64,000 bases of DNA from Solirubrobacterales bacterium. GTDB taxonomy: Bacteria > Actinomycetota > Thermoleophilia > Solirubrobacterales > 70-9. Position 1 is the first letter of the stretch. Each line of letters begins with the position of its first letter. Below, piece by piece: positions 1-64,000 of this stretch. The notes beneath the pieces are model-generated. The model saw only the letters and a list, made by a program, of their open reading frames with translations, made no database searches and was not told the DNA's origin. The stretch is taken from contig OZ241364.1 of NCBI GenBank assembly GCA_965200635.1, positions 990,094 to 1,054,093 of the forward strand. Reading direction: 5' to 3'. The position numbers were made by a program, and so were the translations under genes.

Positions 1-5
1 TCCAC

Positions 6-1400
6 ATGCGCCGTCTCGCCCTGATCCTCGCCGTCCTCGCCGCCCTGCTGGGCGCCTTCGGAGCCGCCACCGCGTCGGCGGCGTCGCCCTGGACGCTGAC
101 CAACCTCAACCTCGGCGACGGGGAAACGATCTTCGGCATGAGTTGCGAAGCGAGCGGCTCCTGCATCGGGGTCGGCCAGGAAGGCGTGGTGATCCAGTCG
201 ACCGCGCCGACCGCCGGAGCCGGCGCCTGGACGGTCGGCCACGTCGGCGAATCCGAAAACCTGCGGGCCAACCTGCGGGGGATCTCCTGCCCGTCCCAGA
301 CGCTGTGCGTAGCGGTCGACTTCAGCGGCGGCGTCTGGACGACCACCGACCCCGGCGCGGGCGCCGGCTCCTGGTCGCCGACCCGGATCCCGAAAACCAA
401 ATCCCTCTTCGCGATCGACTGCAACACGGTCCTCTGCGTCGTCGTCGGCGCCGGCGGCCAGGTCCTCACCTCGACCAACCCGACCGGCGGTCCGACCGCC
501 TGGACCCGGGCGACGGTGCCCGGCGAACCACCGTTCCGCGCCCTCAGCTGCACCGGCTTCTTCTGCGTGGCGAGCGCCTTCAACGGTGAAATCTGGACCA
601 GCGGGAACCCCCTGCTCGGCGCGACGACCTGGGTCTCCCAGGGCACCCCGGCCGGGGAAAACCCGATCCTCGCCCTCGACTGTGCCAACGAATACCTCTG
701 CGTCGCCGCCAACGAAGGCGGCGTCCTCTTCTCCGACGCGCCCACCGGCGGCGTCGCGACCTGGCCCGTAGGCCCGATGCCCCTCCGCTTCCAGAACGTC
801 GCTGCCGCCTGTCCCTCGGCGACGCTCTGCGTGATCTCCAGCAACAACGGTGAAGTCAGCGCCTCGACCAACCCGGGCGGCGGCTACACGACCTGGCGCA
901 CCGAACACCTGATCAAAGGGGTGACCAACGCCCTCTTCGGCCTCTCCTGCCCGACCGAAACCCTCTGCGTCGCGGCCGGCAAATTCGGCCAGATCCTCAC
1001 CACCACGGCGCCCGCCGCCACCGGCGTGCCGGAACCGCCTCCGCCCCCCGCGGCGCCGAACACCCTCCTCATGCACGCGCCGCGCCAGCTCATCCACCTC
1101 GGCGTCCACTCCTCCGCCCCGACCGTCTCCTTCAAGTTCGAAGGCTCCGGCACCGGCCCCTTCTGGTTCCGCTGCAAGCTCGACTCCCGTCCCGGCACCG
1201 TCTGCACCAGCCCCCTGAAGATGCGGGTCGGCGTCGGCAGCCACGCCTTCCGCGTCCGCGCCTTCGGCCCTGGCGGCCCCGCCCCCACCCAAGTCCTCTA
1301 CCGCTTCAAGGTCGAACGGGCGAAACCCAAGCCCAAGCCGAAGCCAAAGCCGAAGCACCCCGCGCGCCACCACGGCGGCGCGAAGAAGCCCGCGGCCTAG
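6..1400 (+). CDS. secreted repeat protein (several ~45-aa Cys-pair repeats, beta-propeller-like) with a C-terminal (KP)n tail
   Basis: Signal peptide MRRLALILAVLAALLGAFGAATASA. Recurring unit of the form SC..(T/S)LCVA....G.v.t(S/T)..P.gg...W. KPKPKPKPKPK near the C-terminus. No family recognised. Confidence 0.6.
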   Translation: MRRLALILAVLAALLGAFGAATASAASPWTLTNLNLGDGETIFGMSCEASGSCIGVGQEGVVIQSTAPTAGAGAWTVGHVGESENLRANLRGISCPSQTLCVAVDFSGGVWTTTDPGAGAGSWSPTRIPKTKSLFAIDCNTVLCVVVGAGGQVLTSTNPTGGPTAWTRATVPGEPPFRALSCTGFFCVASAFNGEIWTSGNPLLGATTWVSQGTPAGENPILALDCANEYLCVAANEGGVLFSDAPTGGVATWPVGPMPLRFQNVAAACPSATLCVISSNNGEVSASTNPGGGYTTWRTEHLIKGVTNALFGLSCPTETLCVAAGKFGQILTTTAPAATGVPEPPPPPAAPNTLLMHAPRQLIHLGVHSSAPTVSFKFEGSGTGPFWFRCKLDSRPGTVCTSPLKMRVGVGSHAFRVRAFGPGGPAPTQVLYRFKVERAKPKPKPKPKPKHPARHHGGAKKPAA

Positions 1401-1403
1401 GCG

Positions 1404-2153
1404 CTACTTCTTCTTCTGCGCCCGTACGAGGACCTGGCCGAAGGCCTTGTCGACTTCTTCGGTGAGGGAGAGGCGGAAGGTGGCGACCATGGCGTCGACG
1501 GCGATCGGGCGGAGGCGCTCGATCGCGGCGATCATCTTCGGCCAGTCCTCGTCGGGGCGGCCGGCGGCGTCGAAGGGCTTCCAGAGCTCGTCGAGGAAGA
1601 GGGAGACGAAGGCGCGGGCGCCCGAGTGCGAGGCGCGGTTCAGCTTCTCGATCGCCGCGACCGCCGCGGCGAGGGGGATGCCCATGCCAAGGACTTCCTC
1701 GGCGGCGCGTAGGAGGGTCGGGCTCGGGGCCTCGTAGCGCTCGTCGCCAAGGTCGATCAGGAGGCCGAGCTTCAGGGCCTTGGAGAGGACCTTGGGGTCG
1801 GCGCCGCCGAAGCGCTCGTTCAGTTCCTCGAGGGTGAGGACCTCCGGCGCCTCGTCGTCGAAGGGCGCGGTGACGGCCTGGCGCAGGCCGACGAAGCGGT
1901 CGGCGTCCGCCCCGTGCTCGCCGATCAGCCGGGAGATCGCCGAGAGCTTGAAGCCCTCGGCCTGCATCTCCTGGATCAGGCGCAGGCGGGCGACGTGATC
2001 GGGCCCGTAGTAGCCAGTGCGGGCGCGCACCTCGGGCGGCGGCAGCAGGCCGCGCGACTGGTGGTTGCGGATGTTGCGGACCGACATGCCGGTCTCGTAG
2101 GCGAGCTGCTCGACCGTCATCTCCGCGGGTATGGCTTGCGTGTCGGTGCTCAC
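1404..2153 (-). CDS. MerR-family transcriptional regulator
   Basis: N-terminal HTH: MTVEQLAYETGMSVRNIRNHQSRGLLPPP...GYYGPDHVARLRLIQEMQAEGF. Divergent from the reductase/desaturase operon. Confidence 0.85.
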   Translation of the reverse strand: MSTDTQAIPAEMTVEQLAYETGMSVRNIRNHQSRGLLPPPEVRARTGYYGPDHVARLRLIQEMQAEGFKLSAISRLIGEHGADADRFVGLRQAVTAPFDDEAPEVLTLEELNERFGGADPKVLSKALKLGLLIDLGDERYEAPSPTLLRAAEEVLGMGIPLAAAVAAIEKLNRASHSGARAFVSLFLDELWKPFDAAGRPDEDWPKMIAAIERLRPIAVDAMVATFRLSLTEEVDKAFGQVLVRAQKKK

Positions 2154-2203
2154 GTTGACGATTCTACAGATCCATGTAACCTCAAGCGAGGTAACTATGA
2201 ATC

Positions 2204-3334
2204 GTGCAATCGACAGACGAGACGGAGGCCGGGCGGATGGCTGAGCGCGGCGCGGTCCCTCAGGTCCCGGAGCTGCGGCGGAAAGCGCTCCACGCGGTGC
2301 GCTCCCTCTTCACCCCGCTCCTCCCGGACGACTACATCGAACTGGTGAACCCGCTCTGGTCGACGCAGGAGCTGCGCGGCCGGATCGAGCGGATCGAGAA
2401 GGAGACGCCGGACGCGGTCACGGTCCTGATCCGGCCCGGCTACCGCTGGGAGGGCCACAAGCCCGGCCAGTACCTGCGGATCGGCGTCGTCGTCGAGGGC
2501 GTCCACCACTGGCGCGCCTACTCGCTGACGACCGATCCCGGCCGCCCCGACGGGCTGATCGGCATCACGCCCAAGCGGGTCGACACCGGCGTCGTCTCCC
2601 CCTACCTCGTGCACGGCGCGCGGCCCGGGGACATCGTGCGCCTCGGCGGCGTCGAAGGCACCTTCACGGTGCCCGAGCCGGTGCCGCCGAAGCTGCTCTT
2701 CATCAGCGCCGGCTCGGGCATCACCCCGATCATGTCGATGCTGCGGGCCCTCGACCGCTCCGGGGATCTCGACGACGCGGTCCACATCCACTCCGCCCAC
2801 TCGGCCGATCGCGTGATCTTCGCCCAACACCTGTCGGACCTCGACCAGCGCCAGGGCGGCTACCGCCTGCACCTGCAGCTGACCGGGAGCGACGGCCGCG
2901 TGTCCCCCACCGACCTCGATCGCCTCTGCCCGGACTGGCGCGAGCGGCGGACCTTGGCCTCCGGGCCGGGGGAGCTGCTCGACGCGTTGGTCGACCATTG
3001 GGTCGCCGAGAGTGACCCGGAGCTCCTGACGATGGAGCGCTTCCAGCCGGTGATCGGCACGGCGATCGAGCCGGGCGGCGGCGGCCGGATCCGCTTCGCC
3101 AACTCGGGGATCGAGGCCGAGAGCGACGGCGCGGCGCCGATCCTCGTCGCCGGCGAGGACGCCGGGGCCGACCTGCCGTTCGGCTGCCGGATGGGGATCT
3201 GCCGTACCTGCATCGGGCGGCTCTGCTCCGGCGAGGTCCGGGACCTGCGCACCGGCGAGGTTTACGGGACCGAGGGGGAAATGGTCCGCACCTGCGTCAA
3301 CGCACCTGAAGGACCGGTCGAGATCGCGCTCTGA
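2204..3334 (+). CDS. ferredoxin-NAD(P) reductase-type oxidoreductase (FAD/NAD-binding plus C-terminal 2Fe-2S), desaturase electron partner
   Basis: RAYSLT flavin motif, LLFISAGSGITPIMSML NAD fold, CRMGICRTCIGRLC...C 2Fe-2S cluster. The start may be the internal Met at about 2237. Confidence 0.85.
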   Translation: MQSTDETEAGRMAERGAVPQVPELRRKALHAVRSLFTPLLPDDYIELVNPLWSTQELRGRIERIEKETPDAVTVLIRPGYRWEGHKPGQYLRIGVVVEGVHHWRAYSLTTDPGRPDGLIGITPKRVDTGVVSPYLVHGARPGDIVRLGGVEGTFTVPEPVPPKLLFISAGSGITPIMSMLRALDRSGDLDDAVHIHSAHSADRVIFAQHLSDLDQRQGGYRLHLQLTGSDGRVSPTDLDRLCPDWRERRTLASGPGELLDALVDHWVAESDPELLTMERFQPVIGTAIEPGGGGRIRFANSGIEAESDGAAPILVAGEDAGADLPFGCRMGICRTCIGRLCSGEVRDLRTGEVYGTEGEMVRTCVNAPEGPVEIAL

Positions 3335-3382
3335 CGCGCGCCGCCGGCAAACCACACACCCACACACTTAAGGAGACCACAC

Positions 3383-4654
3383 ATGAGCGCCACCGTCACC
3401 GCACCGATCGACACCCACGAGGAGAGTCCCCTCGCCCACCTGACCGCGGAGCAGCTCGAGCAGCTGGCGGCCGAGTTCGACGCGATCCGCGACCGCGTCA
3501 CCTCCGAGCTCGGCGAACGCGACCGTCGCTACATCGAGGCGATGATCGAGATGCAGCGGCGCCTCGCGGTGATCGGCCGGGTCGGCCTGTTGCTGCCTCG
3601 CTTCCGTCCGCTTGCGATCGGCGGCGGCACGGCCCTCGCCGCGGCCAAGATCCTCGAGAACATGGAGATCGGCCACAACGTCATGCACGGCCAGTGGGAC
3701 TGGATGAACGACCCCCGCATCCACTCCTCCACCTGGGACTGGGACAACGCCTCGACCGCCGAGGCCTGGAAGCACTCACACAACTACGTCCACCACACCT
3801 TCACCAACATCCGCGGCAAGGACAAGGACCTCGGCTACGAGATCATGCGGATCGACCCGCAACAGAAGTGGCACCCGGTCTACCTGCTGCAGCCCCTCTA
3901 CAACCTGATCCTGGCGGGGCTCTTCGAGTGGGGCGTGGCGCTCCACGATCTCGACTTCGAGGCGATCCGGACCGGCGAGAAGTCGATGGGCCAGCTGCGC
4001 CGTGACCTGAAGGGGATCGCGGGCAAGGGGCGCGACCAGGCGGTCAAGGACTACATCGCCTGGCCGCTGGTGAGCGCGCTCGCGAGCGCCGCCGTCGGCG
4101 CCGCGGTCGAGGCGACGAAGCCGGAGCCGAAGCCGTGGCGCCGCCTCGGCCGCAAGCGCAAGGAGGGCGGCCGCCTCGGCCGCGTCGCCCGCCGCGCCCT
4201 CGCCGACGGCAGCCAGGCCTACCGCCGCACGGCGGCCGTCAACGCCTACTCCAACCTCGCCCGCAACTTCTGGGCCTACGCGATCATCTTCTGCGGCCAC
4301 TTCCCCGACCAGACCTACACCTACAGCCCCGCCGAAGTCGAAGACGAGACCCGCGGCGGCTGGTACATCCGTCAACTCACCGGCGCCGCCAACATCGAGG
4401 GCAGCCCCCTCTTCCACGTCGCCAGCGGCAACCTCGGCTACCAGGTCGAGCACCACCTCTTCCCCGACATGCCCTCCACCCGCTACGCCGAGGTCGCGCC
4501 CCAGGTCAAGGACATCTGCGAGCGCTACGGCCTCCCCTACAACTCCGGCCCCTTCCTCGAGCAGCTCGGCATGGTGCAGCGAACGATCCTGCGCCTGGCG
4601 TTCCCGGGTGGCAAGGCGCGGCCGAAGCCGGGGCCGTATCAGGCGGAGGGGTAG
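3383..4654 (+). CDS. membrane fatty-acid (acyl-CoA) desaturase, DesA3-like
   Basis: Three histidine boxes: HNVMHGQ, HSHNYVHH, QVEHHLFP. Directly follows the reductase, as in the mycobacterial DesA3/Rv3230c pair. Confidence 0.88.
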   Translation: MSATVTAPIDTHEESPLAHLTAEQLEQLAAEFDAIRDRVTSELGERDRRYIEAMIEMQRRLAVIGRVGLLLPRFRPLAIGGGTALAAAKILENMEIGHNVMHGQWDWMNDPRIHSSTWDWDNASTAEAWKHSHNYVHHTFTNIRGKDKDLGYEIMRIDPQQKWHPVYLLQPLYNLILAGLFEWGVALHDLDFEAIRTGEKSMGQLRRDLKGIAGKGRDQAVKDYIAWPLVSALASAAVGAAVEATKPEPKPWRRLGRKRKEGGRLGRVARRALADGSQAYRRTAAVNAYSNLARNFWAYAIIFCGHFPDQTYTYSPAEVEDETRGGWYIRQLTGAANIEGSPLFHVASGNLGYQVEHHLFPDMPSTRYAEVAPQVKDICERYGLPYNSGPFLEQLGMVQRTILRLAFPGGKARPKPGPYQAEG

Positions 4655-4713
4655 CCCTCGGCCTGAGAAAGCTGGCGCCCGGGGAAAGGGACGCAAGGGT
4701 CTGCGGCGAGCAC

Positions 4714-4763
4714 GGCCGTCTCGGCCACGGCCCTGGCTGGCTGTGACCGTGCCCGAGACGGCC
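4714..4763 (+). repeat. conserved-loop hairpin (CLH-1) about 60 nt after the desaturase stop; possible terminator or RNA 3'-end element
   Basis: GGCCGTCTCGGCCACGG / CCGTGCCCGAGACGGCC arms around the loop CCCTGGCTGGCTGTGA. Missing at the equivalent position of IGR-A copy 3. Confidence 0.7.
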
Positions 4764-4901
4764 GGGGGATGTGGGGAGTGTCGGGGAGCCTCCGAGGCGT
4801 GCGCAGCGGGCGCGTCACGGGAGGAGCGACGGAACGCTCACCGTTGTCCCACGAGGACGTCACGGGACTCGCAAGTCGTGACGGAGAGCGTGGGAAGTCC
4901 A

Positions 4902-4979
4902 CGCTTCCGTGCGTGTTGGACAACAGTCAATTCGTCGCTGCGTGCATTGACCCCCCTATAGGGGCCCTAATACACGCAG
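4902..4979 (+). repeat. nested 78-nt palindromic module N78, copy 1
   Basis: Identical to 37354-37431 and differs by 2 substitutions from 63803-63880. Absent from IGR-A copy 3. Contains TGCGTG-type motifs and a CCCCTATAGGGG palindrome. Confidence 0.8.
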
Positions 4980-5150
4980 CGCGTTCTCGGGCCCCTTTTC
5001 GAGGCCCGGAAACAGACAGAAGATGCTCGGAAGGGTGACGTTCCCGGCATCTCCGTCACGGAACTCGGGCAGGTGTGGCTTCTCTCGCACGGACCCCTCA
5101 CGTCCTGGGCGTGCCGCCACCCCCCGCACCACCGTGCTACCGTTAACCGA

Positions 5151-5462
5151 ATGGTTAACAGTCCGTTCAAAGCTCTGTCCCATCCCATCCGCCGCCAGAT
5201 CGTCGAACGGCTCGCGGCCGGGCCCGCCACGGTCGGCGAAGTGACCAGCGACTTCGGGGTCTCCAAGCCCGCGATCTCCAAGCACCTGAAGGTGCTCGAG
5301 GAGAGTGGGGTCGTAAGTCGGGTCGTCGACGGTCGCAACCACGTGTTGTCGCTGCGGACCGAGGGGCTCGAGGAGGCGACCGATTGGATGGTTCGCCAGC
5401 GCGAGATCTGGACGCGGCTGTTCGATGTCGTCGAGGATCACCTGAAGGAGGAGCAGCGATGA
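5151..5462 (+). CDS. ArsR/SmtB-family transcriptional regulator
   Basis: FKALSHPIRRQIVERLAAGPATVGEVTSDFGVSKPAISKHLKVLEESGVV (wHTH). The tracked ORF start at 5073 lies inside the repeat, so Met at 5151 is preferred. Confidence 0.85.
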   Translation: MVNSPFKALSHPIRRQIVERLAAGPATVGEVTSDFGVSKPAISKHLKVLEESGVVSRVVDGRNHVLSLRTEGLEEATDWMVRQREIWTRLFDVVEDHLKEEQR

Positions 5463-6187
5463 ATCTGCCGTCTGTCGTATCGCCCGAGGAGTGGGCAGCA
5501 GCCCGCGAGGAGCTGTTGGTGAAGGAGAAGGAATTGACGCGGGCGCGTGACGCGCTTGCGGCCGAACGCCGGCGGATGCCGCGCCAGGCGGTGACGAAGG
5601 AGTACACGTTCGAGGGGCCCGAGGGGCCGGTGTCCCTGATCGACATGTTCGAGGGCCGTCGCCAGCTGATCGTCTACCGCTTCTTCTTCGACCCGGACGT
5701 CAACGGCTGGCCCGAGCGCGGCTGCCGCGGCTGCTCCTTCGGCGCCGACCAGGTCGCCCACCTGGCCCACCTGAACGAGCGCGACACCACGCTCGCCTAC
5801 GTCTCGCGCGCCCCGCAATCGGAGATCGCCCGGCTGCGCGAGGAAATGGGATGGGAAGTGCCTTGGTACACGCTCACCGACGACTGGGACCGCGACTTCG
5901 GCGTCGACGAATGGCACGGCCACAACGTCTTCATCCGCGAGGGCGACGAGGTCTTCCGCACCTACTTCGTCGACAAGCGCGGCGACGAAGCGCTCGGCAC
6001 CACCTGGAGCTTCCTCGACCTCACCCCGCTCGGCCGCCAGGAGAAGTGGGAGGACTCACCCGAGGGCTACCCGCAGACCCAGGCGTACGTGTGGTGGAAC
6101 TATCACGACGCCTACGAGGGAGGCGAACCGTTCACGCACGCCCTCGACCCCTCGACCCAGTCCCAGAGGGGCACGACCAGTGTCTGA
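5459..6187 (+). CDS. DUF899 thioredoxin-like family protein
   Basis: Typical DUF899 N-terminus (EEWAAAREELLVKEKELTRARDALAAERRRMP) and a C..C pair. ATGA overlap with arsR. Confidence 0.78.
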   Translation: MNLPSVVSPEEWAAAREELLVKEKELTRARDALAAERRRMPRQAVTKEYTFEGPEGPVSLIDMFEGRRQLIVYRFFFDPDVNGWPERGCRGCSFGADQVAHLAHLNERDTTLAYVSRAPQSEIARLREEMGWEVPWYTLTDDWDRDFGVDEWHGHNVFIREGDEVFRTYFVDKRGDEALGTTWSFLDLTPLGRQEKWEDSPEGYPQTQAYVWWNYHDAYEGGEPFTHALDPSTQSQRGTTSV

Positions 6188-6644
6188 GGCACAGACCGCC
6201 GAGACCCTCGTCATCGAGCGCACCTTCGCGGCGCCGGCGACCGCCGTCTTCGACGCCTTCACCGACGAGGACGTGATGCGGCGCTGGTGGCATGCGCGGA
6301 GCGACTGGACCACCGGCGAGGCGAGCGTCGACCTCCGCGTCGGCGGCGCCGTCCGCGTCGTCATGCGCGAGCCCGACGGCAATCCGCACGGCGGTGGCGG
6401 CCACTACACCGCCGTCGACCGTCCCGATCGGCTCGCCTTCACCTGGACCTGGGACAACGACGACGAGGACCGCGAGACGCTGATCGAGATCGCCTTCGTC
6501 GATTCGGGTGGCGCCACCACCGTCACCTTCACCCACTCGAACCTGCGCGACGAGGTCTCCGCCCGGTCCCACGAAGGCGGCTGGAACCGATGCTTCGACA
6601 ACCTCGAGGGCGCCCTGGCCGAGGCCTCCGCCGCGCGCGCCTGA
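6180..6644 (+). CDS. SRPBCC / AHSA1 (Aha1-like) domain protein
   Basis: LVIERTFAAPATAVFDAFTDEDVMRRWW...FTHSNL pattern, typical of ArsR-linked SRPBCC proteins. Confidence 0.78.
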   Translation: MSEAQTAETLVIERTFAAPATAVFDAFTDEDVMRRWWHARSDWTTGEASVDLRVGGAVRVVMREPDGNPHGGGGHYTAVDRPDRLAFTWTWDNDDEDRETLIEIAFVDSGGATTVTFTHSNLRDEVSARSHEGGWNRCFDNLEGALAEASAARA

Positions 6645-6790
6645 TGCTGCCGTTCGCGCACATCGCGGGCATGCCGGTCGAGGAGACGGCGCTCAGTTTC
6701 GGCCCGGTCCTGCTGGCGAGCGGCGGCATCATCGGCCTCAAATTGAGGCACCGCTGGGCACGCTTTCGTGGGCGTCGAGACGGCGAATAG
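6644..6790 (+). CDS. possible small hydrophobic protein (48 aa)
   Basis: The ATG shares a base with the preceding TGA. MLPFAHIAGMPVEETALSFGPVLLASGGIIGLKL... contains one TM-like segment. No homology recognised. Confidence 0.25.
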   Translation: MLPFAHIAGMPVEETALSFGPVLLASGGIIGLKLRHRWARFRGRRDGE

Positions 6791-6896
6791 GGCCGAAAAC
6801 CCCGCCGTGCCGGGGGAACGACCTACGGCACGGGTAGCTTTCCCCGGGATAAGTCCGCGTGGAATGCGGAGCACCGAGATGTTCGGAGGATGATCC

Positions 6897-7178
6897 ATGG
6901 CACTGATAGGCAAGGACGACCTGGTCCGTGACGTCGCCGAGCGAAGCGGTCTCAGCGGCGCTGACGCAAAACGCGCCGTAGACGCGACGCTGAAGGCGAT
7001 CGAGGAGCAGATGAGCTCCGGGAACGAAGTCCGGTTGACCGGCTTCGGCAAATTCTCGGTCTCACAGCGGGAGGCCCGCACCGGCCGGAATCCGCAGACC
7101 GGCGAGTCGATGCAGATCGCCGCGAAGAAGGTGCCGAGGTTCAGCGCGGGCGCCGAGCTGAAAAAGGCCGTCGAATAG
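6897..7178 (+). CDS. hup: HU-family nucleoid-associated DNA-binding protein
   Basis: VRLTGFGKFSVSQREARTGRNPQTGESMQIAAKKVPRFSAG is the canonical HU arm. Confidence 0.93.
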   Translation: MALIGKDDLVRDVAERSGLSGADAKRAVDATLKAIEEQMSSGNEVRLTGFGKFSVSQREARTGRNPQTGESMQIAAKKVPRFSAGAELKKAVE

Positions 7179-7184
7179 GCGAAC

Positions 7185-7223
7185 GGCCGGGTCGTCGCGT
7201 CAGGCGACCCGGCCGGTGCTTTC
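7185..7223 (+). terminator. intrinsic terminator-like hairpin after hup
   Basis: Perfect 11-bp stem CGGCCGGGTCG/CGACCCGGCCG with a 10-nt loop, followed by GTGCTTT. Confidence 0.55.
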
Positions 7224-7306
7224 CCGGCGTGACGGGACCGTGAACGGTCCCGTGCATCCGCCCTCGTACCGATGCGCCCGGCCCCCCGGCTTCCTAGCCT
7301 TCGGGG

Positions 7307-7549
7307 ATGGCCCCTCTTCAGTTCTGGATCCGCGGCGACCTCGCCGCCGATCAACGTGAGCGCCTGACCGAGATCGGCGCGCGCGCCGTCCCGATGGCCC
7401 GCAGCCTGAACGGCAACGGCGAGACCCGCCCCGCGGCCTGGACGATGATCGAGGCGCGGCCCGGCGAGCCGGAGGTCGAGCGCGCGAAGCTCGCCGCCCT
7501 GCTCGGCGCCGAGCCCGACGAGATCACCGGGCCCTACGCCCTCCACTGA
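7307..7549 (+). CDS. hypothetical protein
   Basis: ORF with plausible composition. No motif recognised. Confidence 0.3.
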   Translation: MAPLQFWIRGDLAADQRERLTEIGARAVPMARSLNGNGETRPAAWTMIEARPGEPEVERAKLAALLGAEPDEITGPYALH

Positions 7550-7583
7550 ACGCTCCGCCCTCGAGACCGGGTACCTGGGACCC

Positions 7584-7847
7584 ATGTCCAGCAAAGGCCC
7601 CGAGACCGAGAGCCGCGCCCGCGAGTCGATCCTCGAGCTGCTGGACGCCCGCGGTCCCGACAAGACGATCTGCCCGTCGGAGGTCGCCCGCGTCCTCGCC
7701 GGGGACGCCGACTTCCGCCCTTATATGGAGCCCGTGCGCGACGCTGCCGCGAAGCTGGCTGACGCGGGCCGCATCGCGGTCACCCAGAAAGGCGAGCCGG
7801 TGACGATCGGCGAGGTCCGCGGGCCGATCCGGCTCGGGCTGAAATGA
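7584..7847 (+). CDS. DUF3253-like small protein
   Basis: ILELLDARGPDKTICPSEVARVL...AAKLADAGRIAVTQKG resembles DUF3253. Confidence 0.65.
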   Translation: MSSKGPETESRARESILELLDARGPDKTICPSEVARVLAGDADFRPYMEPVRDAAAKLADAGRIAVTQKGEPVTIGEVRGPIRLGLK

Positions 7848-7893
7848 CGCGCCCGAGCCGCCCGGCTCGGGGCCGATCATCCGCTGAGCGCCG

Positions 7894-8418
7894 TCAGCCC
7901 TGGCGCGGAACCGTGTAGCGGGCGCTGCCTTCGCAGGCCGCCTTGCCGCCGAGGGTCGTCTCCTGATGAACGCTCACCAGCACGGCCCTGCCCGACTTGA
8001 ATCGGAGGGTGACTTCGGTGGTGGCGGAGGAGCGGCCGCCCTTTCGCCCGCCTTCCCGCTTGGTCTTCGTCAGCTTGAAGAACTGGCCCACCTTCGGTTG
8101 CTGCGGGGCCGACAGGCCGATCCCGACCCGCACTTCTTCGCCCTGCATCGAACCGGGCTTCGAACACCTGATCGGCACCCCCGCGAGCGTCACCGAGAGC
8201 CCCTGCCCGCCGACCCCCACGGTCAGCGACCGGCCTTCGTCGAGAGCCTGGTGGAACCGCGAGCCGTCGGGCAGCGTGCAGCCGACCTTCTCGGCGCCCT
8301 TCTTGCAGCTCGACTTCCCCGCCGCGCCCGTCGTCGCCAGCGCCGAAACGACCCCGAGCGCCAGCACCGCACACAACGCGAACCTCCAACGACGAGACAA
8401 GGAGCCTCGGATCTGCAT
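7894..8418 (-). CDS. secreted hypothetical protein
   Basis: Signal peptide from the internal Met (MQIRGSLSRRWRFALCAVLALGVVSALATTGAAG). Confidence 0.5.
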   Translation of the reverse strand: MQIRGSLSRRWRFALCAVLALGVVSALATTGAAGKSSCKKGAEKVGCTLPDGSRFHQALDEGRSLTVGVGGQGLSVTLAGVPIRCSKPGSMQGEEVRVGIGLSAPQQPKVGQFFKLTKTKREGGRKGGRSSATTEVTLRFKSGRAVLVSVHQETTLGGKAACEGSARYTVPRQG

Positions 8419-8545
8419 CGCACTTCCCCCAATGGTGAGCTTTGAAGAGAGGACGACCCTATGCGCCCCGAACACCCTCGGAGCGCATTCTCCCGGAGAT
8501 TGGCGGAATTTCCCCCGTCCGCCCGACGCACGGCCCTACCCTGGG

Positions 8546-9334
8546 CTAGTCGCGGGGCTTGAAAGTGGCGCGGTAGGAGGCGCTGATGTCGACGGTGAGG
8601 GGCGCGTCCCCCGGCCAGGTCGACGGGAAGCTGCAGTGGAAGTCCTGCGAGGTGTCGACACTGAACTTCTTGCGGGCGATGAACTTCGAGGCGTCGACCG
8701 GGATCGGCCGTGCCGCAAGGGAGTCGCCCTCGATCGCGCCTTCCTCGACCTTGGGGGTGCAGGCCGTCGTCCCCAGGACCCGCATGTCCGGCTCGAGCAC
8801 GCCGGGGCAGGCGCCCCAGGGAAGCTGGCCGAAGCCGGCGCCGAGCGCGAACTTCCCGCCCGACCACGAGAGCCCGACGTCGACCTTCTGCTTTTCGGTC
8901 CCGCAGTCGCTGCGGTCGGCGATCTTGGAGAGCGGCTCGGGATCGCCCTCGACCCAGCCGCACGGGCGGCCGTTGATCACCGCGAACCTCCCCTGCTTCG
9001 AGTAGGCCCCCGGCGCCGTGTAGCTGCCGCTGACGTTGAAGGAGGAGAACTTCACCCCGTTGCCGGCGAGGGTCGTCTGCGCCGGGATCGGCTCCTTCGA
9101 CTTGAAGCTCATCGAGACCGTGCCGGAGCCCTGCGCCTTCTGGCCGGCGGTGCCGTAATACGCTTCGCACGCCTCCGGAACCTCGGCTTCGAAGCTCCAT
9201 TTCACGGTCTGCTTGCCGGAGACCGAGACGGCCCATTCGGTCGGCGGCGCGATCAGCGCGTGGGCGGCGGTCGTGCCGAGGAGGAGGGCGCCGAGGACGG
9301 CGAGCGAGGCGAGCGCTGAGAGGCGGCGGAGCAT
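8546..9334 (-). CDS. secreted hypothetical protein
   Basis: Signal peptide MLRRLSALASLAVLGALLLGTTAAHA at the internal Met (9334). The upstream part of the tracked ORF is Arg/Ser-rich and not protein-like. Confidence 0.6.
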   Translation of the reverse strand: MLRRLSALASLAVLGALLLGTTAAHALIAPPTEWAVSVSGKQTVKWSFEAEVPEACEAYYGTAGQKAQGSGTVSMSFKSKEPIPAQTTLAGNGVKFSSFNVSGSYTAPGAYSKQGRFAVINGRPCGWVEGDPEPLSKIADRSDCGTEKQKVDVGLSWSGGKFALGAGFGQLPWGACPGVLEPDMRVLGTTACTPKVEEGAIEGDSLAARPIPVDASKFIARKKFSVDTSQDFHCSFPSTWPGDAPLTVDISASYRATFKPRD

Positions 9335-9485
9335 CGTCCCGCGAGATTGGCAGAGCCCCGGCGCGCCCGCATCCGTCAAAGCACGGGACTTATGATGGCC
9401 GCGGATGGCAGATCGGACCCTGGAGCCCACCGCGGGCAGCGACGCTCGGTGGACCGGTGCGCCCCCCTCCGGCGATCGCAGCGCC

Positions 9486-10598
9486 GTGGTGGCGATGGCC
9501 GGCGCCGGGCAGCTGGCGCAGATGACCCAGCAGGCCGCGATCTCCCTCGGGATCGAGCTGAGGATCCTGGCCGGGGCGGAGACCGAGTCGGCCGTACTCG
9601 CCGGAGCCCGAGCGCTCATCGGCGACGACACGGCGGAGAACCTGCGCGCGCTCGCCGATGGCGCCGCCGTCCTGACCTTCGACCACGAGGGCTTCGACCC
9701 CGACCTTCTCGCCCAGCTCAAGGCCGAGGGGCTGCATATGGCCCCGTCGCCTGAGGCGGTCCTCTACGCCCAGGACAAGCAGTACGCCCGGGAGAAGCTC
9801 TCCGACCGCTTCCCGCTGCCGCCCTTCGCGCTCGCCGAGTCGATCGAGGACGTCGACTCGTTCGCGGTGGAGCACGGCTGGCCGGTGGTCGCCAAGACCC
9901 CCCGCGGCGGCTACGACGGCGGCGGCGTCTTCGTCCTCGACGATCGCGAGGCGGCCGCCGACCTGGCCGGGAAAGTCGACGGCACCCTCATCCTGGAGCC
10001 GCTGATCGCGATCCGCCGCGAGTTCGCCGTCCTCGCCGCCCGCAGCACCGCGGGCGAGATCGCCATCTACCCAGTCGTCGAGACGATCCAGAAGAACGCG
10101 ATCTGCCACGAGACCCTCGTCCCCGCGGCGCTGCCCCCCGAGGTGCAGGCGGAGGCGACCGAGATCGCCCGGCGGCTGGTCGAGGAGATCGACGCCACCG
10201 GCATCGTCGCGGTCGAGTTCTTCCTCACCGACGACGGCATCCTCATCAACGAGCTCGCCCTTCGCCCCCACAACTCGGGCCACTGGACGATCGAGGGCAG
10301 TGTCACCTCCCAGTTCGAGCAGCACCTGCGAGCGGTCCTCGGCTGGCCGTTGGGATCGACCGAGCTCCGAGCGCCAGCGGTGGCGCTGGTGAACATCTTG
10401 GGCCCCGAGAACGGAGTGGACCCACTGGAGCGCGTCCCCGACCTGATCGCCGATCCCTACGTTCGCCTTCACCTCTACGCAAAGGGGTATAGGCCAGGCC
10501 GCAAGCTAGGCCACGCGACCGTCCTGGGACCCGACCTCGACACCGCCCGCAAGAAGACCACCCAAGTCCGCGCCCTACTGCAAGGAGACCCCGAATGA
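9486..10598 (+). CDS. purK: N5-carboxyaminoimidazole ribonucleotide synthase
   Basis: ATP-grasp protein with an N-terminal GAGQLAQM motif. Overlaps purE. Start uncertain (GTG at 9486 or ATG at 9495). Confidence 0.9.
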   Translation: MVAMAGAGQLAQMTQQAAISLGIELRILAGAETESAVLAGARALIGDDTAENLRALADGAAVLTFDHEGFDPDLLAQLKAEGLHMAPSPEAVLYAQDKQYAREKLSDRFPLPPFALAESIEDVDSFAVEHGWPVVAKTPRGGYDGGGVFVLDDREAAADLAGKVDGTLILEPLIAIRREFAVLAARSTAGEIAIYPVVETIQKNAICHETLVPAALPPEVQAEATEIARRLVEEIDATGIVAVEFFLTDDGILINELALRPHNSGHWTIEGSVTSQFEQHLRAVLGWPLGSTELRAPAVALVNILGPENGVDPLERVPDLIADPYVRLHLYAKGYRPGRKLGHATVLGPDLDTARKKTTQVRALLQGDPE

Positions 10599-11092
10599 GC
10601 CAGCCCCTGGTAGCCATCGCGATGGGCAGCGAATCCGACTTGGAGACGATGACCCCGGCAGCCGAGGCCCTCACCGAGCTAGGAGTCGCCTCCGAACTCC
10701 GAATCCTCTCCGCCCACCGCACCCCCGACGAGATGATCGCCTTCGGCCGCAAAGCCGCCGCCAACGGATTCAAGGTCATCATCGCCGGCGCCGGCGGAGC
10801 CGCCCACCTCCCCGGCATGCTCGCCTCCGTCACCCCCCTCCCCGTCATCGGCGTCCCCCGCTCCCTCAACAACCTGGACGGCCTCGACTCCCTCCTCTCG
10901 ATCGTGCAAATGCCCAAAGGCGTCCCGGTAGCGACCGTCGCAATCGACGGAGCCCGCAACGCTGGCCTTCTCGCAGCGAGGATCCTCGCGACCAGCGATC
11001 CAGAGCTCCGCGGCCGGATCGAGACCATGCAGCAAGAGATGTCCGATGCGGTCCGCGCGTCAGATGGACTGCTCCGCAGCGAGAACGACTGA
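10595..11092 (+). CDS. purE: N5-CAIR mutase (class I PurE)
   Basis: MGSESD, SAHRTPDEM and AGGAAHLPGM motifs. Confidence 0.95.
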   Translation: MSQPLVAIAMGSESDLETMTPAAEALTELGVASELRILSAHRTPDEMIAFGRKAAANGFKVIIAGAGGAAHLPGMLASVTPLPVIGVPRSLNNLDGLDSLLSIVQMPKGVPVATVAIDGARNAGLLAARILATSDPELRGRIETMQQEMSDAVRASDGLLRSEND

Positions 11093-11114
11093 TTCATCCC
11101 GCTCTAGGAGAGAG

Positions 11115-12071
11115 CTAGGCCGCTGCTTCTCTTTCCTTCAGGATTTTTCTCAGCGTCGGCATCAAGGAAGCGGCTCCCCCGATCTTCAATGGGGATCCGT
11201 CGAGTCGTGCGAGTTCAGTGAACGAGCGCAGTGAAGAATCGATCCGCACCTTCAGCTCGTCATCAATCGTGATCAGCCCAGCATCAAACAAGGCGTGCAG
11301 ATCCGCCCTCAGCAAGAGTCCGCCCTCGAGTTCATGGCGTGCACTTTTTGCATAGGGGATTAGGTGGGCAGCGTGCAAGCTCTTCTCCGGCTGCGGTCCA
11401 GTGAAAGCGCAAACAGGTCCAAACCGCATCAGGAGTTGGCGACGGAACTCTCGCTGTCCGATTCGACCCAGCGCAGTAAGTTTGCGGTAGCCGCCAGGGA
11501 TCTCGGGCAACACGACGCTGCCACCCCGCTCCCACCACGGGGCGCCAATGAGGACTTGGCGGCGAGTCACCAGATCCCGGAGCGCCTGCGGATCGACAGG
11601 CCGAATGGCGTGCTGTTTCGCTCGCGATCGGTAGCAGCCCGCCTCGAGTTCACCGGCCGTCACGGCACCACCGATCGACACCCAGCTCCGCGCGTAGTCG
11701 GCTCGATAGATGGTCACTGGGATCTGTTCCACCGACGGCCGATCGAATTCAGCCATGCAGCGACTGCATTTGTAAGTCGGATGCATGGTCGTCCGACTCT
11801 TGAAAGCAGTGCTTTCGCATTCGGGACAGCGCGACCGCTCCTTCTCGCCGCTCCGACGCGCCACCTCATCGACGCGCGAGATCCCTAGCAGCCCCCGCGA
11901 GTCTCGAACTGCGCAGATATCACCGCCGCTCGGGCCATCCCGATTGGCGACAGTCGAGTCCCAGCTGTAGTACCGGCTGGGATCGTCGTCGTAGCCCTGA
12001 TTGCCTTGGTGTTGACGCTCGTCCTCGTCGACGACCAAGAACGACCACGCTCGTTCGGTCACGGCTCCCAT
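11115..12071 (-). CDS. HNH endonuclease with Zn-ribbon and an unassigned N-terminal domain (possible modification-dependent restriction enzyme)
   Basis: C-terminal HNH core: CAFTG...HAAHLIPYA...LLLRADLHALFDAGLITID. CPEC...CSRC zinc ribbon. First gene of the AT-richer island. Confidence 0.72.
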   Translation of the reverse strand: MGAVTERAWSFLVVDEDERQHQGNQGYDDDPSRYYSWDSTVANRDGPSGGDICAVRDSRGLLGISRVDEVARRSGEKERSRCPECESTAFKSRTTMHPTYKCSRCMAEFDRPSVEQIPVTIYRADYARSWVSIGGAVTAGELEAGCYRSRAKQHAIRPVDPQALRDLVTRRQVLIGAPWWERGGSVVLPEIPGGYRKLTALGRIGQREFRRQLLMRFGPVCAFTGPQPEKSLHAAHLIPYAKSARHELEGGLLLRADLHALFDAGLITIDDELKVRIDSSLRSFTELARLDGSPLKIGGAASLMPTLRKILKEREAAA

Positions 12072-12277
12072 TCTTCGTCAGATTATTCAAGTTTCTGCAA
12101 ATGATGGGCTACGTCCTCTCGGAGCGACCTGATTTCGCTTCAGTCCGTCACCCGCGCACAAGAACGTGACACTTATGGAGAAATTGCATAGATTGGTGAG
12201 GCCAAAAAACACGCACGGGGGACTTTTCATGGCTTGCAGTGAAGAACTAGTTGCGGTGGACGTCCGAGGGGCTTCTG

Positions 12278-12802
12278 ATGTCGCCTGAGTTCGAGGCGAT
12301 TCGGTCGAAGAAAGCGTTCCTCGTTCCTCTGAGCGTCGCCGTCGCGGCTGCGATCAGTGCCTGTGGCGGGGGCACTAAGACCGAGACCGTTCACGAAGCA
12401 GGCACCATCAAGACGGTTAAGGAAGCGGCGCACCCTCACCACCATCACAAGAAGAAGCACCACGGTCCCCCGGCAGCGGAAGAAGCCGAAGCACAGGAAG
12501 CCGAAGAAGAAGCTCAGGTCGAAGCACGGGAAGTGCGTCAAGAAGCGAAGCGGGAAGCACGGGCAGAACAAGCCAAGATCGAAGCCGAACTCCAGGTCGA
12601 AATCCAAGAAGCGGAAGGCGAACTGGAAGCTGCTCCCTACGGCTCGGCGGCACCTTCCGAATCGCATTTCTCCCACGGCTCCCATAGCTCCCACAGCTCG
12701 CATTCCTCCCACGTCTCAAGCTCTGGCGGCGGCGAATATGGGGGCGGGCACTACTCGCACTCCTCCCATTCTTCGCACAGCTCCCACTACTCGTCGAGCT
12801 GA
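12278..12802 (+). CDS. hxsA: His-Xaa-Ser repeat protein HxsA (lipoprotein-type signal, E/A/K-rich linker, 11 HxS repeats)
   Basis: Lipobox AAISAC. HPHHHHKKKHH. C-terminal HFSHGSHSSHSSHSSHVS...HYSHSSHSSHSSHYS (12665-12799). Followed by hxsD/B/C. Confidence 0.75.
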   Translation: MSPEFEAIRSKKAFLVPLSVAVAAAISACGGGTKTETVHEAGTIKTVKEAAHPHHHHKKKHHGPPAAEEAEAQEAEEEAQVEAREVRQEAKREARAEQAKIEAELQVEIQEAEGELEAAPYGSAAPSESHFSHGSHSSHSSHSSHVSSSGGGEYGGGHYSHSSHSSHSSHYSSS

Positions 12803-12803
12803 A

Positions 12804-13130
12804 GTGGGCGCTCAAGAGCAAGTTCCCGGTCGCTCGATCGAGGTCAGCTTCGCCGCCCCGACCACCTCCATCGACGCTATCCAGCGAGCCGCCTATCGGT
12901 TCAGCGATCGTTTCTCATGCGAGCTATTGCCGGGCGAAGCCACGCACGTTTGCGTGCTTCGGTCTCGGGGGGACTCGGATATCGACGCGGAGGTCGAGAG
13001 CTTCCGGGTCGAGGTGCTCGATCAGACGTTGCGGGAGCGCGTCCGCGCTGAGACCGAACCGATAAGGACGATGATCCTGGCCCAGGCGTTCTCGCGAACG
13101 GGCGTCGTAGATCCCCAGGACCTCGACTGA
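12804..13130 (+). CDS. hxsD: His-Xaa-Ser system protein HxsD
   Basis: About 108 aa from a GTG start 1 nt after the hxsA stop. Its position and size match HxsD between hxsA and the radical-SAM pair. Called from context. Confidence 0.6.
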   Translation: MGAQEQVPGRSIEVSFAAPTTSIDAIQRAAYRFSDRFSCELLPGEATHVCVLRSRGDSDIDAEVESFRVEVLDQTLRERVRAETEPIRTMILAQAFSRTGVVDPQDLD

Positions 13131-13131
13131 C

Positions 13132-14586
13132 GTGTCCAGGTTTCGTGAGGCAGAGGCCTTCGTCGCGAGCGGGGACGACTGGCGGCTGCTCCCGTTTCGG
13201 TTCGAGCGGCTCAATGGCCGGGTGCTGGTCACCAACATGGTCGGGGAGCATTTGATGCTGTCTGCTGAGGATTTCGAACTTCTTGCGGGTGGCGACCTTC
13301 CCAGTGACTCGAGACTGGTTCGGCGGCTCCGAGCTAAGCAGATGATCAGGAGAGCTGGAGAGCGGGCGCCCTTGACGCTGCTGGCCCTCAAGTCCCGGAC
13401 CCGCTACGCGCGCCTGGCGGAATCCACGGGTCTCCACATTTTCGTCGTGTCGCTGAGATGCGAGCACTCCTGCCCCTACTGTCAAGTCTCGCGTCAGAGC
13501 GAGGATCGGGACCGTTACGACATGTCCCTGTCTACCGCAGAACGGGGCCTCGATATGGCGTTCCGTTCACCGTCTCGTTCTCTGAAGATTGAGTTCCAAG
13601 GCGGCGAGCCCCTGCTCAACTTCGAGCTGATCGAAGAAGTCGTGCGCCAAGCCGAGGAACGGAACCGCGACGAGGGCCGCGACCTCGGCTTCGTTATCGC
13701 CAGCAATCTTGCGTTGCTGAGCGATGAGGTGCTCGACTTCTGCGCCCGACACGACGTCCACATCTCGACGTCCCTCGACGGGCCGGCCGACCTGCACAAC
13801 CGAAACCGTCCTCGGCCCGGCCGCGACAGCTGGGAGCGTGCGGTGGACGGAATCCGACGCGCGCGCGAGGCCCTCGGGGTCGATCACGTCTCGGCCCTGA
13901 TGACGACCACGAAGCGGAGTCTCGGCCGATCGCGCGACATCATCGACACGTATGTCGACCTGGGGCTTCGAGGGATCTTTCTCCGCCCCCTCTCGCCGTA
14001 TGGATTCGCGATCAAGACTAAGAGCTACTCCGCCTACGATGCCGAACGTTGGCTCGATTTCTACCGCGAGGGACTCGCGTACATCCTTGAGTTGAATCGT
14101 CAGGGCTTGGGTCTCACGGAGTACTTCTCGACCGTGATCCTGCGGAAGATGTTGACCAACATCGAACCGGGTTACGTAGACCTCACCTCCCCGGCCGGAA
14201 TCGGGATCGGAGCGCTCGTCTACAACTACGACGGCTCGGTCTATGCCTCCGACGAGGGCCGCATGCTGGCCGAGATGGGCGACGAAACCTTCCGCCTTGG
14301 TCATCTCGAGAAAGACAGCTACGAGGAGATCATGACTGCCGACGCGCTGCTTGCCCCTCTGGAGGAGTCCTTTGCGCCGAGCGCGCCGATGTGCAGTGAC
14401 TGCGCTTTTGAGCCCTACTGTGGATCCGACCCCGTCTATCACTACGCCACGACTGGCGACTTCCTCGGCCGTAAGAGCGAATCAGACTTCTGCCGCCGCA
14501 ACATGGCGATCTTCAAGCATCTGATCGAGCTCTACGAAAGCGACGAATTCGCGCGGCAGACGTTCCTTGGTTGGGCCGGACGATGA
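13132..14586 (+). CDS. hxsB: His-Xaa-Ser system radical SAM maturase HxsB (radical SAM plus SPASM-like C-terminus)
   Basis: CEHSCPYCQV (CxxxCxxC). C-terminal Cys cluster CSDCAFEPYCGSD...FCRRN. Confidence 0.82.
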   Translation: MSRFREAEAFVASGDDWRLLPFRFERLNGRVLVTNMVGEHLMLSAEDFELLAGGDLPSDSRLVRRLRAKQMIRRAGERAPLTLLALKSRTRYARLAESTGLHIFVVSLRCEHSCPYCQVSRQSEDRDRYDMSLSTAERGLDMAFRSPSRSLKIEFQGGEPLLNFELIEEVVRQAEERNRDEGRDLGFVIASNLALLSDEVLDFCARHDVHISTSLDGPADLHNRNRPRPGRDSWERAVDGIRRAREALGVDHVSALMTTTKRSLGRSRDIIDTYVDLGLRGIFLRPLSPYGFAIKTKSYSAYDAERWLDFYREGLAYILELNRQGLGLTEYFSTVILRKMLTNIEPGYVDLTSPAGIGIGALVYNYDGSVYASDEGRMLAEMGDETFRLGHLEKDSYEEIMTADALLAPLEESFAPSAPMCSDCAFEPYCGSDPVYHYATTGDFLGRKSESDFCRRNMAIFKHLIELYESDEFARQTFLGWAGR

Positions 14587-15764
14587 TCAACCTTCGCGGC
14601 CGTGCAAGCGCTTTCGGTTTGCTGCAGCCCCTAGAGCGTGCGGTCTGGATGGTCGTCGATAGCGATCACCTGACGCCGCAGCGGCATGGACGGGCTTACA
14701 AGGTGCGCGCCGGCGAGATCACTCCGCCCGGCTTCGGTCTCTACCTGGTCGACGAGCCGCAATTAGCACCCATCGACGAGTCGTGGATCGCCCTACCCCC
14801 GCTCTTGCAGTACGTCGCCGCCGGAGACGTCATCTCCGCTTCGGCCACCGGGGAGCACGTTCGCGTGCTCTGGCGAGCGGGGAGCCCTAACAACAGCGTC
14901 CTTCTGACCGAGCGTTGCGACCACTACTGCCTGATGTGCTCACAGCCACCGAAGGAACGAGACGACGACTGGCTGCTGGACAACGCTGCAGAGCTCATCC
15001 GCTTGCTTCCGACCTCGACGCCAGGGATTGGCTTCACCGGTGGCGAGCCGACGACCTACGGACAACGGCTCATCGAACTCCTGCGCCTCTGTCGGAACCT
15101 GCTTCCAGACGCCGGCGTGCACGTCCTCTCCAACGGTCGACGTTTCGCAAATTTCGCCTTTGCCAGATCTTGGGCGAGCGTCGACAACCCGAGGATGATG
15201 GTCGGCATCCCTCTCTACGGCGCGGAGCCCGCGCTTCACGACTACGTGGTCCAGTCCGAGGGAGCCTTTGAGGACACGGTCCGCGGAATCGTCAATCTCG
15301 GCGAAGTCGGGCAGCGGATCGAGATTCGCGTCGTCATTCACCAGCAGACGGCTCCAGCTCTGCCGGAGATCGCCGAGTACATCGCCCGCAACCTCCCCTT
15401 CGTCGAGCAAGTCGCGCTTATGGGTCTCGAGATGATGGGCTTCGCCCGCGCCAACGTCAAAGACGTCTGGATAGACCCCGTCGACTACCAAGACGAACTG
15501 CGCGAGGCCGTCTCACTCCTCGCACGCCGACGAGTCAAGACGATGATCTACAACCATCAGCTCTGTCTGCTCCACCGCGAACTATGGCCCTTCGCGGTCC
15601 GCTCGATCTCGGATTGGAAGAACGAGTACCACCCCGAGTGCGAGGCGTGCAGCGTTAGGGAGCGCTGCGGCGGTTTCTTCTTCTCGGCGAAATACCGGCA
15701 CAGCGAGAACATCCAGGCGGTGGCCGCGGAGGCGGGGCGGGCGCCAGCGTTGCTGGAGATCTGA
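14583..15764 (+). CDS. hxsC: His-Xaa-Ser system radical SAM maturase HxsC
   Basis: CDHYCLMCSQ (CxxxCxxC). C-terminal CEACSVRERC. ATGA overlap with the hxsB stop. Confidence 0.82.
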   Translation: MINLRGRASAFGLLQPLERAVWMVVDSDHLTPQRHGRAYKVRAGEITPPGFGLYLVDEPQLAPIDESWIALPPLLQYVAAGDVISASATGEHVRVLWRAGSPNNSVLLTERCDHYCLMCSQPPKERDDDWLLDNAAELIRLLPTSTPGIGFTGGEPTTYGQRLIELLRLCRNLLPDAGVHVLSNGRRFANFAFARSWASVDNPRMMVGIPLYGAEPALHDYVVQSEGAFEDTVRGIVNLGEVGQRIEIRVVIHQQTAPALPEIAEYIARNLPFVEQVALMGLEMMGFARANVKDVWIDPVDYQDELREAVSLLARRRVKTMIYNHQLCLLHRELWPFAVRSISDWKNEYHPECEACSVRERCGGFFFSAKYRHSENIQAVAAEAGRAPALLEI

Positions 15765-15778
15765 GAGGTCGAAGGAAC

Positions 15779-16411
15779 GTGTGGCGGTGGATCGGGGACT
15801 GGTTCGAGATTTGCGTCTCGATCGTCGGAACCGTGCTCGGGGTCGCCGCGGGCGCGGTGGCGATGAACACGGCTCACGCGAATCTCGAAGCGAGCTTCTA
15901 CGACACGATCGCCCAAATTCTTCCTGTGTTCTTGGTCGCACTCGCAGTCGAGCAGAAGCTGATCGACCGCCTGGGCATCGTCGAGGACGAGTACGTGAAG
16001 CGTGCTGATCGCGCCCTCGATCTCGCCATCGCCGCCGAACAGGCCGACAGAGCCGGGGAGTACATCGTTGCCCAGGAGTTTCAGGACAGCTTCGACAGCG
16101 AGCCGCGATTCGGATGGGTCCGTGGATACGTGGATGAGCTGATCTACGGTGACGACGCGAGCGTGCGGGCCGGGGTAGCCGCACAGGCGCGTGATCACTA
16201 CCGTCGAGAGCGTCTGAATGAGGCCCTGTTCGTGGCGATCGCCATCACTGCGCTCATCGTCGGAGAGTGTGCCGCGCTTGGAGGCATGCTACAGGGAGGG
16301 AGTTCACGATGTTCGCTATACCTGGGTCTGGCTATCGGAAGTACGGTCGCCGTGATCGTAGCTTTGACCTTTAGTGGCGCCCGTGAACTGGTGAACTCGC
16401 TGCTTCGGTAA
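15779..16411 (+). CDS. hypothetical membrane protein (about 4 TM), 14 nt after hxsC
   Basis: Hydrophobic segments at both ends. No family recognised. Confidence 0.45.
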   Translation: MWRWIGDWFEICVSIVGTVLGVAAGAVAMNTAHANLEASFYDTIAQILPVFLVALAVEQKLIDRLGIVEDEYVKRADRALDLAIAAEQADRAGEYIVAQEFQDSFDSEPRFGWVRGYVDELIYGDDASVRAGVAAQARDHYRRERLNEALFVAIAITALIVGECAALGGMLQGGSSRCSLYLGLAIGSTVAVIVALTFSGARELVNSLLR

Positions 16412-16539
16412 GCCGGGGTCGGGTCGCTGCGCGGCCCGACCTCCGGGTGAACGCTTTGGCGCACTCCCCTCCACGGGTCTAGGTAGCCGCAAACCGACCT
16501 GTGAACAAACGAGGCCACCAACCGAGTTCGGCAGTCGAA

Positions 16540-17436
16540 TTAGTCGTGCTTGCCGCGCCGACTGAACGGTTCGGCGAGATCCGCTTCGGCGAAGCCGCTC
16601 GAAGTCGGAGACCCGTTGGCGTAGCGATAGAGAGCGACGGCGAAGATCTCGCGGGTGGCGAGGGCGAGCGCCGAGATCAGCAGTAGGCCTCCGATCGCGA
16701 TGGCGATCAGCGCTGCGCCGAGGTTTGGGGAATCGCCCCTGATTGCCAGTCCGGCGCCGAAGACGATCGCGACCGGGACTAGGGCGACGGTGCTCCAGGC
16801 GGCGATGCTCACGAGCCCGGTGATCCCCTCGCCCCATTTTCCTTTGACCAGGCGGACCGAGCCCTTGGCGGTCTCGAGCGGTCCGGTGCCCTCCAACGCA
16901 AGTAAGGGCACGGCGAAGATCGTCGCCAGGCTCCAGGCTGCGCCGGCGAGCCACGATGCAACCCGCCCGGCGCCCGGAATCCTTGCTGCCACCTCCTCGA
17001 GGATGAGGCCGACGCCGGCTGCCAGCAGGGCCCATTGGGCGATCCGCCCGACCCGCTTCCACGAGATTTCCAACGCTTCCCGTACGCCGATCGGCCGACC
17101 GTCGAGACTGGCCGCCGCCGCACCCGCAAGCGCGACGTTGAAGAACACACTGATGAAAGTCATCGGGTAGAGCGCGATCAATCCGGCCAATGCCAGGCTC
17201 CCGTTCGAATGGGTCGGCGACCTGAACCACCCAGAGAAGTACATCGTCGCCGCTCCTCCCGCGAGCCCGAATCCCGTCCCGATCAGAGCGATCGCGATCA
17301 TCGTGGGATCCCGCCGGATGAGGTCCCAGGCGACTTTGGTCAACCGCCACCCCCGCGCCATCTTCCCTTCAGGCGCCCCACCGTCTCCGCTCATTCGCCC
17401 GTCCACGCCGGAAAGAATAGGGCAGATAACCAGCAA
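16540..17436 (-). CDS. polytopic membrane protein of unknown function
   Basis: Six or more hydrophobic helices (e.g. IAIALIGTGFGLAGGAATMYFSGWF). Start uncertain. Confidence 0.55.
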   Translation of the reverse strand: MLVICPILSGVDGRMSGDGGAPEGKMARGWRLTKVAWDLIRRDPTMIAIALIGTGFGLAGGAATMYFSGWFRSPTHSNGSLALAGLIALYPMTFISVFFNVALAGAAAASLDGRPIGVREALEISWKRVGRIAQWALLAAGVGLILEEVAARIPGAGRVASWLAGAAWSLATIFAVPLLALEGTGPLETAKGSVRLVKGKWGEGITGLVSIAAWSTVALVPVAIVFGAGLAIRGDSPNLGAALIAIAIGGLLLISALALATREIFAVALYRYANGSPTSSGFAEADLAEPFSRRGKHD

Positions 17437-17465
17437 TTACTTAGGGACTCTGAGGGTGCTCCTCG

Positions 17466-18371
17466 CTAGGGACGCGCCGGGGTGCGGGACCCAAGAACCC
17501 GCGGCCTGACCTCGAAGGACCGATGCGCGGTCCACTCCTTGCCGACCGGCGCTTCGGAGCGGATCCGCAGGAGAACCCTGGCGTCCGGCCCTTGGCGATA
17601 GCTCGCGGGCAGGCGCAGGCGGGCGGTGGTCGGCTCACCGCGCTTGACGACGACCGGGGCCGCCCCGACGGCGCGGCCATCGGCCCACAGCTCGACCCTG
17701 CCTTTGCAGCCCTTGCTCGAGCTGTGGGCGGCCGGGACGCAGCGCAGTCGCACCACAAAGGTGCGGAATCGGCGGTGGACGCTCGGCGACGAGCCGGGGG
17801 GCCGGGGGGCCGGGGTCGATCGCAGTTGCAGCGGCGGACCGGCGGCCGCGCCCTCGAAGTAGTCCCGGCGGCGAGCGTCCGCCGGTTCGAGAACATCTTG
17901 GGGCCGGCGGAGCGAAGGACGAGCCGGGGAGCGCCGACCGAGCCGGCCGCGATCCGGACTTGGGTCCGGGTGAGCAGCTTCGGAGTTCCCGTTTCGGGAG
18001 TCGCCGCGGAGGTGCTCAGGTCGAGGGCGCCTTCGCAGGACGCGCCGGGGGCGCCATCGCAGGCGGCCCGCAGCTGCAGGGTCCCGTCCGGGCTGACCCG
18101 GGCGCCCCGGCTGAGGGCGCGTAGCTTCGGCGCCGGGCCCGCAGGGGCCCCAGCGGGCGGCGCCGCGGTGAACTCGAGCTGGGATTCGGAGGGATCGAAG
18201 CGTTCGACGCCGAGGTAGTGGGCGACGACCCGGTGCGGGCCACTCGTCAGCAGCTTGGTGGGCGCCGACGCGGCGGCGCCGTCCACTCGGCTCCGCCCCG
18301 GCGCCGGCGGGCAGAACGACGGCGGCAAGAAGCCCGATCGATACCAAGCATGCAAGGAAGCGTCGACCCAT
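17466..18371 (-). pseudogene. secreted protein gene with two apparent frameshifts
   Basis: The signal peptide (MGRRFLACLVSIGLLAAVVLPAGAGA) and the protein-like C-terminus (GRVELWADGRAVGAAPVVVKRGEP...) are in one frame. The protein-like middle (HRVVAHYLGVERFDPSESQLEF...) is in the 17441..18589 frame. Confidence 0.4.
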
Positions 18372-18408
18372 CCGTGGGTATCAGCGGCTGCGCCGTTCAA
18401 GTCAAGGG

Positions 18409-18491
18409 GCTGCTGAGACCTTCGGCTTGAAAGGACGAAGGTCTTCGGCTCTGGGAGCGGGACTGCGGCGGCGATGTGACAGGAATGAGAC
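18409..18491 (+). repeat. tRNA-Glu-like hairpin repeat TLR-A
   Basis: Contains the 17-mer GACCTTCGGCTTGAAAG (18417-18433), identical to 32990-33006 inside the tRNA gene. Perfect 8-bp stem GACCTTCG/CGAAGGTC. Shares GCGGCGGCGATGTGAC...AATGAGAC with TLR-C. Confidence 0.75.
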
Positions 18492-18625
18492 CCGGAGACC
18501 GGCCGCCATCGACTCAGCGGGACTGGCCATCTCTTTCCTTCCCATTTATCTCCTGTTAACTTCCCATATTCCCTAGAGCGATCTCCCAAATTACATAGCT
18601 AACTTTCCCAATTTGCACTACGCTC

Positions 18626-19870
18626 ATGGCGATGTCGGCCAACTTCGCCAGACACAGTCGCAAGCCGATCCTGGAAGCACTGGCCGATACCCGCGTCGTC
18701 TACGTGATGGGCGCCAGGCAGGTGGGCAAGAGCACCCTGACGGGAGAGATCGCGACGAGCGAGCACCTAGCTGACGTGCTCAGCCTTGATAACCGAGCGG
18801 CGAGGGATGCGGCGAGCAGCGACCCCGAGGGATTCGTGGCCGGCCTCTCGCGCCCGGTCCTGCTCGACGAGGTCCAGCGAGCCGGCCCCGATCTGCTGCT
18901 CGCGATCAAGGGGGCCGTCGACGCCGACCAGACGCCGGGCCAGTTTCTGCTGACGGGCTCGGCCAACGTCCTCACCAACCGCAAAGTCCAGGACGCGCTC
19001 ACCGGACGGATCGAGATCATCACCCTGTGGCCGCTGTCCCAGAGCGAGATCGAGGGATCGGCCGGCAATATCGTCGACTCTCTCTTCTCCGCGGCGCCGC
19101 CTCAGATCAGCGATGCCCCGGTCGGCCGCGGGGCCTTCGTCGATCGAATCGCGGCCGGTGGATACCCCGAGGCGCTGAAGCGCAACGGGTCACGCCGGGC
19201 CAACTGGTTCGAGAACTATCTGAAGACGACGCTCGACCGCGACCTGCGCGACATCAGCGATGCGCAGAAATTGGGCGAGATGCCGCGGCTGCTAAAGCTG
19301 CTGGCGGGCCGTGCCGCGAGCCTCCTGAACTCCTCGGAGGTGGGCAAGCGACTGCAGCTGGAGCATAAGACCGTCCGCAGCTATACGACCCTCTTGGAGA
19401 CCGTCTTCCTGGTCAAGACCCTCCCCGCCTGGAGGCCGTCGATCGGAGCCCGCGAGTCGACGACGCGCAAGGTCTACATCGTCGACAGCGGCCTCCTTGC
19501 CCATTTGCTCGGAGCCGACCCGAAACGCCTCGCCGAGGACGAGCGCGTCACCGGAATGGCGCTCGAGAACTTCGTCGCGATGGAGGTGATGAAGCACCTC
19601 GAATGGGCGAGCACCGACGCAAGGCTTTTCCACTACCGAACCGGCAACGACGAGATCGACCTCGTCCTCGAGGATCGCTCAGGAGCGATCGCCTGCCTTG
19701 AGGTCAAGGCGGCGGCGACGGTCCGGGAACGAGACTGGAAGCCGATGGCGAAGATCCGGGATGCTCGCAGCGAGGACTTCCGCGCCGGGTTCCTGATTCA
19801 TGCCGGCGCCCAGACCGTCCCGCTCGGCGATCGACTCTGGGCGGTTCCGATCAGCGCTCTATGGACATAG
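18626..19870 (+). CDS. AAA+ ATPase of the AAA_14/DUF4143 type
   Basis: Walker A VMGARQVGKSTL. Overall pattern of the widespread 'ATP-binding protein, DUF4143' family. Confidence 0.78.
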   Translation: MAMSANFARHSRKPILEALADTRVVYVMGARQVGKSTLTGEIATSEHLADVLSLDNRAARDAASSDPEGFVAGLSRPVLLDEVQRAGPDLLLAIKGAVDADQTPGQFLLTGSANVLTNRKVQDALTGRIEIITLWPLSQSEIEGSAGNIVDSLFSAAPPQISDAPVGRGAFVDRIAAGGYPEALKRNGSRRANWFENYLKTTLDRDLRDISDAQKLGEMPRLLKLLAGRAASLLNSSEVGKRLQLEHKTVRSYTTLLETVFLVKTLPAWRPSIGARESTTRKVYIVDSGLLAHLLGADPKRLAEDERVTGMALENFVAMEVMKHLEWASTDARLFHYRTGNDEIDLVLEDRSGAIACLEVKAAATVRERDWKPMAKIRDARSEDFRAGFLIHAGAQTVPLGDRLWAVPISALWT

Positions 19871-19890
19871 CCGGGACGCCGCAGCCATCA

Positions 19891-19973
19891 AAGCCAATCT
19901 CCATCGGATTGAAGGGACGAAGGGCGTTGGCTAAGGGAAGTGGGATCGCAGCGGCGAGTGACCCCAATAAGAC
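19891..19973 (+). repeat. tRNA-Glu-like hairpin repeat TLR-B
   Basis: AGCCAATCTCCATCGGATTGAAGGGACGAAGGGCGTTGGCT...GCAGCGGCGAGTGAC...AATAAGAC. Aligns with TLR-A, -C and -D. Confidence 0.7.
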
Positions 19974-20029
19974 ACGCGACTCCTGAGGTCGGGCACGCGG
20001 TGGTCTTGCGATCGGGTAGAAGCACGCCG

Positions 20030-20403
20030 ATGCGTTTGTTTGGGTTCGGAATGATCGTGGGATTGGCGATCCTGATCGCTGGCTGCGGCGGCGGCTCGGC
20101 TACGTCGCTCGAAGAAAACTCGGGCGAACCGCCGCGTATTCCTCTGGCACAGGAGAAATCCCGGCTCGAACTTCAGGTCGAAAAGCACAACGAGGGCGCC
20201 TCGGTCACTTGTTCTCAAGCCGACTCGGCGACCGAACTCGACCTCTGGGATTGAAGGTCGAACCGAAGAACAAAAGCAACGGTGCCGAAATTGAAGTGCT
20301 GGGTCCGGGGTTCGACCGCCAGTACGAGATCACCGAATGCCGGACCTCGCCGAACCAGAGGTACAGCCAGACGCCGATGGGCATCTGTAAAGAGATCCAC
20401 TGA
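20030..20403 (+). pseudogene. small lipoprotein gene, apparently frameshifted
   Basis: MRLFGFGMIVGLAILIAGCGGG lipobox ORF stops at 20254. A protein-like continuation lies in another frame (20209..20403). Confidence 0.3.
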
Positions 20404-20579
20404 CCGAGTTCCTCACCGGCAAGTTTGATCGAGATGAGATGCCTGACATCGCGATTCGCGACGTCAGACCCCCAAGCGAGCCCGGTCTACGGCCAATTTG
20501 GACGCCCCATGCACTACCGCTCTGACGCCCTCGCCAGCGCCGCTCGGTAGTGAAGCCTCGGCTCTTTTCCCTGGAGGAG

Positions 20580-20661
20580 AGCCAATCTCCGTCGGATTGA
20601 AAGGACGAAGGGCTTTGGCTTGAGAAGCTGAGATCCGGCGGCGATGTGACCTAAATGAGAC
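20580..20661 (+). repeat. tRNA-Glu-like hairpin repeat TLR-C
   Basis: AGCCAATCTCCGTCGGATTGAAAGGACGAAGGGCTTTGGCT...CCGGCGGCGATGTGACCTAAATGAGAC. Confidence 0.72.
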
Positions 20662-20903
20662 TCCCAGGCCTGATCAGGCAACTGCAGCGGCGCTCGCGCC
20701 GGTCCTCCCCCAAGCGCGAATAGACGCATCTCACGAATCATCGGGAGACGGCCCTACCTAAAGGAGCGCCGAAGGTCGACCGCCAGCGCCCCTTCCCGAG
20801 ATGCTCCAACTACTCGCGTGCGAGAGGGAGACACCGCCAGGGTCGGGGCCACAGGGAACCCGCGACCCTCCCGAGGCGCGGGGTGCGAGTCCGGTGCGCC
20901 GAG

Positions 20904-23834
20904 CTAGGGCGAGGAGTCGACTATCGGATCGTCCGCGCGGGCCGGGTCGCGGGCGACGAAACGCACCAAGGCTCCGTCAGGCGACCCGGTAGAGGTGGGA
21001 GCTACGAAGACGAGGGCGAAGATCACCTCGTGCGCGTCGAGGTCGGCGGTGACGGTGTCGTCGCCGGTCTCGACCATCGGGTAGAGCAGGACCGCTCCGC
21101 GGAGCGGTTTGTGAAGCTGCGCCGCGAGCTCGTCGTCGTGGTTGCCGACGCCGGCGATCTGGCCCGCGATCGGTCGGTGCTTGGGATCACTGATCGCGCC
21201 GAAAAGGCCGCCGCGGCCTTTTCGGCGGCGACGGCGGAAAACACTGAGGGTGCCGTGGCCGACGACCTCGGCGCGGGGGCCGGGGCCGACGTGCTGGGGC
21301 AGCATCACCACCCAGTCCTCGATCTGGTCGCTGCCGAGGCCCTCCAGCCAGGTCAGATCGGCGGCGAAGTGATCGTCGGGCCGCCAGCGCAGGTCTTTCA
21401 AGACCGCGAGCAGCTCCTGATGGTCGACGGTGCCGTACCGACAAGTCAAGAGGCTCCTCGCTGACGAGCCCTCCAGCTTGAAGGCTCCGTCCTTCGCCGC
21501 GGCTTTCACAAGCGGTGCGACCGCGGTCGTGTTGTGGGCGATGTCCGCAGGATCTTCCGGGTAACCGGTCGGCTCCAAGCGCTCCCCCGGGGAGCGGCGC
21601 TCCACCAGCTGTGCGTTGTACATCTTCCCGGCCGACGAGGGCTTCAGCCAGCCGAGATGCTGGGAAACGAGTGGCGGGATGTCCCGAGGAGTGATCATCG
21701 GCACCCCGTTTTTCAGCTCGCCGTAGCGCCGAATCTCCCCGCGGAACAGCTCCTCCGAACGACACGCTGCCTCGAATGCCTCGTAGAGGTCAAAGGCGCG
21801 GCCGTGACCGCCGCGATCGATGTAGAGGCGGACCAGGTCCTCGTAGCCGCTACGGAAACCGAACCAGCGACCCATCTGCATCAGGGTGTCGGCCTGTTTC
21901 GTCACTCGGCGGTAGTAGGAAACCGTCAGCCCCTCTACGGTGAACCCGCGCGAGAGCTTGGCGCCGCCGAGCAGGACCCGCCAGACCGGTCGGCTGTCGA
22001 AGTCGACCTCTTCCCGTGCCGCTTCTCTGTCCCCGTTCACAATCAGAACCGGGTCGTTGTCGGGACCCTCGATCCGGGACACCACCTCGCCGACGTACCC
22101 CTGGACGCTCTCGTAATCGGCCGGGACCGCCGCGCCGTCGCTGCGGGCCTCCATCACAGCCGCGACGTCGGAGTGAAACAGGTCGCGCAGCCGGGCATGG
22201 CCGGTGGACCCCCAGTATCCGGATCCCTTCCACGTCTCCCGCACCGCTTCGGCGAGCTGGAGGTGGTCCACCTGTTTGACCGACTCGTGGATCAGCATCG
22301 TGTGGTGTTTGAAGCGGCGCTCTTCGTTCACTTCCCGGTAGAGCTTGATCGCGCCGGTGAGGATGAACATGTCGAGCGCCTGCTGCATCACGCCCTCCAG
22401 GTCTTCCTCGTCGATCTCGCGGACGTAGGCGAGGCGCTTCGAGTTGGTAACGGTCCGCACCTCGTCCTCGGGCAGGATGTCGAGATCGTGGAACTCGACC
22501 GCGCCCATGTATCCCGGCGGCCGGTCTAGCGAGAGGATGAAACTTTTCGGGAAGAGGTCGGCGGAGTCATCGGGGTCGACGAAGACGTTGGCGAACGGCG
22601 TCGCGGTGTAGCCGACGTACTGTCCTCGCGGCAGTTTCTCGAGCAGTTCGGAGATCAGGCCGTTGATTGCCGTCCGCTTCGTCTGGCCGGCTTCCCAGTT
22701 TTTCGGGTTGGAGGTGTTCAACGAGGCCTGGTCGGACTCGTCGTCGATGATCAGCGCCGGGATGTCGCCGAGCTTCGCGGTGATCCGGTTCAGGTCCTTG
22801 ACCAACCGCGTCAGGACGCTCTTGTTCTTCTTGACGACGACGATCCGGGTCGGCACCCGGTGCAGGTTCTCCGGGGCGTTGAGTGGCTTGTCGGGATGGA
22901 GGCGCTCGAAATCGAGGGAGGAGATCCCCTGCGCCAGGCTGGCGTAGTCGCCCGCTTTGGTGGTCAGCCGGTAGATATCGGCGAATCCAAGCTCCGAGGG
23001 CAGGCCGCCGTGGCTGACGAACTCCGCGCGATCGGGATCCCCGGCGTAGTCGACGCTGCGGACCGCGTCGGGATCGTCCCGGTCGATCCCACGCATCAGG
23101 TTCTCGTCGCCGACCAGCTCCTTGTCGATTCGTCTCTGCGTCTGCCGGCGGAGCAGGTCGGTCTGCCCAGTGAGGACGATTATCAGGCGGTAGCCGGCGT
23201 CGATCGCCTTGGCGATGACACCGGTGAAGTTGGCGGTCTTCCCACTCTGGACGTAGCCGACTACCAGCCCTTTGGCCTGGTAGGCCTCTCTGCGCTCGGG
23301 GTCGCTCAAGCGCTCGACGATCCGGGTCGTGTTGAGATCAAGCGCGGCGACCGAGGTCTCATTTTCCCACTCCCTGGCGAGGTATTCGGCGTAGTGCTTC
23401 CAGTAGAAGGGCTCGCGTTCGCCCATTACCCGGCCGTACCAGGGCTCGAAGACGTCGCTGACGACCACCGACCTGTCCTCGGCCCGCGGAACGGCCTTAT
23501 CGAGGCACCCGATCAGCTCCTCGCCGAGCCCGAGCCGCTCGTAGACGAGGGCGCGGCGCTCGCCGGTTCCGGGCTTCGTCTGTCCGACCCATTCCGCCAT
23601 CGGCTCCGCGTCCCAGCCCGCGAGGGTCAGGCGAAACCTGGTCAAGAGCCGCTCCGCCGGTTCGGCCGCGACCAGGTGGGCGGCCAGGACCGAGGGCGCG
23701 GCCAACTCCGGCACATCCATCTCGTCCGCCTCGAACTCGGCCCGCCGAGCGAGGTCCGAGGGACCGCGCGTCGCCATCCCGTCGAGAGCGGATGCGTAGA
23801 TCCTGTACAGGGCCTCCGCGTTCTCAGCTGCCAA
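20904..23834 (-). CDS. Z1-domain SF2 helicase-like ATPase
   Basis: P-loop GYVQSGKTANFTG, Walker B/DExx LIIDDESDQAS. Size and order are typical of Z1 proteins that follow GHKL and PD-(D/E)XK genes. Confidence 0.8.
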   Translation of the reverse strand: MAAENAEALYRIYASALDGMATRGPSDLARRAEFEADEMDVPELAAPSVLAAHLVAAEPAERLLTRFRLTLAGWDAEPMAEWVGQTKPGTGERRALVYERLGLGEELIGCLDKAVPRAEDRSVVVSDVFEPWYGRVMGEREPFYWKHYAEYLAREWENETSVAALDLNTTRIVERLSDPERREAYQAKGLVVGYVQSGKTANFTGVIAKAIDAGYRLIIVLTGQTDLLRRQTQRRIDKELVGDENLMRGIDRDDPDAVRSVDYAGDPDRAEFVSHGGLPSELGFADIYRLTTKAGDYASLAQGISSLDFERLHPDKPLNAPENLHRVPTRIVVVKKNKSVLTRLVKDLNRITAKLGDIPALIIDDESDQASLNTSNPKNWEAGQTKRTAINGLISELLEKLPRGQYVGYTATPFANVFVDPDDSADLFPKSFILSLDRPPGYMGAVEFHDLDILPEDEVRTVTNSKRLAYVREIDEEDLEGVMQQALDMFILTGAIKLYREVNEERRFKHHTMLIHESVKQVDHLQLAEAVRETWKGSGYWGSTGHARLRDLFHSDVAAVMEARSDGAAVPADYESVQGYVGEVVSRIEGPDNDPVLIVNGDREAAREEVDFDSRPVWRVLLGGAKLSRGFTVEGLTVSYYRRVTKQADTLMQMGRWFGFRSGYEDLVRLYIDRGGHGRAFDLYEAFEAACRSEELFRGEIRRYGELKNGVPMITPRDIPPLVSQHLGWLKPSSAGKMYNAQLVERRSPGERLEPTGYPEDPADIAHNTTAVAPLVKAAAKDGAFKLEGSSARSLLTCRYGTVDHQELLAVLKDLRWRPDDHFAADLTWLEGLGSDQIEDWVVMLPQHVGPGPRAEVVGHGTLSVFRRRRRKGRGGLFGAISDPKHRPIAGQIAGVGNHDDELAAQLHKPLRGAVLLYPMVETGDDTVTADLDAHEVIFALVFVAPTSTGSPDGALVRFVARDPARADDPIVDSSP

Positions 23835-24819
23835 TGCCCGCTCCCATCAGGTCGAGTGCGGCGACGAGCTCGGGGGGCGGGCCGGAGCTCGCCGCAAAGC
23901 TCGAGACGTCGATGTCGTAGTCGACCTCACGGATCTTCGAGGTGTCGACCGGCAGACCGGTGAGCAGCGACGGGGTGATCCGGGGGAAGTCGTTCTCGAC
24001 CCGGAGCGGAAGCGGAACGGTCCGCAGCCGCCAACGATCTTTGTAGAGGTCGCGCTGGGTCTCGTTCCAGCGGACGCCGGCCAAGTTCGCAAGCACGCGC
24101 TCGTGCCCCTCCGGGCCCGCCTGGTCGAGAACGTCGTCGACCAGCTCCGACAAGGTCCGGCCCTGGTCGTCCCCACCTCGCGTTATCTGGACCGAGAGCA
24201 GCCAGAGCGCGCCTCCCGCGGTCGGCAGAAGCTGGCCGAGGCCGTGGATCCGATGCACGCGGTGCTCTCCCGCCGTCGTCTTCACCTCGACGTCAATCTC
24301 CCCGAAGCCGAAGTCATGCTCCTCCCGCAGGCCGCCCCGCCAGGCCTCCGGGCCGGCGGCTCCCGAGGCCAGAAGTGCCTCGGTCAGCAGGAGCTCTCCA
24401 AAGAGGCCGACCTCGGCTTCGACCCCGAGACGCGCTCGGGCAGAGAGGATCGATTCCCAGAGGTCCAGGGTCTCTTCGAAGGCCGCCAGCGGCCCGGCGC
24501 CGTCGAGCTGGATTCGGTCAGCGATCATCATCAGCATCGAGTAGCCGTCCGCGACCAGCTCCTCCCCCATGGTCGCGATCTCAAGGTAGCGTCGGCCGCC
24601 ATCGAAGACAGCGGCGGCGGTCACGTTCGCCAGCCGGTTCGGAGGGATCACCGCGATCTCGTCCATCGGGGCGCGGAGGGTGAGGCGGCCGGCCGGCTTA
24701 TCGATCAGCAGCCTCAGCTCGGGCTCTCCCCCGAGGCGGATCAGGACCGGCACTCCGGTCTCCCAATGTTCCTTCAAGGCCGGAAGCGAGAGACGCCTCT
24801 CGTCGCCGGTGACACTCAT
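23824..24819 (-). CDS. PD-(D/E)XK-motif nuclease-fold protein
   Basis: EHDFGFGEIDVEVKTT (D...E.K). ATGA overlap with the upstream GHKL gene and an 11-nt overlap with Z1. Confidence 0.7.
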   Translation of the reverse strand: MSVTGDERRLSLPALKEHWETGVPVLIRLGGEPELRLLIDKPAGRLTLRAPMDEIAVIPPNRLANVTAAAVFDGGRRYLEIATMGEELVADGYSMLMMIADRIQLDGAGPLAAFEETLDLWESILSARARLGVEAEVGLFGELLLTEALLASGAAGPEAWRGGLREEHDFGFGEIDVEVKTTAGEHRVHRIHGLGQLLPTAGGALWLLSVQITRGGDDQGRTLSELVDDVLDQAGPEGHERVLANLAGVRWNETQRDLYKDRWRLRTVPLPLRVENDFPRITPSLLTGLPVDTSKIREVDYDIDVSSFAASSGPPPELVAALDLMGAGIGS

Positions 24820-26333
24820 CCCAGCTCCTCTCGTGCCGCAGCGGTCAGGACCGCTTGCCAGATCTCGACGTTGTCCTTGTCCCGGGGACCCATGTTCTGT
24901 CCCGAGAAGAGCTCCTCCATCAGGAGGAACATCAGCGTCTTCACCACCGGCGAGTCATTTAGCGCCCCACGCCGTCCGCCCGCGATCGCCTTTCGGTAGC
25001 AGCTGTTCAGCCAAAGGACGTTGAGCTCGCGGTCGACTTCGAAGAACTCATCCCCCTCGAGCTCCTGCCACCTGATGTCAACCGGCTCGTCATCCCTGAT
25101 CGGGAGCTCGCGCTCAAAAGCCCGACGCACGCGCGGCGAAAATCCGGCGCCCGGCGGCATCACAGGCGAACGCCTCCGGGTTCGTCGGTTCGACGCCTTG
25201 AGCACACCGTGTGCCTCCTCGGTGTATTCCCGGAAGCCCGGCCCATCAGAGGTTTCGGCGGACCAGACGGCCCGGCTGAACTCGGCGCCGACCTCGATCC
25301 CGTTCTTCTCCGGCTTCAGGCTGACCATCCGCTCGAGGTCGCCGTCGATGTCGACCGCGACCCGCGCGAGGCTGAGCTGTTTGTCGGCGGGCACGAGGCC
25401 GTTCCATCCCCCAAGCTGAACCAGCCTGTCGTTGTAGTAAACGTAGATGCCCTGTCGCCTGATCTGATCGCTGTCGAGGCGGAAGGCATCGAGGCTGGAC
25501 CTGCCGGGCCAGATGTGACACGCAAGGTCGAGCGATGCTCGGGTGCCGGTCGCGGTCAGGGTTTTCGGCCATCCCGGGGCGCCGCTGTGCGGATAGCCGA
25601 ACGGGTCCAGCGGCTTGACCTCGACCCCCGGCAGGACCTCTTCATTGTCCACGATGTCGATCCGCACCGACATCTGCTCCGCCTCCAGGATCCGGTGGAA
25701 GACGAGGCCGATGTGGGTCCTGACCTTCGCGATCACGTCCTGAAGGAATCGCTCGACCGCGTCCTCGTCGTCGACGGCCGGAAAGCCATTGACGTCGTCC
25801 CAGCGGATCACGGTGCCGGTGCGCAGGTCCTTGATCCCCCAGTCGAGTCCCAGCGTGTCACCGGCGAAGTCCGGGGCGACGATCTGACACTCGTAGTCAC
25901 TCTTCGCCTTGTCGCTGATCCAGACCCTGCCGGTCGGCTCACCGTTCTTGCTGACCGAGATCACGGTAACGCTGCGCGCTTGGCTGAAGGAGGCCGCCTT
26001 CAACCCGAGGCCGAAGCGACCTATTTCGCCCTGCCCATAGGTCCGGTCGCCGCCGACGGTCATCGCGACGTTGATCTGCTCATCGTCCATACCGATGCCG
26101 TCGTCGACGACGAAGAGCCGACGGAGCCGGCCCGACTCCTTAACGAAGCGGATCAAGACCTCGGTCGCTTCAGCGTCAATCGAGTTGTCGACCAGCTCGG
26201 CGATGGCCGCCTCGAGGGTATGGTTCCGACCCAGCGCCTCAAGCGAGCGGGGCTCGGGGGTCAGCCGGACCGAGCCGGAGACCGGGATCGAATCGTTTGG
26301 TTCCAAGGTGCTTTCCATCGCTAGTCTCGTCAT
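24816..26333 (-). CDS. GHKL (HATPase_c_3 / MORC-like) ATPase
   Basis: N-box AELVDNSIDA, G1 box VVDDGIGMD. Start placed at MTRLAMES (26333), because the 125 upstream codons of the tracked ORF are Arg/Ser-rich and not protein-like. Confidence 0.82.
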   Translation of the reverse strand: MTRLAMESTLEPNDSIPVSGSVRLTPEPRSLEALGRNHTLEAAIAELVDNSIDAEATEVLIRFVKESGRLRRLFVVDDGIGMDDEQINVAMTVGGDRTYGQGEIGRFGLGLKAASFSQARSVTVISVSKNGEPTGRVWISDKAKSDYECQIVAPDFAGDTLGLDWGIKDLRTGTVIRWDDVNGFPAVDDEDAVERFLQDVIAKVRTHIGLVFHRILEAEQMSVRIDIVDNEEVLPGVEVKPLDPFGYPHSGAPGWPKTLTATGTRASLDLACHIWPGRSSLDAFRLDSDQIRRQGIYVYYNDRLVQLGGWNGLVPADKQLSLARVAVDIDGDLERMVSLKPEKNGIEVGAEFSRAVWSAETSDGPGFREYTEEAHGVLKASNRRTRRRSPVMPPGAGFSPRVRRAFERELPIRDDEPVDIRWQELEGDEFFEVDRELNVLWLNSCYRKAIAGGRRGALNDSPVVKTLMFLLMEELFSGQNMGPRDKDNVEIWQAVLTAAAREELG

Positions 26334-26599
26334 GGTATTGCGACGGTCGCCTGCCGCGTTTCGCCAACGCCCGCCTAACGAAGTCCTCCCGTCGTCGGGA
26401 CCGGTCCTGCCGGAGGTGGGGATGGCAGACGGTGGTGAGTCCGCTCTCATCGAGCTGTCTTCCCTCGCAGGCAGACACACCCGCGGGGATCTCCTCGTAG
26501 ACCTCGAGGTTGAAGGGCGCGCAACCGCGCAGAGTGGACCGCGGCAGTCCGATACGACGACCCTAAGGGAGGACTGGCCGCCGCTCTGCAGGCTCTTGG

Positions 26600-26683
26600 C
26601 GTGCTCGGGCGCCATACGTCTTGAGGACGAGGGGCGTTGGCTTTGAGGAGCCGCTTTGCGCCGGCGTGTAGCTGTGATGAGAC
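26600..26683 (+). repeat. tRNA-Glu-like hairpin repeat TLR-D (most diverged)
   Basis: CGTCTTGAGGACGAGGGGCGTTGGCTTTGAGGAGCCGC...GCCGGCGTGTAGCTGTGATGAGACC aligns with TLR-A and TLR-C. Lies in the 485-bp MTase/GHKL spacer. Confidence 0.55.
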
Positions 26684-26818
26684 CGGAACGGAAGCCCACC
26701 ACGCTCACCTTAAGCCGAACTTCACCTCATCAGGCGGAGACTTTGCCCGCCTACCGCAAGACACTACGAGGCGTCCCCCGGTCCGGCTGACGACGACCGA
26801 GTGAACAAGTCAATCTCT

Positions 26819-28372
26819 TTACTTTCTAGCTACCACGAGTGCCTCACGCGCACTTCCCCCCTTGACGTTCTTTGGGCGGAGATCCCGCGCAGATACGACT
26901 TCAACGTCGGAAAAGCCGATCTCGATTGCGAAGTGAGCCAGCAGAACATCGGTTAACACGGGTAGCCGCCACAACTCTTGCCAACCAGATTCTGCCTCTC
27001 CCTTTTCTCGCCTGGAGAAGGTTGAGTTGGCGACAACGCAGACCAAAAGACCCCCCGCACGAAGCAAACGGAATTGTTCCTGAAACACCTTGAACATGTC
27101 TTCAAAGTACTGGCGGACAACAACCCCATCAGCCTTCCGCCGAGCTTCCGTCGTCAGCCAATCTTCCAATCCCTCGGCTAGGTCGGTGGCACGGCTTCCA
27201 CCCTTTGGAAAATGGGCCGTTTGCGAGAACCGCACGGACGGATGACTTCTCAAGGTCCCTCTGCGAGTTGATCGGAAAGACTCCGCCGAAACGACATGCT
27301 CCATCAGCCATAGCTCCAGCTTGTAAATCTCGCTGTAGTCGATGCAATTTAGGTATGGCGGCGAGAAGAGCGATAGATCTGCCCAACCTTCCGGGAATGC
27401 AAGTTCTCCGGAGCCCAGCTCCAGCGCTCCGAGGTCTCGTGCATCTCCCGCGACGTGAAGCGCAGAGGTTTGGGCCGCCTTCCCTCGCTGGTCAGCGACC
27501 TCTTCAAGGTCAGCGATCATGGCCGACCACTGACTCGCCAAAGCATCTTTAACGGGACCCCTTGGCGATCCCTGCCCAAGCGAGCCCGCCAAAGAATTGG
27601 CACGGCGAGTTCGGCTTCTCTTGATGCGCAAAGCCCGACCATCCTTCATCGTCCCCGAAAGATCCTCGATCACTGCCGCAAGTCCGAGGAGGAAGAAGTC
27701 GATCTCAAGCTGTGACGCGCCGGGCAGCGCTCGGAGGTGGTCGCGGGCAGCTATGAGAGCTCTGAGGCGCGGGCGGGAGAACACCTCCGGCCGCGAGAGA
27801 GTCGAAAGCTCTGGAATCACGACCGTCTGCTGATGGTCATAGGCAAGAGCAGGCTCCAGGAGCGCTCTTAGTCTCAGCGTGTCTAACTGAGGCCAATTGA
27901 GCTTCGTTGCGCCGACAAAGTGTGCAAACGGCGAATACTCGACACTTCTAACCTCGCTCACTAAGTCATGTTCCATCCCAGCTAGTGCCGTGGTCCCGAC
28001 GCCGCCGAAGACGTCGGCCACTCGCAAGTTATCCGAGAGCGAAAACTCGGCGATCACGGCACTCAGCAAAGTTGGCGAAAAGCCCTCCTTGTAGGTAAAC
28101 CAACGATGGATCGGAGTGGACCGTAGATCCTCCGACCCGACCAGAGAGCCGAATACGTGCCGTCTGTCCCGGATGCGCAACTCGGACTCAAGCTCCGAAC
28201 TCGCCTTCCGCAACCTATGCCAGCGAAGCAAATCGACTTTGCCATCCGGTCTGCTCCACCCGTCGTCAGTCCTTGCCAGCATTGGCTCGACAGCGACTCC
28301 ATGATGACGGCCCTCATCGTCCCACGCAGACTCGGAAAATGGTCCCCCTCTCTCTTGCTCGACCTCGCTCAT
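26819..28372 (-). CDS. DNA amino-methyltransferase (N6-A or N4-C), alpha-type motif order
   Basis: Motif I VADVFGGVGTTA is about 225 aa upstream of motif IV FSPPYLNCIDY. One of the most AT-rich-looking coding stretches in the window. Confidence 0.82.
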   Translation of the reverse strand: MSEVEQERGGPFSESAWDDEGRHHGVAVEPMLARTDDGWSRPDGKVDLLRWHRLRKASSELESELRIRDRRHVFGSLVGSEDLRSTPIHRWFTYKEGFSPTLLSAVIAEFSLSDNLRVADVFGGVGTTALAGMEHDLVSEVRSVEYSPFAHFVGATKLNWPQLDTLRLRALLEPALAYDHQQTVVIPELSTLSRPEVFSRPRLRALIAARDHLRALPGASQLEIDFFLLGLAAVIEDLSGTMKDGRALRIKRSRTRRANSLAGSLGQGSPRGPVKDALASQWSAMIADLEEVADQRGKAAQTSALHVAGDARDLGALELGSGELAFPEGWADLSLFSPPYLNCIDYSEIYKLELWLMEHVVSAESFRSTRRGTLRSHPSVRFSQTAHFPKGGSRATDLAEGLEDWLTTEARRKADGVVVRQYFEDMFKVFQEQFRLLRAGGLLVCVVANSTFSRREKGEAESGWQELWRLPVLTDVLLAHFAIEIGFSDVEVVSARDLRPKNVKGGSAREALVVARK

Positions 28373-28555
28373 AGGTTCAGAGCCGGAGGCGCATGCCTAG
28401 CGCGCCCCGCGAGGTCATCCCGATATCGCATCGAGGGCTCTCGGAGCCTGAGAGATCGACGACGAAGATAGCCTCCCACAGCGAGGCAGCACCCTCCGGA
28501 TCGCCGGGATCTTTCACGCAGGGGAGGCGTCGCGTGGCTCGGACTAACAGCATGG

Positions 28556-29623
28556 CTAGCCAGCGAGAAGCTTCGGCTCAAGCCAGAATCGGCGGGGCTC
28601 ACGGAAATCCGAACGCTCGGCCTCATAGTCGGGGTTGTATTCGATCTCCGCGTCGCGGAACGCAACGGCGTCGTCGTCCGAGATCTCAGCGGGCACCGCT
28701 TTGACGTTGGCTCGGCGGGCGTCGTAGACGACCAAGTAGCCCTCAGTCTCAAGATCTGGCGTTCGCTGCTTGTTCTCCTCCAGATAATCGGCGAGCTGCT
28801 TTGCGCCCGCTCTCGGACGAGCCGGAGCGCCATACGAGGTCGCAAGCTCGGTGCCATCAGTGCTAACGCTCTGTCCAAGCCACTTGATCTCGATCAGCGA
28901 GAGCTGGGCGGAAAGACTCCATTTGACCTTGATATCGATGGGCTGGGTCTCGCTGACGTTCTGCTCCTCTCTGACTTCTGCGTGATCGCGAAGGGTAGTT
29001 TCGAGGTGCTGAGCCAAGGACCCGCGCATGATCTTCTCCGGTTTGTTGACCAGAAAAACATGGCGACTGTCATGCCATGCTTGGCGCAGGAGGTGACAGG
29101 TCGACCAGCGAGCCTGCTCCCGTTCGTAATAGTCGAGCGCTTTGGCGAGTGCAAAAAAGGTCGGAGGGGCGATCGCACTTGGATGACCATTGGGGTTTCG
29201 GACCGTTTGGAAGGTGCCTTCGATCAGAAAGAACTCGCCACTCTCGCGCCAGAGATAGACGACTGCACTTTCGTCGAAACCCTTGAGAGTCGCTTTTTCC
29301 GGCACCCCGGGCCAGGCCCACAAGGTGCCGTTGGGCATCACCTGGACAACACCACCTCCGCCGACAACCTCAGCAAGAGCCTCGGCGTTGGTCTCAATCC
29401 CCTCATCTTCCCAATCGAGCGGATCTCCATCGACAGTCGCCAGGACGGTGAGGCCGCCGCCGAACTCCTCAGCTGACCGATGCCGATAAATACGCCGAAC
29501 GGCGATTAAGAGCTCCTTGAGCCGATCGGCCCCGGCGCTACCGTGTTGGCGGACGATGCGGGGCGTGAAGATTTCCTCGATAATTTGCCGCATCTCGTCA
29601 GGATCGAACTTCGGCTCGCTCAC
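28556..29623 (-). CDS. predicted PD-(D/E)XK nuclease-fold effector of the ABC-3C-like triad
   Basis: E..TQPIDIKVKW-x9-SLIEIKWL (D...E.K). GTGA overlap with the preceding gene. Confidence 0.55.
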   Translation of the reverse strand: MSEPKFDPDEMRQIIEEIFTPRIVRQHGSAGADRLKELLIAVRRIYRHRSAEEFGGGLTVLATVDGDPLDWEDEGIETNAEALAEVVGGGGVVQVMPNGTLWAWPGVPEKATLKGFDESAVVYLWRESGEFFLIEGTFQTVRNPNGHPSAIAPPTFFALAKALDYYEREQARWSTCHLLRQAWHDSRHVFLVNKPEKIMRGSLAQHLETTLRDHAEVREEQNVSETQPIDIKVKWSLSAQLSLIEIKWLGQSVSTDGTELATSYGAPARPRAGAKQLADYLEENKQRTPDLETEGYLVVYDARRANVKAVPAEISDDDAVAFRDAEIEYNPDYEAERSDFREPRRFWLEPKLLAG

Positions 29624-30228
29624 ACCACCTCCGCCTCCTCGGGCAGACGACGGGCCAGATAGGTGAGCCAGACCACAGCAGGAACCATCAAGTCGTCTGC
29701 TGCGTCATCACCCGCGAGCGCCTCATTGAGCGCGTCAAATTGGCTCTCCAACAGTGCGAGACCAGCCTCATCGAGAAGTTCCTGGGTCCTTACGAAGCGC
29801 AGCGCCCGCCGAAGGCCCGGCTCTCGACCGAGCGCTCCGGCAAGCGACGGGAGCGGCATTGCAAGGGCGGCGCCGGCGGCGGCGTCGAGGTAGGGAAGCC
29901 GACGAGCGTTGAGCTGCATCTCGCTGATTTGGCCAAGGTCAGCGCGACCGAGATCGGTGATCGTCCAAACCTCCTCGCCACGCTCAATCAAGCCGCTGTT
30001 GCGGGCGCGGTTCTGAGCCTTCGAGAGGTAGTAGGAAAAAGGCGCACCGGTCCGGGTAGCCGTGAATTTGTAGCCCCACCACTCCGGCCGGCGGCCGTCA
30101 AAAACAGCAAGCAGGCAAGCGAGATAGGCGAGAGTCTGAAGCTCGCCGTCGGTCATTCCCGCTGAGGCCTCCGTCTGCATCGCCGCGATCTGGAGAAGGT
30201 CAAATTCGGCGAGCGCCTGCTCGCTCAC
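29620..30228 (-). CDS. small helical protein in the 'middle component' position of an ABC-3C-like triad
   Basis: 202 aa with no catalytic motif. GTGA overlaps on both sides tie it to the ATPase and the nuclease genes. Confidence 0.45.
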   Translation of the reverse strand: MSEQALAEFDLLQIAAMQTEASAGMTDGELQTLAYLACLLAVFDGRRPEWWGYKFTATRTGAPFSYYLSKAQNRARNSGLIERGEEVWTITDLGRADLGQISEMQLNARRLPYLDAAAGAALAMPLPSLAGALGREPGLRRALRFVRTQELLDEAGLALLESQFDALNEALAGDDAADDLMVPAVVWLTYLARRLPEEAEVV

Positions 30229-32192
30229 TGGGCGGCCCCGAGTTTCTGCTCGATCGCCGCGTACGCCCTCTCGAAGAGCTCCTCGTGTCCTTGCTGAACC
30301 TCGGTCAGATAGGTCCAGCTGGTCATCCTCACCAGCTTCATCCGTTTGTCGCCGCAGCGCTCGGCTAGGCGAAGCAGTAGCTCGGAGGTGTTGATGTTTG
30401 CGGTCATGAGCAGCTGACCGCCACCTTCGACGAAGCTCGCGAACATCTCCCCTGCCTGATTCTCGTAGGCGATGTCGAGCGAGCCCTCGGGGGTGTCCAC
30501 GTAGAGGAACGCACCTCCCGATGCCGCCCCTAGCCTCTCTGCCAGTGCCATACGAAGCGCGATGTCAAGAAAGAACCGTTGGCTCTCAGAGAGCTCGTCG
30601 GGAGATCGGCGATCGGATTGCGCGAGAACCAGACGCAGGCGCAGTTTCGAAGAATGGATCTCCAGATCTATTTCCAGCTCAATCCCAAGAAAGAGATGGG
30701 CCAGCTCTTGAAAGCGAGGGACAAATTCATCCTCAACCGCCGCATAGGCCTCCATCAACTCCGCGTGGAGCACCGAGACGGCGGCTTTTGCCTCTTCGCG
30801 ACGCTCGCGCTCGCGGGCTTTGCGCTCCATCAGTTGGGCAATCTGGTTGCGAAGGCCGGCGGTCGCGCTATCCACTCCGAAGTCTTCGACCGAGCGACGA
30901 GCCAGAGCTAGTGAATTTGCCTTCTTGAAGCCGTCGAGCTGGGCCGTTGACTCGCGAAGAGCGCGGTCGGCGTCATCCGCTTCGGTACGCAGTCGCGACA
31001 CTGCGCCCTGCTGGACCTCAAGATCGCCCTCAAGGGCCACAATCCTCTCCGAGCTCTCGGCTATCTCGGCAATCAGTGCCGCATCCTCATCGGCGCTCTC
31101 GGCGGGGAGGTCAGACCCGCACAGAGGACAGAAGCCCTCTTTGAGGCGACCGGCGACCTCGGAAGCTACCTCGGGGCCGTTCGCACCGCAGATTCCACAG
31201 GACCCGCGGTCCACTGCGTCCACGACTATTGGGTGTGAATGCGTATGACGTCGCGTTTTGAGTCGGTCGGCGAAGAGTCGGTCATAACGCGCCTGCTCAG
31301 CACGCATCTTGGCGCCGGAGTCGGCCAGTCGGACTTGAGCGTCGCGCCAGTCCGTTTCGAGCCTCTCGAAATGGTCTGCACAGTCTTCGAGACGTTCCTC
31401 CAGTCGTTTGTGCTCATGCTGCAGGTCTTGGTCTCCAGCATCTTTCCCGCTGATTGCCCGTTCGAGCGCCTCTAGTTCGCGACGCACGCCAGTGGCCTGC
31501 CACTGGAGGTTTCGGACCAGCGAGTCAGCCGAGTCGATCCTTTTCTGCTGGCGCTCCAGCTGGCTCGTCTGATCGGCGGAGATTCCAAAAGCCAGATAGA
31601 GGGCGGTTTCCGCAACCCGCTCGTCCCAGAACAGCAGACGGCGCTCCTCGTCGAACGTAAGTACCAGCAGCTGCAGAAAGACCAGCTGGGAGAAATCGTC
31701 AAGACCGGTGTCAGCCAGGACGGCTTTTTCGTAGGCGCGGTGGCGCTGCGCATCATCAAAGGCAGAGTCGTCGTAGGTCGTTACTTGGCCGTCCGGCTCC
31801 GTGATTTCGAGCTCTCGCAAGCCCTGAGTCGCAAACATGCCGCGCACGATGCGATAGGCGCGCTCCCCAATTGTCATCTCTAACGCGACTTGGGCGGCGC
31901 CGTGGTCCTCCGAACTGATCCGTCCGGAGAAGTAGGTGGAGGAATAAGAAAGGAGGTCTTCGTAGTAGCTGCCGTACCGAACAAAGTTTTTCTCTGCCTC
32001 GGCCACGACACCGCAGATACCGAAGTTGATCGCCGAGAGAAAGGTTGACTTCCCGAGCCCGTTAGCTCCTGCGAGACAGAAGACGGGCTTGTCGAAGTCG
32101 GCCTCTACCCGTTTGGTTCGGGCGTAGAGAGAGAACTGTTCGAGCACAACGCGGGTTGGCTTGGGCATCCGTAGTCCGGTCGTTCCGCTCAC
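30225..32192 (-). CDS. Rad50/SMC-like ABC ATPase with coiled-coil insert carrying a CxxC-x19-CxxC zinc ribbon
   Basis: Walker A GANGLGKST, signature LSESQRF, Walker B/D-loop FLYVDTPEGSLD. CGICG...CPLCG sits inside a heptad-rich middle region. The start may be the Met at 32168. Confidence 0.82.
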   Translation of the reverse strand: MSGTTGLRMPKPTRVVLEQFSLYARTKRVEADFDKPVFCLAGANGLGKSTFLSAINFGICGVVAEAEKNFVRYGSYYEDLLSYSSTYFSGRISSEDHGAAQVALEMTIGERAYRIVRGMFATQGLRELEITEPDGQVTTYDDSAFDDAQRHRAYEKAVLADTGLDDFSQLVFLQLLVLTFDEERRLLFWDERVAETALYLAFGISADQTSQLERQQKRIDSADSLVRNLQWQATGVRRELEALERAISGKDAGDQDLQHEHKRLEERLEDCADHFERLETDWRDAQVRLADSGAKMRAEQARYDRLFADRLKTRRHTHSHPIVVDAVDRGSCGICGANGPEVASEVAGRLKEGFCPLCGSDLPAESADEDAALIAEIAESSERIVALEGDLEVQQGAVSRLRTEADDADRALRESTAQLDGFKKANSLALARRSVEDFGVDSATAGLRNQIAQLMERKARERERREEAKAAVSVLHAELMEAYAAVEDEFVPRFQELAHLFLGIELEIDLEIHSSKLRLRLVLAQSDRRSPDELSESQRFFLDIALRMALAERLGAASGGAFLYVDTPEGSLDIAYENQAGEMFASFVEGGGQLLMTANINTSELLLRLAERCGDKRMKLVRMTSWTYLTEVQQGHEELFERAYAAIEQKLGAAQ

Positions 32193-32369
32193 CGCCGGAA
32201 CCTACCAGTGGCGTTCCTAGAATTACGCACGACGGGAGCGAGGGCCTAACCTCCAGTCAGTTCTGTGCTGATGTCGCCGTCAAACACGGCCTTCGTGGGA
32301 GACCGCTGTCTTCAGACAGTGCCGGGAGACGAGGCAGAAGCGGGACTTTGCTTGGAGGCGAGGTATGCA

Positions 32370-32945
32370 CTAGCCGATCTCCTGCCGTACGACCTTGTAG
32401 CCGCCGCCCATCGCATGGACGTAGCGAGCGAGCATCGTCTCGACCCGATGCCCCGCTATTTCGGCAAGATCGGCATCGTTGACGCCGGCGGCGCGTAGGT
32501 GGGTGACGTACGAGTGGCGGCACTCATGAGGGCGAATATCGAGACCGGAGGCTTGCTGGGCCGGACCCCAGACATCCCGATAGAAGTTTCGCTCGCGCCA
32601 CATCCGACTTCACGGAGTCGTGAAAATGAACTCGCAGGTTGGGCCATTGAGGTTGATTTCTGCTTCGAGCATCCAGGCGAGGGTCGCGGGAACCGGGACG
32701 ACGCGGCCGGCGCCCTCCTCGCCGTGGTCCGTCTTGGTGCCCTCCAGGATCGTCCCCTCGTGGGCCGATCGGTGAGCTGGCGAAGCTCTCCGAGAAGGTC
32801 GGATAGAAGCGACCGTAGGTCTCAGAAAAAGCGACGAGGATGAGACGGAGACTCTCCGGAACGGACCGGAACCGAGTGGACTCCACCGGAACGCATCGGC
32901 GACCCGCAACCGAAGACTTGGCTCTGCACCGGACAATCCCGGCAC
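32370..32945 (-). pseudogene. tyrosine recombinase (phage-type integrase) remnant, N-terminally truncated and frameshifted
   Basis: The C-terminal catalytic region RPHECRHSYVTHL...MLARYVH (32370-32603) is in one frame. The box-I-like GTKTDHGEEGAGRVVPVPATL is in another frame (32610-32945). Only about 20 nt separate it from the tRNA 3' end. Confidence 0.72.
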
Positions 32946-32964
32946 CGCCCGGAACGACGAGGAA

Positions 32965-33060
32965 TGCGCCCGACCAGATTCGAACTGGCGACCTTCGGCT
33001 TGAAAGACCGACGCTCTTTGGGCCCCCGGAGGGACCCGTTGACCGCTGAGCTACGGGCGC
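32965..33060 (-). tRNA. tRNA-Glu(UUC) with an insertion of about 24 nt in the D-loop (96 nt; functional status uncertain)
   Basis: Manual cloverleaf: acceptor GCGCCCG/CGGGCGC, D-stem GCTC/GAGC, anticodon arm TCGGT-CTTTCAA-GCCGA, variable loop AGGTC, T-arm GCCAG-TTCGAAT-CTGGT. The D-loop is 31 nt and includes the hairpin GGGTCCCTCCGGGGGCCC. No encoded CCA. Confidence 0.65.
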
Positions 33061-33179
33061 TTGGCATCGGAACGATAGCTGCGCAGCGGGTTCTGAGCGT
33101 TGCGGGGTCGCGGCTTTAGTTGACGGGCCTTCGTTTCGGGGTTCGGCAGGCCGGCAACCCCGCGGCGTAGGCTCCGCAC

Positions 33180-33932
33180 ATGGACTTGGGACTGGACGGA
33201 CGCGTCGCGCTGGTGATGGGCGCGAGCAAGGGGATCGGGCGCGGCATCGCGGAGTCGCTGGCGCGCGAGGGGGCGAAGGTGGCGATCGCGAGCCGGAGCC
33301 GCGAGCGGCTCGACGCGGTGGTAGAAGAGCTCGGCCGAGACGTGACCGCGTTCGTCGCCGACGCCGGCGATCTCGACCGCCTGGCGGAGCTGCCCGCTGA
33401 GGTCGAGGCGGCGCTCGGGCCGATCGACATCCTCGTCGCCAACTCCGGCGGGCCGCCGCCGGGACGGGCGCTCGACAACTCGGTCGAGGAGTGGGAAGAG
33501 GCTTACCGTTCGCTGGTGCTCGGCGTGCGGGTGCTGGTCGAAGGGGTGCTGCCGGGGATGCGGGAGCGGGGCTGGGGACGGATCGTCAACGTCGGCTCCA
33601 ACTCGACCGTCGAGCCGATCCCGACCCTCGCGATCTCCAACTCGGTCCGCCTGGCGGCGGTCGGGTTCCTGAAGACGCTCTCGCGCGAGGTCGCGGCCGA
33701 CGGGGTCACCGTCAACACCGTCGTCACCGGCACATTCGCCACCGACCGGCTGGCCGAGACCGAGGGGTCGATGGAGAACGCCGAGCGCAGCGCGCGCGAG
33801 ACGGTCCCGGCAAAACGCCTCGGCCTCCCGGAGGAGTTCGGCGACCTCGTCGCCTTCCTCGCGAGCGACCGCGCCGCCTACATCACCGGGACGACGATCC
33901 CGATCGACGGCGGATTGCTGCGCTCAGTCTGA
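33180..33932 (+). CDS. SDR-family oxidoreductase (FabG-like)
   Basis: GASKGIGRGIAESLAREGAKVAI (TGxxxGxG-type). IVNVGS... Confidence 0.85.
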   Translation: MDLGLDGRVALVMGASKGIGRGIAESLAREGAKVAIASRSRERLDAVVEELGRDVTAFVADAGDLDRLAELPAEVEAALGPIDILVANSGGPPPGRALDNSVEEWEEAYRSLVLGVRVLVEGVLPGMRERGWGRIVNVGSNSTVEPIPTLAISNSVRLAAVGFLKTLSREVAADGVTVNTVVTGTFATDRLAETEGSMENAERSARETVPAKRLGLPEEFGDLVAFLASDRAAYITGTTIPIDGGLLRSV

Positions 33933-35468
33933 GGACTTCAGCTCGCGCATCGCCGGGTAGATGATCACGTCGCGCAGGGTCTTGGCCCCGGTCATGATCA
34001 TCAGCAGGCGGTCGATGCCAAGGCCCACGCCGGACGCCGGCGGCATGCCGTATTCGAGCGCGCGCACGAACTCTTCGTCGGTCGGGTGCGGATCTTCCTC
34101 CGCCCCGGACTCCTGACGTTCGCGCTGGCCGACGAAGCGCTCGCGCTGTTCGACCGGGTCGTTGATGTCGGTCCCGCCGCCGAGGATCTCGAGGCCGGCG
34201 ACGATGCCGTCGAACGCCTCGCACACCTTCGGGTCGTCGGGGTGGTGCTTCACCAGCGGCCAGATGTCGATCGGCAGCACGGTGATGAAGGTCGGCTGGA
34301 TCAGCTTCGGCTCGACGATCTTGCCCTGCAGCGTGTCGACCAGGCCCGCCCAGTCGTCGTCGGGATCGGCGTCGTCGCCGGCCAGCTCGGCCAGCTCGTC
34401 GCGGCTCGCCTTGTAGATGTCGACGCCGGTCTCCTCGAGGATCTCGTCGCGCAGGACGACCCGCGGCCACGGCGTCTTGAAGTCGATCTCGACCCCGTCG
34501 CGCTCGACCACCGTCGTCCCCATCACCTTCTCGACCACGGAGGAGACGAGGTTCTCCTGGAACTCCATCACGCCGATCCAGTCGGCGCCGCCGACGAACA
34601 TCTCGAGCATCGTGAACTCGGGATTGTGGTTCGGGGACATGCCCTCGTTGCGGAAGAACTTGCCGAACTCGTAGACGTCCTCGAACCCGCCGACGATCGC
34701 CCGCTTCAGGTAGAGCTCGGTCGCCGTGCGCAGGAAGAGGTCGCGGTCGAGCGCGTTGTGGTGGGTGACGAACGGACGCGCCGCGGCGCCGCCGGTGAGC
34801 CGCTGGAGGATCGGCGTTTCCAGCTCGACCCAGCCGCGCTCGTGCATGTACTCGCGGATCGCGAAGGTCAGCTCGGAGCGCTTCTTGAAGACCTCCCGCG
34901 AGGGCTCGTTGGCGATCAGGTCGAGCTCCCGCTGGCGGTAGCGCACCTCCGGGTCTTTGATCCCGTGGAAGAGGTCGGGCGGGTCTTTCAGCGCCGGCGC
35001 CAGCAGCGTGCAGGTGTCGACGCTGACCGCGAGCTCCCCGCGTTTGGTCCGGTAGAGGACGCCCTCGATCCCGACGATGTCGGCGAGGTCCAGTTCTTCG
35101 ATCCGCTCGAAGGCCTCCTCGCCGAGCTTGTCGCGCCGGGCGAAGGCCTGGATCGAGCCGGTCACGTCGCGGACGTCGAAGAAGACGACCTTGCCGTGCC
35201 CCCGTCGGCCGGTGACCCGGCCCATGATCCGGTAGCGGAACTCGGGATGCTCGCCCTCCTCCAGCGCCGCCGGATCGTGCGCGGCGAGGATGTCGGCGGC
35301 ATGATCGCGCGGCAGGAAGTTGTGCGGGTAGGGATTGATCCCTTCCGCTTTCAGCCGCTCCACCTTGGCGCGGCGATTCGCCTCGCTCGCGCCCGACGTA
35401 TCCGCCGAGCGGTCCCCCTTGGCCGGCGCCTCAGGCGCCGCGTCCTGCCCCGATGGCTCCTCGGTCAC
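33924..35468 (-). CDS. lysS: lysine--tRNA ligase, class II
   Basis: NPYPHNF, OB-fold plus class II core motifs (FRNEGMSPNHNPEFTMLE, GGLGIDRLLM-type GLGIDRLLMI). Confidence 0.95.
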   Translation of the reverse strand: MTEEPSGQDAAPEAPAKGDRSADTSGASEANRRAKVERLKAEGINPYPHNFLPRDHAADILAAHDPAALEEGEHPEFRYRIMGRVTGRRGHGKVVFFDVRDVTGSIQAFARRDKLGEEAFERIEELDLADIVGIEGVLYRTKRGELAVSVDTCTLLAPALKDPPDLFHGIKDPEVRYRQRELDLIANEPSREVFKKRSELTFAIREYMHERGWVELETPILQRLTGGAAARPFVTHHNALDRDLFLRTATELYLKRAIVGGFEDVYEFGKFFRNEGMSPNHNPEFTMLEMFVGGADWIGVMEFQENLVSSVVEKVMGTTVVERDGVEIDFKTPWPRVVLRDEILEETGVDIYKASRDELAELAGDDADPDDDWAGLVDTLQGKIVEPKLIQPTFITVLPIDIWPLVKHHPDDPKVCEAFDGIVAGLEILGGGTDINDPVEQRERFVGQRERQESGAEEDPHPTDEEFVRALEYGMPPASGVGLGIDRLLMIMTGAKTLRDVIIYPAMRELKSSD

Positions 35469-36310
35469 GGCGCTTTGCCGACGCTGACGCGCTCGTTGCC
35501 CTCGTAGTCGCGCAGGGTTTCCGCCTCGTTCAGCAGTTCCTGCATCGCCGGGCCGTGGTGCGTGTCGTGCTCCATCGCCATCAGCGTGCCCGAAGGCGTT
35601 TCTTCGATCAGCCCGCGGATGACCCCGAGCCCGTCGGACCCGCAGTCGGCGGTGATCGCGATCAGCGGCTCGGCATGGATCTCCGGCGAGCGCTGGTCGA
35701 TCGTCTCGTCGCTGATGTACGGCAGGTTGGCGATCACCATGTCGACCTCGCCGACGTCGTCGGGGATGCCCTTGGCGACCCGCACGTCGAAGTCGAGGCC
35801 GAGGCGCTCGGCGTTCTCACGGGCGGCTTCGACGGCCTCCGGCGAGAGGTCGGAGGCGGTGATCTTCAGGTCGGGACGCTCCGACATCAGCGCCAGCGCG
35901 ATCGCGCCGGAGCCGGTGCCGACCTCGTGGACGCGGGCGCCCTGCGGCAGCCTCGTCCCCACCTCGACCAGCAGCTCGGTCTCCTTGCGCGGCCACAGCA
36001 CGCGCGAATCGACGGCGATCTCGAGATCGCGGAAAGGCGCCTTACCGAGCACGTAGGCGAGCGGTTCGCGTTCGACCCGCTTCTTCACCATCGCCTCGAT
36101 CTTCGCGGCGACCTCCTCGGAGACGTCGTCGGCGCTGTCGACGGAGAGCTCCGAGGGTTTGACGCCCAGGGCGTCGGCGACGATGGCTTCGGCGTCCTCG
36201 CGCGGGGAATCGATCCCCGCCGCGGCCAGACGCTCCGCCGCATCGTCCACCAACGCGCTGATGGTGCGCGCCGAAGGTCCCTCGTGCTTCTCAGTGTCTA
36301 CAGGCGACAT
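35465..36310 (-). CDS. prmC: HemK/PrmC-family protein-(glutamine-N5) methyltransferase
   Basis: SAM motif VHEVGTGSGAIALAL, and NLPY in place of NPPY (VIANLPYI). 4-nt overlap with lysS. Confidence 0.75.
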   Translation of the reverse strand: MSPVDTEKHEGPSARTISALVDDAAERLAAAGIDSPREDAEAIVADALGVKPSELSVDSADDVSEEVAAKIEAMVKKRVEREPLAYVLGKAPFRDLEIAVDSRVLWPRKETELLVEVGTRLPQGARVHEVGTGSGAIALALMSERPDLKITASDLSPEAVEAARENAERLGLDFDVRVAKGIPDDVGEVDMVIANLPYISDETIDQRSPEIHAEPLIAITADCGSDGLGVIRGLIEETPSGTLMAMEHDTHHGPAMQELLNEAETLRDYEGNERVSVGKAP

Positions 36311-36392
36311 CCCCGCCTATCCTCTCTTTGGTTGACCGCTCCAGGCTGATCGCTCTAGAACTCTTGCGCAAGTCATGGTACCGATTTTCCGC

Positions 36393-37187
36393 TCAGGCAG
36401 CGGGCTGAAAGGCGTCACGCGACTCGCCTGCCGACGGTCGGCCGATGCCGCCATGGCGACGCACCACGATAGCGATCCAGATCGCCCCGACCGCCATCAT
36501 CGCCAGCGACTCCAGCTGCGCGGTGGTCAGCCCGGCCGAATCGGTGGTGTTGCGGCGCAGGAACTCGACCAGGAAGCGCTCCGTCCCCGCGTACATCAGG
36601 TAGAGCGCGAAGAGACAGCCGGCGCGCACGCGGTCGCGTAGCTGCCAGAGGATCCAGGCGCCGAGGCCCATCGCCAGCGTCTCGTAGACCGGCGTCGGCT
36701 GCACCGGCACCTTGGTCGGTTCGGTCCCGTTCGGATACGCCATCGCCCACGGCCCGCCCCATGGCTTGCCGTAGTCGCCGTCGCCGGACAGCTGACAGCC
36801 GCAACGCCCGAGCGCATAACCGAGCGCCAGCGCCGGCGCCGCCACATCCAGCAGCGTCAGGTTGAGGAAGTCCCGCCACCAGGCCCAGGCGATCACGAAG
36901 AGCGCCCCGCCGATCGCACCGCCGTACCAGACGAGCCCGGAGCCGCTGAAGATGTGGCCGAGCAGATCGCCCTTCACCTCGTCGTAGTTCTGGACGAGGA
37001 AGTAGACCCGCGAGCCGACCAGCCCACCGAGCAGCGCCGCGAACCCCATCTCGTAGCCCCAGTCCACCGGCCGGCCAAGCTCCCCGAAGCGCTTCCAAAC
37101 CAGCGCTCCCGCGGCGAGGAACGCCAGCGCGAAGCAGAGCCCGAAGGTCTGGATCGTGAGCGGGCCGAGATGGAGCTCCGGGTACAT
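36393..37187 (-). CDS. lgt: prolipoprotein diacylglyceryl transferase
   Basis: LHLGPLTIQTFGLCFALAFLAA..., GRCGCQLSGDGDYG, typical Lgt topology. Confidence 0.9.
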   Translation of the reverse strand: MYPELHLGPLTIQTFGLCFALAFLAAGALVWKRFGELGRPVDWGYEMGFAALLGGLVGSRVYFLVQNYDEVKGDLLGHIFSGSGLVWYGGAIGGALFVIAWAWWRDFLNLTLLDVAAPALALGYALGRCGCQLSGDGDYGKPWGGPWAMAYPNGTEPTKVPVQPTPVYETLAMGLGAWILWQLRDRVRAGCLFALYLMYAGTERFLVEFLRRNTTDSAGLTTAQLESLAMMAVGAIWIAIVVRRHGGIGRPSAGESRDAFQPAA

Positions 37188-37353
37188 CGCCGTACCTTCT
37201 CAGGCGCGACGGGGCAGCGTCGGCTCGGGGCGCTGGGCGAGGGAGTGCCGGAGCCGGGGAGGGTGTGCGACGCGGGACGCACGAGAGTCCCATGGGAATT
37301 TCACGAGGACGTCACGAGACTCGCAAGTCGTGACCGAGAGCGTGGGAAGTCCA

Positions 37354-37431
37354 CGCTTCCGTGCGTGTTGGACAACAGTCAATTCGTCGCTGCGTGCATT
37401 GACCCCCCTATAGGGGCCCTAATACACGCAG
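37354..37431 (+). repeat. nested 78-nt module N78, copy 2
   Basis: Identical to 4902-4979. Confidence 0.8.
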
Positions 37432-37555
37432 CGCGTTTTCGGGCCCTGATTCCAGGCCCGAAGACAGACCGAAGATGCGCGGAAGGGTGACGTTCCCGGC
37501 ATCTCCCTCTAGGAACTCAGGCAGGTGTGGCTTCTCTCGCGCGGACCCCTCACGT

Positions 37556-37609
37556 CCTGGGCGTCTCATGGCGGTCACAGCCAGCCAGGACCGCCATGAG
37601 ACGCCCAGG
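37556..37609 (-). repeat. conserved-loop hairpin (CLH-2) about 50 nt after the argF stop
   Basis: Perfect 21-bp stem CCTGGGCGTCTCATGGCGGTC/GACCGCCATGAGACGCCCAGG. The loop reads CTGGCTGGCTGT on the argF-sense strand. Confidence 0.75.
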
Positions 37610-37659
37610 ACTCCCTTAGGACTGCCGGAGCGGCCGGGACAACGCCGTCCCCCACCCCC

Positions 37660-38580
37660 TCAGTCCGCGAGCAAAAACTCCAGCAACGCCTTCTGCGCGT
37701 GCAGGCGGTTCTCGGCCTGGTCGAAGACCGCCGACTGGGGGCCGTAGAGAACCTCACCGGTGATCTCGTCGCCGGGATGCGCGGGGAGGCAGTGGAGGAC
37801 GATCGCCGAGTCCTTGGCCGCGTCGAGGAGATCGGAGTCGAGCCGGAACGGCGCCAGGTCCTTGCGGCGGCGCTCCTCGTCTTCGTCGCCCATGCTGACC
37901 CAGACGTCGGTGTAGAGGGCGTCGGCGTCGGCCGCGGCGGCGCGGGGATCGCCGGTCAGCTTCACCCCGTGGGCCTCCTCCAGCTGGTAGTCGGGCGGCG
38001 CGGCGACGACGACTTCGATGTCGGCGCGCTCCCCCAGCACGGCGAGCGAGCGCGCCACGTTGTTGCCGTCGCCGACGTAGGCGAGGCGCAGGCCGGCGAG
38101 GTCCCCGAAGCGCTCGCCCAGCGTCAGCAGGTCGGCGATCGCCTGGCAGGGATGGTGCAGCGGGGTGAGCGCGTTGATCACCGGGACGTCGGCGGCGGCG
38201 GCCAGCTCGACCACGCGCTGATGGGACCCCGAGCGGATCACGACCGCGTCGACCATCCGCGAGAGGACCTGGGCGGTGTCGGCGATCGACTCCCCGCGCG
38301 AGAGCTGCATTTCGTCCCCGCGCAGGACGACCGGGTGCGCGCCGAGCTCGAAGACGCCGACGTCGAAGGAGACGCGGGTGCGGGTCGAGGGGCGCTCGAA
38401 GACGAGCGCGACGCTGCGCCCGGCGAGCGAGTCGGCACCGAGGCGGCCGCCCTTGCGCGCGGGGTCGCGCCCCGCTTTGAGATCGGCGGCGCGGTCGAGC
38501 AGGCGCTCGAGCTCGAAGGCGCCCAGCTCTTCGCCGGTGAGGAAGTCTCGCTTTGCCAAGGCGCCGATACTACGGAGCAC
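37660..38580 (-). CDS. argF: ornithine carbamoyltransferase
   Basis: STRTRVSF, HPCQ, HCLP motifs. GTG start chosen at 38580; an in-frame TTG a few codons downstream is possible. Confidence 0.9.
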   Translation of the reverse strand: MLRSIGALAKRDFLTGEELGAFELERLLDRAADLKAGRDPARKGGRLGADSLAGRSVALVFERPSTRTRVSFDVGVFELGAHPVVLRGDEMQLSRGESIADTAQVLSRMVDAVVIRSGSHQRVVELAAAADVPVINALTPLHHPCQAIADLLTLGERFGDLAGLRLAYVGDGNNVARSLAVLGERADIEVVVAAPPDYQLEEAHGVKLTGDPRAAAADADALYTDVWVSMGDEDEERRRKDLAPFRLDSDLLDAAKDSAIVLHCLPAHPGDEITGEVLYGPQSAVFDQAENRLHAQKALLEFLLAD

Positions 38581-39423
38581 ATGGAGATCACCGTCCTCTG
38601 CTGGAACCTCTTCCACGGCCGCGACTTCCCGCCGGACGCCGAGCTGCGCACCTGGCGCTCGCGCCTGCTGCGGCTCGACGAGTCCAACGACACCCACGTC
38701 CAGGTCAACCGCGACCTGACGCCGGAGTTCGGCACGCTCCTCGGCTCGGCGGCCTGGGACCTGGCGATGCTGCAGGAGTGCCCGCCGCGCTTCGCCGCCC
38801 CGCTGGCGCGGGCGAGCGGCGCCGAATACCACCGGGTCTTCACCTCCCGCAACGAGCTCGGCTTCTGGCGCGCCTTCCTCGCCCGGCAGAACCCGGACCT
38901 GATCGCGAGCGGCGAGGGCGGCTCGAACACGACGCTGGTGCGGGTGCCGGGGAAGCTCGGCGGGATCGCCGAGCGGCGCGAGCTGGAGATCCACGCCGGC
39001 GAGCCCGAGCGCCGGGCGATGGCGTTCACCCGCACCGCCTCCGGCCTCTGCATCGCCAACCTGCACGCGACGAACGACCAGCCACCGCTAGCGGTGGCCG
39101 ACGTCCTGCTGGCAGCCGAAGCGGCGAGCGGCTGGGCCGGGGACGCGCCGCTGGTCTTCGGCGGCGACCTGAACCTGCGGCCGGCCGAGGACCCGGAGGT
39201 CTTCGAACGGCTCGCGGCGAACTTCGGCCTGGCCTCGCCGGTGACCGGCGCGATGAAGATCGACCACGTGTTGGTCCGCGGGCTCGAGGTCGTCGCGGCG
39301 CCGACGCAATGGCCGCCCGAGCGCCGCGAGCTCACCCTCGACGGCAAGGCCCTGCGGCTCTCCGATCACGCTCCGCTCGAGGCCCGCTTCGCGACAAAGG
39401 ACCCGCCCGCGCTCTCGAATTGA
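38581..39423 (+). CDS. endonuclease/exonuclease/phosphatase (EEP) family protein
   Basis: VLCWNLFHG...LQE...GGDLN...LSDHAPL. Confidence 0.75.
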   Translation: MEITVLCWNLFHGRDFPPDAELRTWRSRLLRLDESNDTHVQVNRDLTPEFGTLLGSAAWDLAMLQECPPRFAAPLARASGAEYHRVFTSRNELGFWRAFLARQNPDLIASGEGGSNTTLVRVPGKLGGIAERRELEIHAGEPERRAMAFTRTASGLCIANLHATNDQPPLAVADVLLAAEAASGWAGDAPLVFGGDLNLRPAEDPEVFERLAANFGLASPVTGAMKIDHVLVRGLEVVAAPTQWPPERRELTLDGKALRLSDHAPLEARFATKDPPALSN

Positions 39424-39464
39424 GATATTCGGGGCGTGGGTAGGCAGTCCCAGACTCGAAATCG

Positions 39465-39944
39465 GTGACAAAGGGGGACGTTATGGCTGACGACAAAGAC
39501 AGCGGCAAAGCAAAAGCGAAAACGAAAAAACCGGCGAAAGCCAAAAAAGCCGCGCCGAAAAAAGCGGCGGCCAAAAAACCGGCCAAAGCGAAAGCCAAAG
39601 CGAAACCGAACCCGGGTAAAAAACAAACTGCGAAAAAACCGAAAGCGAAAAAGGCTTCGGGGAAAGCCGCGCCGAAAAAATCCACCTCGAAACCGAAAGC
39701 GAAAGTTGCCGGGATCGACAAAAGCTTCGCGCAGCTTCGTGACTCGCTCGAGCACAGCGTCACGCTGAGCCGGGACCGCATCCAGGAGGTCGTCGACGAC
39801 GCGGTCAAACGCGGTCGCATGACCCACGGGGACGCCGAGAAGATGATCGGCGAGCTGCTCAAACGTGGCCGCAAACAGACCGACACGCTGGTCGCCGAGT
39901 TGGAGAAACTCGTCCGCCAGGCGCGCAGGAAACTCCCCAACTAG
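39465..39944 (+). CDS. Lys/Ala/Pro-rich (histone-H1-like) N-terminus fused to a phasin-like helical C-terminal domain
   Basis: KAKAKTKKPAKAKKAAPKKAAAKKPAKAKAKAKP... followed by SFAQLRDSLEHSVTLSRDRIQEVVDDAVKRGRMTHGDAEKMIGELLKRGRKQTD. Confidence 0.6.
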   Translation: MTKGDVMADDKDSGKAKAKTKKPAKAKKAAPKKAAAKKPAKAKAKAKPNPGKKQTAKKPKAKKASGKAAPKKSTSKPKAKVAGIDKSFAQLRDSLEHSVTLSRDRIQEVVDDAVKRGRMTHGDAEKMIGELLKRGRKQTDTLVAELEKLVRQARRKLPN

Positions 39945-41410
39945 TGGAGTCGGGGACGCAGACGAACGCAGCGCGCCCGAGGGCGCCGCGCAAAGGCGAG
40001 CGACTCGAGGTCGAGATCGACTCGCTGGCCTTCGGCGGCCGCGGGGTCGCCCGCGCGGACGGCTTCGTCGTCTTCGTCGCCGGCGGGCTGCCGGGCGACC
40101 GCGTCCTCGCCGAGGTGACGAAAGGCAAGAAGCGCTTCGCCGAGGCGCGCACCGTGGAGCTGCTCCGCGCCGGCGCCGACCGCCTGCCGGACCGCTGCCT
40201 CCACGGCGGCGAGCCCTGCCCCGGAGCACCCTGGCAGGGCCTCGCCTACGAGCGCCAGCTGACCGAGAAGCAGGCCCAGGTCGAGGACTCGCTGCGCCGC
40301 ATCGGCGGGCTCGACGACTTCGAGATGGAGCCGATCGTCGGCGCGCTCGAAGAGTGGCGGTATCGCAACAAGCTCGAGTACTCCTTCGGCGAGGGCGCGG
40401 TAGGCAGCACCGACGAGGGCGTCGCGCTCGGCTTCCACGCGCGGGGCCGCTGGGACCTGATCGTCAACGTCGATGACTGCAAGCTCGCCTCGGAACCCGG
40501 CAACGCCGCTCGCAACGGGGTCCGCGAATGGGCGCGGATGGAGGACGTCCCCGCCTACGACGCGGGCGCCCGCAAGGGCATCCTGCGCAACCTCGTCGTC
40601 CGCGAGGGGCGGCGCACCGGCCAGATCCAGACCCGCCTCGTCACCACCGCCGCGCGCCTGCCGCGCCCGCCGGTCGACCTCCACACGACGATCGAGGGCG
40701 ACTCGGGCGGCACCGATGGCCCGACCGGGGCGATCGGCGAAGAGCGCCTGCACGAGACCCTCTGCGGCCTCGACTTCGAGATGTCCCACGGCGCCTTCTT
40801 CCAGACCAACACGGAGATGGCCGAGCGCCTCTACGCGGTGGCCCAGGAGTTCGCCGGCCTGAGTGGCACCGAGCGAGTCTTCGACCTCTTCTGCGGCATC
40901 GGCACGATCGGCCTCTCGATGGCCGGCGCGGCCGGCGAGGTCTGGGGCCTCGAGATCGTCCCCGAGGCGATCGAAGACGCGGAGCGAAACGCCGAGCGCA
41001 ACGGCATCGGCAACGCCAAATTCATCGCGGGGAACGCCCGTACCGGCGTCCGCCCCCTGGTCGAGAAAGCCGGCAAGCCCGACGTCGTCATCGTCGACCC
41101 ACCCCGCGCCGGCCTCTCCCAGAAAATCGTCCGCCGCCTGATCGAGTGCGAGGCGAAGAAGATCGTCTACGTCTCCTGCAACCCGACCACCCTCGCCCCG
41201 AACGCGTCCCAGCTGGAGGAGGCGGGCTACAAGCTCCGCCGCGTCCGCCCCGTCGACATGTTCCCCCAGACCCCCCACATCGAGTGCGTGGCTCTCTTCG
41301 AGAAGGTCCGCCCGACCCCGGCGGCCCCGAGCGACGACGCCGCCGCCGAGTCCGCGCCCATGGGCGTAGCCGCGGCCGAGGGCACCGCCGCCGCCGAGTC
41401 CGGCGCCTGA
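39944..41410 (+). CDS. TRAM-domain class I SAM-dependent RNA (uracil-5) methyltransferase, RlmD/RumA family
   Basis: TRAM N-terminus (LEVEIDSLAFGGRGVAR...GDRV). SAM motif DLFCGIGTIGL. C-terminal DMFPQTPHIECV. Confidence 0.8.
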   Translation: MESGTQTNAARPRAPRKGERLEVEIDSLAFGGRGVARADGFVVFVAGGLPGDRVLAEVTKGKKRFAEARTVELLRAGADRLPDRCLHGGEPCPGAPWQGLAYERQLTEKQAQVEDSLRRIGGLDDFEMEPIVGALEEWRYRNKLEYSFGEGAVGSTDEGVALGFHARGRWDLIVNVDDCKLASEPGNAARNGVREWARMEDVPAYDAGARKGILRNLVVREGRRTGQIQTRLVTTAARLPRPPVDLHTTIEGDSGGTDGPTGAIGEERLHETLCGLDFEMSHGAFFQTNTEMAERLYAVAQEFAGLSGTERVFDLFCGIGTIGLSMAGAAGEVWGLEIVPEAIEDAERNAERNGIGNAKFIAGNARTGVRPLVEKAGKPDVVIVDPPRAGLSQKIVRRLIECEAKKIVYVSCNPTTLAPNASQLEEAGYKLRRVRPVDMFPQTPHIECVALFEKVRPTPAAPSDDAAAESAPMGVAAAEGTAAAESGA

Positions 41411-41424
41411 TCCACCGCCCAGCG

Positions 41425-42822
41425 TTACTTGGTCCCGGGGAGCTCTTCCAGGCCGTAGAAGGTGTAGTAACCCGCCACGTAGAGGCGGTGGCCGTCGCTG
41501 ACGACCGGGGAGTAGCCGGCGGAGTGGAGGGTGAAGTCGCGCTTGTGGGTGTGGACGTCGTAGCCGACCGACTGGCGGGTCTTGAAGCTGGAGCTGAAGA
41601 CGGTGTTGCCGATCACCGAGGCGGTGCCGGGGATCGGGCCGCCGACGTCGGCGTGCCAGCGTTCGTCGCCGTTGCTCGCGCGGAGGGCGTAGAGGCGCCC
41701 GTTTTCGGAGCCGATGTAGACCGTGGCGGGGGTGCCGGGGACCTTGGCGACGGCGGGTGAGCCGTAGACGAACCCGCCGGTCGTGAAGTGCCAGGCGATC
41801 TTGCCGGTCTTCCGGTCGAAGGCGAAGACGACGCCGTCGGCGCGGGCCGCGTAGACGTGGCCGAAGGCGATCGCCGGTGAGGAGTAGAAGCCACCCTTGC
41901 CACCGACCTCCTTGGTGGTGTTGGTCCGCCAGGCGACCTTGCCGGTCTTCGCGTGCAGCGCCAGCATCCCGCTCTGGTAGTTGCCGACGTAGATCAGGCC
42001 GTCGTGGAAGGAGGGGCTCGCCTTGATCGCCGCGTTCGCCTTGTACTCCCAGATCTTGTGGCCGTTGGAGGTGTCGATCGCCAGCACCTGCTTGGAGTCG
42101 GTGCCGATGTAGAGGGTCTTGCCGACGATCAGCGGCGAGGACTCGAGGTGCGCGTCCAGGTCCTCCTTCCACGAGACCTTGCCGGTCCTGGCGTTCAGCG
42201 CGACCAGCGCGCCGCCGATCTCAGCGACGAAGACGCGGCCGCCGTAGAAGGCAGGCCCGGTGACGTCGATCGGCGCCCCGTGCAGCCGTTTACGAATGAT
42301 GCGCGTCCAGAGGATCTTTTTGTCCTTGAGCCGGACCGCGTACACGTTTCCGTACTTGTTCACGAGGTAGGCGACGCCGCCGGAGACCGCCGGCGGGAAC
42401 TCGATCAGCGCGTGGGTGTTGATGTGCCAGAGGACCTTGAAGGGCGGATCGAGATCGTCGATCGGCCCGCCGAGGTAGTGCGTGCGCTGCGGCACCCGGC
42501 CGAAGAACGGCCACGACGCGGTCGGCGTCTCGTCCTGGAGCTCGGAGGGCTTCGACTCCGCCCGTTCCTCTTTGTCGGTCAGTTCCGGTTCCTTGCCGAC
42601 CCGGGTCCCCGACTTCGTGACGCTCTTCGTCGGCTTCGCCTTCGCCTCTTTGACCAAGGGCGAGTTGGGCGCAGCCTTGCCACGCGCCGGGGCCGTGGTC
42701 GCCGTCGCGGTCGTCGACCCGGTGCTCCCGTCGCTCCCCGAACCACCCGACCCGCACCCGGCCAACACCAGGAGCGCGAGCAGCAGACAACCGAACAGGG
42801 CGAGCTTGGACGAGCGACGCAT
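41425..42822 (-). CDS. PQQ-like beta-propeller repeat lipoprotein
   Basis: Lipobox LLVLAGCGSG. Repeated GxxVWxxxxxG... blades (e.g. GKVSWKEDL, GHKIWEYKA, GKVAWRTNT, GKIAWHFTT). Confidence 0.78.
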   Translation of the reverse strand: MRRSSKLALFGCLLLALLVLAGCGSGGSGSDGSTGSTTATATTAPARGKAAPNSPLVKEAKAKPTKSVTKSGTRVGKEPELTDKEERAESKPSELQDETPTASWPFFGRVPQRTHYLGGPIDDLDPPFKVLWHINTHALIEFPPAVSGGVAYLVNKYGNVYAVRLKDKKILWTRIIRKRLHGAPIDVTGPAFYGGRVFVAEIGGALVALNARTGKVSWKEDLDAHLESSPLIVGKTLYIGTDSKQVLAIDTSNGHKIWEYKANAAIKASPSFHDGLIYVGNYQSGMLALHAKTGKVAWRTNTTKEVGGKGGFYSSPAIAFGHVYAARADGVVFAFDRKTGKIAWHFTTGGFVYGSPAVAKVPGTPATVYIGSENGRLYALRASNGDERWHADVGGPIPGTASVIGNTVFSSSFKTRQSVGYDVHTHKRDFTLHSAGYSPVVSDGHRLYVAGYYTFYGLEELPGTK

Positions 42823-42861
42823 GCGGCGTCATCGGCCGCTCTCGCTTCGCGCTTTAGGGAA

Positions 42862-43467
42862 TCAGTACGGCGGCAGGTCCTCGTACCACTTGCCGAGCAT
42901 GCGGAAAGCACGCCAGAAGCGTTGCTTGGCGCCCTCTTCGTCGAGGGATTCGTCGATGTCGGGGACGTAGAGGGCGTCGACGGTCGGGGTGAAGGCCTGG
43001 ATCTCACCCTCGCGCTTCTCGATTTGGCGGGAGAGGGGGACCTGGAGGCCGTTGAGGACGCGGAGGCTCGGTTCGCCCATCACGACGACGATCTTCGGCT
43101 GGACGATCGCGATCTCCTCGATCAGGCGGGCGACGCACTCCTGCGGCGCGAGGTCGGGCTCGGCGACCGGGCACTTGACGCAGAGCGTGCCGTAGACGAC
43201 GAGGGGGTCGATCCCCAGCCGTTTGAAGGATTTCATCAGCGCGTTGCCGGCGCGGCCGTAGAAGGCGACCCCCTCCTCGATCTCCGAGGTCATCGGCGAG
43301 TGCTTGAGCATCAAGACGTCGGCCTGCGGATGGCCGGAGCCGAGAACCGGCATCAGCTTGCCGCGCGGGCAGTAGGGGCAGTCGAGGATTTCGCGGCTCA
43401 TCTGGTTGAGCTCGCGGATCGCCCTCTCTAGATACTTCTCGCGGATCTCATCGTCGGTGGAGTGCAT
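42862..43467 (-). CDS. uracil-DNA glycosylase superfamily protein (family 4/5-like)
   Basis: CPYCPRGKLMPVLGSGHPQADVLMLKHSP...HPSP-like end. Family assignment tentative. Confidence 0.6.
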   Translation of the reverse strand: MHSTDDEIREKYLERAIRELNQMSREILDCPYCPRGKLMPVLGSGHPQADVLMLKHSPMTSEIEEGVAFYGRAGNALMKSFKRLGIDPLVVYGTLCVKCPVAEPDLAPQECVARLIEEIAIVQPKIVVVMGEPSLRVLNGLQVPLSRQIEKREGEIQAFTPTVDALYVPDIDESLDEEGAKQRFWRAFRMLGKWYEDLPPY

Positions 43468-43523
43468 CTGCCGGGACCTCTTTGACGAGGTCGGCGCGCC
43501 TCCTTCGCGGCGAGGGGCGTGCA

Positions 43524-44867
43524 TCAACCCTTGCCGGAACCTTCCCCCGTCGAGCGGCGGGTCGAAACCGGCCGCCGCGGCCGCCCTCCACGCGCCGGTT
43601 TCGGGTTTGCGACGCGTTTTTTCGGCGCCTTCGGCCGTCCCGTCGTCTGCAGGAACTTCAGGGTCTGGACGTAGACGAGATTCTTGTGCTTGCGGGTGAT
43701 GTCGGCGTCCCGCATCGCCTCGAGGAACTCCGCCGGCCCGTCGAAGTCGTGGATCCGCTGGCGCACGCTGCCCAGTCCCTGCGCCACGTGGGAGTCCGAA
43801 CCGGCGGCCGGGACGATCCGGTACTTGCCCGCGAAGCGCACCGCCTCCTCGTTGAAGGACGTCAGCGCCACGCGCGGGTTGAAGACCTCCAGCAGGTCGA
43901 TCTCCTCGACCATGTCCAGCAGGTGCTCGTAATCGGGCACCGAGTGGAAGCGGTCGAACGGGTGCGGGACGTAGACCAGCCCCCCCTGCTCGCGGATCGC
44001 GGCGACCGTCTCCCCCATCGAGAGCCCCTTCGGGATCTTCTCCTTGAGGAAGAGGCCGATCACCTCGCCCTGCTCGGCGGTCTTCACCTCCTCGGCGACG
44101 ATCACCTTCAGGTCCGGCATCCCGGCCGCGATCTCCGCCGCCTCGAGCGCCCCGGACACCTCGTTGTGGTCGGTGATCGCGATCGCGCCGAGGCCCCGGT
44201 CGCGTGCCGTCTGCAGCAGCACCTCGACCGGCGTCGCGCAGTCGCCGGAGTGGTCGGTGTGCATGTGGAGGTCGACCTCGATCAGCGGGCGCTTGGCCAG
44301 CATCCGCCGCAGCTCCGGGTCCCCGGTCGGGTCGTGGCGCTGCGCCAGCACCCGCCGGTACACCGCTTCGAACTCGTCGGCGACCCTCCCCCAGTCGCGC
44401 CCCACCCCGGTCGGCTCGATCAGCTCATAGTTCGCCGGGAAGTAGTTCTCCAGCAGCTTTCCGGTCGCCGCGCTGGTGACGGTGCGGGCGTCGATCCGGC
44501 CGAAGAAGATCTCCACCAGCGGCCGCGCCACCTGGGTCGAGAGCACCCGCTCCTGCGGGGCGTGGAAGGTCGCCACGTTCAGCGACAGCGAGTGCCGCAG
44601 CGCCGCCGCCGAGACGCTCGGGGCGAACGGCTCGTGCACGTGGACGATGTCGAAGGGCCGCGCGTTCAGCGGCCGCTTGACCGGCTCGGCGCTGCCGATC
44701 CGCACCACCTCGTGCCCGCGCCGTTGGAGCTCCTCGCTCAGGTGAGCGACGAACTCGTTGACCGGTTTGCGGGCAGTCCGCCGGTGCGGCGAGACCTGGG
44801 CGATCGTCAGTGACTGGGGCAAAGGCACTTGCGCAAAGAATAAGAGCCCGCCGAAGCGGGCTCTCAT
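43524..44867 (-). CDS. fusion of a GT-B glycosyltransferase N-terminal half (GT4-like) with a PHP-domain phosphoesterase
   Basis: N-terminus: FVAHLSEELQRRGHEVV...DIVHVHEP. C-terminus: VDLHMHTDHSGD...AITDHN...VPHPFD...GSDSH. Start uncertain. Confidence 0.65.
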   Translation of the reverse strand: MRARFGGLLFFAQVPLPQSLTIAQVSPHRRTARKPVNEFVAHLSEELQRRGHEVVRIGSAEPVKRPLNARPFDIVHVHEPFAPSVSAAALRHSLSLNVATFHAPQERVLSTQVARPLVEIFFGRIDARTVTSAATGKLLENYFPANYELIEPTGVGRDWGRVADEFEAVYRRVLAQRHDPTGDPELRRMLAKRPLIEVDLHMHTDHSGDCATPVEVLLQTARDRGLGAIAITDHNEVSGALEAAEIAAGMPDLKVIVAEEVKTAEQGEVIGLFLKEKIPKGLSMGETVAAIREQGGLVYVPHPFDRFHSVPDYEHLLDMVEEIDLLEVFNPRVALTSFNEEAVRFAGKYRIVPAAGSDSHVAQGLGSVRQRIHDFDGPAEFLEAMRDADITRKHKNLVYVQTLKFLQTTGRPKAPKKRVANPKPARGGRPRRPVSTRRSTGEGSGKG

Positions 44868-44888
44868 CAGGGCTTCTTGTCGGCGGGT

Positions 44889-46043
44889 CTAGTCGACCGA
44901 GCCGGGGACTTCGGTGGCGGCCGCCTCGCGCGCTCCGCGGGCGTTGACCTCGATGAATTCTTCGGTCAGTTCCCGTGCTTCGTCGTCGGGACGCTGCGAG
45001 TGCGGGCTCTTCATCAGGTAGGACGAAGGGCCGTCGAGCTGCCCGGCGATGCCGTTGTTCAGCGCCAGCTTGATCAGGCGCACCGCGTCGATCACGACAC
45101 CGGCCGAGTTCGGCGAGTCCCAGACCTCGAGCTTCAGCTCCGCGGTCAGCGGCACGTCGCCGAAGGCTTTGCCCTCGAGGCGGATGTGGGCCCACTTGCG
45201 GTCGGTCAGCCACGGCACGTAGTCGGAGGGGCCGACGTGGACGTTCTCCGGGGGCAGGTCGTGCCCCATGATCGAGGTGACGGCGTTGGTCTTCGAGATC
45301 TTCTTCGAGTCCAGACGCTCGCGCTCGAGCATGTTGTAGAAGTCCATGTTGCCGCCGACGTTCAGCTGCGAGGTCCGCTCGAGGCGCACGCCGCGGTCGT
45401 GGAACAGGCGGGCGAGCTGGCGGTGGACGATCGTCGCGCCGACCTGGCTCTTGATGTCGTCGCCGATGATCGGCAGGCCGACTTTCTCGAACTGTTTGTC
45501 CCAGTAGTCCTCGCGGGCGATGAACACCGGCAGGCAGTTGACGACGCCGACACCGGCTTTCATCGCCTGTTCGACGTACCACTTGGTCGCGTCCTCGGAG
45601 CCGACCGGCAGATAACAGACGACCACATCGGCCTTCGAGTCTTTAAGGACCTGGACCACGTCGACGGTTTCACCCGGCGCCTTGGTGATTTTCTCTTTCA
45701 GGTACTTGCCGAGGCCGTCGTGGGTCATGCCGCGCTGGACGGTGATGCCGAGGCTCGGCACGTCGGCGAACTTGATCGTGTCGTTCTGCCCCGACCAGAT
45801 CGCCTCGGAGAGGTCTTTGCCGACCTTCTCCTGATCGATGTCGAAGGCGGCGACGAACTCGACGTCACGGACGTGGTAGCCGCCCAGGTCGACGTGCATC
45901 AGACCGGGGACTTCCTCGTTCGGGTCGGCGTTTTTGTAGTACTCGACGCCCTGGATGAAGGAGTTGGCGCAGTTGCCGACTCCGACGATGGCGACGCGGA
46001 CCTTGGTCTCGTCGCGCCCCTGTGCTCCGTTGCTCTCACTCAT
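44889..46043 (-). CDS. ino1: myo-inositol-1-phosphate synthase
   Basis: [21 protein letters not shown]...GPSDYVPWL..., typical actinobacterial Ino1. Confidence 0.9.
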
Positions 46044-46137
46044 AAGTTCTCTGGTTCCTCCTCGGAATGGCGCTGAGTTGGAAAGGACACCCGGCACCCG
46101 TCCTGGTTACAGACTTGCAGGCCCTATCGGGCCTCTA

Positions 46138-46821
46138 TTACCCGTCTTCGCCGGTGTCCGCCGCCGCTTCCGCATCGATGCGGGTGAGTTCGTTGCGGAC
46201 GTGCCAGACGCGCTGGAAGACGGTGAAGATCGTCAGCCCGGCGAGGACGTAGATTGCCGGCGCGAGGAGTTCGAAGTCCCCGATTCCGGCGCCCTTGGCG
46301 AAGATCAGGCCGATCGAAAGTAGCACCACGCGGACCGGGCGGGTGGCGATGCCGACCTTGCACTCGACCCCGAGGGCCTCGGCGCGGGCCCGCGTGTAGG
46401 AGACCATCAGCGAGCCGAGCACGGCGACGACGCAGATCGCGGCGGCGAAATCTTCTCCGCGCGAGGCGAAGTAGCCGGCGACGGCGGCGATCACGATTCC
46501 CTCCTCGACCCGGTCGAGGGTCGAATCGAGGAAGGCGCCGAAGAGCGTCCCCTTGCCCGACATCCGCGAGTAGCGGCCGTCCATCGTGTCCATCACCGAG
46601 CCGAGGACGAAGGCGATCCCGGCGAGGAAGAAGAGCCGCTGGGTGACGAGGAAGGCGGCGACGAGGTTGCCGAAGAGCCCCATCACCGAGATCGCGTTCG
46701 GCGTCAGCCGCGACTCGATCAGGCGGTCGCGGGCATAGGAGCGCAGCTCCTGGCTGTTGCGGGGCGGGGCGGGGCGGCCGTTGCCGCCACCGGGTGCCCG
46801 CGGGGGCGCGGTCGATGCCAT
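46138..46821 (-). CDS. pgsA: CDP-alcohol phosphatidyltransferase (phosphatidylinositol-phosphate synthase type)
   Basis: DTMDGRYSRMSGKGTLFGAFLDSTLDRVEE (D-x2-DG-x2-AR...G-x3-D-x3-D). Adjacent to ino1. Confidence 0.82.
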   Translation of the reverse strand: MASTAPPRAPGGGNGRPAPPRNSQELRSYARDRLIESRLTPNAISVMGLFGNLVAAFLVTQRLFFLAGIAFVLGSVMDTMDGRYSRMSGKGTLFGAFLDSTLDRVEEGIVIAAVAGYFASRGEDFAAAICVVAVLGSLMVSYTRARAEALGVECKVGIATRPVRVVLLSIGLIFAKGAGIGDFELLAPAIYVLAGLTIFTVFQRVWHVRNELTRIDAEAAADTGEDG

Positions 46822-46833
46822 CGACCTATGAGG

Positions 46834-47643
46834 CTAGAGGGTCGCGGGACGATCCGCCGGCCGAGATCGCCTCGGGCCCGACGGTCGCCACCCCCACGCT
46901 TCCGGTTTCCAGCGCGCCAGGGCCCCTCTGGCGACCGCGAAGGAGGCGATCGCGACCATCCAGCCGAGGGCCCAGTCGACCCAGTAGTGGTTGGCGGTGA
47001 CGATCACGACCCAGGCGATCAGGATCGGCCAGAAGGCCCAGAAGGCTTTCGCCCACCAGTGCTTGCAGACGGCGAAGGCGCTGCCGCCGATCATCAGGGC
47101 GAAGGCGCAGTGCATGCTCGGCACCGCCGCGTAGGGGTTGATGAAGACCTTGGCGATCGTCGAGTCGTGGTTGACCGACGAGTATTTGACCACCGTGTCG
47201 ACGAAGCCGTCCTGCGGGAAGAGCCGCGGCGGCGCGGTCGGGAAGCCGATGTAGCCGATCAGCGCCAGGCACATCGAGACCACGAACATGTTGCGGACGA
47301 AGTAGTAGGAGTCGTTGCGGAAGAGGTAGAGCCAGATCAGGAAGCCGAGGGCGATCGTGAACTGGGCGTTCAGGTAGAGGAAGTTCGCGATCTCGATCGT
47401 CCAGTGGGCGGGCAGGAAGAACTTCTGCAGGTCGGGCTCGAAGAGCGTGTGGGTCGAGCGCTCGAAGTCGATGATCTGCGAGCCGTGCCGGATCGCGTCG
47501 GTGCGGCTGGAGTCGGCCACGCCGCGGCCGAAGTCGTAGATCAGGTCAACGCCGACGAGGATTCCCAGCTGCCGCCCGGCATCGCCCCAACCCTTGGGCA
47601 TCCAATTCGTGACGGCGGCGAAGGCGCGCGAGGGACTCGGCAT
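46834..47643 (-). CDS. PAP2_C / Aur1-like (inositol-phosphotransferase-like) membrane protein
   Basis: PSMHCAFAL and polytopic topology. The last gene of the run PHP-fusion / ino1 / pgsA / PAP2. Confidence 0.6.
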   Translation of the reverse strand: MPSPSRAFAAVTNWMPKGWGDAGRQLGILVGVDLIYDFGRGVADSSRTDAIRHGSQIIDFERSTHTLFEPDLQKFFLPAHWTIEIANFLYLNAQFTIALGFLIWLYLFRNDSYYFVRNMFVVSMCLALIGYIGFPTAPPRLFPQDGFVDTVVKYSSVNHDSTIAKVFINPYAAVPSMHCAFALMIGGSAFAVCKHWWAKAFWAFWPILIAWVVIVTANHYWVDWALGWMVAIASFAVARGALARWKPEAWGWRPSGPRRSRPADRPATL

Positions 47644-47688
47644 GAAAATTCGATTGTAATCCTGCTGATATCGGGAATCTGAAGAGCG

Positions 47689-48408
47689 ATGGCGAAGACC
47701 TCACCGAAGAAGCGCGCGGAACGACCGCCCTGGCGACGCCCTGACCGGCGGCGCGTGCGGGCGCTGCGCGAACGGCTGCGGGAGATGTACGGGGTGCCGG
47801 TCAACAAGCCGAACCGGCGGCCGATCGACGAGCTGGTCCTGACCGTGCTCTCCCAGCACACCAACGACACCAACAGCGGCCGGGCGTTCAAATTGCTGAA
47901 GGAGCGCTTCCCGACCTGGGACGAGGTGCGCGACGCGCCGGTCGCTGAGGTCGAGGACGCGATCCGGCCGGGCGGTCTGGCGCAGCAGAAGGCGCCGCGG
48001 ATCCAGGCGATCCTGCGCGAGCTCGGGCCGGAGCCGAGCCTCGACTGGACCGAGGACGCGCCGATCGAGGAGTCGCGCGCCTACCTGCTGTCGCTGCCGG
48101 GGGTGGGACGGAAAACCGCCGCCTGCGTCCTGATCTTCAGCTGGGGGCTGCCGGAGATCCCGGTCGACGTCCACATCCACCGGGTCGGAGGACGGCTTGG
48201 GCTCTTCCCCGCCAAGGCCTCGCTGGAGCGCGCCCACGACGAGATGATGGCGATCGTGCCGCCCGAGGACGCCTACGAGCTGCACGTCAACCTGATCCGC
48301 CACGGGCGCACGCTCTGCCGTCCCAAACCGAAGTGCGGGGCCTGCGACCTGCGCCGGATGTGCCCTTGGTACCGGGACCTCGACGCCTCGGCGGATGGCG
48401 CGAGTTAG
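47689..48408 (+). CDS. endonuclease III-like HhH-GPD base-excision glycosylase with 4Fe-4S cluster
   Basis: LLSLPGVGRKTAACVL, VDVHIHRV, CRPKPKCGACDLRRMC. Confidence 0.8.
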   Translation: MAKTSPKKRAERPPWRRPDRRRVRALRERLREMYGVPVNKPNRRPIDELVLTVLSQHTNDTNSGRAFKLLKERFPTWDEVRDAPVAEVEDAIRPGGLAQQKAPRIQAILRELGPEPSLDWTEDAPIEESRAYLLSLPGVGRKTAACVLIFSWGLPEIPVDVHIHRVGGRLGLFPAKASLERAHDEMMAIVPPEDAYELHVNLIRHGRTLCRPKPKCGACDLRRMCPWYRDLDASADGAS

Positions 48409-48426
48409 TATCCGCGCCGCCTCTCC

Positions 48427-48846
48427 ATGAAGAAGAGCACTTTCATCACTTTCGGCCTCACGGTCTTCGTCCTCGCGGTGGTTATCCCGTGGCTCGCGTT
48501 CCGCGGTAGCGGTGACGCCAACACGGGCGCCGAGAAGGTCCCCGCGCACCTGAAGGCGGGCCAGTCCCTGTTCGAGACGAACTGCGGCACCTGCCACACG
48601 CTCTACGCGGCGGGCACCGACGGCAACTACGGCCCGAACCTGGACGAACTCCTCGCCCCCACCGGCCCGCCCGAACCGGGCCCAGCCGGCGAAAAAACCG
48701 CCAAATCGACCGCCGAACGCGTCCTCATCGCGCAGAAACAAGGCGTCGACTCCCAGACCCCCGGCCGCATGCCTCCGGCGATCCTGAACCCAGAGCAGCA
48801 AAAAGTAGTCGCCGAATTCGTCGGCTCCGTCGCCGGCGAGGGCTGA
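48427..48846 (+). CDS. membrane-anchored c-type cytochrome
   Basis: N-terminal TM segment. Haem motif CGTCH. Distal Met in GRMPP. Confidence 0.75.
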   Translation: MKKSTFITFGLTVFVLAVVIPWLAFRGSGDANTGAEKVPAHLKAGQSLFETNCGTCHTLYAAGTDGNYGPNLDELLAPTGPPEPGPAGEKTAKSTAERVLIAQKQGVDSQTPGRMPPAILNPEQQKVVAEFVGSVAGEG

Positions 48847-48859
48847 GTTTCCCGCTCCC

Positions 48860-49259
48860 CCGATTGTTCCGGCCGGACTCCGGGCCGCTCCGGGAGTCCT
48901 AGATTGTGAGGGGTTCGCCAGGAAGTGGGCACAGGTGCGGGCGGAGGTCGGACTTACGTGGGAGGTCCGCCCACAACTGCCTGTGTTCCGTGACGGAGAT
49001 GCCGGGAACGTCACCCCTCCGTGCGTCTTCGTCCTGTTTTCGGGCCTTGAAAAGGGGCCCGAGAACGCGATGGACTTCCCACGCTCTCCGTCCCGACTCG
49101 CGAGTCTCGTCACGTCCTCGTGGGAGGGCGGTGAGCGTTCCGCCGCTCCTCCCGTGACGCGCCCGCGGCGCACGCCCGGAGGCTCCCCGACACTCCTCCC
49201 GCACCCCCGGCCGTGTTCGCCGACAACCCTTGCGTCCCTTACCTCGGGCGCCAGCTTCA
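48860..49259 (-). repeat. composite intergenic repeat IGR-A, copy 3 (reverse orientation; lacks N78 and the CLH hairpin)
   Basis: The reverse complement aligns with copies 1, 2 and 4. The empty N78 site is at about 49069-49072 (GGGAAGTCCA|TCGCGTTCTC). Confidence 0.8.
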
Positions 49260-49331
49260 GACGGCCCCGTCCCTCCAGCTTGACGGGCCGAAAAGCGCTC
49301 TAAATCAGCGGTTTTCGGCCCGTCGACATCG

Positions 49332-50618
49332 TCAGGGGATGAGCTTCAGGGTGCTGAAGAGGCCGGCGTGGTCGGAGTCCCAGAAGGCGTTCTGGGGCTT
49401 GCGGCCGGTCACCGAGCTGTTGAGGAGCTTCACCTGCTTCGGGTCGCGGGTCATGATGTGGTCGACCTTGTGGTCGAACTGGCTCGCGGCGCCTCCATCG
49501 GCGACAGGGAGCAGCGAGGTGGTGAGGCAGCAGCCGAGCGGGTCAGAGGTGGACCGTTCGCGCATGCCGGCCTTGGTCAGCGTTTCGTAGGCCTGGCCGT
49601 CACCCGGCTGGATCGCGGTCTTGGTGTCCGAGTTGAGGTCCCCGACCAGGATCGTCGGCAGCTTGTTGGTCAGCGGGCCGCTCGGCGCCACCAGTTCGGC
49701 CGCCTGCTGAGCCCGGATGCTGGGGACGACCGTCTGCGGGTCGAACGATTCGAGGTGGGTGTCGACGAAGTGGAACGGGGTCGAGCCGTTCACGGTCGCG
49801 TCGACCGAGGCCCAGCCGCGGACCACGGTGACCTTGGCGCCCGAGATTTCCTCGGTGAGCAGGCTCTTGAAGTGACCGGTGCGCGGGTTGGAGGTCTTCA
49901 CTTCTCCCCCGACCTTCGCCAGGATCACGTCGCGCATCGTCAGCCGGCCGTTGATCTCGGCGTTCTTGATCAGCGAGTTGGGGCCGTCGTTCGGCACCCC
50001 GTTCTCGTCGCCGGGGGCTTCGAAGTCGAACTCCGGGTTGACGACCGCCGCCCGGTAGCGCTTCTTGCCTTTGTTGAGCTGCGCCAGCAGTTCGTTGAGG
50101 TAGTCGTAGCGGACCGTTTCGGCGTGCGGTTCGGAGCCGCCGAGCAGGGTTTCGAGGCTCGGCGGGCCGGTGCGCCACTCGGCGACCTCCTGCAGGCCGA
50201 CCAGGTCCGGTTCCTTTTCGAGGATCTCCTTCGCGAGGCCCTTGGCCCGGACCGGGAAGTCGTTCGCGGTGACTTCGTGCAGGATCTGGCCGGTCGCCGC
50301 AGTGAAGGCTTCGACGCCTTTGGCGGAGATCGCCGGGCCGAGATCGGCGCCGAGGTAGATGTTGCGGGTCATCACCTTGATCGCGGTCGGCTTTTCCTTG
50401 GGTGCCTGCTTAGGCTTCGCGTTGGCGTGGCCCGCGACGAGCAGCACCAGGGCCAGCAAGGCGGCACCGAGTAGCGCGGGCGCGATAAGGCGCAGGCGCG
50501 GATGGGCGTGATTCAAGACGTATACCTCCTGTTGTGGCTCTGCCGAGCCGGTTAGAGCGGTGCCTCCCGCCCCCAAGTTACCTCTTGTGGAGTTCCCGAT
50601 TATCTGCCATACTGCCAC
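49332..50618 (-). CDS. secreted endonuclease/exonuclease/phosphatase (EEP) family protein
   Basis: Signal/TM segment LIAPALLGAALLALVLLVAG. VMTRNIYLGADLG. C-terminal WDSDHAGLF. Confidence 0.7.
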   Translation of the reverse strand: MAVWQIIGNSTRGNLGAGGTALTGSAEPQQEVYVLNHAHPRLRLIAPALLGAALLALVLLVAGHANAKPKQAPKEKPTAIKVMTRNIYLGADLGPAISAKGVEAFTAATGQILHEVTANDFPVRAKGLAKEILEKEPDLVGLQEVAEWRTGPPSLETLLGGSEPHAETVRYDYLNELLAQLNKGKKRYRAAVVNPEFDFEAPGDENGVPNDGPNSLIKNAEINGRLTMRDVILAKVGGEVKTSNPRTGHFKSLLTEEISGAKVTVVRGWASVDATVNGSTPFHFVDTHLESFDPQTVVPSIRAQQAAELVAPSGPLTNKLPTILVGDLNSDTKTAIQPGDGQAYETLTKAGMRERSTSDPLGCCLTTSLLPVADGGAASQFDHKVDHIMTRDPKQVKLLNSSVTGRKPQNAFWDSDHAGLFSTLKLIP

Positions 50619-50667
50619 TTAGATTTCTTAGGCATAGTTAACGAAACTCCTGGAGGGAGCAGCAAAA

Positions 50668-52560
<1,893 letters not shown>

Positions 52561-52562
52561 CG

Positions 52563-53108
52563 GTGGACGAGCGACCTGAGATGGAGACCGGCGTGCCCGA
52601 GGGCGCGCCGGTCGAACCGGAGGCCCAGGAGGAGGTCCAGCGCGATCTGGACCAACTCCTCGCGGAGGCAGAGCAGAAACGGGACGAGTACCTCGAACTT
52701 GCCCGCCGGGCGCAGGCCGACTTCGAGAACTACCGCAAGCGGATGGCGGCCGAGGTTCAGGCCGCGGCGCTGCGGGGGAAAGCCGAGATCGCGCGGGGCG
52801 TGGTCCCGGTCCTCGATGACCTGGAGCGGGCGCTGGGGGCGGCCGGGCTCGATCCCGAGGGTGACTCCGACGATCCGCTCGCCCACGGCGTGCTGCTCGT
52901 CTTCCGCAACCTGCGGGAGACGCTGGGCCGCAACGGGGTCGAGGTAGTCGACCCGAAGGGCGAGAAGTTCGACCCGAACTTCGCCGAAGCGCTGTCGACC
53001 GTGACGGTCGAGGGCACCGAGGCGGGCATCGTGGTCGAGGTGATGCAGAAGGGCTACCGATTCGAGGGGCATCTGATCCGCCCCGCGATGGTCGTGGTGG
53101 CCGCATAG
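52563..53108 (+). CDS. grpE: nucleotide exchange factor GrpE
   Basis: ADFENYRKR motif. Sits between dnaK and dnaJ. Confidence 0.9.
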   Translation: MDERPEMETGVPEGAPVEPEAQEEVQRDLDQLLAEAEQKRDEYLELARRAQADFENYRKRMAAEVQAAALRGKAEIARGVVPVLDDLERALGAAGLDPEGDSDDPLAHGVLLVFRNLRETLGRNGVEVVDPKGEKFDPNFAEALSTVTVEGTEAGIVVEVMQKGYRFEGHLIRPAMVVVAA

Positions 53109-53126
53109 GAAGAGACGGGATACGAA

Positions 53127-54263
53127 GTGGCAGACGAGCTCTACAAGACCCTCGGCGTAAAAAAGGACGCGAGCGAGGACGAGATCAAGAAGGCGTACCG
53201 CAAGCTGGCGCGCCAGTACCACCCTGATCGGAACCAAGGCGACAAAGAGGCCGAGGAGAAGTTCAAGGAGGTCTCGGCCGCGCACGACGTCCTCGCCGAT
53301 CCCGAGAAGCGCAAGGAATACGACGCGGGCCCGTCCTTCGGCGGGTTCGGAGGGGCGGGCCAAGGCGGCCCGTTCGGCGGCGGCAATCCCTTCGGGGGAG
53401 GCGGCGGCGCGCAGTCGGGGAGCTTCGGGGCCGATTTCGGCGACATCCTCGGCGGCATCTTCAACCGCGGCGGTGGCGGTGGCCGGGCGCGACCGCAGTC
53501 GGTCCGCGGCCGCGACCTGGAGACCGAAGTCGACCTCGACTTCGATCAGGCGATCAAAGGCACGCAGATCAGCGTCACCGTCCCCAAGCAGGAGCGGTGC
53601 GAGACCTGCCACGGCTCCGGCGCGGCGCCCGGCACCTCGCCGATCATCTGCCCGCGCTGCGAAGGCCGCGGCGTCGACCCGCAGAACCAGGGCTTCTTCT
53701 CGATCAGCCAGCCGTGCCCGCAGTGCGGCGGGGCGGGCGAGATCATCGAGGACCCCTGCCCCACCTGCGGCGGCTCCGGCGTCACCCAGCAGAGCAAGCG
53801 CTACAAGGTGAACATCCCCGCCGGGGTGAAGGACGGCACCCGGATCCGGCTCGCCGGCAAAGGCGAGGCGGGGCCGCGCGGCGGCCCGAACGGCGACCTC
53901 TACGTGACCACGCGGGTGGCCGCGTCCCCGGTCTTCCGCCGGCTCGACGACGGCAACCTCGAGGTGACGGTGCCGATCACGATCCCGGAGGCGGTCCGCG
54001 GCGGGACGATCGAGGTGCCGACGCTCGAGGGCACGAAGAAGATCAAGGTCGCGCCCGGGACCAAACACGGAGCGCTGCAGCGCCTGCGCGGCGAGGGCGC
54101 CCCGAAAGGCAAGGGCAAGGGTCGCGGCGACATCCGCTATCGCCTCGAGATCGAGGTTCCCAAAGACTTGAACGAGGAGCAGCAGAAGGCCGTCGACGAG
54201 CTGGCGGAGGCCCTGAACGGGCACGACCCGCGCGCCGACCTGCTGCGGAAGGCAGGTGCCTGA
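53127..54263 (+). CDS. dnaJ: co-chaperone DnaJ
   Basis: J-domain YHPDRN, G/F region, four CxxCxGxG zinc-finger repeats. Confidence 0.95.
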
Positions 54264-54590
54264 TGCCGCAGTACCGACGCCAGGTGACGAACGTCAGAGC
54301 GACGTTCGACGACGAGCAGGGGGTCTTCATGATCTCCGTCGCCGCCCAACTCGCGGAGATGCACCCGCAGACCCTGCGGATGTATGAGACGCGCGGGTTG
54401 ATCGAACCGAAGCGCTCGCCGAAAAACACCCGCCTCTACAGCCGGCGCGACGTCGAACGACTGCGCCGGATCCAGGAAATGACCGCGCAGGGGCTGAACC
54501 TGATCGGGGTCGAGATCGTCCTGGAACTGGAAGAGCAGGTGGCGAAATTGAAGGGACGAGTGGAAGAACTGGAAGGAAGAGGAGAACCGG

Positions 54591-54604
<14 letters not shown>
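54263..54604 (+). CDS. hspR: MerR-type heat-shock repressor HspR
   Basis: [50 protein letters not shown]. The ATG overlaps the dnaJ TGA. Confidence 0.85.
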
Positions 54605-57182
<2,578 letters not shown>

Positions 57183-57318
57183 CGGCACCCGAGTTATCGA
57201 TGTAACAAATACGTAAAAGTGGGGAGTGGGAGCGCGATCCCGCTCCCCACTTAGGGTTTCAGCGCGATACGCCGAAACAACCTCCCAGAAAGTGCTCTTA
57301 CACTCTGGGAAGAAGAAG

Positions 57319-58401
57319 ATGGACGCGAGCGATCAGAAGCGGCAGCTGATCGACGATCAGACCGAAGGCACCGGGCGCCTGCGGGGAGGCGTCGATACCG
57401 CCCTTGCGGGCGTCGAACGTGTGCGCCTGGCGGTCGAGGACGCGGGCTGGTTCCTGCGCGAGCACTTCGTCTGGCCGGTCGAGGACTCCTTCGATCGCCT
57501 CGGGCGCCGTGGCGCGATCGCCGTGTTCGGCGGTGGCGGCGTCGCGGTCGCCGGAGTCGTCGCGGCGCTAGTGATCGCCGGGTCGGGCGGCTCTGGCTCC
57601 GGCGGTGGGACCACCGAGGCGTTCGTCACCCCGCAGCGCGCCCCGGCCCCCGTGCCGGCGGTGGTGGCCCCCGCGCCGAAGCCGAAGAAGAAGGTGGCAA
57701 AGCCGACCGGCCCCACCCTCCACGGCGCGCCCCCCGACTTCTCCGCCGCGAAGAATGTGCAGGCGGGCGTCGGCGACGGCAAGGCCGTAGGCGGCAAGCA
57801 GGCCGGCGACGGCACCGGCGGAGCTCCCGCCGAGCGCACCGCGAAGGGCGCGAGCGACGCCAACGACGCGACGCCCCCCGCCACCGCGAGCTCGAACGAC
57901 ACGCCTGCCGCGACCGCCAAGATCGGTGCGACTCCCGAGGCGAGCGCCTCGGCGCAGGCACAGGCTTCGAGCCTGGCCACGGCGAGCGGCGCCCACGTCG
58001 CCGAAACCGGTGTCGGGCGAGGCAAGGAAGGCGCGAACGGCACGGCAGCCGACGAGCCCACCGGGCCGCCGGCGCCGAAGGCGGCCAAGAAGGTCGCGCG
58101 GCATTTCGCCGAGGCCTTCGTCGTCTATGAGATCGGCGGAATCGATACGAAAGTCCGCAAGACCTTCGGCCAGACGAGCACGAGACAGCTTTCCCGCTCC
58201 CTCCTCCACCGACCGCCGCGCCAGCCCTCCAGCGTCAAGGTGCCGAAGGCGAAGGTCGTCAACGTCGTCGCCGGGCCGTCGAAGGGCAACGTCTACACCG
58301 TCAGCGTCTCCCTGCTGCGGGTCGGCGTGACCAGCGAGCTGCGGCTCGAAATGGAACAGGGCGTCGGCAAGAAGTGGCAAGTCACGAACGTCCTCGGCTG
58401 A
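57319..58401 (+). CDS. membrane-anchored Ala/Pro-rich hypothetical protein
   Basis: One TM segment (AIAVFGGGGVAVAGVVAALVIAG), a low-complexity linker and a structured C-terminal domain of about 100 aa. Confidence 0.5.
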   Translation: MDASDQKRQLIDDQTEGTGRLRGGVDTALAGVERVRLAVEDAGWFLREHFVWPVEDSFDRLGRRGAIAVFGGGGVAVAGVVAALVIAGSGGSGSGGGTTEAFVTPQRAPAPVPAVVAPAPKPKKKVAKPTGPTLHGAPPDFSAAKNVQAGVGDGKAVGGKQAGDGTGGAPAERTAKGASDANDATPPATASSNDTPAATAKIGATPEASASAQAQASSLATASGAHVAETGVGRGKEGANGTAADEPTGPPAPKAAKKVARHFAEAFVVYEIGGIDTKVRKTFGQTSTRQLSRSLLHRPPRQPSSVKVPKAKVVNVVAGPSKGNVYTVSVSLLRVGVTSELRLEMEQGVGKKWQVTNVLG

Positions 58402-58405
58402 GCTG

Positions 58406-60172
58406 ATGCCCGCCTACCCCCGCAAACTCCGCGCGGTCGCCGCCGCCGGCGTCCTCACCGTCGCCCTCGCGTTGCCGATCGGCGTCGCCGCGGCGGCGGA
58501 AAACGGGGAACCGACGCACGGCGCGACGCTGGGCGGGTCGACGCAGGTCAGTCCGTTGGCGCCCGCGACCGAAGCCAGGGAAGCGCCAGAAGCGCCGACC
58601 GAAGAAGTCGCGCCCGAAGAAAGCGCCCCCAAGGAAAGCGTCACCGAAAACACTCCGCTCGTCCCCGAAGCGATCCGCCATCCGCAGATCCCGCCCGCCT
58701 CCGGCGGCACCGCCGCCGGAGAAGAAGAACCGACCAAGGGCGAAGAAGAACTGGCGGAAGCCGGGACCGAAGAAGAAGCCGACGAAGCGGCGAGACGCGC
58801 CGGCGAAGAAGCCGGGACCAACCTCCCGGCGCCCGTGCTCCAGATCCCGTCGCTGACCGCCTCGGCGTGCGCGACCACCGCGGTGCCGCCGCAGCTGATC
58901 CCGATCTACCAGCGGGCATCGGCGGCCTACGCGCTCGGGCCGCAGGGCCCCGCGGTCCTCGCCGGCATCAACGCCGTGGAGACCGCCTTCGGAACGAACC
59001 TCGGCCCGTCCTCGGCCGGGGCGGTCGGCTGGATGCAGTTCATGCCCGCCACCTGGTCCGAATACGGGGTCGACGCGAACGGCGACGGGGTGGCGGACCC
59101 GAACGATCCCGAAGACGCGATCTTCGCCGCCGCCCGCTATCTCTCGGCGGCCGGGATGCCCACCGACACCTACGGCGCGATCTTCGCCTACAACCACGCC
59201 GACTGGTACGTCTCCGAGGTCCTTGCCAACGCCGGTTGCTATGCCTCCGAAATCGGCGACACCGCCTTCACCGCCGCGGGGCTCAGTCCCCAGATCGAAG
59301 TGCTGCGCTGCGAAGCCGCGCCGGGATGGAAGGGGCAGATCCCGGCGGAATACCTGGAAGCCTTCGAGGACGCGGCGGCGCGCTACGAACTCGGGCAGCG
59401 GGGTGTGTGGGCGCTGGCGGCGATCTCCCGCCTCGAGTCGAACTTCGGTCGCGGCATGGACACCGAGGAACTCGAAGAAGCCGGGCCGCTGGGCCTCGAA
59501 GCCTCGGAGTGGAGCCGGTTCCGCGTCGACGGCGACGACGACGGCCACATCGAACACGCCGACGTCTTCGACTCCGCCGCCACCCTCGCCCGGGAGATCT
59601 GGTCGAAGGGCTCCCTCGAAGCCGGCGTCTTCGCCCACAACCAGGCCGAGTGGTACGTCGAGGAGGTCCTCGCCGACGCCGGCGAGATCGAAGGTGGCTG
59701 CAAGGTCCACCACGTCGACTGGCGCGTCGCACCGCTGGCGGCCGAATCCCAGGTGACCGGCGCCGAAGCGGTGATCCAGCCGAACGGCCTCGCCGCCGCG
59801 CCCGCGAGCGCGCCGCCCGCGATCAAGGCCGCGATCGCCGCCGCCAACTCGATCGCCACCACCCCCTATGTCTGGGGCGGAGGCCACGCCTCCTTCTACA
59901 GCTACGGCTACGACTGCTCGGGCGCGGTCAGCTTCGCCCTCTACGGCGCGGGACTCCTCGACACGCCGCTCACCTCGGGATCGCTCGAGAGCTACGGCGA
60001 AGCCGGTCCCGGCAAGTGGATCACGATCTACGCCAACGCGACCCATACCTACATGACGATCGCGGGCCTGCGCTGGGACACGGTCGGCGACGCGAGCGGC
60101 ACCGGCCCGCGCTGGCACGCCGAACCGCCCTACCCCGAAGGCTTCGTGGTGCGCCACCCCGCGGGGTACTAG
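58406..60172 (+). CDS. secreted cell-wall hydrolase: lytic-transglycosylase-like region(s) plus C-terminal NlpC/P60 peptidase
   Basis: Signal peptide. GWMQFMPATWSEYGVDANGDGVADPNDPEDAIFAAARYL. YVWGGGH...GYDCSGAVSFALYGAG. Confidence 0.75.
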   Translation: MPAYPRKLRAVAAAGVLTVALALPIGVAAAAENGEPTHGATLGGSTQVSPLAPATEAREAPEAPTEEVAPEESAPKESVTENTPLVPEAIRHPQIPPASGGTAAGEEEPTKGEEELAEAGTEEEADEAARRAGEEAGTNLPAPVLQIPSLTASACATTAVPPQLIPIYQRASAAYALGPQGPAVLAGINAVETAFGTNLGPSSAGAVGWMQFMPATWSEYGVDANGDGVADPNDPEDAIFAAARYLSAAGMPTDTYGAIFAYNHADWYVSEVLANAGCYASEIGDTAFTAAGLSPQIEVLRCEAAPGWKGQIPAEYLEAFEDAAARYELGQRGVWALAAISRLESNFGRGMDTEELEEAGPLGLEASEWSRFRVDGDDDGHIEHADVFDSAATLAREIWSKGSLEAGVFAHNQAEWYVEEVLADAGEIEGGCKVHHVDWRVAPLAAESQVTGAEAVIQPNGLAAAPASAPPAIKAAIAAANSIATTPYVWGGGHASFYSYGYDCSGAVSFALYGAGLLDTPLTSGSLESYGEAGPGKWITIYANATHTYMTIAGLRWDTVGDASGTGPRWHAEPPYPEGFVVRHPAGY

Positions 60173-60236
60173 TACGGCCCGTCCCCGGGTAGTGGCCGAG
60201 TGAGCTGAGGGCTACTAGGATTCCAAGGGAGGAACC

Positions 60237-60512
60237 ATGCCGACTTTTGTGATGCTGACCAACCTGACCGCCGAGGGCCTGCGGACCCTGAAGAACAACC
60301 CGGGCCGGACGACCGAGGTGAACAAGGAGGTCGAGCAGATGGGCGGCACCGTCGTCGCCCAGTACGCGACGCTCGGCGAGTACGACTTCGTCACGGTGAT
60401 CGAGGCCCCGGACGAGCGGACGATGGCGAAGATCTCGGTGGAGCTCGGGTCCCGCGGCACGATGACCAGCCGCACGCTGACCGCGATGCCCGCCTCGGAC
60501 CTCACTTCTTGA
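60237..60512 (+). CDS. GYD-domain protein
   Basis: [11 protein letters not shown]...[15 protein letters not shown]. Confidence 0.8.
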
Positions 60513-61789
60513 AGGCACTCGTAATCGGCAGTGGCGGACGCGAGCACGCGATCGTCCGGGCGCTGCGGCGCTCGCCCTCGGCGCCGGAGGTGCTCTGCGC
60601 GCCGGGCAACGCGGGGATCGCGGCGGACGCCGCATGTTTTCGCGAGGTCGGGGTCGAGGATGTCGAGGCGATCGTCGCGCTGGCGACGGAGCAGGGCGTC
60701 GACCTGGCGGTGATCGGTCCCGAGGCGTCGCTGGTCGTCGGCGTCGTCGACGCCCTCGAGGCGGCCGGGGTCCCGGCCTTCGGCCCGAGCCGCGCGGCGG
60801 CCGAGCTGGAGGGCTCGAAGGCGTTCGCCAAGGAGCTGATGGCGGCGGCCGGCGTGCCGACGGCCTCCCACGTCCTGCTCCGAGACCGCGAGGAGGCCGA
60901 TGCCGCGCTCGCCGCGACCGCCTACCCGACCGTGCTGAAGGCCGACGGCCTCGCCGCGGGCAAGGGCGTGATCCTCTGCGCCGACGAGGCCGAGGCGCGC
61001 GGCGCCCTCGACGTCTACTTCACCGAGCGCCGGTTCGGCGCGACCGCGGTCGTGATGGAGGAGTTCCTCGAGGGCGAAGAGCTCTCGCTGCTGGCTCTCT
61101 GCGACGGGGAGAACGTCGTCCCCCTCTCCCCTGCCCAGGACTACAAGCGGATCTTCGACGGCGACGAGGGGACGAACACGGGCGGCATGGGCAGCTACTC
61201 GCCGGTCCCCGGGCTGGCGGGCGCGGACGAGGTCTCCGAGATCGTCGACTCCGTGCACCGGCCGATCGTCGCGGCGATGGCCGAGCGCGGCACTCCCTTC
61301 CACGGCGTCCTCTACGCCGGCCTGATGATGACCGCCGACGGCCCCAAGGTGATCGAGTTCAACGTCCGCTTCGGCGACCCCGAGACGCAGGCGGTGCTGC
61401 CGCGGCTGCGCTCCGACATCGTCGGCCTCTTCCGCGCCGCGCGCGAGCCGGGCGGGCTCGCCGGGATGAGCGCCGAGTTCGACGACGACTGGGCGGTGAC
61501 CGTGGTCCTCGCCTCGGCCGGTTATCCGGAGAGCTCCTCGAAGGGCGACGCGATCCACGGGCTGGACGACGCTGCCGCGGTCGCCGAGGTGACCCACGCC
61601 GGCACCGCGGCGCGCGACGGCGAGATCGTCACCGCCGGTGGCCGCGTCCTGAACGTGACGGGGCTCGGCCCCGACCCGGCCGCTGCCCGCGATCGCGCCT
61701 ACGATGCGGCAGGCCGCATCTCCTTCGAGGGGATGCAGGTCCGCACCGACATCGCTGCCCGCGCGGTCGCCCGCGTCCCAAGTTCCTGA
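60509..61789 (+). CDS. purD: phosphoribosylamine--glycine ligase
   Basis: [16 protein letters not shown]-grasp, [15 protein letters not shown] start overlaps the preceding stop. Confidence 0.95.
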
Positions 61790-61814
61790 TCAACCTCCCG
61801 ATAGGAGTGCCCCG

Positions 61815-62315
61815 ATGAGCGACATCGCCGACCCGAATCAGCCCGAGGTGGGCACCGCCGAGCTACCGGAGCCCGACCCCGAGGTCGAGGCCAAGCTCGA
61901 GCAGATCGAGGAGAACTTCGCCGCCACCGGCCCACTGGTCGGGATCGTCGTCGGCACCGACGAGGACCTGGCGCGAATGTTGCCCGCGGAGGAGTACCTC
62001 TCCGAACAGAGCATCGCCTCCGAGATCCGGGTGACGGACTCCCCCGGCGAGGTCGGTACTTACTGCGAGGGCGCGCGGGCCTCAGGGCTGAAGGTGATCG
62101 TCGTCGGCGCGGCGATGAGCACGGCGCTGCCCGGGGTCGCCGCCGCCCACACCGACCTGCCGGTGATCGGAGTGCCGCTGGTCGGCGAGGGGCTCGACTC
62201 CGCCGACGCGCTGCTGGCGGCGGTGCAGGTGCCCGCTGCGACGCCGGTCGCCTGCGTGGCGGTGGACGGCGCCGAAAGCGCCGGCGTGCTCGCGGCACGG
62301 ATAATCAACGCATGA
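61815..62315 (+). CDS. PurE-fold paralog lacking the catalytic motifs (pseudo-enzyme?)
   Basis: Collinear with PurE (VGIVVGTDEDL..., LKVIVVGAAMSTALPGVAAAHTDLPVIGVP..., VACVAVDGAESAGVLAARI), but SAHR is replaced by VTDS and GGAAHLPG by AMSTALPG. Confidence 0.65.
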   Translation: MSDIADPNQPEVGTAELPEPDPEVEAKLEQIEENFAATGPLVGIVVGTDEDLARMLPAEEYLSEQSIASEIRVTDSPGEVGTYCEGARASGLKVIVVGAAMSTALPGVAAAHTDLPVIGVPLVGEGLDSADALLAAVQVPAATPVACVAVDGAESAGVLAARIINA

Positions 62316-63598
62316 TCCCGCGCTACACCCGCCCCGAGATCGGGGCCGTCTGGACCCAGCAGGCGAAGCTCGAGACCTGGCTCGAGGTCGAGCTGGCGGC
62401 GACCGAGGCCTGGGCGGTGGAGGGCGTCGTTCCCGCCGAGGTGGCGACGGTGGCGCGCGAGCGGGCGAGCTTCACGGTCGAGGCGGTCGACGAGCGGGAG
62501 AAGATCACCGACCACGACATGGCGGCGTTCGTCGACGTGGTTGCCGCCTCGGTCGGGCCCGAGGGTGCCCAGTGGCTCCACTACGGGCTGACCTCCTCCG
62601 ACGTGCTCGACACGGCGCTGGCGCTGCAGCTGAAACGTGCGGGCGCGATCCTGGTGAAGGGCGCAAGGGAGTACCGCGACGCGCTGATCGACCGTGCCCT
62701 GGCGGAGCGCGACACGCTTTGCGTCGGGCGGACCCACGGCGTGCACGCCGAGCCGACCACCTTCGGGCTGCGCCTGGCGGGCTTCGCCTTCGAGGCCGAC
62801 CGCAACCTCGATCGGCTCGAAGAGGCGTTCGCCGACCTCGCCTACGGCAAGCTCTCCGGCGCCGTCGGGACCTACGCCTCGGTGCCGCCCGCGGTCGAGG
62901 CGCGGGTGATGGAGAAGCTCGGCCTCGGGATCGAGCCGGTCGCCACCCAGGTCATCCCGCGCGACCGCCACGCCGAGCTGACCGCGACGATCGCGCTGGC
63001 CGGAGCCGGCCTCGAGCGCTTCGCCACCGAGGTCCGCAACCTGCAGAAAACCGAGGTGCGCGAGGTCGAGGAGCCGTTCCGCGCCGGCCAGAAGGGCTCC
63101 TCGGCGATGCCCCACAAGCGCAACCCGATCCGCACCGAGCGGATCACCGGTCTGGCCCGCGTCCTGCGCGGCTACGCCCAGACCGGCTTCGAGGACGTCG
63201 CCCTCTGGCACGAGCGCGACATCTCCCACTCCGGCGCCGAGCGGGTGATCCTCCCCGACTCGACCATCGTCCTCGACTACATGGAGGGCCTGGCGACGGG
63301 CGTCGCCTCCGGCATGACCCTCCACCGCGAGCGCATGCGCGCCAACCTCGACATCACCCACGGCGCCCTCTTCAGCCAACGCGCCCTCACCGCCCTGGTC
63401 GAGTCCGGCATGTCCCGCGATGATGCCTACCGCGTCGTCCAGGAGAACGCCCAGAAGGCCTGGGACACCGGCACCGAATTCCGCGACCTCCTGGGCCAGG
63501 CCGCCCCGGACCTCGACCTCGACGCGGTCTTCGACTACGGCGCGTACCTGACGCACGTGCCGGAGATCCTCGGAAGGTTGGAAGCGCTTCGGGGGTAG
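62312..63598 (+). CDS. purB: adenylosuccinate lyase
   Basis: MIPRYTRPE..., fumarate-lyase signature GSSAMPHKRNP. Confidence 0.95.
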   Translation: MIPRYTRPEIGAVWTQQAKLETWLEVELAATEAWAVEGVVPAEVATVARERASFTVEAVDEREKITDHDMAAFVDVVAASVGPEGAQWLHYGLTSSDVLDTALALQLKRAGAILVKGAREYRDALIDRALAERDTLCVGRTHGVHAEPTTFGLRLAGFAFEADRNLDRLEEAFADLAYGKLSGAVGTYASVPPAVEARVMEKLGLGIEPVATQVIPRDRHAELTATIALAGAGLERFATEVRNLQKTEVREVEEPFRAGQKGSSAMPHKRNPIRTERITGLARVLRGYAQTGFEDVALWHERDISHSGAERVILPDSTIVLDYMEGLATGVASGMTLHRERMRANLDITHGALFSQRALTALVESGMSRDDAYRVVQENAQKAWDTGTEFRDLLGQAAPDLDLDAVFDYGAYLTHVPEILGRLEALRG

Positions 63599-63643
63599 GA
63601 GGGTCCGGGCCCGGGGAAGCTGGCGCCCGGGGAAAGGGACGCT

Positions 63644-63691
63644 GCCCTCTCGGCGGCGGCCCTGGCAGGCTGTGGCCGCCGCCGAGAGGGC
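63644..63691 (+). repeat. conserved-loop hairpin (CLH-3) about 46 nt after the purB stop
   Basis: 18-bp stem GCCCTCTCGGCGGCGGCC/GGCCGCCGCCGAGAGGGC, loop CTGGCAGGCTGT. Confidence 0.75.
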
Positions 63692-63802
63692 GGGTCTGTG
63701 AGGAGTGTCGGATCCGGGGAGGGTTCGCGACGCGGAACGCACGAGAGTCCCACGAGGACGTGACGAGACTCGCAAGTCGTGAGGGAGAACGTGAGGAGTC
63801 CA

Positions 63803-63880
63803 CGCTTCCGTGCGTGTTGGACAACAGTCAATTCAGCGCTGCGTGCATTGACCCCCCTATAGGGGCCCTAATACACGCAG
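63803..63880 (+). repeat. nested 78-nt module N78, copy 3
   Basis: Two substitutions relative to 4902-4979 (ATTCAGCGCT versus ATTCGTCGCT). Confidence 0.8.
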
Positions 63881-64000
63881 CGCGTTTTCGGGCTCCTCTT
63901 CGAGGCCCGAAAACGGACCGAAGATGCGCGGGAGGGTGACGTTCCCGGCATCTCCCTCACGGAATGCAGGCAGGTGAGGCTTCTCTCGCACGGACCTCCG

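Follow-up and report, generated by a model that had tools for sequence, protein, structure and literature searches.

An HXS operon of the A-D-B-C branch with a predicted lipid-anchored effector in a Solirubrobacterales defence island

The locus described here is an intact His-Xaa-Ser (HXS) radical-SAM operon of a deep A-D-B-C branch, separate from the type studied so far. It lies in a defence island within a 64,000-nt stretch of chromosomal DNA (the window) from a member of the Solirubrobacterales (Actinomycetota), a soil bacterium with a single membrane. In E. coli, HXS keeps phage DNA from entering the cell (Li et al., Nat Commun 2026, PMC13128918), and we consider it probable that the operon in the window encodes a lipid-anchored effector hindering phage genome entry. 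While the system itself is known, a lipid-anchored HxsA outside the curated models, in a single-membrane soil actinobacterium, would represent a form not previously described. The original prediction, made from the window alone, held that comparative genomics alone defines the family and that its chemistry and role are unknown; this view is outdated by the work of Li et al. 2026 (PMC13128918).

Operon layout and maturation enzymes

The window contains hxsA, hxsD, hxsB and hxsC in this order, followed by the gene of a four-TM protein (ORF5), all on the same strand (Table 1). One nucleotide separates hxsA from hxsD and hxsD from hxsB, hxsB and hxsC share an ATGA overlap, and ORF5 starts 14 nt after hxsC. 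Two sigma-70-like consensus sites were found in the region examined, against 0.6 expected. No terminator was found between hxsC and ORF5, and a GC-rich hairpin directly 3' of ORF5 likely marks the end of the transcription unit; as this hairpin lacks a U-tract, its role as a terminator is only presumptive. Taken together with the hairpin, the close spacing of the genes (1-nt gaps, ATGA overlap, 14 nt before ORF5) points to a single transcription unit, so that hxsA, hxsD, hxsB, hxsC and probably ORF5 would be carried on one transcript. The GC content is 0.62 across 12–16 kb compared with 0.69–0.71 in the flanks, and the Solirubrobacterales origin agrees with the actinobacterial host deduced earlier.

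Table 1 Features of the HXS locus, in window coordinates
Feature	Position	Strand	Description
Sigma-70-like promoter match	12166..12194	+	GTGACA-17-TAGATT, upstream of hxsA; consensus match only
hxsA	12278..12802	+	ATG start, stop 12800-12802; 174 aa HxS-repeat effector precursor, lipoprotein type
HxsA signal peptide with lipobox	12278..12364	+	RSKK-AFLVPLSVAVAAAISA-C29, read from sequence
HxsA His/Lys patch	12431..12463	+	HPHHHHKKKHH, residues 52-62, just past the predicted lipid anchor
HxsA acidic spacer	12473..12631	+	Glu/Ala/Arg-rich, net charge -13
HxS block 1	12665..12718	+	6 repeats, residues 130-147; ends SHVSSS, then GGGEYGGG
HxS block 2	12749..12793	+	5 repeats, residues 158-172; ends SHYSSS at C-terminus
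hxsD	12804..13130	+	GTG start; 108 aa; small partner protein
hxsB	13132..14586	+	GTG start; 484 aa; radical SAM/SPASM-type maturase
hxsC	14583..15764	+	ATG start; 393 aa; second radical SAM maturase
ORF5	15779..16411	+	GTG start; 4-TM protein with helical cytoplasmic loop
GC-rich hairpin	16413..16446	+	Directly 3' of ORF5; -35.8 kcal/mol, z = -2.55

HxsB matches TIGR03978 over its full length (model 1–466 of 466) with 610 bits (cut-off 370), and HxsC scores 395.7 bits against TIGR03977 (cut-off 267.9; 396.6 bits in the genome scan), while HxsD passes TIGR03976 marginally, with 53.8 bits at a cut-off of 50. All three thus exceed the NCBIfam cut-offs, and with an exported HxS-repeat protein encoded in the same operon, the complete HxsABCD radical-SAM system claimed by the original prediction is confirmed. 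The features on which that claim was built, namely a lipobox, 11 H-x-S triplets, the HPHHHH patch, the CEHSCPYC and CDHYCLMC motifs and the tight spacing, are all present where it had placed them. Profiles of other maturases, including anaerobic sulfatase maturase and PqqE-like enzymes, score far below the Hxs models, so the refutation proposed beforehand, a better fit to another maturase family, failed.

In addition to CEHSCPYC, HxsB harbors C421, C424, C430 and C454, and HxsC combines CDHYCLMC with C328, C353, C356 and C362. Among 72 aligned homologues, C110/C114/C117 and C421/C424/C430 of HxsB are kept in all and C454 in 69, and in HxsC the residues C112/C116/C119 and C328/C353/C356/C362 are kept without exception. 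The Klebsiella radical SAM enzymes keep all these cysteines as well (CX3CX2C plus auxiliary clusters). HxsD carries the Tyr and D..LRE motifs, and its Y31, D73, L76 and R77 are invariant in the nine HxsD proteins compared, including that of Klebsiella; Y31, D73 and R77 correspond to Y23, D61 and R65 of E. coli HxsD, the residues mutated by Li et al. (PMC13128918).

Like the triceptide/cyclophane maturases (XyeB, GrrM/OscB, FxsB, YhhB) and the ranthipeptide maturase PapB, HxsB is a radical SAM protein that has a cluster of Cys residues at its C-terminal end, and it weakly matches the cyclophane-maturase/PapB models, with E-values of 1e-9 to 1e-31. Moreover, the H-x-S triplet fits the three-residue aromatic-X-X logic of cyclophane-forming enzymes, and the three-residue cyclophane-forming maturases include the His-linking HtkB/HaaB (PMC11499958). 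With 38–109 bits against cut-offs of 310–450 for these models, and 38–70 bits for XyeB, GrrM/OscB, FxsB, YhhB and AmcB, HxsB does not belong to them. The change reported for E. coli HxsA is +8 Da, compared with -2 Da for a single cross-link, and unlike cyclophane maturases, Hxs additionally depends on HxsD and on another radical SAM enzyme.

The repeat precursor HxsA

The N-terminus of HxsA is composed of RSKK, a hydrophobic run and ISAC, with the cysteine at position 29. In the segment RSKK-AFLVPLSVAVAAA-ISAC29, a basic n-region and a hydrophobic h-region precede a match to the lipobox pattern [LVI][ASTVI][GAS]C. AAIS(A/S)C, including the lipobox Cys, is retained in every close orthologue (about 15), and the genome encodes both Lgt (156 bits) and LspA (82.5 bits), each above its cut-off. 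The lipobox, together with the occurrence of these two enzymes, predicts lipid anchoring of HxsA at Cys29, so that the mature protein would be tethered to the single cytoplasmic membrane on its outer side. The His/Lys patch occurs at the same position in orthologues P0013–P0018 and in L051, and is weak or absent in P0019 and P0020; HxsA contains 19 His residues in total. The acidic spacer, presumably helical, varies in length across orthologues.

The C-terminal tail carries 11 HxS triplets in register, arranged in two blocks (6 + 5; nt 12665–12793); when HxsA was shuffled 10,000 times with its composition preserved, the triplets averaged 3.0 and never exceeded 10. Two blocks are present in all 23 Solirubrobacterales HxsA proteins, and the same architecture is found in the orthologues L031, L032, L051, L105 and P0013–P0021. 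Block 1 aligns to the Klebsiella HxsA segment GHRSHSSHRSHSSHRSSSGGGYYGG, which is home to the published SHRSS modification site.

HxsA falls under all three curated cut-offs, scoring 20.5 bits against TIGR03979 (cut-off 121.65), 25.2 against NF038296 (HxsA2; 48) and 16.8 against NF038313 (55), and no Pfam domain was found in it, PG_binding_1 included. Its initial naming as HxsA holds insofar as it is an exported HxS-repeat protein; it lies outside every curated HxsA model, on a separate deep branch.

Relation to other HXS systems and distribution

[quoted passage not shown] (PMC13128918). The window shares the four protein families of the E. coli/Klebsiella type (TIGR03976–TIGR03979), with HxsB, HxsC and HxsD passing the equivalog cut-offs here, and both have the cluster cysteines and the mutation-tested Tyr/Asp/Arg of HxsD in common. 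The effectors of the window and of Klebsiella are both exported and contain tandem HxS repeats with SHxSS, followed by SSSGGGxYGG. However, the gene order is A-D-B-C in the window and D-B-C-A in E. coli/Klebsiella, and HxsB is 32.7% identical to the Klebsiella/E. coli-type protein. Klebsiella HxsA has PG_binding_1, whereas HxsA of the window lacks this domain and carries a lipobox instead. The window effector contains two C-terminal HxS blocks, while the E. coli/Klebsiella type has one near the N-terminus. Of the X residues in the window's repeats 0% are basic (Arg/Lys), compared with 60% in Klebsiella-type repeats; the published electrostatic model is therefore not directly transferable, and simple electrostatic DNA binding by the repeats probably does not explain the mechanism in full. 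Unlike E. coli and Klebsiella, the host has a single membrane, with BamA absent from its genome, and no outer-membrane-bounded periplasm.

The Pseudomonas members of the A-D-B-C branch carry HxsA2. No experimental test of HxsA2-type systems (NF038296) was found in the searched literature. Besides the order hxsA2-hxsD-hxsB-hxsC, they share with the window a signal peptide that opens with the conserved (K/R)(K/R)xFL(V/K)P, as well as HxS repeats that stop two residues before the C-terminus, and their HxsB and HxsC are 55–62% and 45–55% identical to those of the window. Pseudomonas HxsA passes the HxsA2 model (104.6 bits against 48), whereas HxsA of the window's relatives reaches 24–26 bits. HxsA2 proteins comprise about 94 aa with an ordinary signal peptide and a single block of 5–8 repeats, in contrast to the 174 aa, lipobox, His/Lys patch, acidic stalk and two blocks of the window protein.

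In the HxsB+C tree, the locus falls in a clade of about 22 Solirubrobacterales loci (SH-aLRT 99), and the HxsA2-type group forms the sister clade; the studied E. coli/Klebsiella type sits on a branch of 3.6 substitutions/site. The operon is intact in about 22 species-level genomes, and among related loci, 70 retain hxsD and 68 of these show the A-D-B-C order, eight more being too truncated to tell. Hxs is present in 4 of 400 sampled Solirubrobacterales genomes, in 0 of 400 sampled phylum-wide and in none of the 13 listed genomes of the window's genus. A sporadic occurrence of about 1% is typical of defence cargo. The neighbours in the defence island are an HNH nuclease, a PDC-S01 ATPase, MzaB/C/D-like genes, a methyltransferase and an LmuB-like (Lamassu-like) ATPase.

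Proposed action of HxsA and the place of ORF5

We propose that covalent modification of the HxS-repeat tail of HxsA takes place in the cytoplasm and is carried out by HxsB together with an HxsC–HxsD complex. This step is assigned by homology, the catalytic cysteines and the HxsD residues tested by Li et al. all being conserved, and the likeliest sites are predicted to be the block-terminal SH(V/Y)SS motifs, matching E. coli SHRSS (+8 Da). HxsA would next be exported and lipidated at Cys29 by Lgt and LspA. The anchored protein would place its His/Lys patch at the membrane, followed by the acidic helical stalk and the two modified HxS blocks in the wall zone, where it may interfere with phage genome entry, as in E. 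coli. The lipid anchor would thereby replace the peptidoglycan-binding domain that keeps the E. coli/Klebsiella effector periplasmic.

ORF5 contains four hydrophobic segments and has nine homologues with 53–84% identity; it matched no known family or fold. It may be unrelated island cargo abutting a plain four-gene HXS system, a reading to which we give slightly less than an even chance. Colinearity with L051, the closest relative, ends exactly where hxsC stops, and half of the known ORF5 contexts (L109, L110, L114 and L115) lack Hxs neighbours; Hypoth_Ymh genes adjoin two of these Hxs-free homologues, suggesting a separate mobile module. On the other hand, no terminator precedes ORF5, and homologues follow hxsC on the same strand on four other contigs (L111, L112, L113 and the P0002 contig). 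The gap is 14–17 nt in the window, L111 and the P0002 contig and about 70 nt on L112/L113. Since the readable downstream flanks (L111, L112/L113) are unlike that of the window, ORF5 appears to travel with hxsC, independently of what lies downstream. The placement 15–70 nt after hxsC in differing surroundings, together with the 14-nt gap in the window and the hairpin only after ORF5, is also in line with a five-component unit, in which HXS of the single-membrane clade needs a membrane partner encoded right after hxsC. Such a partner could export, position or act with lipid-anchored HxsA, for example as a phage-responsive gate or pore. In sister loci of the clade the same slot is filled by a 1-TM family (X) in 10 loci, L051 included, or by a CorA-like family (Y) in 8–9 loci, the genes often overlapping the hxsC stop by 1–4 nt; outside the clade, no conserved family was found downstream of hxsC, except families limited to closely related Pseudomonas loci. 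We nevertheless regard an obligatory fifth component as unlikely: ORF5 is absent from L051, L031–33 and L105, four of its homologues occur without Hxs, and four genes suffice in E. coli. ORF5, X and Y are mutually unrelated, some loci carry none of the three, and the window's own genome encodes a Y protein, 60% identical, 0.4 Mb away and without nearby Hxs genes. The earlier suggestion of ORF5 as a fifth component is thus upheld in its recurrence after hxsC on four contigs and weakened by these absences and Hxs-free homologues; a facultative accessory or cargo gene is the description we adopt, with mixed support.

The CorA-like genes also bear on a non-defence role, in which matured HxsA would be a His-rich lipoprotein for surface metal handling (Zn, Ni, Co, Cu) or another envelope function, with a cross-linked, metal-binding motif made by the radical SAM enzymes. 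The 19 His residues, the HPHHHH(KKK)HH patch, the uncharged HxS repeats and the CorA/ZntB-like channel gene that immediately follows hxsC in sister loci are consistent with such a role, and Hxs was first described solely as a peptide-maturation system. We consider it quite improbable, however, as the CorA-like protein lacks the GMN motif and reads YGANT, its gene is unlinked to Hxs in the window's genome, and neither a metal-responsive regulator nor a riboswitch was found nearby. Interference with phage genome entry agrees better with the defence-gene surroundings, the 1% sporadic distribution and the sole experimental data on the family, which concern anti-phage function.

The hxsADBC operon and its family assignment

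The operon comprises hxsA, hxsD, hxsB, and hxsC, which encode the HxS-repeat effector, a small partner protein and two radical SAM maturases of the His-Xaa-Ser (HXS) system, and it is followed by ORF5, encoding a protein with four transmembrane (TM) helices. All gene features and coordinates of the original prediction were reproduced in the ORF map and in the raw sequence. The GC content over the operon is 0.62, lower than that of the flanks (~0.70). HxsB, HxsC, and HxsD all exceed the curated NCBIfam cut-offs, with 610 bits for HxsB against TIGR03978 (cut-off 370), 395.7 bits for HxsC against TIGR03977 (cut-off 267.9) and 53.8 bits for HxsD against TIGR03976 (cut-off 50), in line with the complete system that had been claimed. 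A better match to another maturase family had been named as grounds against this assignment, and the NCBIfam search gave none: PapB, SCIFF, anaerobic sulfatase maturase, and the cyclophane formers score far below the Hxs models. PADLOC (PADLOC-DB 2.0, which is without Hxs models) returned only weak pVip matches for the radical SAM enzymes, judged to be generic radical SAM similarity. The window HxsA lies under the cut-off of every curated HxsA model, with 25.2 of 48 bits for HxsA2 (NF038296, the Pseudomonas type), 20.5 of 121.65 for HxsA and 16.8 of 55 for HxsA4. No Rfam elements were found across 10.5-18 kb, and a PHROGs search with HxsA and ORF5 matched nothing.

Features of the operon, its surroundings and the gene families following hxsC (positions refer to the window unless a related locus, L###, is named)
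Feature	Position	Strand	Remarks
HNH_2 nuclease	11115-12071	-	CxxC...CxxC zinc ribbon; divergent, 206 nt from hxsA
hxsA	12278-12802	+	174 aa; GAGGGG precedes ATG
hxsD	12804-13130	+	GTG start
hxsB	13132-14586	+	GTG start
hxsC	14583-15764	+	start within ATGA overlap
ORF5	15779-16411	+	14 nt 3' of hxsC
PDC-S01 (DUF4143) ATPase	18626-19870	+	508 bits, PADLOC
MzaB/C/D-like genes	20904-26708	-	PADLOC; order after PDC-S01: MzaC, MzaD, MzaB
Type II methyltransferase and LmuB-like ABC ATPase	within 20904-32192	-	PADLOC
Family X	L051:7185-7742; also L034, L039, L040, L041, L042, L045, L046, L047, L050		unannotated
Family Y	L035:7188-8336; also L046, L047, L048, L040, L037, L034, L041, L045		

All 72 HxsB/HxsC pairs compared, Klebsiella included, keep the CX3CX2C radical SAM motifs and the auxiliary Cys clusters near the C-terminus, with the single exception of HxsB C454 (69/72). 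HxsD retains Y31, D73, and R77, the counterparts of E. coli Y23, D61, and R65, whose mutation impairs HxsA processing and abolishes defence (PMC13128918). Read from its sequence, the operon is intact and translationally coupled, and all catalytic and partner residues are conserved. The window locus almost certainly belongs to the HXS family.

To our knowledge, HXS stands alone among the bacterial systems described so far in halting phage DNA on its way into the cell, and it has been studied only in E. coli. The view that its role was a mystery has been overtaken by Li et al. (Nat Commun 2026, PMC13128918), who report an anti-phage function; our literature search found no other paper on HXS. 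The E. coli hxsD-hxsB-hxsC-hxsA operon, all four genes of which are necessary, protects against 110 of 113 coliphages without abortive infection, preventing genome entry while adsorption is not blocked (PMC13128918). E. coli HxsA carries, besides its signal peptide, five HxS repeats of basic character and a peptidoglycan-binding domain; its processing and its export to the periplasm both require active HxsB, HxsC, and HxsD, and a +8 Da change is located at SHRSS within the final repeat (PMC13128918). The effector is thought to grip DNA via the basic repeats, and the peptidoglycan-binding domain keeps it in the periplasm (PMC13128918). In the HxsA-based census of the same study, 99.7% of the systems are from Pseudomonadota and 99.6% have the D-B-C-A gene order (PMC13128918).

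Architecture of the HxsA effector

The N-terminus of the window HxsA, MSPEFEAIRSKK-AFLVPLSVAVAAAISA-C29, constitutes a lipobox, which is followed by an HPHHHHKKKHH patch and a 53-residue Glu/Ala/Arg-rich stretch with a net charge of -13. The tail, SHFSHGSHSSHSSHSSHVSSS-GGGEYGGG-HYSHSSHSSHSSHYSSS, contains 11 in-register HxS triplets arranged in blocks of six and five, a number never reached in 10,000 composition-preserving shuffles of the protein (mean 3.0). The window HxsA is thus predicted to be an exported, lipobox-bearing HxS protein. Both Lgt and LspA are encoded in the window's genome with scores over their cut-offs. In addition, BamA was not found in this genome, whereas a signal was obtained for each of the seven double-membrane genomes used as controls; its absence fits a single-membrane envelope. 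A second Lgt-like gene is located in the window at about 36453-37178 on the minus strand (1026546-1027271 on the single contig of the genome) and reaches 82.7 bits, below the cut-off of 118.9; the canonical lgt lies elsewhere.

The two HxS blocks are present in all 23 Solirubrobacterales HxsA proteins, with 5-7 and 4-5 repeats joined by a Gly-rich linker. SH(Y/V)S closes each block, and the second block stops two residues short of the C-terminus. A basic residue occupies the X position in 0% of the repeats in the window HxsA, 3% in Solirubrobacterales, 17% in the other A-D-B-C loci and 60% in the Klebsiella type. A lipobox is found in seven of the 23 proteins. One subgroup brings together the window, four related loci (L031, L032, L051, and L105) and nine metagenomic proteins (P0013-P0021) that are either unnamed or labelled hypothetical; in this subgroup the lipobox, AAIS(A/S)C, is strictly conserved and is accompanied by the His/Lys patch and by an acidic spacer whose length varies. 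The HxsA proteins of L038 and L043 combine a lipobox with a Thr-rich linker, and the largest Solirubrobacterales subgroup has an ordinary signal peptide. Five relatives from the clade were scored against the curated HxsA models, and these models missed them.

In Planctomycetota (L092, L094, L097, and L100-L103) and Marmoricola (L089), HxsA is 244-341 aa long with the HxS repeats in the middle of the protein, followed by C-terminal extensions of 130-230 residues without a Pfam match. The Planctomycetota extension is conserved, with the motif KAFIKDLL...VGETIGDxKL...RLKP. These extensions suggest other retention modules on the same HxS core. In light of such clade-specific modules, the effector looks modular, consisting of the HxS core and a retention device suited to the lineage.

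The Klebsiella plasmid locus, which represents the experimentally studied type, differs from the window locus in its D-B-C-A order and in its HxsA of 211 aa with a PG_binding_1 domain, and its HxsB is only 32.7% identical to that of the window. In a plain BLOSUM62 local alignment, residues 112-157 of the window HxsA align with residues 38-82 of Klebsiella HxsA, in a segment holding SH-x-SSSGGG-x-YGG and including the published modification site, whereas composition-adjusted BLASTP gave no alignment. The likeness is of low complexity and is best taken as lying at the motif level only.

Relatives of the locus and the genes following hxsC

A scan of species-representative genomes for HxsC yielded 78 loci, and an HxS-repeat ORF directly upstream of hxsD, corresponding to the A-D-B-C order, is found in 68 of the 70 that retain hxsD. 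The HxsA of Pseudomonas is 94 aa long and lies above the HxsA2 cut-off (104.6 bits). In the concatenated HxsB+C tree, which was built with a fast search and includes long branches, the window falls within a clade of 22 loci (SH-aLRT 99), 20 of which are titled Solirubrobacterales, Conexibacteraceae, Actinomycetes, or Actinomycetota. Its sister is a clade of 48 entries from double-membrane phyla (Pseudomonadota, Planctomycetota, Nitrospirota, and others), and the branch carrying the Klebsiella type measures 3.6 substitutions per site. On a Mesorhizobium plasmid (L117, NZ_CP122441.1, 2491-3008), RefSeq names only hxsB and hxsC, and the HxsA-like gene (62 aa, C-terminal end HTSHSSHASHGSHCSGYSYC) and the HxsD-like gene are "hypothetical proteins", so that A-D-B-C members from Pseudomonadota, too, escape the curated models.

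HXS is rare and sporadic in Solirubrobacterales. HxsC is present in 4 of 400 genomes of the order and absent from the 13 listed genomes of the genus; L032, L042, and L050 lie on contigs of three HxsC-carrying genomes that share the window's GTDB family. None of 400 genomes sampled across the phylum contains it, a zero explained by the sparse sampling of the order there, as the order-level search indicates. The window's genome is one contig of 3.82 Mb, larger than the 2.5-3.1 Mb of the 13 genomes listed for its genus, and the excess may reflect a large accessory fraction. In the nearest relative, L051, colinearity with window positions 8638-15754 (80.5% nucleotide identity) extends over the gene for a secreted protein, purK, purE, the HNH nuclease gene, and hxsADBC, and stops exactly where hxsC ends.

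The nine homologues of ORF5 are 53-84% identical to it, and the second TM helix hardly varies among them, which points to a real, conserved protein. Its four predicted TM helices are accompanied by a helical loop of ~85 residues, and no family in Pfam, NCBIfam, or PADLOC covers it. The AlphaFold model from 10 sequences reached a pLDDT of only 70.8, and no fold was assigned because Foldseek matches in the PDB did not go below E = 0.6.

The evidence on ORF5 as a fifth Hxs component is mixed. ORF5 follows hxsC on L111 (HxsC 79% identical), on L112/L113 (83%) and on the contig of the metagenomic protein P0002, at a distance of 15-17 nt on L111 and the P0002 contig and of ~70 nt on L112/L113. Moreover, the downstream flanks on L111 and L112/L113 are unlike those of the window, and a strong hairpin is located 3' of ORF5, with none 3' of hxsC. 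However, ORF5 is missing in L051 as well as in L031-33 and L105, and four of its homologues lie in unrelated contexts, two of them adjoining Hypoth_Ymh genes.

Other proteins take the position after hxsC in sister loci. Family X (1-TM, ~180 aa) carries the conserved motif GEGKRIVAFRQxANRIC(T/S)EN and has no match in Pfam or NCBIfam; in 10 loci, L051 among them, its gene comes directly after hxsC or one gene further, behind that for the CorA-like protein. Family Y, the CorA-like protein (~380 aa, two C-terminal TM helices), in which YGANT replaces GMN, directly follows hxsC in 8-9 Solirubrobacterales loci, and the X and Y genes often overlap the hxsC stop codon. The counts for ORF5, X, and Y derive from ~25 loci that are themselves related to each other; within the clade, the use of the post-hxsC position is striking, and outside it the only comparable conserved families after hxsC are restricted to closely related Pseudomonas loci. 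ORF5, X, and Y are mutually unrelated, and kinship of ORF5 with family X was rejected by profile comparison (probability 0.2%). The window's genome encodes a lone Y copy, 60% identical, at 1411417-1412556 (L122:5417-6556, minus strand), 0.4 Mb from the window, which adjoins an amidase and an ABC transporter and has flanks unlike those of the Hxs-linked Y loci. Because X and Y are unrelated to ORF5 and Y also occurs alone, we take ORF5 to be a facultative accessory or cargo gene; that it is a required fifth HXS component is the less favoured view. Convergent with ORF5 is a gene for a multi-pass membrane protein with a DUF6159 match (16540-17436, minus strand, 100 bits), which was not found among the related Hxs loci.

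Possible mode of action and the adjoining defence genes

By analogy with the E. coli system, HxsB and HxsC-HxsD would modify the block-terminal SH(V/Y)SS motifs of HxsA in the cytoplasm, and the modified HxsA would then be exported and interfere with phage DNA entry. We consider this full defence mechanism probable. Judging from the architecture, the lipid tether would substitute for peptidoglycan binding, so that phage DNA would be blocked on the outer side of the single membrane. The same architecture, with HxS repeats free of basic residues in the window and almost so in its relatives, argues that electrostatic DNA capture could not be the general HXS mechanism.

More tentatively, the Solirubrobacterales HXS may represent a distinct single-membrane subtype, in which a membrane-tethered effector, held by a lipid anchor in the window and by other means in sister loci, acts with an interchangeable partner encoded directly after hxsC, be it the 4-TM ORF5, the CorA-like channel without GMN, or the 1-TM protein; taken as a whole, we regard this as rather unlikely. 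If it were true, phage DNA entry would be stopped at the membrane and not in the periplasm, and the double HxS block, uncharged and rich in His and Tyr, would rely on something other than electrostatic DNA binding, for example on plugging or sensing the phage channel in a metal- or cross-link-dependent manner.

The window and its ~22 relatives carry the same enzyme set in actinobacteria, in the window's case in a genome without BamA, and their unmodelled, nearly non-basic effectors indicate that the HXS family is wider than reported. The locus provides a natural contrast case for the roles of radical SAM modification and HxS repeats, and a candidate phage-resistance module for Gram-positive hosts.

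The operon is located in a stretch rich in defence genes that extends from purE to an aberrant tRNA-like sequence. The Mza-like, methyltransferase, LmuB-like, and PDC-S01 genes form a defence island adjoining the Hxs operon. L051 possesses a matching HNH/hxsA pair with 80% amino-acid identity and a 203-nt spacer; the HNH_2 nuclease may either represent a type IV-like restriction gene in its own right or be co-inherited with HXS. The tRNA-like sequence at the far end of the island (32965-33060, minus strand) was called by ARAGORN as a 96-nt "tRNA-???" with a two-base anticodon, and is the only such match in the 64 kb.

Follow-up and report, generated by a model that had tools for sequence, protein, structure and literature searches.

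The 64-kb window (the whole stretch of Solirubrobacterales bacterium DNA that was analysed, 64,000 nucleotides) probably carries two independent, horizontally acquired defence cassettes: a three-gene set, here called the trio, that would encode an ATP-driven restriction complex, and a neighbouring cassette whose modification subunit would be an amino-methyltransferase. The trio is a member of the catalogued paraMORC/Z1/DUF4420 restriction-like family, here without the usual cytosine methylase, and its kind is already known and partly characterised (Iyer 2008; mzaABCDE; the CglI DEAD-Z1 motor). Less expected at this locus are the methylase module, with its four genes, and the cassette array bounded by repeats. 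The features are listed below.

20566..20690, plus strand: att-like repeat directly 3' of the Z1 gene (nhmmer E 1e-34)
20904..23834, minus strand: Z1 protein, 976 aa, TTG start (Pfam Z1, 2e-51)
23824..24819, minus strand: DUF4420 PD-(D/E)XK nuclease, 331 aa (PF14390, 1e-31)
24816..26333, minus strand: MORC-like GHKL ATPase, 505 aa, ATG start at 26333 (HATPase_c_3, 5.9e-25)
26617..26684, plus strand: att-like repeat in the 485-bp spacer (nhmmer E 7.4e-06)
26819..28372, minus strand: amino-methyltransferase, 517 aa (PADLOC MTase_II, 2.6e-33)
28556..29623, minus strand: 355-aa protein, C-terminal domain predicted to be a PD-(D/E)XK-like nuclease
29620..30228, minus strand: 202-aa protein, fold without assignment, conserved in the methylase module
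30225..32192, minus strand: SMC/Rad50-like ABC ATPase, 655 aa (AAA_23, 9.6e-10; SMC_N)
32965..33060, minus strand: tRNA-like gene of 96 nt on the edge of the island (ARAGORN; Rfam tRNA, 36.6 bits)

The ORF check placed the methylase and the trio genes on the minus strand exactly where the preliminary description had put them, and the motifs, overlaps and 485-nt spacer (26334..26818) it reported were all confirmed. In the GHKL ATPase, ELVDNSIDA spans aa 46-54 and DDGIGMD spans aa 77-83; EIDVEVK lies at aa 174-180 of the DUF4420 protein, and GYVQSGKT and IIDDESD at aa 193-200 and 362-368 of the Z1 protein. A longer version of the GHKL ORF begins at 26708, and its N-terminal extension is non-coding-like (GC by codon position 0.58/0.71/0.70). 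The GHKL and DUF4420 genes share an ATGA overlap (24816-24819) and the DUF4420 and Z1 genes an 11-nt overlap (23824-23834); the three intact, overlapping ORFs suggest translational coupling. The Z1, HATPase_c_3 and PD-(D/E)XK assignments held in profile searches, the last as DUF4420, with E-values well outside what chance would give, and the likeness to MORC proteins was borne out, the solved structures closest in sequence to the GHKL ATPase being MORC2/MORC4, next MutL.

The motifs quoted for these genes are invariant or almost so among 20-81 homologues. In the GHKL ATPase, the N-box, DxGxG (G1) and GxxGxGxK (G2) are invariant (66 homologues), and H168, D169, E178 and K180 of the DUF4420 protein are invariant in 20 of 20. 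The GxVQSGKT, DDExD, TATP and QxGRWFG motifs of the Z1 protein are invariant in 81 homologues; by the published DEAD-Z1 criteria (PMC5861437), it retains both hallmarks known from H.CglI, the Walker A glutamine (GxxQSGKT) and the motif VI QxxR, here GYVQSGKT and QMGR, likewise invariant across the 81. Together with a PADLOC Helicase_II match (1.6e-37), these motifs mark it as a predicted SF2 DEAD-Z1 helicase-like motor with additional N- and C-terminal domains. Its structure model was poor (pLDDT 61), so that the translocase assignment relies on the sequence motifs and a weak fold match to HsdR (E 1e-3). Comparison with the 98%-identical Z1 copy in locus L108 (DNA 95% identical) gave a dN/dS of 0.06, indicating that purifying selection still acts on the trio. 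This low dN/dS, along with intact, overlapping ORFs and intact catalytic motifs throughout, makes it very unlikely that the trio lost its C5 methylase and Vsr and is now merely decaying or silent, although these usual partners of its family are gone from the whole window and no remnant of them was detected.

The preliminary description had joined the amino-methylase to the trio as a single restriction-modification-like module, in which the methylase would mark self DNA and the trio restrict unmarked DNA. The co-variation results did not bear this out. Homologues of the window methylase or of the three genes upstream of it were absent from the related-trio loci (0/83 for the methylase), and none of the 34 related-methylase loci held the GHKL-DUF4420-Z1 trio. 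The complete upstream triad (SMC/Rad50-like ATPase, ~200-aa protein and ~355-aa PD-(D/E)XK-like protein) was present in 12 of these 34 loci, and 5 more had the adjacent gene of the triad at a contig end. The test clearly favours the upstream triad, so that the methylase is probably the modification gene of that module and not the partner of the trio. Methylase and triad, its conserved partner, form an operon-like run, and GC3 differs between the genes (methylase 0.63, triad 0.69-0.71, trio 0.84-0.86). The single-module reading can draw on the adjacency and common strand of methylase and trio, on a spacer in which no terminator-like site was found, and on the rare adenine methylases of paraMORC neighbourhoods (Iyer 2008, PMC2292703). 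Members of the methylase family also pair with another HATPase_c_3 protein (L117, L118), but this protein and the trio ATPase have only the Bergerat N-box in common (44 aa, E 3e-6). In all, we consider a single module very improbable.

The spacer itself also speaks against one module. It contains a copy of an att-like element, detected with an nhmmer profile built from the three best repeat copies, and it recurs in the same relative position, behind the stop codon of the methylase in L081 and behind the Z1 gene in L108. This conserved repeat marks the boundary between the two cassettes. The repeat at 20566..20690 marks the end of the trio cassette, and L108 has a homologous copy after Z1 at 4127-4240. 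The repeat core matches the anticodon-arm region of the tRNA-like gene, which folds with perfect acceptor and T arms; in L081 the gene is conserved, and its T stem carries a compensatory change. This gene adjoins an island of ~11.1-33.0 kb, and both cassettes are inside it.

Within the methylase module, FGGVG occupies aa 122-126 of the methylase and SPPY occupies aa 337-340, motif I preceding motif IV (alpha-type order), and D120/F122/G124 and SPPY are invariant among homologues. The protein itself has no Pfam or NCBIfam match, its relatives do carry PF01555, and from motif order and the PADLOC profile match it is predicted to be an amino (N6A/N4C) DNA methyltransferase. The 355-aa protein is likely the effector of the module: E220, D230, E245 and K247 are invariant in 39 homologues, and its AF2 model (pLDDT 91) gave weak fold matches to Hjc, SwaI, McrC and NucS. 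Neither this protein nor the 202-aa protein, which was found with its neighbours in 12 of 12 complete-module loci, has a match in Pfam, NCBIfam or PADLOC, and the P. aeruginosa counterparts of both were likewise unmatched in PADLOC. Two CxxC motifs lie within the coiled-coil region of the SMC/Rad50-like ATPase, which showed weak PADLOC matches to LmuB (5.6e-18), PbeC, DndD and mad3. The 12 complete loci represent four lineages (Actinomycetota-like metagenomes, Pseudomonas, Enterobacter and Pedobacter) and three gene orders. An alternative partner triad, consisting of a GHKL/HK-like protein, a receiver and a small protein, was found in 6 of the 34 loci, and contig L105 has the methylase, this second triad and an SMC-like gene in one row. 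Such partner switching means that one methylase for two neighbouring modules is not unthinkable, and the two effector sets beside which it can stand, as in L105, are a further point for the single-module reading. A broader interpretation, which we regard as possible though not probable, is that a restriction-modification-like family not described before is centred on this methylase as its hub, partnered by either the SMC/Rad50-like or the GHKL/HK-like triad, and that both the module and the trio, neither with an integrase, are cassettes of an array whose bounds are ~100-nt repeats resembling the anticodon arm of the unusual 96-nt tRNA-like gene.

The relatives of the trio have a methylase partner of their own. 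The gene directly upstream of Z1 was a GHKL gene in 76 of 80 genome loci, showing that this adjacency is conserved. The trios of this family do not occur mostly without a methylase: 65 of 83 loci had a C5-cytosine one no further than 10 kb away (49 no further than 1.5 kb) and 58 had Vsr, the background being 0 of 32 further loci that together span 303 kb. Among the closest relatives, L002, L109 and L110 have a C5 methylase/Vsr nearby. The methylase of the family is of a different kind from the amino-methylase of the window. Across the 64 kb of the window, neither a C5 methylase nor Vsr turned up, whether whole or decayed (best tblastn E 0.01), so the trio is separated from the usual partners of its family. 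That a restriction complex should be active with no methylase linked to it is awkward; the same state is seen in the 18 of 83 relatives that have no C5 methylase inside 10 kb. We lean, tentatively, towards self-DNA of the trio host being protected by a C5 methylase encoded at an unlinked site of the genome.

Somewhat less probable is that the trio is a methylase-independent defence like mzaABCDE, with a phage-specific trigger and no need of a methylase anywhere in the genome. Its three proteins are distant homologues of MzaB, MzaD and MzaC, mzaABCDE defends E. coli without a methylase gene, and, besides the 18 relatives just mentioned, the Arthrobacter p2MP plasmid copy of the trio has no methylase annotated. 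However, the scores are far under the NCBIfam equivalog cut-offs (GHKL ATPase against MzaB, 130.7 vs 850 bits; DUF4420 protein against MzaD, 61.5 vs 420; Z1 protein against MzaC, 265.5 vs 1500), and in the closer relatives the linkage to C5 methylases and Vsr is tight and operonic. Two Mza components, the small regulator MzaA and the AIPR protein MzaE, are also missing: the 485-bp spacer holds no coding-like ORF, and no AIPR or sigma/HTH match was obtained among the larger ORFs scanned from ~8 to 35.5 kb (Pfam, PADLOC, NCBIfam). The E. coli hosts used for Mza have their own Dcm, so independence from methylation is unproven even for Mza.

The lack of a linked methylase could also fit a modification-dependent (type IV-like) enzyme attacking methylated foreign DNA, and the activity of Mza differs with the cytosine modification state of T4 (bioRxiv 10.1101/2022.06.16.496414). 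In relatives such as L007, L017 and L038, however, the trio lies in one operon-like run with one or two C5 methylases, an arrangement that would be self-destructive for a 5mC-dependent enzyme, and of all the readings weighed we give this one the least credence.

In the preferred reading of two adjacent cassettes, the first (20904-26333) would be the translationally coupled GHKL - DUF4420 - Z1 trio, and its most likely mechanism that of an ATP-driven restriction complex. The Z1 protein would act as a DEAD-Z1 dsDNA translocase like the H subunit of CglI, the MORC/MutL-like GHKL ATPase may dimerise on DNA and couple target recognition to cleavage via clamping or looping, and the DUF4420 PD-(D/E)XK protein would be the DNA cutter. 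In most relatives, one or two adjacent C5-cytosine methylases would protect self-DNA, while Vsr would repair the resulting T:G mismatches. The second cassette (26819-32192) would be a four-gene operon of the SMC/Rad50-like ATPase, the 202-aa protein, the 355-aa PD-(D/E)XK-like protein and the amino-methylase as modification subunit.

We compared both cassettes with known systems. In the comparison with Lamassu (LmuA/B/C) and DndD/PbeC-type SMC-like ATPases, the shared features of the methylase module are its SMC/Rad50-like ATPase, its small protein and its nuclease-like effector. However, the LmuB match is only weak (63.5 bits), LmuA and LmuC gave no match, and the amino-methylase, obligatory in the module, is absent from Lamassu. 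With MADS (mad1-8) the module shares a methylation-based logic; its methylase weakly matches mad2 (E 0.003), as its SMC-like ATPase does mad3 (E 4e-9), but MAD6-8, mandatory in the published model, are missing, and it has four genes rather than eight.

The statement in the preliminary description that no biochemical model was known for such a trio is out of date in part, since dsDNA translocation by the CglI DEAD-Z1 motor has been described (PMC5861437, PMC4267653), and mzaABCDE has been found by experiment to be anti-phage, with purified MzaD cleaving DNA (bioRxiv 10.1101/2022.06.16.496414). Compared with CglI/NgoAVII (R2H2, DEAD-Z1 H subunit), the trio Z1 protein has the same unusual Walker A (Q) and motif VI QxxR, but is longer (976 vs 632 aa). 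The nuclease of the trio is a separate PD-(D/E)XK protein rather than a B3-PLD R subunit, no gene for a CglI-type R subunit (B3-like DNA-binding plus PLD nuclease) being present, and the trio has an additional GHKL ATPase and no C5 methylase. Compared with mzaABCDE (Gao et al. 2020; NCBIfam NF041932-4; PADLOC Mza), the trio has homologues of MzaB (GHKL), MzaC (Z1) and MzaD (DUF4420) in the order B-D-C and, like it, no linked methylase of its own, whereas the closer relatives of the trio are methylase-linked.

Close counterparts of the trio are also the paraMORC/Z1/RE-fold restriction-modification systems. The preliminary description was correct that GHKL, nuclease and Z1 genes beside methylases had been described by comparative genomics (Iyer 2008, PMC2292703). 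The trio lacks a C5 methylase, Vsr or AIPR in the 64 kb, yet it has the GHKL ATPase, the adjacent Z1 helicase and the D...ExK nuclease of these systems, and the family link to Dcm-type methylases and Vsr was reproduced by our counts. In its three protein kinds, all with intact motifs, the trio agrees with the Z1 + DUF4420 + C5-methylase system (Miller et al. 2022, PMC9523054) as well as with the paraMORC/MORC restriction-modification neighbourhoods (Iyer, Abhiman, Aravind 2008).

All four minus-strand genes between 20904 and 28372 were confirmed together with their motifs, overlaps and spacer, and they are listed here with the extended unit upstream.

26819-28372, minus strand: amino-methylase, 517 aa; motifs FGGVG (aa 122) and SPPY (aa 337)
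24816-26333, minus strand: GHKL ATPase, 505 aa, separated from the methylase by a 485-nt spacer
23824-24819, minus strand: DUF4420 protein, 331 aa, joined to the GHKL gene by an ATGA overlap
20904-23834, minus strand: Z1 protein, 976 aa, joined to the DUF4420 gene by an 11-nt overlap
26819-32192, minus strand: four-gene module of a 655-aa SMC/Rad50-like ABC ATPase, a 202-aa protein, a 355-aa PD-(D/E)XK-like protein and the same amino-methylase

Profile searches supported the family assignments of the GHKL-DUF4420-Z1 trio, namely Z1 (2e-51), HATPase_c_3 (5.9e-25) and, for the PD-(D/E)XK protein, DUF4420 (1e-31), and the Z1 protein also matched the PADLOC model "Type II helicase domain protein" (1.6e-37). 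The methylase had no match in Pfam or NCBIfam; in PADLOC it was recognised by the Type II methylase models (2.6e-33). When solved structures were searched by sequence, the GHKL domain matched MORC2/MORC4 best and MutL next, and none was found for Z1 or DUF4420. The predicted structure of Z1 was of low confidence (pLDDT 61), and its fold search was weakly informative (HsdR, E 1e-3). All catalytic motifs were invariant across homologues: the N-box, DxGxG and GxxGxGxK in GHKL; H168-D169 and E178-x-K180 in DUF4420; and GxVQSGKT, DDExD, TATP and QxGRWFG in Z1. The trio is intact and constrained, with a dN/dS of 0.06 against its close relative L108 (98% identical in Z1).

The preliminary description was borne out in part; its joining of the methylase and the trio into one R-M-like module was not supported. 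First, base composition separated the two: the trio had a GC3 of 0.84-0.86, against 0.63 for the methylase, 0.69-0.71 for the other three genes of the upstream module (the triad) and 0.90-0.95 for the flanking core genes. Second, the trio was examined in 83 loci, consisting of 80 genome loci around Z1 homologues and 3 from close relatives. In 76 of the 80, Z1 was directly preceded by the GHKL gene, mostly with DUF4420 in between, and homologues of the window methylase or triad occurred in none of the trio loci. A C5-cytosine methylase (PF00145) was instead found within 10 kb of the trio in 65 of the 83 loci, and within 1.5 kb in 49; Vsr endonuclease was present in 58. Neither C5 methylase nor Vsr occurred in the background set of 32 other loci (303 kb). 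Third, none of 34 loci with a related methylase contained the trio, and the complete triad (proteins of ~650, ~200 and ~355 aa) adjoined the methylase in 12 of them. Finally, a copy of an att-like repeat of ~100 nt was found at 26617-26684, inside the 485-bp spacer (E 7e-6). Composition, both contexts and the boundary repeat together indicate that the methylase, misassigned earlier, is part of the upstream operon 26819-32192, and that the trio is a cassette of its own. Annotations and experiments should not treat the trio and the adjoining amino-methylase as one R-M unit, and a methylase deletion scored by trio toxicity would most likely inform on the wrong module.

The complete methylase module was found in three gene orders, with the methylase last, first or divergent, and its sources were Actinomycetota-like metagenomes, Pseudomonas aeruginosa, Enterobacter, Pedobacter and Spirillospora; it is conserved from P. 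aeruginosa to Bacteroidota and Actinomycetota. In 5 short contigs, the 355-aa gene lay next to the methylase and the contig then ended. The coiled-coil region of the 655-aa protein carries two CxxC motifs; the protein matched AAA_23 and SMC_N, and gave weak matches to LmuB, DndD, PbeC and mad3. Assignment of the triad to MADS or Lamassu was rejected, because the defining components do not fit. The structure of the 355-aa protein was predicted with confidence (pLDDT 91), and its fold matched PD-(D/E)XK nucleases weakly, the best E value against the PDB being 0.086. E220, D230, E245 and K247 were invariant, and the protein was called a nuclease because of this invariant D...ExK. Its family accounted for 695 representative clusters among 1.84 billion, and the protein was not found on PLSDB plasmids. 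The 202-aa and 355-aa proteins and their P. aeruginosa counterparts had no match in Pfam, NCBIfam (June 2026) or PADLOC (2023). A literature search for a four-gene system of SMC-like ATPase and methylase returned nothing relevant, which is not proof of absence. From the gene content, we read this module as R-M-like, in which the methylase would mark self DNA and the SMC-like ATPase and nuclease would restrict. The greater novelty lies in this module and in the cassette array, which may also matter more than the trio.

The methylase family also has other partners. Six methylase loci carried a different triad, made up of a 627-663-aa protein (HATPase_c_3 and histidine-kinase-like), a protein with a receiver domain and a third, small one (~180 aa) that looked PIN-like by eye.

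L117, 6764-11539: methylase with alternative triad
L118, 6848-11605: methylase with alternative triad
L105, 1-4620: methylase and alternative triad, followed by an SMC-like gene
L090, L089 and L091: methylase with alternative triad

The GHKL protein of the alternative triad and that of the trio had only the Bergerat N-box in common.

Stronger copies of the repeat were located just after Z1 (20566-20690) and on either side of the PDC-S01 gene (19880-20000 and 18396-18520). A repeat-like site was also present at 32988-33021, and related copies were found in comparison loci L081, L088 and L108. In L081 the repeat comes after the stop codon of the methylase gene, and in L108 after that of Z1. The repeats kept one orientation throughout, were confined to the island and stood at cassette borders, and their relative positions recurred in related contigs. 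The repeat core resembled the anticodon arm of an adjoining tRNA-like gene, and in L108 one copy was joined to the tRNA 3' half, attR-like.

32965-33060, minus strand: tRNA-like gene, 96 nt; acceptor and T arms perfect, ~20-nt extra hairpin in the D-loop region

ARAGORN did not name its anticodon, and the gene was kept in L081 with a compensatory T-stem change. An RNA or attC-like hairpin was rejected for the repeat, as no Rfam family except tRNA was matched and 11 copies had no conserved structure; a site at the DNA level is the better reading. The variable island begins directly at the 3' end of the tRNA-like gene and extends to purE (10595-11092), with an SDR gene and then lysS beyond the tRNA-like gene. 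In L081 the lysS-SDR-tRNA flank was 78% identical and the cassette order differed. No integrase was seen among the larger ORFs scanned in the island, which instead held HNH_2, radical-SAM, DUF6159 and PDC-S01. The plus-strand gene at 18626-19870 encodes an AAA_14 and DUF4143 ATPase that matched the PADLOC candidate PDC-S01 (3e-153); it has repeats on both sides and points the opposite way to the other cassettes. On its left side (11115-16411), the island contained an HNH_2 endonuclease (11115-12071, minus strand), a 210-aa protein without matches and a pair of adjacent radical-SAM proteins (13132-14586 and 14571-15764). Repeat-bounded cassettes beside a tRNA-like gene hint at how defence islands are assembled.

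The 64-kb window contained no C5 methylase, no Vsr and no remnant of either; the 485-bp spacer and the 1 kb after Z1 were among the parts searched. Among the five closest relatives examined, L002, L109 and L110 had both a C5 methylase and Vsr no more than ~4 kb from the trio; two C5 methylases lay ~8 kb downstream in L108, which lacked Vsr, and L001 had Vsr only. The methylase-less state was common to 18 of the 83 trio relatives, and the trio copy on Arthrobacter plasmid p2MP was likewise methylase-less, as that record is annotated. We lean towards protection from self-cleavage by an unlinked C5 methylase; the main alternative is methylase-independent action like that of Mza, as mzaABCDE, a distant relative of the trio, is itself without a methylase. 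The trio is a natural case in which a member of this restriction-like family stands apart from the C5 methylase and Vsr that usually accompany it, and therefore a useful test case for self versus non-self discrimination.

In Streptomyces and relatives (L006-L050), a conserved cluster larger than the trio lay between about 13 and 20 kb in locus coordinates. In many Streptomyces loci, the genes after GHKL-Z1 encoded Vsr, a C5 methylase or two, a DUF6339 protein, a 330-aa protein and an HTH-containing protein of ~700 aa, often with a SEC-C-motif protein upstream. A protein of ~1100-1200 aa stood immediately before the GHKL gene in L051, L052, L054, L057, L059, L069 and p2MP (L116, 114-3404); L052, L054 and p2MP, the last as annotated, lacked a nearby C5 methylase. 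This protein may be an alternative fourth component of trio loci. In L109, a second pair at 2286-5374, 2 kb upstream of the trio, consisted of a C5 methylase and a 680-aa HATPase_c_3 protein, and resembled BbrUII/HgiDII-type restriction enzymes.

The trio is a member of the known, partly characterised GHKL/SF2-helicase/RE-fold neighbourhoods, which were assigned to restriction-modification systems by Iyer, Abhiman and Aravind in 2008 (PMC2292703) and described again as a Z1, DUF4420 and C5-methylase system by Miller et al. in 2022 (PMC9523054). Its invariant motifs, the CglI motor and the data on MzaD and mzaABCDE make an ATP-driven restriction complex its most likely mechanism, in which Z1 would serve as the translocase, GHKL as a clamp or coupler and DUF4420 as the nuclease. 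In NCBIfam and PADLOC, the trio was distantly related to MzaB (131 bits, equivalog cut-off 850), MzaD (61 bits, cut-off 420) and MzaC (265 bits, cut-off 1500). It has been reported that mzaABCDE protects E. coli from T4 and that purified MzaD cleaves DNA (bioRxiv 10.1101/2022.06.16.496414). The trio Z1 also shares the Walker A Q and the QxxR motif VI, defining features of the DEAD-Z1 motor of the CglI H-subunit, which has been characterised biochemically as a dsDNA translocase (PMC5861437).

Follow-up and report, generated by a model that had tools for sequence, protein, structure and literature searches.

The 11.3-kb stretch at positions 20904-32192 of the window (the whole piece of DNA that was analysed, 64 kb in length) carries seven genes, all on the minus strand. 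The seven open reading frames listed in the first-pass annotation are present and intact, with the domains assigned to them there, and they are the only coding-like frames of the interval that pass a filter based on codon-position GC, hence no opposite-strand gene intervenes. The enzyme inventory is likewise borne out: Pfam, PADLOC, and the motifs confirm the ABC, GHKL, and Z1/SF2 NTPases and the two PD-(D/E)XK proteins, and one methyltransferase is the single modification enzyme among the seven genes. The GC content at third codon positions (GC3) is 0.63 for the methyltransferase gene, 0.69–0.72 for the ABC triad upstream of it, 0.81–0.86 for the GHKL/DUF4420/Z1 trio downstream of it, and 0.90–0.95 for host genes. 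The triad and the methyltransferase are described below as module 1, and the trio as module 2.

The first gene of module 1 (30225-32192, minus strand) encodes a coiled-coil ABC ATPase of 655 aa, with Pfam matches to AAA_23/SMC_N. Its motifs are intact (Walker A at residues 42–49, the signature LSESQ at 534, and Walker B, DTPE, at 566–569), and a zinc-hook-like motif is formed by four cysteines, C332-x2-C335 ... C355-x2-C358, which are invariant across homologues. The protein matches SMC/Rad50 heads of the PDB in a profile search. The PADLOC model of LmuB (PDLC03859) is matched with E=5.6e-18 over residues 26–578 (profile positions 13–556 of 611), and the PbeC and DndD models of PADLOC match the N-terminus only (residues 14–83). 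The second gene (29620-30228, minus strand) encodes the middle protein, 202 aa long, which belongs to an uncharacterised family and shows no match in Pfam, NCBIfam, PADLOC, or PDB. At 50% identity this family falls into 344 clusters, with a protein length of about 200 aa throughout; in the loci examined its gene is invariably flanked by those of the ABC protein and the nuclease, and its identity co-varies with that of the ABC protein (r=0.95). The product of the third gene (28556-29623, minus strand), a candidate nuclease of 355 aa, is assigned to PD-(D/E)XK because of the invariant P228-x-D230...E245-x-K247. It has no match in Pfam, NCBIfam, or PADLOC. The AlphaFold2 model of this protein has a pLDDT of 93, and the Foldseek matches obtained with it are weak, the best being the PD-(D/E)XK proteins SfsA, Nt.BspD6I, and Hjc. 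Beyond the region of the nuclease motif there is an N-terminal domain, the family of which is unassigned. The nuclease family comprises 103 clusters in several phyla, all annotated as 'hypothetical'. In the loci examined, the nuclease never occurs without the ABC ATPase and the middle protein, and all three proteins co-vary (r=0.95).

The fourth gene of module 1 (26819-28372, minus strand) encodes a predicted amino-methyltransferase of 517 aa (PADLOC MTase_II, 2.6e-33). Motif I (DVFGGVG, at 120) and motif IV (SPPY, at 337) lie about 200 aa apart and are invariant in 21 relatives. No Pfam match is found for the protein from the window, and PF01555 is found on some of its relatives. The predicted product is N4-methylcytosine or N6-methyladenine. 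The spacer between the triad and the methyltransferase gene is 183 nt as annotated but could be 273 nt, since a database copy of the methyltransferase begins at M31 (487 aa); the true start may be this residue, at position 28282.

In other genomes the four genes of module 1 are found together. A triad of the window type adjoins the methyltransferase in 18 of the 38 loci seeded with it (16 when counted non-redundantly), and all four genes are present in 7/7 of the nuclease-seeded loci, which include Pseudomonas aeruginosa, Enterobacter asburiae, Pedobacter, and three IMG/VR contigs. Every triad locus with readable flanks has a methyltransferase beside the triad. The linkage extends across three phyla (Actinomycetota, Pseudomonadota, and Bacteroidota) as well as contigs classed as viral, and the cassettes occur in two gene orders, both co-oriented and divergent. 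The methyltransferase of the window groups with those of the co-oriented ABC-middle-nuclease-MTase cassettes L012 and L019; the histories of methyltransferase and triad are discordant in part, as the triad of the window is closest to that of L003-L005. Module 1 thus forms a conserved four-gene cassette of restriction-modification-like character, which apparently has not been described before.

The same methyltransferase lineage also has an alternative partner, found at 6 loci, in which a double-GHKL protein of histidine-kinase-like type is joined by a receiver domain and a small protein. At two loci (L008 and L036) the histidine-kinase/receiver module is present along with an ABC triad, therefore the placement of one methyltransferase beside two NTPase modules recurs in this lineage. 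In the alternative module a GHKL protein (HATPase_c_3) comes first, encoded immediately after the methyltransferase, i.e. in the position that the trio takes in the window. The gap between the methyltransferase and its genuine downstream partners in other loci is 23–128 nt, compared with 485 nt here.

Module 2 opens with a MutL/MORC-type GHKL ATPase of 505 aa (24816-26333, minus strand; HATPase_c_3, 6e-25), which is MzaB-like and has the N, G1, and G2 boxes. It is followed by a MzaD-like DUF4420 PD-(D/E)XK protein of 331 aa (23824-24819, minus strand; DUF4420, 1e-31) with the motif D169...E-V-K, and by a MzaC-like Z1-domain SF2 helicase-like protein of 976 aa (20904-23834, minus strand; Z1, 2e-51), in which the helicase motifs GxGKT and DESD are present. 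The PADLOC E-values are 1e-27 for MzaB (GHKL), 7e-64 for MzaC (Z1), and 2e-9 for MzaD (DUF4420). The NCBIfam scores are all far below the cut-offs (130.7 of 850 bits for MzaB, 265.5 of 1500 for MzaC, and 61.5 of 420 for MzaD), and by these scores the trio proteins are Mza homologues and not equivalogs. The dN/dS values against the 95%-identical relative L039 are 0.06 for the Z1 gene and 0.20 for the DUF4420 gene, thus the trio is under purifying selection.

In the case of the trio, the neighbouring genes elsewhere are of another kind. A PF00145 C5 methylase lies 0–3 kb from relatives of the trio (42–75% protein identity) in 7/7 readable contexts, a link that is one of adjacency in 7 contexts sampled from the more than 7,800 relatives of the Z1 protein. 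A Vsr gene is also near in 5/7 of these contexts; in two loci it abuts the Z1 gene or overlaps with it. On Arthrobacter p2MP the trio is part of a co-oriented block of five genes, the first of which encodes the C5 methylase, and the locus of a Z1 protein 98% identical to that of the window has two C5 methylases 8 kb away. Several contexts include nearby classical type II nuclease genes (NaeI, NgoMIV, Bse634I, and REase_II-like), which could encode the true partners of these C5 methylases. Within the 64-kb window there is no C5 methyltransferase or Vsr: a tblastn search with six Dcm/Vsr proteins from the neighbourhood of trios gave nothing below E=0.29, and the SPPY methyltransferase of module 1 is the sole one detected. 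The contig of L039, the locus with the near-identical trio, ends at the start of the DUF4420 gene, and its visible part excludes the GHKL gene and everything upstream.

The two modules are separated by a junction of 485 nt (26334-26818), non-coding by composition. This spacer is genuine, as three lines of evidence agree. An alternative frame of the GHKL gene, with a GTG start and reaching 26708, has non-coding composition (GC3 of 0.70 vs GC2 of 0.71); GHKL homologues are 493–500 aa long, compared with 505 aa in the window; and the nucleotide alignments of two trio loci with the window break off at 26285-26288, at the 5' end of the GHKL gene. The step in GC3 between the methyltransferase/triad and the trio falls at this spacer. 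The junction resembles none of the retrieved loci and contains no relic of another module, and neither a promoter or terminator consensus nor unusual folding was found in it. Inside it lies the repeat copy TLR-D (26625-26642, minus strand), with the core AGCCAAMGCCCYTCGTCC, which has four occurrences, all on the minus strand, against 0.02 expected. The first-pass annotation had described TLR-D as a degenerate tRNA-like repeat; it is a real repeat copy, as judged from the four-copy core, but taken alone it is not significantly similar to the tRNA gene of the island, described below. The three further copies, which resemble a tRNA anticodon arm (18433-18450, 19915-19932, and 20603-20620, minus strand), lie beyond the downstream end of module 2, on both sides of a PDC-S01 gene on the plus strand (18626-19870). 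Equivalent repeats, together with a tRNA 3' fragment, are found at L039.

On the other side of module 1, the boundary of the island is at a gene resembling tRNA-Glu(UUC), the D-loop of which is oversized (32965-33060, minus strand), recognised by direct reading of the sequence. ARAGORN reports it as 'tRNA-???', and the Rfam tRNA model scores 36.6 bits over 32965-33032 only. The gene is presumed to be the integration target, and host-like GC3 resumes at 33180. Between it and module 1 sits a C-terminal fragment of an integrase, 77 aa long (32370-32603, minus strand; Phage_integrase, 7e-9, profile positions 112–168 of 172).

Taken together, the 11.3-kb stretch probably represents two autonomous defence modules that were acquired separately and inserted serially beside the tRNA gene. 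A joining of two independently acquired modules, as the first-pass annotation had suspected, agrees with the GC3 step, the repeat in the spacer, the loss of similarity where the GHKL gene starts, and the different partners of the two halves. The annotation had also asked whether the seven genes form one composite system or share the methyltransferase between both nucleases, and had proposed to search for its co-occurrence with each module. The outcome speaks against both: the methyltransferase is linked to the triad (18/38 and 7/7) and never to the trio, which occurs without it. Both modules look functional, with intact motifs and with purifying selection on the trio.

All seven products might still contribute to one pathway, in the manner of BREX, DISARM, or MADS, and the genes are indeed contiguous and co-oriented. 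Systems with several NTPases and one methyltransferase exist, e.g. MADS (bioRxiv 10.1101/2023.03.30.534895), and there are weak PADLOC matches of mad2 to the methyltransferase (E=0.0032) and of mad3 to the C-terminus of the ABC protein (E=3.8e-9). This reading is highly improbable, given that the seven-gene combination was found in 0/51 related loci while each half was found alone many times, that the halves differ in composition, and that the mandatory mad6-mad8 are without matches. An arrangement in which the trio lost its C5 methylase and now reads the mark of the SPPY methyltransferase, so that one enzyme restrains both nucleases, is unlikely. It would suit the lack of another methyltransferase in the window, the shared orientation of all seven genes, and the maintenance of the trio intact and under purifying selection; moreover, the methyltransferase lineage does pair with alternative modules, in L008 and L036 with two NTPase modules at once, and in one of these, too, a HATPase_c_3 GHKL protein comes first after the methyltransferase. 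Against this, the trio adjoins none of the 38 methyltransferase loci, all seven trio contexts have C5 methylases, which belong to an unrelated family (with two at 8 kb from the 98%-identical Z1 gene), the spacer of 485 nt exceeds the 23–128 nt seen with genuine partners, and the GC3 step and the repeat scar fall at this very spacer.

The opposite possibility is that the trio needs no cognate methylase at all, being modification-independent or type IV-like, and that its adjacency to C5/Vsr genes elsewhere and to the SPPY methyltransferase here is incidental clustering in islands. In several contexts the nearby C5 methylases have type II nucleases of their own, and C5 methylases beside trios lack a match to the MzaA model among the top PADLOC families; also, cloned mzaABCDE restricts T4 with C, hmC, or ghmC to differing degrees (bioRxiv 10.1101/2022.06.16.496414). 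We consider this quite unlikely, as adjacency in 7/7 contexts would be a high rate even within defence islands, two loci have a Vsr gene in contact or overlap with that of Z1, and the methylase of Arthrobacter p2MP heads the co-oriented block that includes the trio.

With two separately acquired modules as the preferred reading, the working of each can be outlined from the predicted activities. In module 1, the SPPY amino-methyltransferase would mark host DNA at its own recognition motif, the Rad50/SMC/LmuB-like ABC ATPase with its zinc hook would assemble with the 202-aa protein into an ATP-driven complex for holding or scanning DNA, and this complex would license the 355-aa PD-(D/E)XK nuclease against unmarked DNA. 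The Mza-like trio moves independently and has come here without its usual C5 methylase and Vsr; presumably the C5 methylase on which it relies is encoded beyond the window, or it can do without one of its own.

The seven-gene puzzle then resolves into two units, and serial insertion at a tRNA gene can yield operon-like arrays that mimic composite systems. What comes to the fore is the four-gene cassette, two of whose four proteins (202 and 355 aa) are invisible to Pfam, NCBIfam, and PADLOC. It is conceivable, and we put it forward tentatively, that the cassette represents an undescribed, widespread class of ATP-dependent restriction-modification, in which a Rad50/SMC-like machine, and not a helicase or translocase, checks the methyl mark, and that the methyltransferase lineage is a hub whose exchangeable restriction modules are the ABC triad, a kinase/receiver module like that of Ambrosia, or the two together, and which may have been adopted here by the Mza-like trio. 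If the cassette works in the way outlined, SMC-like ABC ATPases (Lamassu/DndD), thought to be sensors of DNA structure or ends, would be tied to self/non-self discrimination by a methyl mark, and the locus would offer a testable example of one methyltransferase lineage exchanging restriction partners in place.

In respect to known systems, the first-pass annotation had recognised no named one. This holds for the 202-aa and 355-aa proteins, which match no model, but not for the trio, which is Mza-like, nor for the ABC ATPase, for which the best PADLOC match is LmuB, nearly over its full length. The label ABC-3C-like stands for the architecture, as module 1 follows the three-gene logic of Lamassu/ABC-3C (a coiled-coil ABC ATPase of the LmuB type, a small middle protein, and a nuclease effector). 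It does not extend to the middle protein and the nuclease, which agree in operon position only: neither these nor their relatives (11 searched against NCBIfam, 43 against Pfam) match any LmuC, LmuA, or ABC-3C family. The order ABC-middle-effector is the reverse of that in DdmABC. Further differences from Lamassu are the intact Walker B glutamate of the ABC ATPase and the methyltransferase attached to the triad in every readable locus; in a review of Lamassu the word stem 'methyl' is absent (PMC10586767).

The combination of a zinc-hook coiled-coil ABC ATPase, a nuclease, and a methylase also resembles the DndD/CxC clade (PbeABCD), in which a nuclease works with an ABC ATPase that has a zinc hook at its apex, with phosphorothioation replaced by C5 or N4 cytosine methylases in some versions (PMC10853773). 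Those systems are defined by the pair of ABC and DndE, the latter obligate and with two RHH domains (PMC10853773), whereas the 202-aa protein has no DndE/RHH match in Pfam, and its 43 relatives gave a single, not significant RHH_3 match (E=0.075). The nuclease of module 1 is a stand-alone 355-aa PD-(D/E)XK protein without a helicase, not an HKD-SF2 helicase. The hook of the ABC ATPase has four invariant cysteines in the middle of the coiled coil, spaced as CxxC...(19)...CxxC, compared with CxC in that clade. With orthodox type II restriction-modification, module 1 shares an amino-methyltransferase carrying motif I and the catalytic motif IV; its nuclease is accompanied by an NTPase, while a type II nuclease acts without one. 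MADS has eight genes, of which MAD6, MAD7, and MAD8 are mandatory (bioRxiv 10.1101/2023.03.30.534895), and in PADLOC none of the seven genes matches mad6-mad8.

Ambrosia of P. aeruginosa, an RM-like system with a two-component regulator, comprises an N6 methyltransferase, a sensor kinase, a REC-wHTH protein, and an HNH nuclease (bioRxiv 10.1101/2025.09.30.679545). By description it resembles the alternative module found with the methyltransferase lineage outside the window (methyltransferase, histidine-kinase-like protein, receiver, and small protein), but the kinase of the latter has an extra N-terminal HATPase_c_3 (MORC-like) domain, and its fourth protein shows no HNH match. For module 2, the occurrence of Z1 and DUF4420 beside Dcm-like methylases was noted earlier (PMC5379612). 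The trio of the window differs from its 7/7 relatives with a C5 methylase by having neither a C5 methylase nor Vsr nearby. mzaABCDE is an experimentally validated anti-phage system in which the MzaD nuclease cuts DNA (bioRxiv 10.1101/2022.06.16.496414), and Mza is defined by five genes (PMC11551731). Module 2 differs from it in gene order (B-D-C, compared with B-C-D in Mza) and in that PADLOC finds no MzaA or MzaE among the seven genes and nine neighbouring island genes, and it shares with Mza the homologues of MzaB (GHKL), MzaC (Z1), and MzaD (DUF4420 PD-(D/E)XK).

The seven genes described in the first-pass annotation are all present, co-oriented on the minus strand, and they are the only coding-like ORFs that a codon-position GC filter leaves between 20904 and 32192. 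The domain assignments hold as well. The ABC ATPase gene (30225-32192; AAA_23/SMC_N with Walker A, signature and Walker B motifs) is followed by the genes of a 202-aa middle protein (29620-30228) and a 355-aa nuclease (28556-29623), together the triad, and by the methyltransferase (MTase) gene (26819-28372); these four genes are referred to as module 1. Module 2, the trio, consists of a GHKL ATPase gene (24816-26333; HATPase_c_3), a DUF4420 gene of the PD-(D/E)XK family (23824-24819) and a Z1 gene with a Z1 domain and SF2 helicase motifs (20904-23834). The 183-nt spacer between the triad and the MTase stands if the annotated MTase start is kept, and becomes 273 nt if translation starts at M31, where the database copy of the protein begins. 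The GHKL gene starts at about 26333, since the ORF extension upstream of this point has a non-coding composition, the homologues are 493-500 aa long, and the similarity of related loci to the window begins at 26285-26288. The 485-nt spacer between the MTase and GHKL genes (26334-26818) is thus real.

To define the usual company of the MTase, 38 loci (11 from genomes and 27 from metagenomes) were gathered with the MTase alone, and the seven proteins were then sought nearby. The window-type triad (34-63% identity) adjoins the MTase in 18 loci (16 non-redundant), either co-oriented upstream, as in the window, or divergent alongside. A kinase/receiver module takes this place in six loci, both this module and an ABC triad are present in two, a distant ABC triad only is found in three, and the flanks of the remaining nine are too short for assignment. 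The GHKL/DUF4420/Z1 trio is found in none of the 38. The search seeded from the 355-aa nuclease gave 103 clusters, every one labelled 'hypothetical', which extend to Chitinophaga, Pedobacter, Spirillospora, Enterobacter and Pseudomonas aeruginosa. The four genes of module 1 are adjacent in all readable contexts of this nuclease (two contigs of P. aeruginosa, Enterobacter asburiae, Pedobacter and three IMG/VR contigs), with the MTase first or last in the cassette. The triad proteins co-vary closely (r=0.95), the MTase less so (r=0.6-0.8).

The three IMG/VR contigs (L052-L054) are classed as viral and each carries the complete four-gene cassette, which may therefore travel on prophages or phage-like elements. 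Neither the nuclease family nor the cassette was found in the GenBank phage or PLSDB plasmid collections, and the Enterobacter cassette was not found in complete E. coli genomes. In two loci the same MTase lineage is adjoined by distant ABC triads (L002, 11452-15165, and L008, 14827-18456; 23-25% identity of the ABC protein), which retain the ~660 / 210 / 350-370-aa architecture. By hhalign, the profiles of the middle-protein and nuclease families are matched weakly by the L002 triad (P=2e-4 and 9e-5, respectively), and the values for L008 (P=0.043 and 0.0067) fall short of significance.

The MTase lineage is not bound to one partner, and the kinase/receiver module is the alternative to the triad. 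This module was located at 6671-9685 in L001, 6701-9754 in L007, 11319-14479 in L008 and 11480-14481 in L009; it is also present in L036, and its beginnings are seen in L020-L022. The first of its proteins (630-710 aa) combines an N-terminal HATPase_c_3 with a C-terminal HATPase_c of the histidine-kinase type, the second (~166 aa) is a receiver-domain protein, and the third (~178 aa) is unassigned, with one weak PIN match in L007. In L008 and L036 the module is placed between the MTase and an ABC triad. Triad-type and kinase-type partners are interleaved in the MTase tree. Three related Solirubrobacterales genomes (L001, L013 and L011) have identical flanks, made of gene families F10-F11-F3-F12 and F13-F16, and beside the MTase the first carries the kinase/receiver module, the second the ABC triad, and the third decayed fragments of the nuclease and MTase. 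It looks as if restriction modules have been replaced and have decayed in place beside a constant MTase.

The trio keeps different company. The Z1 protein has >7,800 relatives. A small sample of this large family, five contexts from metagenomes or genomes plus two on plasmids, was examined; all seven have a cytosine-C5 methylase at a distance of 0-3 kb from the trio, and five have Vsr as well. In Arthrobacter p2MP (L049) a co-oriented block of five genes begins with the C5 methylase and includes the trio. Between the methylase and the trio lies the gene of a 1096-aa protein (5444-8734), whose N-terminal 400 residues match the PADLOC TmtA models (E=3e-47); some trio systems may have it as a further component. 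That Z1 and DUF4420 occur next to Dcm-like methylases was noted previously (PMC5379612). Neither a C5 methylase nor Vsr was found within the 64-kb window. The DUF4420 and Z1 genes, compared with their 95%-identical copy in L039, give dN/dS values of 0.20 and 0.06, respectively; such strong purifying selection indicates that the trio is not a decaying remnant.

The junction of the modules is marked by a step in composition: GC3 rises from 0.63 (MTase) and 0.69-0.72 (triad) on one side to 0.81-0.86 (trio) on the other. The 485-nt spacer resembles no fetched locus and no gene remnant was found in it; a decayed alternative module was considered for this position and rejected, as no trace of one was seen. 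Its predicted folds are no more stable than those of shuffled sequences. The promoter and terminator consensus scan, uninformative at such high GC, gave no promoters and two terminator-like sites, both intragenic. The spacer does contain one of four copies of an 18-nt repeat core, AGCCAAMGCCCYTCGTCC (0.02 copies expected in the window), at 18433-18450, 19915-19932, 20603-20620 and 26625-26642, all on the minus strand and all between cargo blocks. In the longer copies a likeness to the anticodon arm of the tRNA alongside can be seen. The repeats keep the hairpin and are devoid of the T-arm, and are thus not simple 3'-end att duplications. The spacer copy, TLR-D, belongs to this repeat family; the idea that it was copied directly from the tRNA nearby was rejected, because its similarity, taken alone, is not significant. 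L039 has, at 7360-7414 and 8420-8476, equivalent repeats together with a tRNA 3' fragment.

The seven genes lie in an island of lower GC (~11.1 to 32.6 kb) within a window of ~70% GC, in which the host genes have GC3 of 0.90-0.95. At its upper end are a tRNA-Glu(UUC)-like gene (32965-33060, minus strand) and, near it, a 77-aa C-terminal fragment of an integrase. The tRNA-like gene is 96 nt long with ~20 surplus bases in the D-loop region; it receives no assignment by ARAGORN, its alignment in Rfam is confined to 68 nt (32965-33032), and integration events may have left it chimeric or damaged. The elements follow in the order tRNA, integrase fragment, module 1, repeat, module 2, two repeats, PDC-S01, repeat. 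Serial insertions next to the tRNA could have produced such an order; module 1 is the closest to it and the least host-like. The best relatives of each gene examined are in Solirubrobacterales metagenome-assembled genomes and soil metagenomes. The other cargo comprises an HNH nuclease, two radical-SAM genes, DUF6159 and the PADLOC candidate defence gene PDC-S01. The last, an AAA_14/DUF4143 ATPase on the plus strand (18626-19870; E=3e-153), is a single-gene defence candidate, and an ATPase of this type lies downstream of the trio both in the window and in L039 (4277-6602). The segment 11115-16411 holds the HNH_2 nuclease (11115-12071), the adjacent radical-SAM genes (13132-14586 and 14571-15764), which match prokaryotic-viperin models weakly, and two small genes without assignment; the segment is possibly a further unit of defence or modification.

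The first-pass annotation had asked whether the seven genes form one composite system or two systems sharing a modification gene, and had suggested a fusion of two independently acquired modules. The fusion is supported by the different company of the modules elsewhere, the GC3 step and the repeat at the junction. A composite system, or an MTase serving both modules, is not: in the co-occurrence survey the MTase is consistently tied to the ABC triad, and the trio is found without this MTase. That the trio nevertheless uses the SPPY MTase here is improbable, and it keeps a small share of our belief because one MTase beside two NTPase modules recurs in this MTase lineage.

In module 1, the MTase has no match in Pfam, matches the PADLOC type II MTase model (E=2.6e-33), and in the PDB profile search gave only a weak match to 2ZIE (E=7e-4). 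Motif I (DVFGGVG) is at residue 120 and motif IV (SPPY) at residue 337. The SPPY form is commoner in N4-cytosine than in N6-adenine amino-MTases, which hints at N4-cytosine. The ABC ATPase, whose PDB profile matches are SMC and Rad50 heads, has a coiled coil with four invariant cysteines in the middle (CGIC...CPLC, residues 332-358, 31128-31220), conserved from Solirubrobacterales to Pseudomonas; the distant ABC ATPases of L002 and L008 have them too. Their pattern, CxxC...CxxC, points to a zinc hook unlike that of the published CxC clade. The 202-aa family (~340 clusters at 50% identity) gave nothing significant in profile searches against PDB, Pfam and NCBIfam, and its AlphaFold2 model from single-sequence input has a pLDDT of 40. 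The model of the 355-aa protein reaches 93; the PxD...ExK motif is invariant, and the Foldseek matches of the model are weak (none at E<0.001), the best being PD-(D/E)XK nucleases. Most likely, the MTase would mark self DNA, the ABC ATPase and the middle protein would form an ATP-dependent DNA-engaging machine, and the nuclease would cut DNA devoid of the mark.

Among known systems, the trio is closest to Mza. It matches the PADLOC and NCBIfam models of MzaB, MzaC and MzaD, far under the equivalog cut-offs, and its gene order is different; MzaA and MzaE were not found with PADLOC among the seven genes and the neighbouring island genes. The mzaABCDE system has five genes (PMC11551731) and is validated against phages, and its MzaD nuclease cuts DNA (bioRxiv 10.1101/2022.06.16.496414). 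By architecture alone, the kinase/receiver module resembles Ambrosia, a recently validated RM-like two-component system. Membership in MADS was rejected, with no matches to mad6-mad8. The best library match of the module 1 ABC ATPase is a Lamassu LmuB model, and the N-terminus also matches PbeC and DndD. Lamassu/ABC-3C shares the three-part logic, with no MTase reported (PMC10586767). The DndD/CxC-ABC-DndE systems (PMC10853773) have an ABC ATPase with a zinc hook and, in some cases, cytosine methylases; DndE is obligate in them, and their nuclease is of the HKD-helicase kind. As it lacks defining features of both, module 1 is treated as a variant and not as a member of either.

What the first reader, a model, noticed from the sequence alone, without database searches (positions are those of the whole stretch)
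28556..32192. ABC-3C-like triad: Rad50/SMC-type ABC ATPase with a zinc ribbon in its coiled coil, a small helical protein, and a PD-(D/E)XK effector, all translationally coupled
Three minus-strand genes are joined by GTGA stop/start overlaps at 30225-30228 and 29620-29623.
- Gene 1 (655 aa) has Walker A GANGLGKST, a long heptad-rich insert containing CGIC-x19-CPLC, ABC signature LSESQRF, and Walker B/D-loop LYVDTPEGSLD.
- Gene 2 (202 aa) has no catalytic motif.
- Gene 3 (355 aa) carries PIDIKV...LIEIKW, a restriction-endonuclease-fold signature.

The ATPase / middle / effector order matches the computationally defined ABC-three-component conflict systems. As far as I know these have no experimentally established mechanism. 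Here the triad sits in a tRNA-linked island directly upstream of a DNA methyltransferase, which would make it a methylation-gated variant.
Basis: partly seen in the sequence, partly recalled or inferred. Interest (0 to 1): 0.82.

Follow-up and report, generated by a model that had tools for sequence, protein, structure and literature searches.

The report
SMC-like ATPase, nuclease and methyltransferase cassette
The three overlapping genes are real, but they are part of a conserved four-gene unit that always includes the neighbouring DNA methyltransferase, so this is most likely an undescribed restriction-modification-like defence system built around a Lamassu-type SMC-like ATPase.

Summary
Three minus-strand genes (655, 202 and 355 aa) are joined by GTGA overlaps, and every quoted motif is present and invariant across homologues.

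- **Unit size.** In 85 related loci from more than ten phyla, the ATPase / ~200-aa / nuclease order never changes. A homologous SPPY amino-methyltransferase is directly adjacent in nearly all of them (median gap 2 bp), in four different positions and orientations. The unit is therefore four genes, window 26819-32192.
- **ATPase.** It has short-LmuB features: about 650 aa, two CxxC motifs at the coiled-coil tip, and Walker B hhhhD-T with no catalytic Glu.
- **Middle protein and nuclease.** Neither matches any ABC-3C/Lamassu MC, CTD, LmuA or LmuC model. Gene order is the reverse of Lamassu, and the nuclease domain is C-terminal.
- **Nuclease fold.** The 355-aa protein has a confident alpha-beta-beta-beta-alpha-beta core with invariant E, D, ExK and QxxxY.
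- **Outdated claim.** ABC-3C/Lamassu now has cryo-EM-based mechanisms.

Best reading: a methylation-protected restriction system gated by an ATP-binding SMC-like clamp. I found no published description. Function is inferred, not shown.

The parts
30225..32192 (-). Gene 1: SMC/Rad50-like coiled-coil ABC ATPase (655 aa), short-LmuB-like. The start may instead be ATG at 32168.
   Evidence: Pfam AAA_23 9.6e-10 and SMC_N. PADLOC LmuB PDLC03859 5.6e-18 over residues 26-578. All 47 family members hit that model, best 4.8e-32. Profile against PDB: Rad50 and SMC heads.
32043..32069 (-). Walker A, GANGLGKST (residues 42-50)
   Evidence: Invariant G42-A-N-G-x-G-K48-S-T50 in 47 homologues.
31119..31199 (-). 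Coiled-coil apex with four cysteines: CGIC-x19-CPLCG (residues 332-358). This is either two CxxC 'zinc-hook' copies or one zinc ribbon.
   Evidence: C332, C335, C355, P356 and C358 are invariant. Weak profile matches to the Rad50 hook (1l8d, 6zff) and to HP0958 (3na7), which I recall as a coiled coil with a zinc ribbon. Short LmuB proteins carry 0-2 CxxC copies.
30579..30593 (-). ABC signature motif LSESQ (residues 534-538)
   Evidence: S535-E-S-Q538 is invariant. It aligns with LSGGQ of SMC.
30474..30506 (-). Walker B / D-loop LYVD-TPEGSLD (residues 563-573). The catalytic Glu position is Thr.
   Evidence: D566-T-P-E-G-S-L-D573 is invariant. It aligns with DEvDaaLD of SMC. Short Lamassu LmuB has hhhhD[Q/S/T/E].
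30384..30407 (-). H-loop position MTANINTS (residues 596-603). Asn599 sits where ABC ATPases have the H-loop His. This is inferred from spacing and motif shape.
   Evidence: N599, N601 and S603 are invariant. D566 to N599 is 33 residues, which I recall as the Walker B to H-loop spacing in Rad50 and BtuD (my own knowledge, not tested here).
29620..30228 (-). Gene 2: 202-aa helical 'middle' protein with a winged-helix-like N-terminal half
   Evidence: AF2 pLDDT 93.1, pTM 0.91. Foldseek gives only weak matches to PadR/MarR-type wHTH proteins. Weak wHTH-type Pfam hits in some members, and no ABC-3C MC family. The family has 426 representatives at 50% identity.
28556..29623 (-). Gene 3: 355-aa two-domain protein. 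Variable N-terminal domain (long helix plus beta domain, residues 1-~190) and a conserved C-terminal nuclease domain.
   Evidence: AF2 pLDDT 92.8. Conservation profile: N-terminal 0.22-0.42, C-terminal 0.5-0.73. No Pfam, NCBIfam or PADLOC family.
28712..29050 (-). PD-(D/E)XK nuclease core (residues 192-304): alpha1, beta1 (E220), beta2 (PxD230), beta3 (E245-x-K247), alpha2 (Q276-xxx-Y280), beta4 (D301)
   Evidence: Invariant residues mapped onto the model's alpha-beta-beta-beta-alpha-beta topology. The recognisable nucleases among the Foldseek matches are restriction-fold proteins: SfsA, Nt.BspD6I, R.SwaI and Hjc in PDB; PD-(D/E)XK proteins, Holliday-junction resolvases and REases in BFVD. E-values run from 1e-3 to 1e-1, and unrelated proteins such as CdaA also appear in the PDB list.
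26819..28372 (-). Gene 4: DNA amino-methyltransferase (517 aa from the first start; a 487-aa form on record would start at 28282). Motif I DVFGGVGT (27992-28015) precedes motif IV SPPY (27353-27364).
   Evidence: PADLOC MTase_II PDLC03224 2.6e-33. 25% identity, E 2e-22 to the P. aeruginosa cassette MTase. Homologues hit Pfam N6_N4_Mtase in permuted order. SPPY in 79 of 80. Adjacent to the triad in nearly all loci.
32965..33060 (-). Context: tRNA-like gene at the island edge (aberrant D-arm region)
   Evidence: ARAGORN 96 nt with undetermined anticodon. Rfam tRNA 36.6 bits over 32965-33032, with mismatched acceptor pairs.
32371..32780 (-). Context: remnant of a tyrosine recombinase (C-terminal catalytic half only, with an in-frame stop)
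   Evidence: Translation shows ...HECRHSYVTHL...GHRVETMLARYVH... preceded by a TGA stop.

Best explanation
The triad and the adjacent methyltransferase form one four-gene defence system that uses restriction-modification logic.

**Proposed roles.**
- The SPPY amino-methyltransferase marks host DNA. It has its own variable middle region and is often separately oriented, so it can probably act and be expressed on its own.
- The other three proteins are made in fixed proportion from overlapping genes and form a complex.
- That complex is a dimer of the short coiled-coil, LmuB-like ABC ATPase, held at its apex by the four-Cys zinc module.
- The ~200-aa winged-helix/helical protein sits at the ATPase heads.
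- The 355-aa protein is held through its variable N-terminal domain.

**ATPase behaviour.** The ATPase lacks the Walker B catalytic Glu (Thr instead) and probably the H-loop His (Asn instead). It is therefore more likely an ATP-binding, DNA-clamping switch than a motor.

**Action.** Engagement with invading DNA would license or release the C-terminal PD-(D/E)XK nuclease. Methylated host DNA is spared and unmethylated DNA is cut.

**What is shown.** Gene content, conservation, motifs, folds and obligatory MTase linkage.

**What is inferred.** Complex formation, which step reads methylation, the trigger, and the defence phenotype itself.
For: 1. **Obligatory MTase.** In 80 genome loci plus 5 Pseudomonas/Enterobacter loci, the order g1-g2-g3 is invariant. 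A homologous MTase (E 1e-100 to 1e-160) is adjacent in four arrangements. Among the 62 complete cassettes the counts are 38 downstream same strand, 11 upstream same strand, 8 upstream divergent and 5 downstream convergent. The median gap is 2 bp, and 76 of 81 gaps are under 300 bp.
2. **Exceptions fit the pattern.** The one intact triad without it (L034) has a different DPPY N6_N4 MTase directly after g3. The MTase-less L011 is a decayed remnant with a truncated ATPase.
3. **The neighbouring genes are separate.** The HATPase and DUF4420 genes next to the window's MTase occur in none of the other 85 loci.
4. **Nuclease.** Invariant E220, D230, E245-x-K247, Q276-xxx-Y280 and D301 sit on a confident alpha-beta-beta-beta-alpha-beta core. 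Foldseek matches include several restriction-fold nucleases.
5. **ATPase.** Walker A, signature motif, four Cys and D-T-P-E-G-S-L-D are invariant. All 47 homologues hit PADLOC LmuB. Size, two CxxC motifs and hhhhD-T match the published description of short LmuB.
6. **Translational coupling.** It is seen across the family.
7. **Co-variation (suggestive only).** Partial rank correlations of pairwise identities: g2 with ATPase heads 0.50; g3 N-terminal domain with the coiled coil 0.45; nuclease domain with MTase 0.39; g3 N-terminal domain with MTase 0.07.
8. **Context.** The cassette sits beside defence and mobile genes. Window: Mza-like trio, PDC-S01, HNH, tRNA/integrase edge. Enterobacter: a QatB-family gene with KAP NTPase, QueC-like and TatD genes. 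P. aeruginosa: integrase, transposase, SymE, MazG plus helicase. L011: a TIR protein.
9. **Spread.** A patchy distribution over more than ten phyla fits horizontal spread.
Against: - No experiment exists. Defence, methylation and cleavage are all untested.
- Nothing shows which component reads the methyl mark or any DNA sequence. The variable N-terminal domain of the nuclease does not co-vary with the MTase (0.07), so it is probably not a matching target-recognition domain.
- Foldseek E-values for the nuclease are weak (>= 1e-3), and sequence profiles find no solved relative.
- The LmuB resemblance is modest: 63 bits for the window protein. Solved Lamassu structures were not among the 60 listed PDB profile matches (108 matched at E <= 1).
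- Known Lamassu systems work by abortive infection without any MTase, so the Lamassu analogy may mislead.
- The co-variation analysis can be confounded by shared ancestry and by recombination of adjacent DNA. The 3' half of g3 and the MTase are neighbours in most loci.
Confidence: 0.55

Rival explanations
1. Lamassu-style abortive infection. The ATPase/middle-protein complex sequesters the nuclease and releases it on sensing phage DNA ends or replication intermediates. The released nuclease then degrades DNA indiscriminately and kills the cell. On this view the MTase is not a self/non-self mark. It acts as a safety device that blunts leaky nuclease activity, or as an epigenetic regulator of the operon.
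For: The ATPase has short-LmuB features and its best PADLOC model is LmuB. The published Lamassu mechanism is sequestration followed by release and oligomerisation. The non-catalytic Walker B fits a one-way switch. The g3 N-terminal domain co-varies with the coiled coil, as a sequestered domain would.
Against: In the papers read here, Lamassu systems are described without a methyltransferase, whereas here it is obligatory. A suicide system gains little from protecting host DNA. Gene order and effector domain order are the reverse of Lamassu, and there is no LmuA, LmuC, MC or CTD homology.
Confidence: 0.2
2. BREX-, Dnd- or MADS-like system. The ATPase complex is needed for the modification reaction itself, or for both modification and restriction. 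The MTase would then be inactive on its own, and restriction need not be simple cleavage of unmodified sites.
For: The N-terminal head of the ATPase matches DndD and PbeC (E 1e-13 to 1e-14). All 47 homologues match the C-terminal part of MADS mad3. MADS is a methylation-based multi-gene system with complex genetic dependencies between its genes.
Against: The MTase is frequently on the opposite strand or on the far side of the triad. It has a full catalytic domain with its own variable insert. In L034 it appears to have been replaced by an unrelated MTase. All three points argue for autonomy. No Dnd, Pbe, BREX or other MADS components are present.
Confidence: 0.12
3. Chance neighbourhood. The triad is an ordinary ABC-3C/Lamassu system, and the MTase belongs to the downstream HATPase / DUF4420 / Z1 (Mza-like) genes.
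For: In the window the MTase lies between the two gene sets. Mza-like genes usually accompany a methyltransferase (my own knowledge).
Against: The census in 85 loci shows the MTase travels with the triad and the Mza-like genes do not. The cassette MTases of Pseudomonas and Enterobacter are homologous to the window's.
Confidence: 0.02
4. Housekeeping DNA repair complex of the SbcCD / Rad50-Mre11 or RecN type.
For: Weak profile similarity of the ATPase to Rad50, SbcC and SMC.
Against: All NCBIfam scores are far below the family cut-offs (for example sbcc 16 bits against 478). There is no Mre11/SbcD partner. The distribution is patchy, inside a low-GC island next to a tRNA and an integrase remnant. 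An MTase is obligatory.
Confidence: 0.02

Closest known systems
Short (type II) Lamassu / ABC-3C systems (LmuA-LmuC-LmuB; DdmABC)
   Same: Three co-translated proteins: a ~650-aa Rad50-like ABC ATPase with short coiled coils, a small middle protein and a nuclease-type effector. Walker B is of the hhhhD[Q/S/T/E] type and there are CxxC motifs at the apex (two here; 0-2 in short LmuB). LmuB is the best PADLOC model for all 47 ATPase homologues.
   Different: Gene order is reversed (ATPase first). The nuclease domain is C-terminal rather than N-terminal. No member matches any Pfam MC or CTD family, and the window proteins match no PADLOC LmuA or LmuC model. No solved LmuB is among the 60 listed PDB matches. 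An adjacent DNA methyltransferase is obligatory, which the Lamassu papers read here do not report.
Classical restriction-modification systems, including NTP-dependent ones such as Type I/III and the Dcm + McrBC-like PcaRCI
   Same: A DNA amino-methyltransferase is tightly linked to a PD-(D/E)XK nuclease in tandem, divergent and convergent arrangements. The cassette lies in mobile defence islands. PcaRCI (PMC8989522) is a precedent for a restriction enzyme with McrBC-like components paired with an MTase.
   Different: The nuclease comes with an SMC/Rad50-like coiled-coil ABC ATPase and a winged-helix adaptor. It has no SF2 helicase (Type I/III) and no AAA+ GTPase (McrB). There is no specificity subunit. 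The nuclease and middle proteins are absent from Pfam, NCBIfam and PADLOC.
MADS (methylation-associated defence system, mad1-8)
   Same: Methylation-based self/non-self logic with several accessory genes. The C-terminal head of the ATPase matches the mad3 model in all 47 homologues (best 6.9e-18), and the MTase weakly matches mad2.
   Different: MADS is an eight-gene operon with kinase, specificity and other components, and mad6-8 are its mandatory markers. None of those is present here, and genes 2 and 3 hit no mads model.
Dnd / Pbe systems (DndD, PbeC SMC-like ATPases)
   Same: An SMC-like ATPase of ~650 aa in a DNA-modification-based defence system. N-terminal head similarity at E 1e-13 to 1e-14.
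   Different: No sulfur-modification genes. The similarity is limited to the first ~80 residues. The modification enzyme here is a methyltransferase.
Wadjet (JetABCD)
   Same: An SMC-type ATPase plus winged-helix partner(s) plus a nuclease directed against foreign DNA.
   Different: JetC matches only 3 of 47 homologues. Wadjet has long hinge-type SMC arms, a kleisin plus a KITE pair, a Toprim nuclease and no MTase.
SbcCD / Rad50-Mre11
   Same: A coiled-coil ABC ATPase with a Cys-based apex, partnered with a nuclease. Lamassu is proposed to derive from SbcCD.
   Different: Much shorter arms, non-catalytic Walker B, a PD-(D/E)XK nuclease instead of the Mre11/SbcD partner, island location and MTase linkage.

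Membership tests
Lamassu / ABC-3C | LmuB-type SMC-like ABC ATPase (short coiled coil, Walker A, non-canonical Walker B, 0-2 CxxC) | tested here: met
   655 aa; invariant GxxGxGKST; hhhhD-T; CGIC and CPLCG. All 47 of 47 homologues hit PADLOC LmuB PDLC03859. Placement inside the LmuB clade by phylogeny was not tested.
Lamassu / ABC-3C | Middle component belonging to the LmuC / ABC-3C MC families | tested here: not met
   None of 69 homologues hits an MC Pfam family at E <= 1. The window protein has no PADLOC hit at E <= 0.01. Only position and size are analogous.
Lamassu / ABC-3C | Effector with an N-terminal effector domain and a conserved C-terminal docking domain (CTD families) | tested here: not met
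   The nuclease core is C-terminal (residues 192-304) and the N-terminal domain is the variable one. No CTD Pfam hit in 77 homologues. No PADLOC LmuA hit for the window protein.
Lamassu / ABC-3C | Operon order effector - middle - ATPase | tested here: not met
   The order is ATPase - middle - nuclease in all 85 loci.
Lamassu / ABC-3C | Abortive-infection activation by DNA ends or replication intermediates | not testable with these tools
   Needs infection assays.
Restriction-modification system (broad sense) | DNA methyltransferase genetically linked to a nuclease | tested here: met
   SPPY / N6_N4-type MTase adjacent in nearly all loci, median gap 2 bp. PD-(D/E)XK core in g3.
Restriction-modification system (broad sense) | Methylation of a defined motif protects DNA from the cognate nuclease | not testable with these tools
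   Needs methylome sequencing and cleavage or plating assays.
PD-(D/E)XK nuclease superfamily (gene 3) | alpha-beta-beta-beta-alpha-beta core with D...(D/E)xK on strands 2 and 3 | tested here: met
   AF2 pLDDT 92.8. H196-210, E215-219, E231-235, E240-253, H268-287, E292-301, with D230 and E245-x-K247 invariant. Foldseek support is weak but includes several restriction-fold nucleases.
MADS | mad6, mad7 and mad8 present (the mandatory markers) | tested here: not met
   Only partial mad3-like and weak mad2-like matches. The markers are defined.
Dnd / Pbe | DndD/PbeC together with sulfur-modification genes | tested here: not met
   The similarity is confined to the N-terminal head. No such genes appear in the window or in related loci.
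MZA system (for the neighbouring genes and the MTase) | MTase co-inherited with MzaB/C/D-like genes | tested here: not met
   MzaB-, MzaD- and MzaC-like genes lie next to the MTase only in the window and in none of the other 85 loci.
SbcCD / Rad50-Mre11 | Equivalog-level match plus an SbcD/Mre11 partner | tested here: not met
   NCBIfam sbcc scores 16 bits against a cut-off of 478, and Rad50 28 bits against 1000. No SbcD/Mre11-type partner gene is adjacent.

The most novel reading that the evidence does not exclude
This would be a previously unrecognised class of restriction-modification system. A Lamassu-derived, hydrolysis-poor SMC-like clamp, with a winged-helix adaptor, replaces the helicase or translocase of Type I/III enzymes and gates a PD-(D/E)XK nuclease. 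A dedicated N4C/N6A methyltransferase turns what is elsewhere a suicidal (abortive) sensor-effector machine into a non-suicidal one that spares self DNA.
Probability: 0.35. Interest if true: 0.8.

Novelty: new variant of a known kind. Interest (0 to 1): 0.66.

Why it matters
**For the field.** SMC-like defence systems (Lamassu, Wadjet) and methylation-based systems (R-M, BREX, DISARM, MADS) have so far been treated as separate solutions. A compact four-gene cassette that joins them would show how an abortive sensor-effector machine can be made safe for the host by adding a self-mark. It would also offer a small, tractable system for asking how an SMC-like clamp licenses a nuclease.

**For annotation.** Two of the four proteins are absent from Pfam, NCBIfam and PADLOC. 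Current tools therefore see only an 'AAA family ATPase', an orphan Type II methyltransferase and two hypothetical proteins. Such loci are probably mis-scored as orphan MTases.

**For experiments.** The cassette occurs in workable organisms: P. aeruginosa (the nuclease protein is indexed in 135 blocks of the contig collection), Enterobacter, Photorhabdus and Streptomyces.

Tried and rejected
- **Family searches for genes 2 and 3.** Pfam, NCBIfam and PADLOC returned nothing. Scanning all 69 and 77 homologues one by one gave only sub-threshold wHTH and PDDEXK hints.
- **Profiles against solved structures.** No match for the nuclease, and noise for the middle protein.
- **Foldseek (PDB and BFVD).** No match at E <= 0.001. 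It is usable only as fold-class evidence.
- **Exhaustive profile search with the middle protein.** It returned a compact family of 426 representatives. Only the best 150 are listed, so no bridge to LmuC or MC families could be examined.
- **MADS as the identity of the system.** Rejected: MADS has eight genes and different mandatory markers.
- **PcaRCI.** Rejected: it is Dcm plus an McrBC-like enzyme.
- **Named systems in recent discovery papers.** Dionysus, Ophion, Ambrosia and six Streptomyces systems (Ceres, Geb, Veles, Prithvi, Ukko, Oshun). For the first three, the descriptions read do not fit this cassette. For the Streptomyces systems I saw no description that fits, but I did not read their architectures in full.
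- **Original ABC-3C paper.** Krishnan et al. 2020 is not held in the library. Its definitions were taken second-hand from papers that cite it.
- **Other collections.** No match in plasmids, phages or E. coli genomes.
- **Signals and boundaries.** The promoter/terminator scan was uninformative in this GC-rich DNA. No direct repeat of the tRNA 3' end marks the far island boundary.
- **Source organism.** It could not be named.

Full report
**1. Observation**

Both junctions are GTGA, a GTG start overlapping a TGA stop. The quoted motifs are all present.

These genes are real. Each protein has about 100-200 homologues at 30-90% identity in public genomes and metagenomes. In alignments, the quoted residues are the invariant ones.
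- ATPase: Walker A, C332/C335/C355/C358, S-E-S-Q and D566-T-P-E-G-S-L-D573.
- 355-aa protein: E220, D230, E245, K247, Q276, Y280 and D301.

A -4 overlap is also the most common junction in the family.

Two small corrections:
- The start of gene 1 could be ATG at 32168, since the exact 655-aa product is not on record.
- The 'Walker B' lacks the catalytic Glu.

**2. The real unit has four genes**

The decisive result came from gene neighbourhoods.

In P. aeruginosa, the nuclease homologue is indexed in 135 blocks of the contig collection. There and in Enterobacter asburiae the cassette is N6_N4-type methyltransferase (445 aa), then SMC-like ATPase (661 aa), then ~201 aa, then ~370 aa. That methyltransferase is homologous over its whole length to the window's 26819-28372 gene (25% identity, E 2e-22).

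I then fetched 80 loci from one-genome-per-species contigs and scored all ORFs with iteratively built HMMs.
- The ATPase / ~200-aa / nuclease order is invariant.
- A cassette-type MTase (E 1e-100 to 1e-160) is adjacent wherever the contig allows.
- Among 62 complete cassettes the MTase is downstream on the same strand in 38, upstream on the same strand in 11, upstream divergent in 8 and downstream convergent in 5.
- The median gap is 2 bp, and 76 of 81 gaps are below 300 bp.

The apparent exceptions are informative.
- L034 has a different, DPPY-type N6_N4 MTase directly after the nuclease gene.
- L011 is a decayed remnant with a truncated ATPase next to an IS110 transposase.
- L075 and L078 are fragmented in all four genes.
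- The most divergent variants (Paenibacillus, Prevotella, Clostridium, Lachnospiraceae) keep a 199-226-aa middle ORF that my HMM did not recognise.

The HATPase_c_3 and DUF4420 genes downstream of the window's MTase occur in none of the other loci. The MTase therefore belongs with the triad, not with them.

The hosts span Actinomycetota, Acidobacteriota, Chloroflexota, Planctomycetota, several proteobacterial classes, Myxococcota, Bacteroidota, Bacillota, Melainabacteria, Armatimonadota, Campylobacterota and others. This is the patchy spread typical of mobile defence genes.

The family is not large: 426 representatives at 50% identity among 1.84 billion proteins for the middle protein. I found no copy in plasmids, phage genomes or complete E. 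coli genomes, and three in IMG/VR contigs.

**3. The four proteins**

*ATPase.* Pfam AAA_23 and SMC_N match it. NCBIfam gives only far-sub-threshold matches to SMC, Rad50, SbcC and DndD.

The best PADLOC model is LmuB PDLC03859, aligned over residues 26-578 (5.6e-18). All 47 homologues hit it (best 4.8e-32). All 47 also hit the C-terminal part of MADS mad3. DndD and PbeC similarity is confined to the first ~80 residues.

A family profile against solved structures finds Rad50 and SMC heads, coiled-coil proteins, weakly the Rad50 hook, and HP0958. No solved Lamassu protein is among the 60 matches listed, out of 108 at E <= 1.

The alignment to SMC places D566-T567 opposite the Walker B D-E. The catalytic Glu is therefore replaced by an invariant Thr. 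By spacing (33 residues) and motif shape (MTAN against xxSH), the H-loop His is replaced by an invariant Asn599. That last point is my inference from known Rad50 and BtuD numbering.

A 2025 survey describes short LmuB as follows: about 600 aa, Walker B hhhhD[Q/S/T/E], and zero, one or two CxxC motifs (10.1101/2025.04.02.646746). An earlier review gives ~650 aa, ~20-nm coiled coils and a CPxCG hook (PMC10586767). Gene 1 fits this description: 655 aa, hhhhD-T, and CGIC plus CPLCG.

*Middle protein.* AF2 gives a confident model (pLDDT 93, pTM 0.91). It has a winged-helix-like N-terminal half followed by a helical bundle. Foldseek gives only weak matches to PadR/MarR-type wHTH proteins. No homologue hits an ABC-3C MC Pfam family.

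*Nuclease.* AF2 pLDDT is 92.8. The protein has two parts:
- A variable N-terminal part: a 40-residue helix followed by a beta domain.
- A conserved C-terminal alpha-beta-beta-beta-alpha-beta core. It carries E220 at the end of strand 1, PxD230 at strand 2, E245-x-K247 on strand 3, Q276-xxx-Y280 on the following helix and D301 on strand 4.

That is the canonical PD-(D/E)XK arrangement. The QxxxY motif, as I recall, is typical of RecB/Cas4-like members.

Foldseek E-values are weak (1e-3 to 1e-1). The recognisable nucleases among the matches are SfsA, Nt.BspD6I, R.SwaI, Hjc, viral PD-(D/E)XK proteins, Holliday-junction resolvases and restriction endonucleases. Unrelated proteins such as CdaA also appear in the PDB list. 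I take the fold as supported.

*Methyltransferase.* PADLOC MTase_II matches it at 2.6e-33. Homologues match Pfam N6_N4_Mtase in permuted order: motif I (DPFxGSGT) comes first, then a variable insert, then motif IV. Motif IV is SPPY in 79 of 80. From general knowledge this leans towards N4-cytosine methylation but does not exclude N6-adenine.

**4. How it probably works**

The conserved pairing of an apparently autonomous DNA MTase with a nuclease, in every orientation, is the genetic signature of restriction-modification.

The three overlapping genes imply a stoichiometric complex.

The ATPase's missing catalytic residues argue for an ATP-binding, DNA-clamping switch rather than a translocase. 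The same has been argued for LmuB.

For Lamassu itself the published model is that LmuB2-LmuC sequesters monomeric LmuA. DNA ends or replication origins then trigger its release, and it forms an active nuclease tetramer. I propose the same kind of gating here, with the addition that host DNA is protected by methylation.

A mirror-tree-style analysis on 62 complete cassettes gave the following partial rank correlations of pairwise identities.

| Pair | Partial correlation | Permutations (of 500) reaching it |
|---|---|---|
| Middle protein / ATPase heads | 0.50 | 0 |
| Nuclease N-terminal domain / coiled coil | 0.45 | 0 |
| Nuclease catalytic domain / MTase | 0.39 | 0 |
| Nuclease N-terminal domain / MTase | 0.07 | 53 |

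This fits a picture with three elements:
- The adaptor sits at the heads.
- The nuclease docks on the coiled coil through its N-terminal domain.
- The catalytic domain, not the N-terminal domain, is functionally tied to the modification.

It is suggestive only. Shared ancestry, and recombination of adjacent DNA (the 3' half of g3 and the MTase are neighbours in most loci), can produce such signals.

**5. Rivals**

- **Lamassu-style abortive infection, with the MTase as a safety device (0.2).** It is consistent with the ATPase features, but it explains the obligatory MTase poorly.
- **BREX/Dnd/MADS-like dependence of modification on the ATPase complex (0.12).** It is supported by the DndD/PbeC/mad3 similarities. 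The separately oriented MTase, and its replacement by a different MTase in L034, count against it.
- **Chance adjacency, with the MTase serving the Mza-like genes (0.02).** Refuted by the census.
- **Housekeeping repair (0.02).** Contradicted by the scores, the island location and the distribution.

**6. Comparison with what is known**

The system works most like a hybrid of short Lamassu and an R-M system. It is not a member of Lamassu/ABC-3C as currently defined.

Of the four testable defining features, only the ATPase type is met. Middle-component family, effector architecture and operon order are not met.

ABC-3C is now subsumed in the Lamassu superfamily, which has structures and an activation model.

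MADS, Dnd/Pbe, Wadjet, SbcCD and the MZA system were each considered and fail their defining features (see the membership table).

**7. Novelty**

Seven full-text searches and eleven papers turned up no description of this four-gene cassette. NCBIfam (June 2026), Pfam and PADLOC v2 have no model for two of its proteins.

The Lamassu survey mentions deep-branching LmuB-homologue clades of unknown function. This family may be one of them.

I could not read the original ABC-3C paper, so a passing mention there cannot be excluded.

I rate it a new variant of a known kind. Both the R-M logic and the SMC-like sensor are known; their fixed combination, and the two new protein families, are not.

**8. 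Context in the window**

The cassette sits in a lower-GC stretch (about 58-68% against ~70% in the flanks). This stretch runs from purK/purE (9405-11092) to a tRNA-like gene (32965-33060), which has a tyrosine-recombinase remnant beside it.

The island also carries:
- an HNH protein,
- two radical-SAM genes,
- a PDC-S01 ATPase,
- an MzaB/MzaD/MzaC-like trio.

**Verdict.** The finding is more interesting than a 'variant ABC-3C', because the methyltransferase link is a conserved property of a widespread, uncharacterised four-gene family. All functional statements remain inference. Interest 0.66.

Noticed in passing
window 20904-26708 (-): Directly downstream of the cassette MTase lie three Mza-like genes. 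These are HATPase_c_3/MzaB-like (24816-26708, real start probably near 26333), DUF4420/MzaD-like (23824-24819) and Z1/MzaC-like (20904-23834, 976 aa). They have no methyltransferase of their own and no AIPR-like gene. They might be an independent module, or they might exploit the cassette's MTase. They are absent from all 85 related loci.
   Followed up: partly
window 32965-33060 (-): The tRNA-like gene at the island edge is abnormal. ARAGORN needs 96 nt and cannot name the anticodon. Rfam matches only 32965-33032, with mismatched acceptor pairs. By eye, a normal acceptor/D-arm 5' half is separated from the rest by a ~24-nt insertion in the D-loop region. No repeat of its 3' end was found elsewhere in the window.
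   Followed up: partly
window 32371-32780 (-): Only the C-terminal catalytic half of a tyrosine recombinase remains (HxxRHS...GH...Y motifs). It is interrupted by an in-frame TGA, so the island is probably no longer mobile.
   Followed up: partly
window 11115-19870: The rest of the lower-GC island holds an HNH endonuclease-like gene (11115-12071), two adjacent radical-SAM genes (13132-14586 and 14571-15764; the first weakly pVip-like, 6e-8), two unassigned ORFs, and a PDC-S01 (AAA_14 + DUF4143) ATPase (18626-19870, 3e-153).
   Followed up: partly
L036 6277-14390 (Kofleriaceae MAG): Two triads lie tail to tail around a single cassette-type MTase. One is complete on the + strand. The second is divergent, on the - strand (g3' 11372-12607, a 219-aa middle ORF, and g1' cut by the contig end), with the MTase (10110-11609) in its 'downstream' position. 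Either two nuclease modules share one MTase or one has lost its own.
   Followed up: partly
L034 10117-11278 (Armatimonadota MAG): An intact triad is followed not by the usual SPPY MTase but by a shorter DPPY N6_N4_Mtase ORF, possibly split over two ORFs. An IS110 transposase lies upstream. This looks like non-orthologous replacement of the methyltransferase.
   Followed up: partly
L005 10509-15095 and L001 11023-17110: Neighbours of the cassette in other hosts are themselves defence-type genes. In Enterobacter these are a QatB-family gene with KAP NTPase, QueC-like and TatD genes. In P. aeruginosa they are a SLFN-like helicase plus MazG, SymE, and a 2098-aa kinase/DUF4011/AAA_11-12 protein.
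   Followed up: no
window 26819-28372 and related loci: The cassette MTases match Pfam N6_N4_Mtase as a circular permutation: the N-terminus matches model positions ~150-220 and the C-terminus matches positions 1-110. The window's copy has a non-conserved ~80-aa N-terminal extension.
   Followed up: partly
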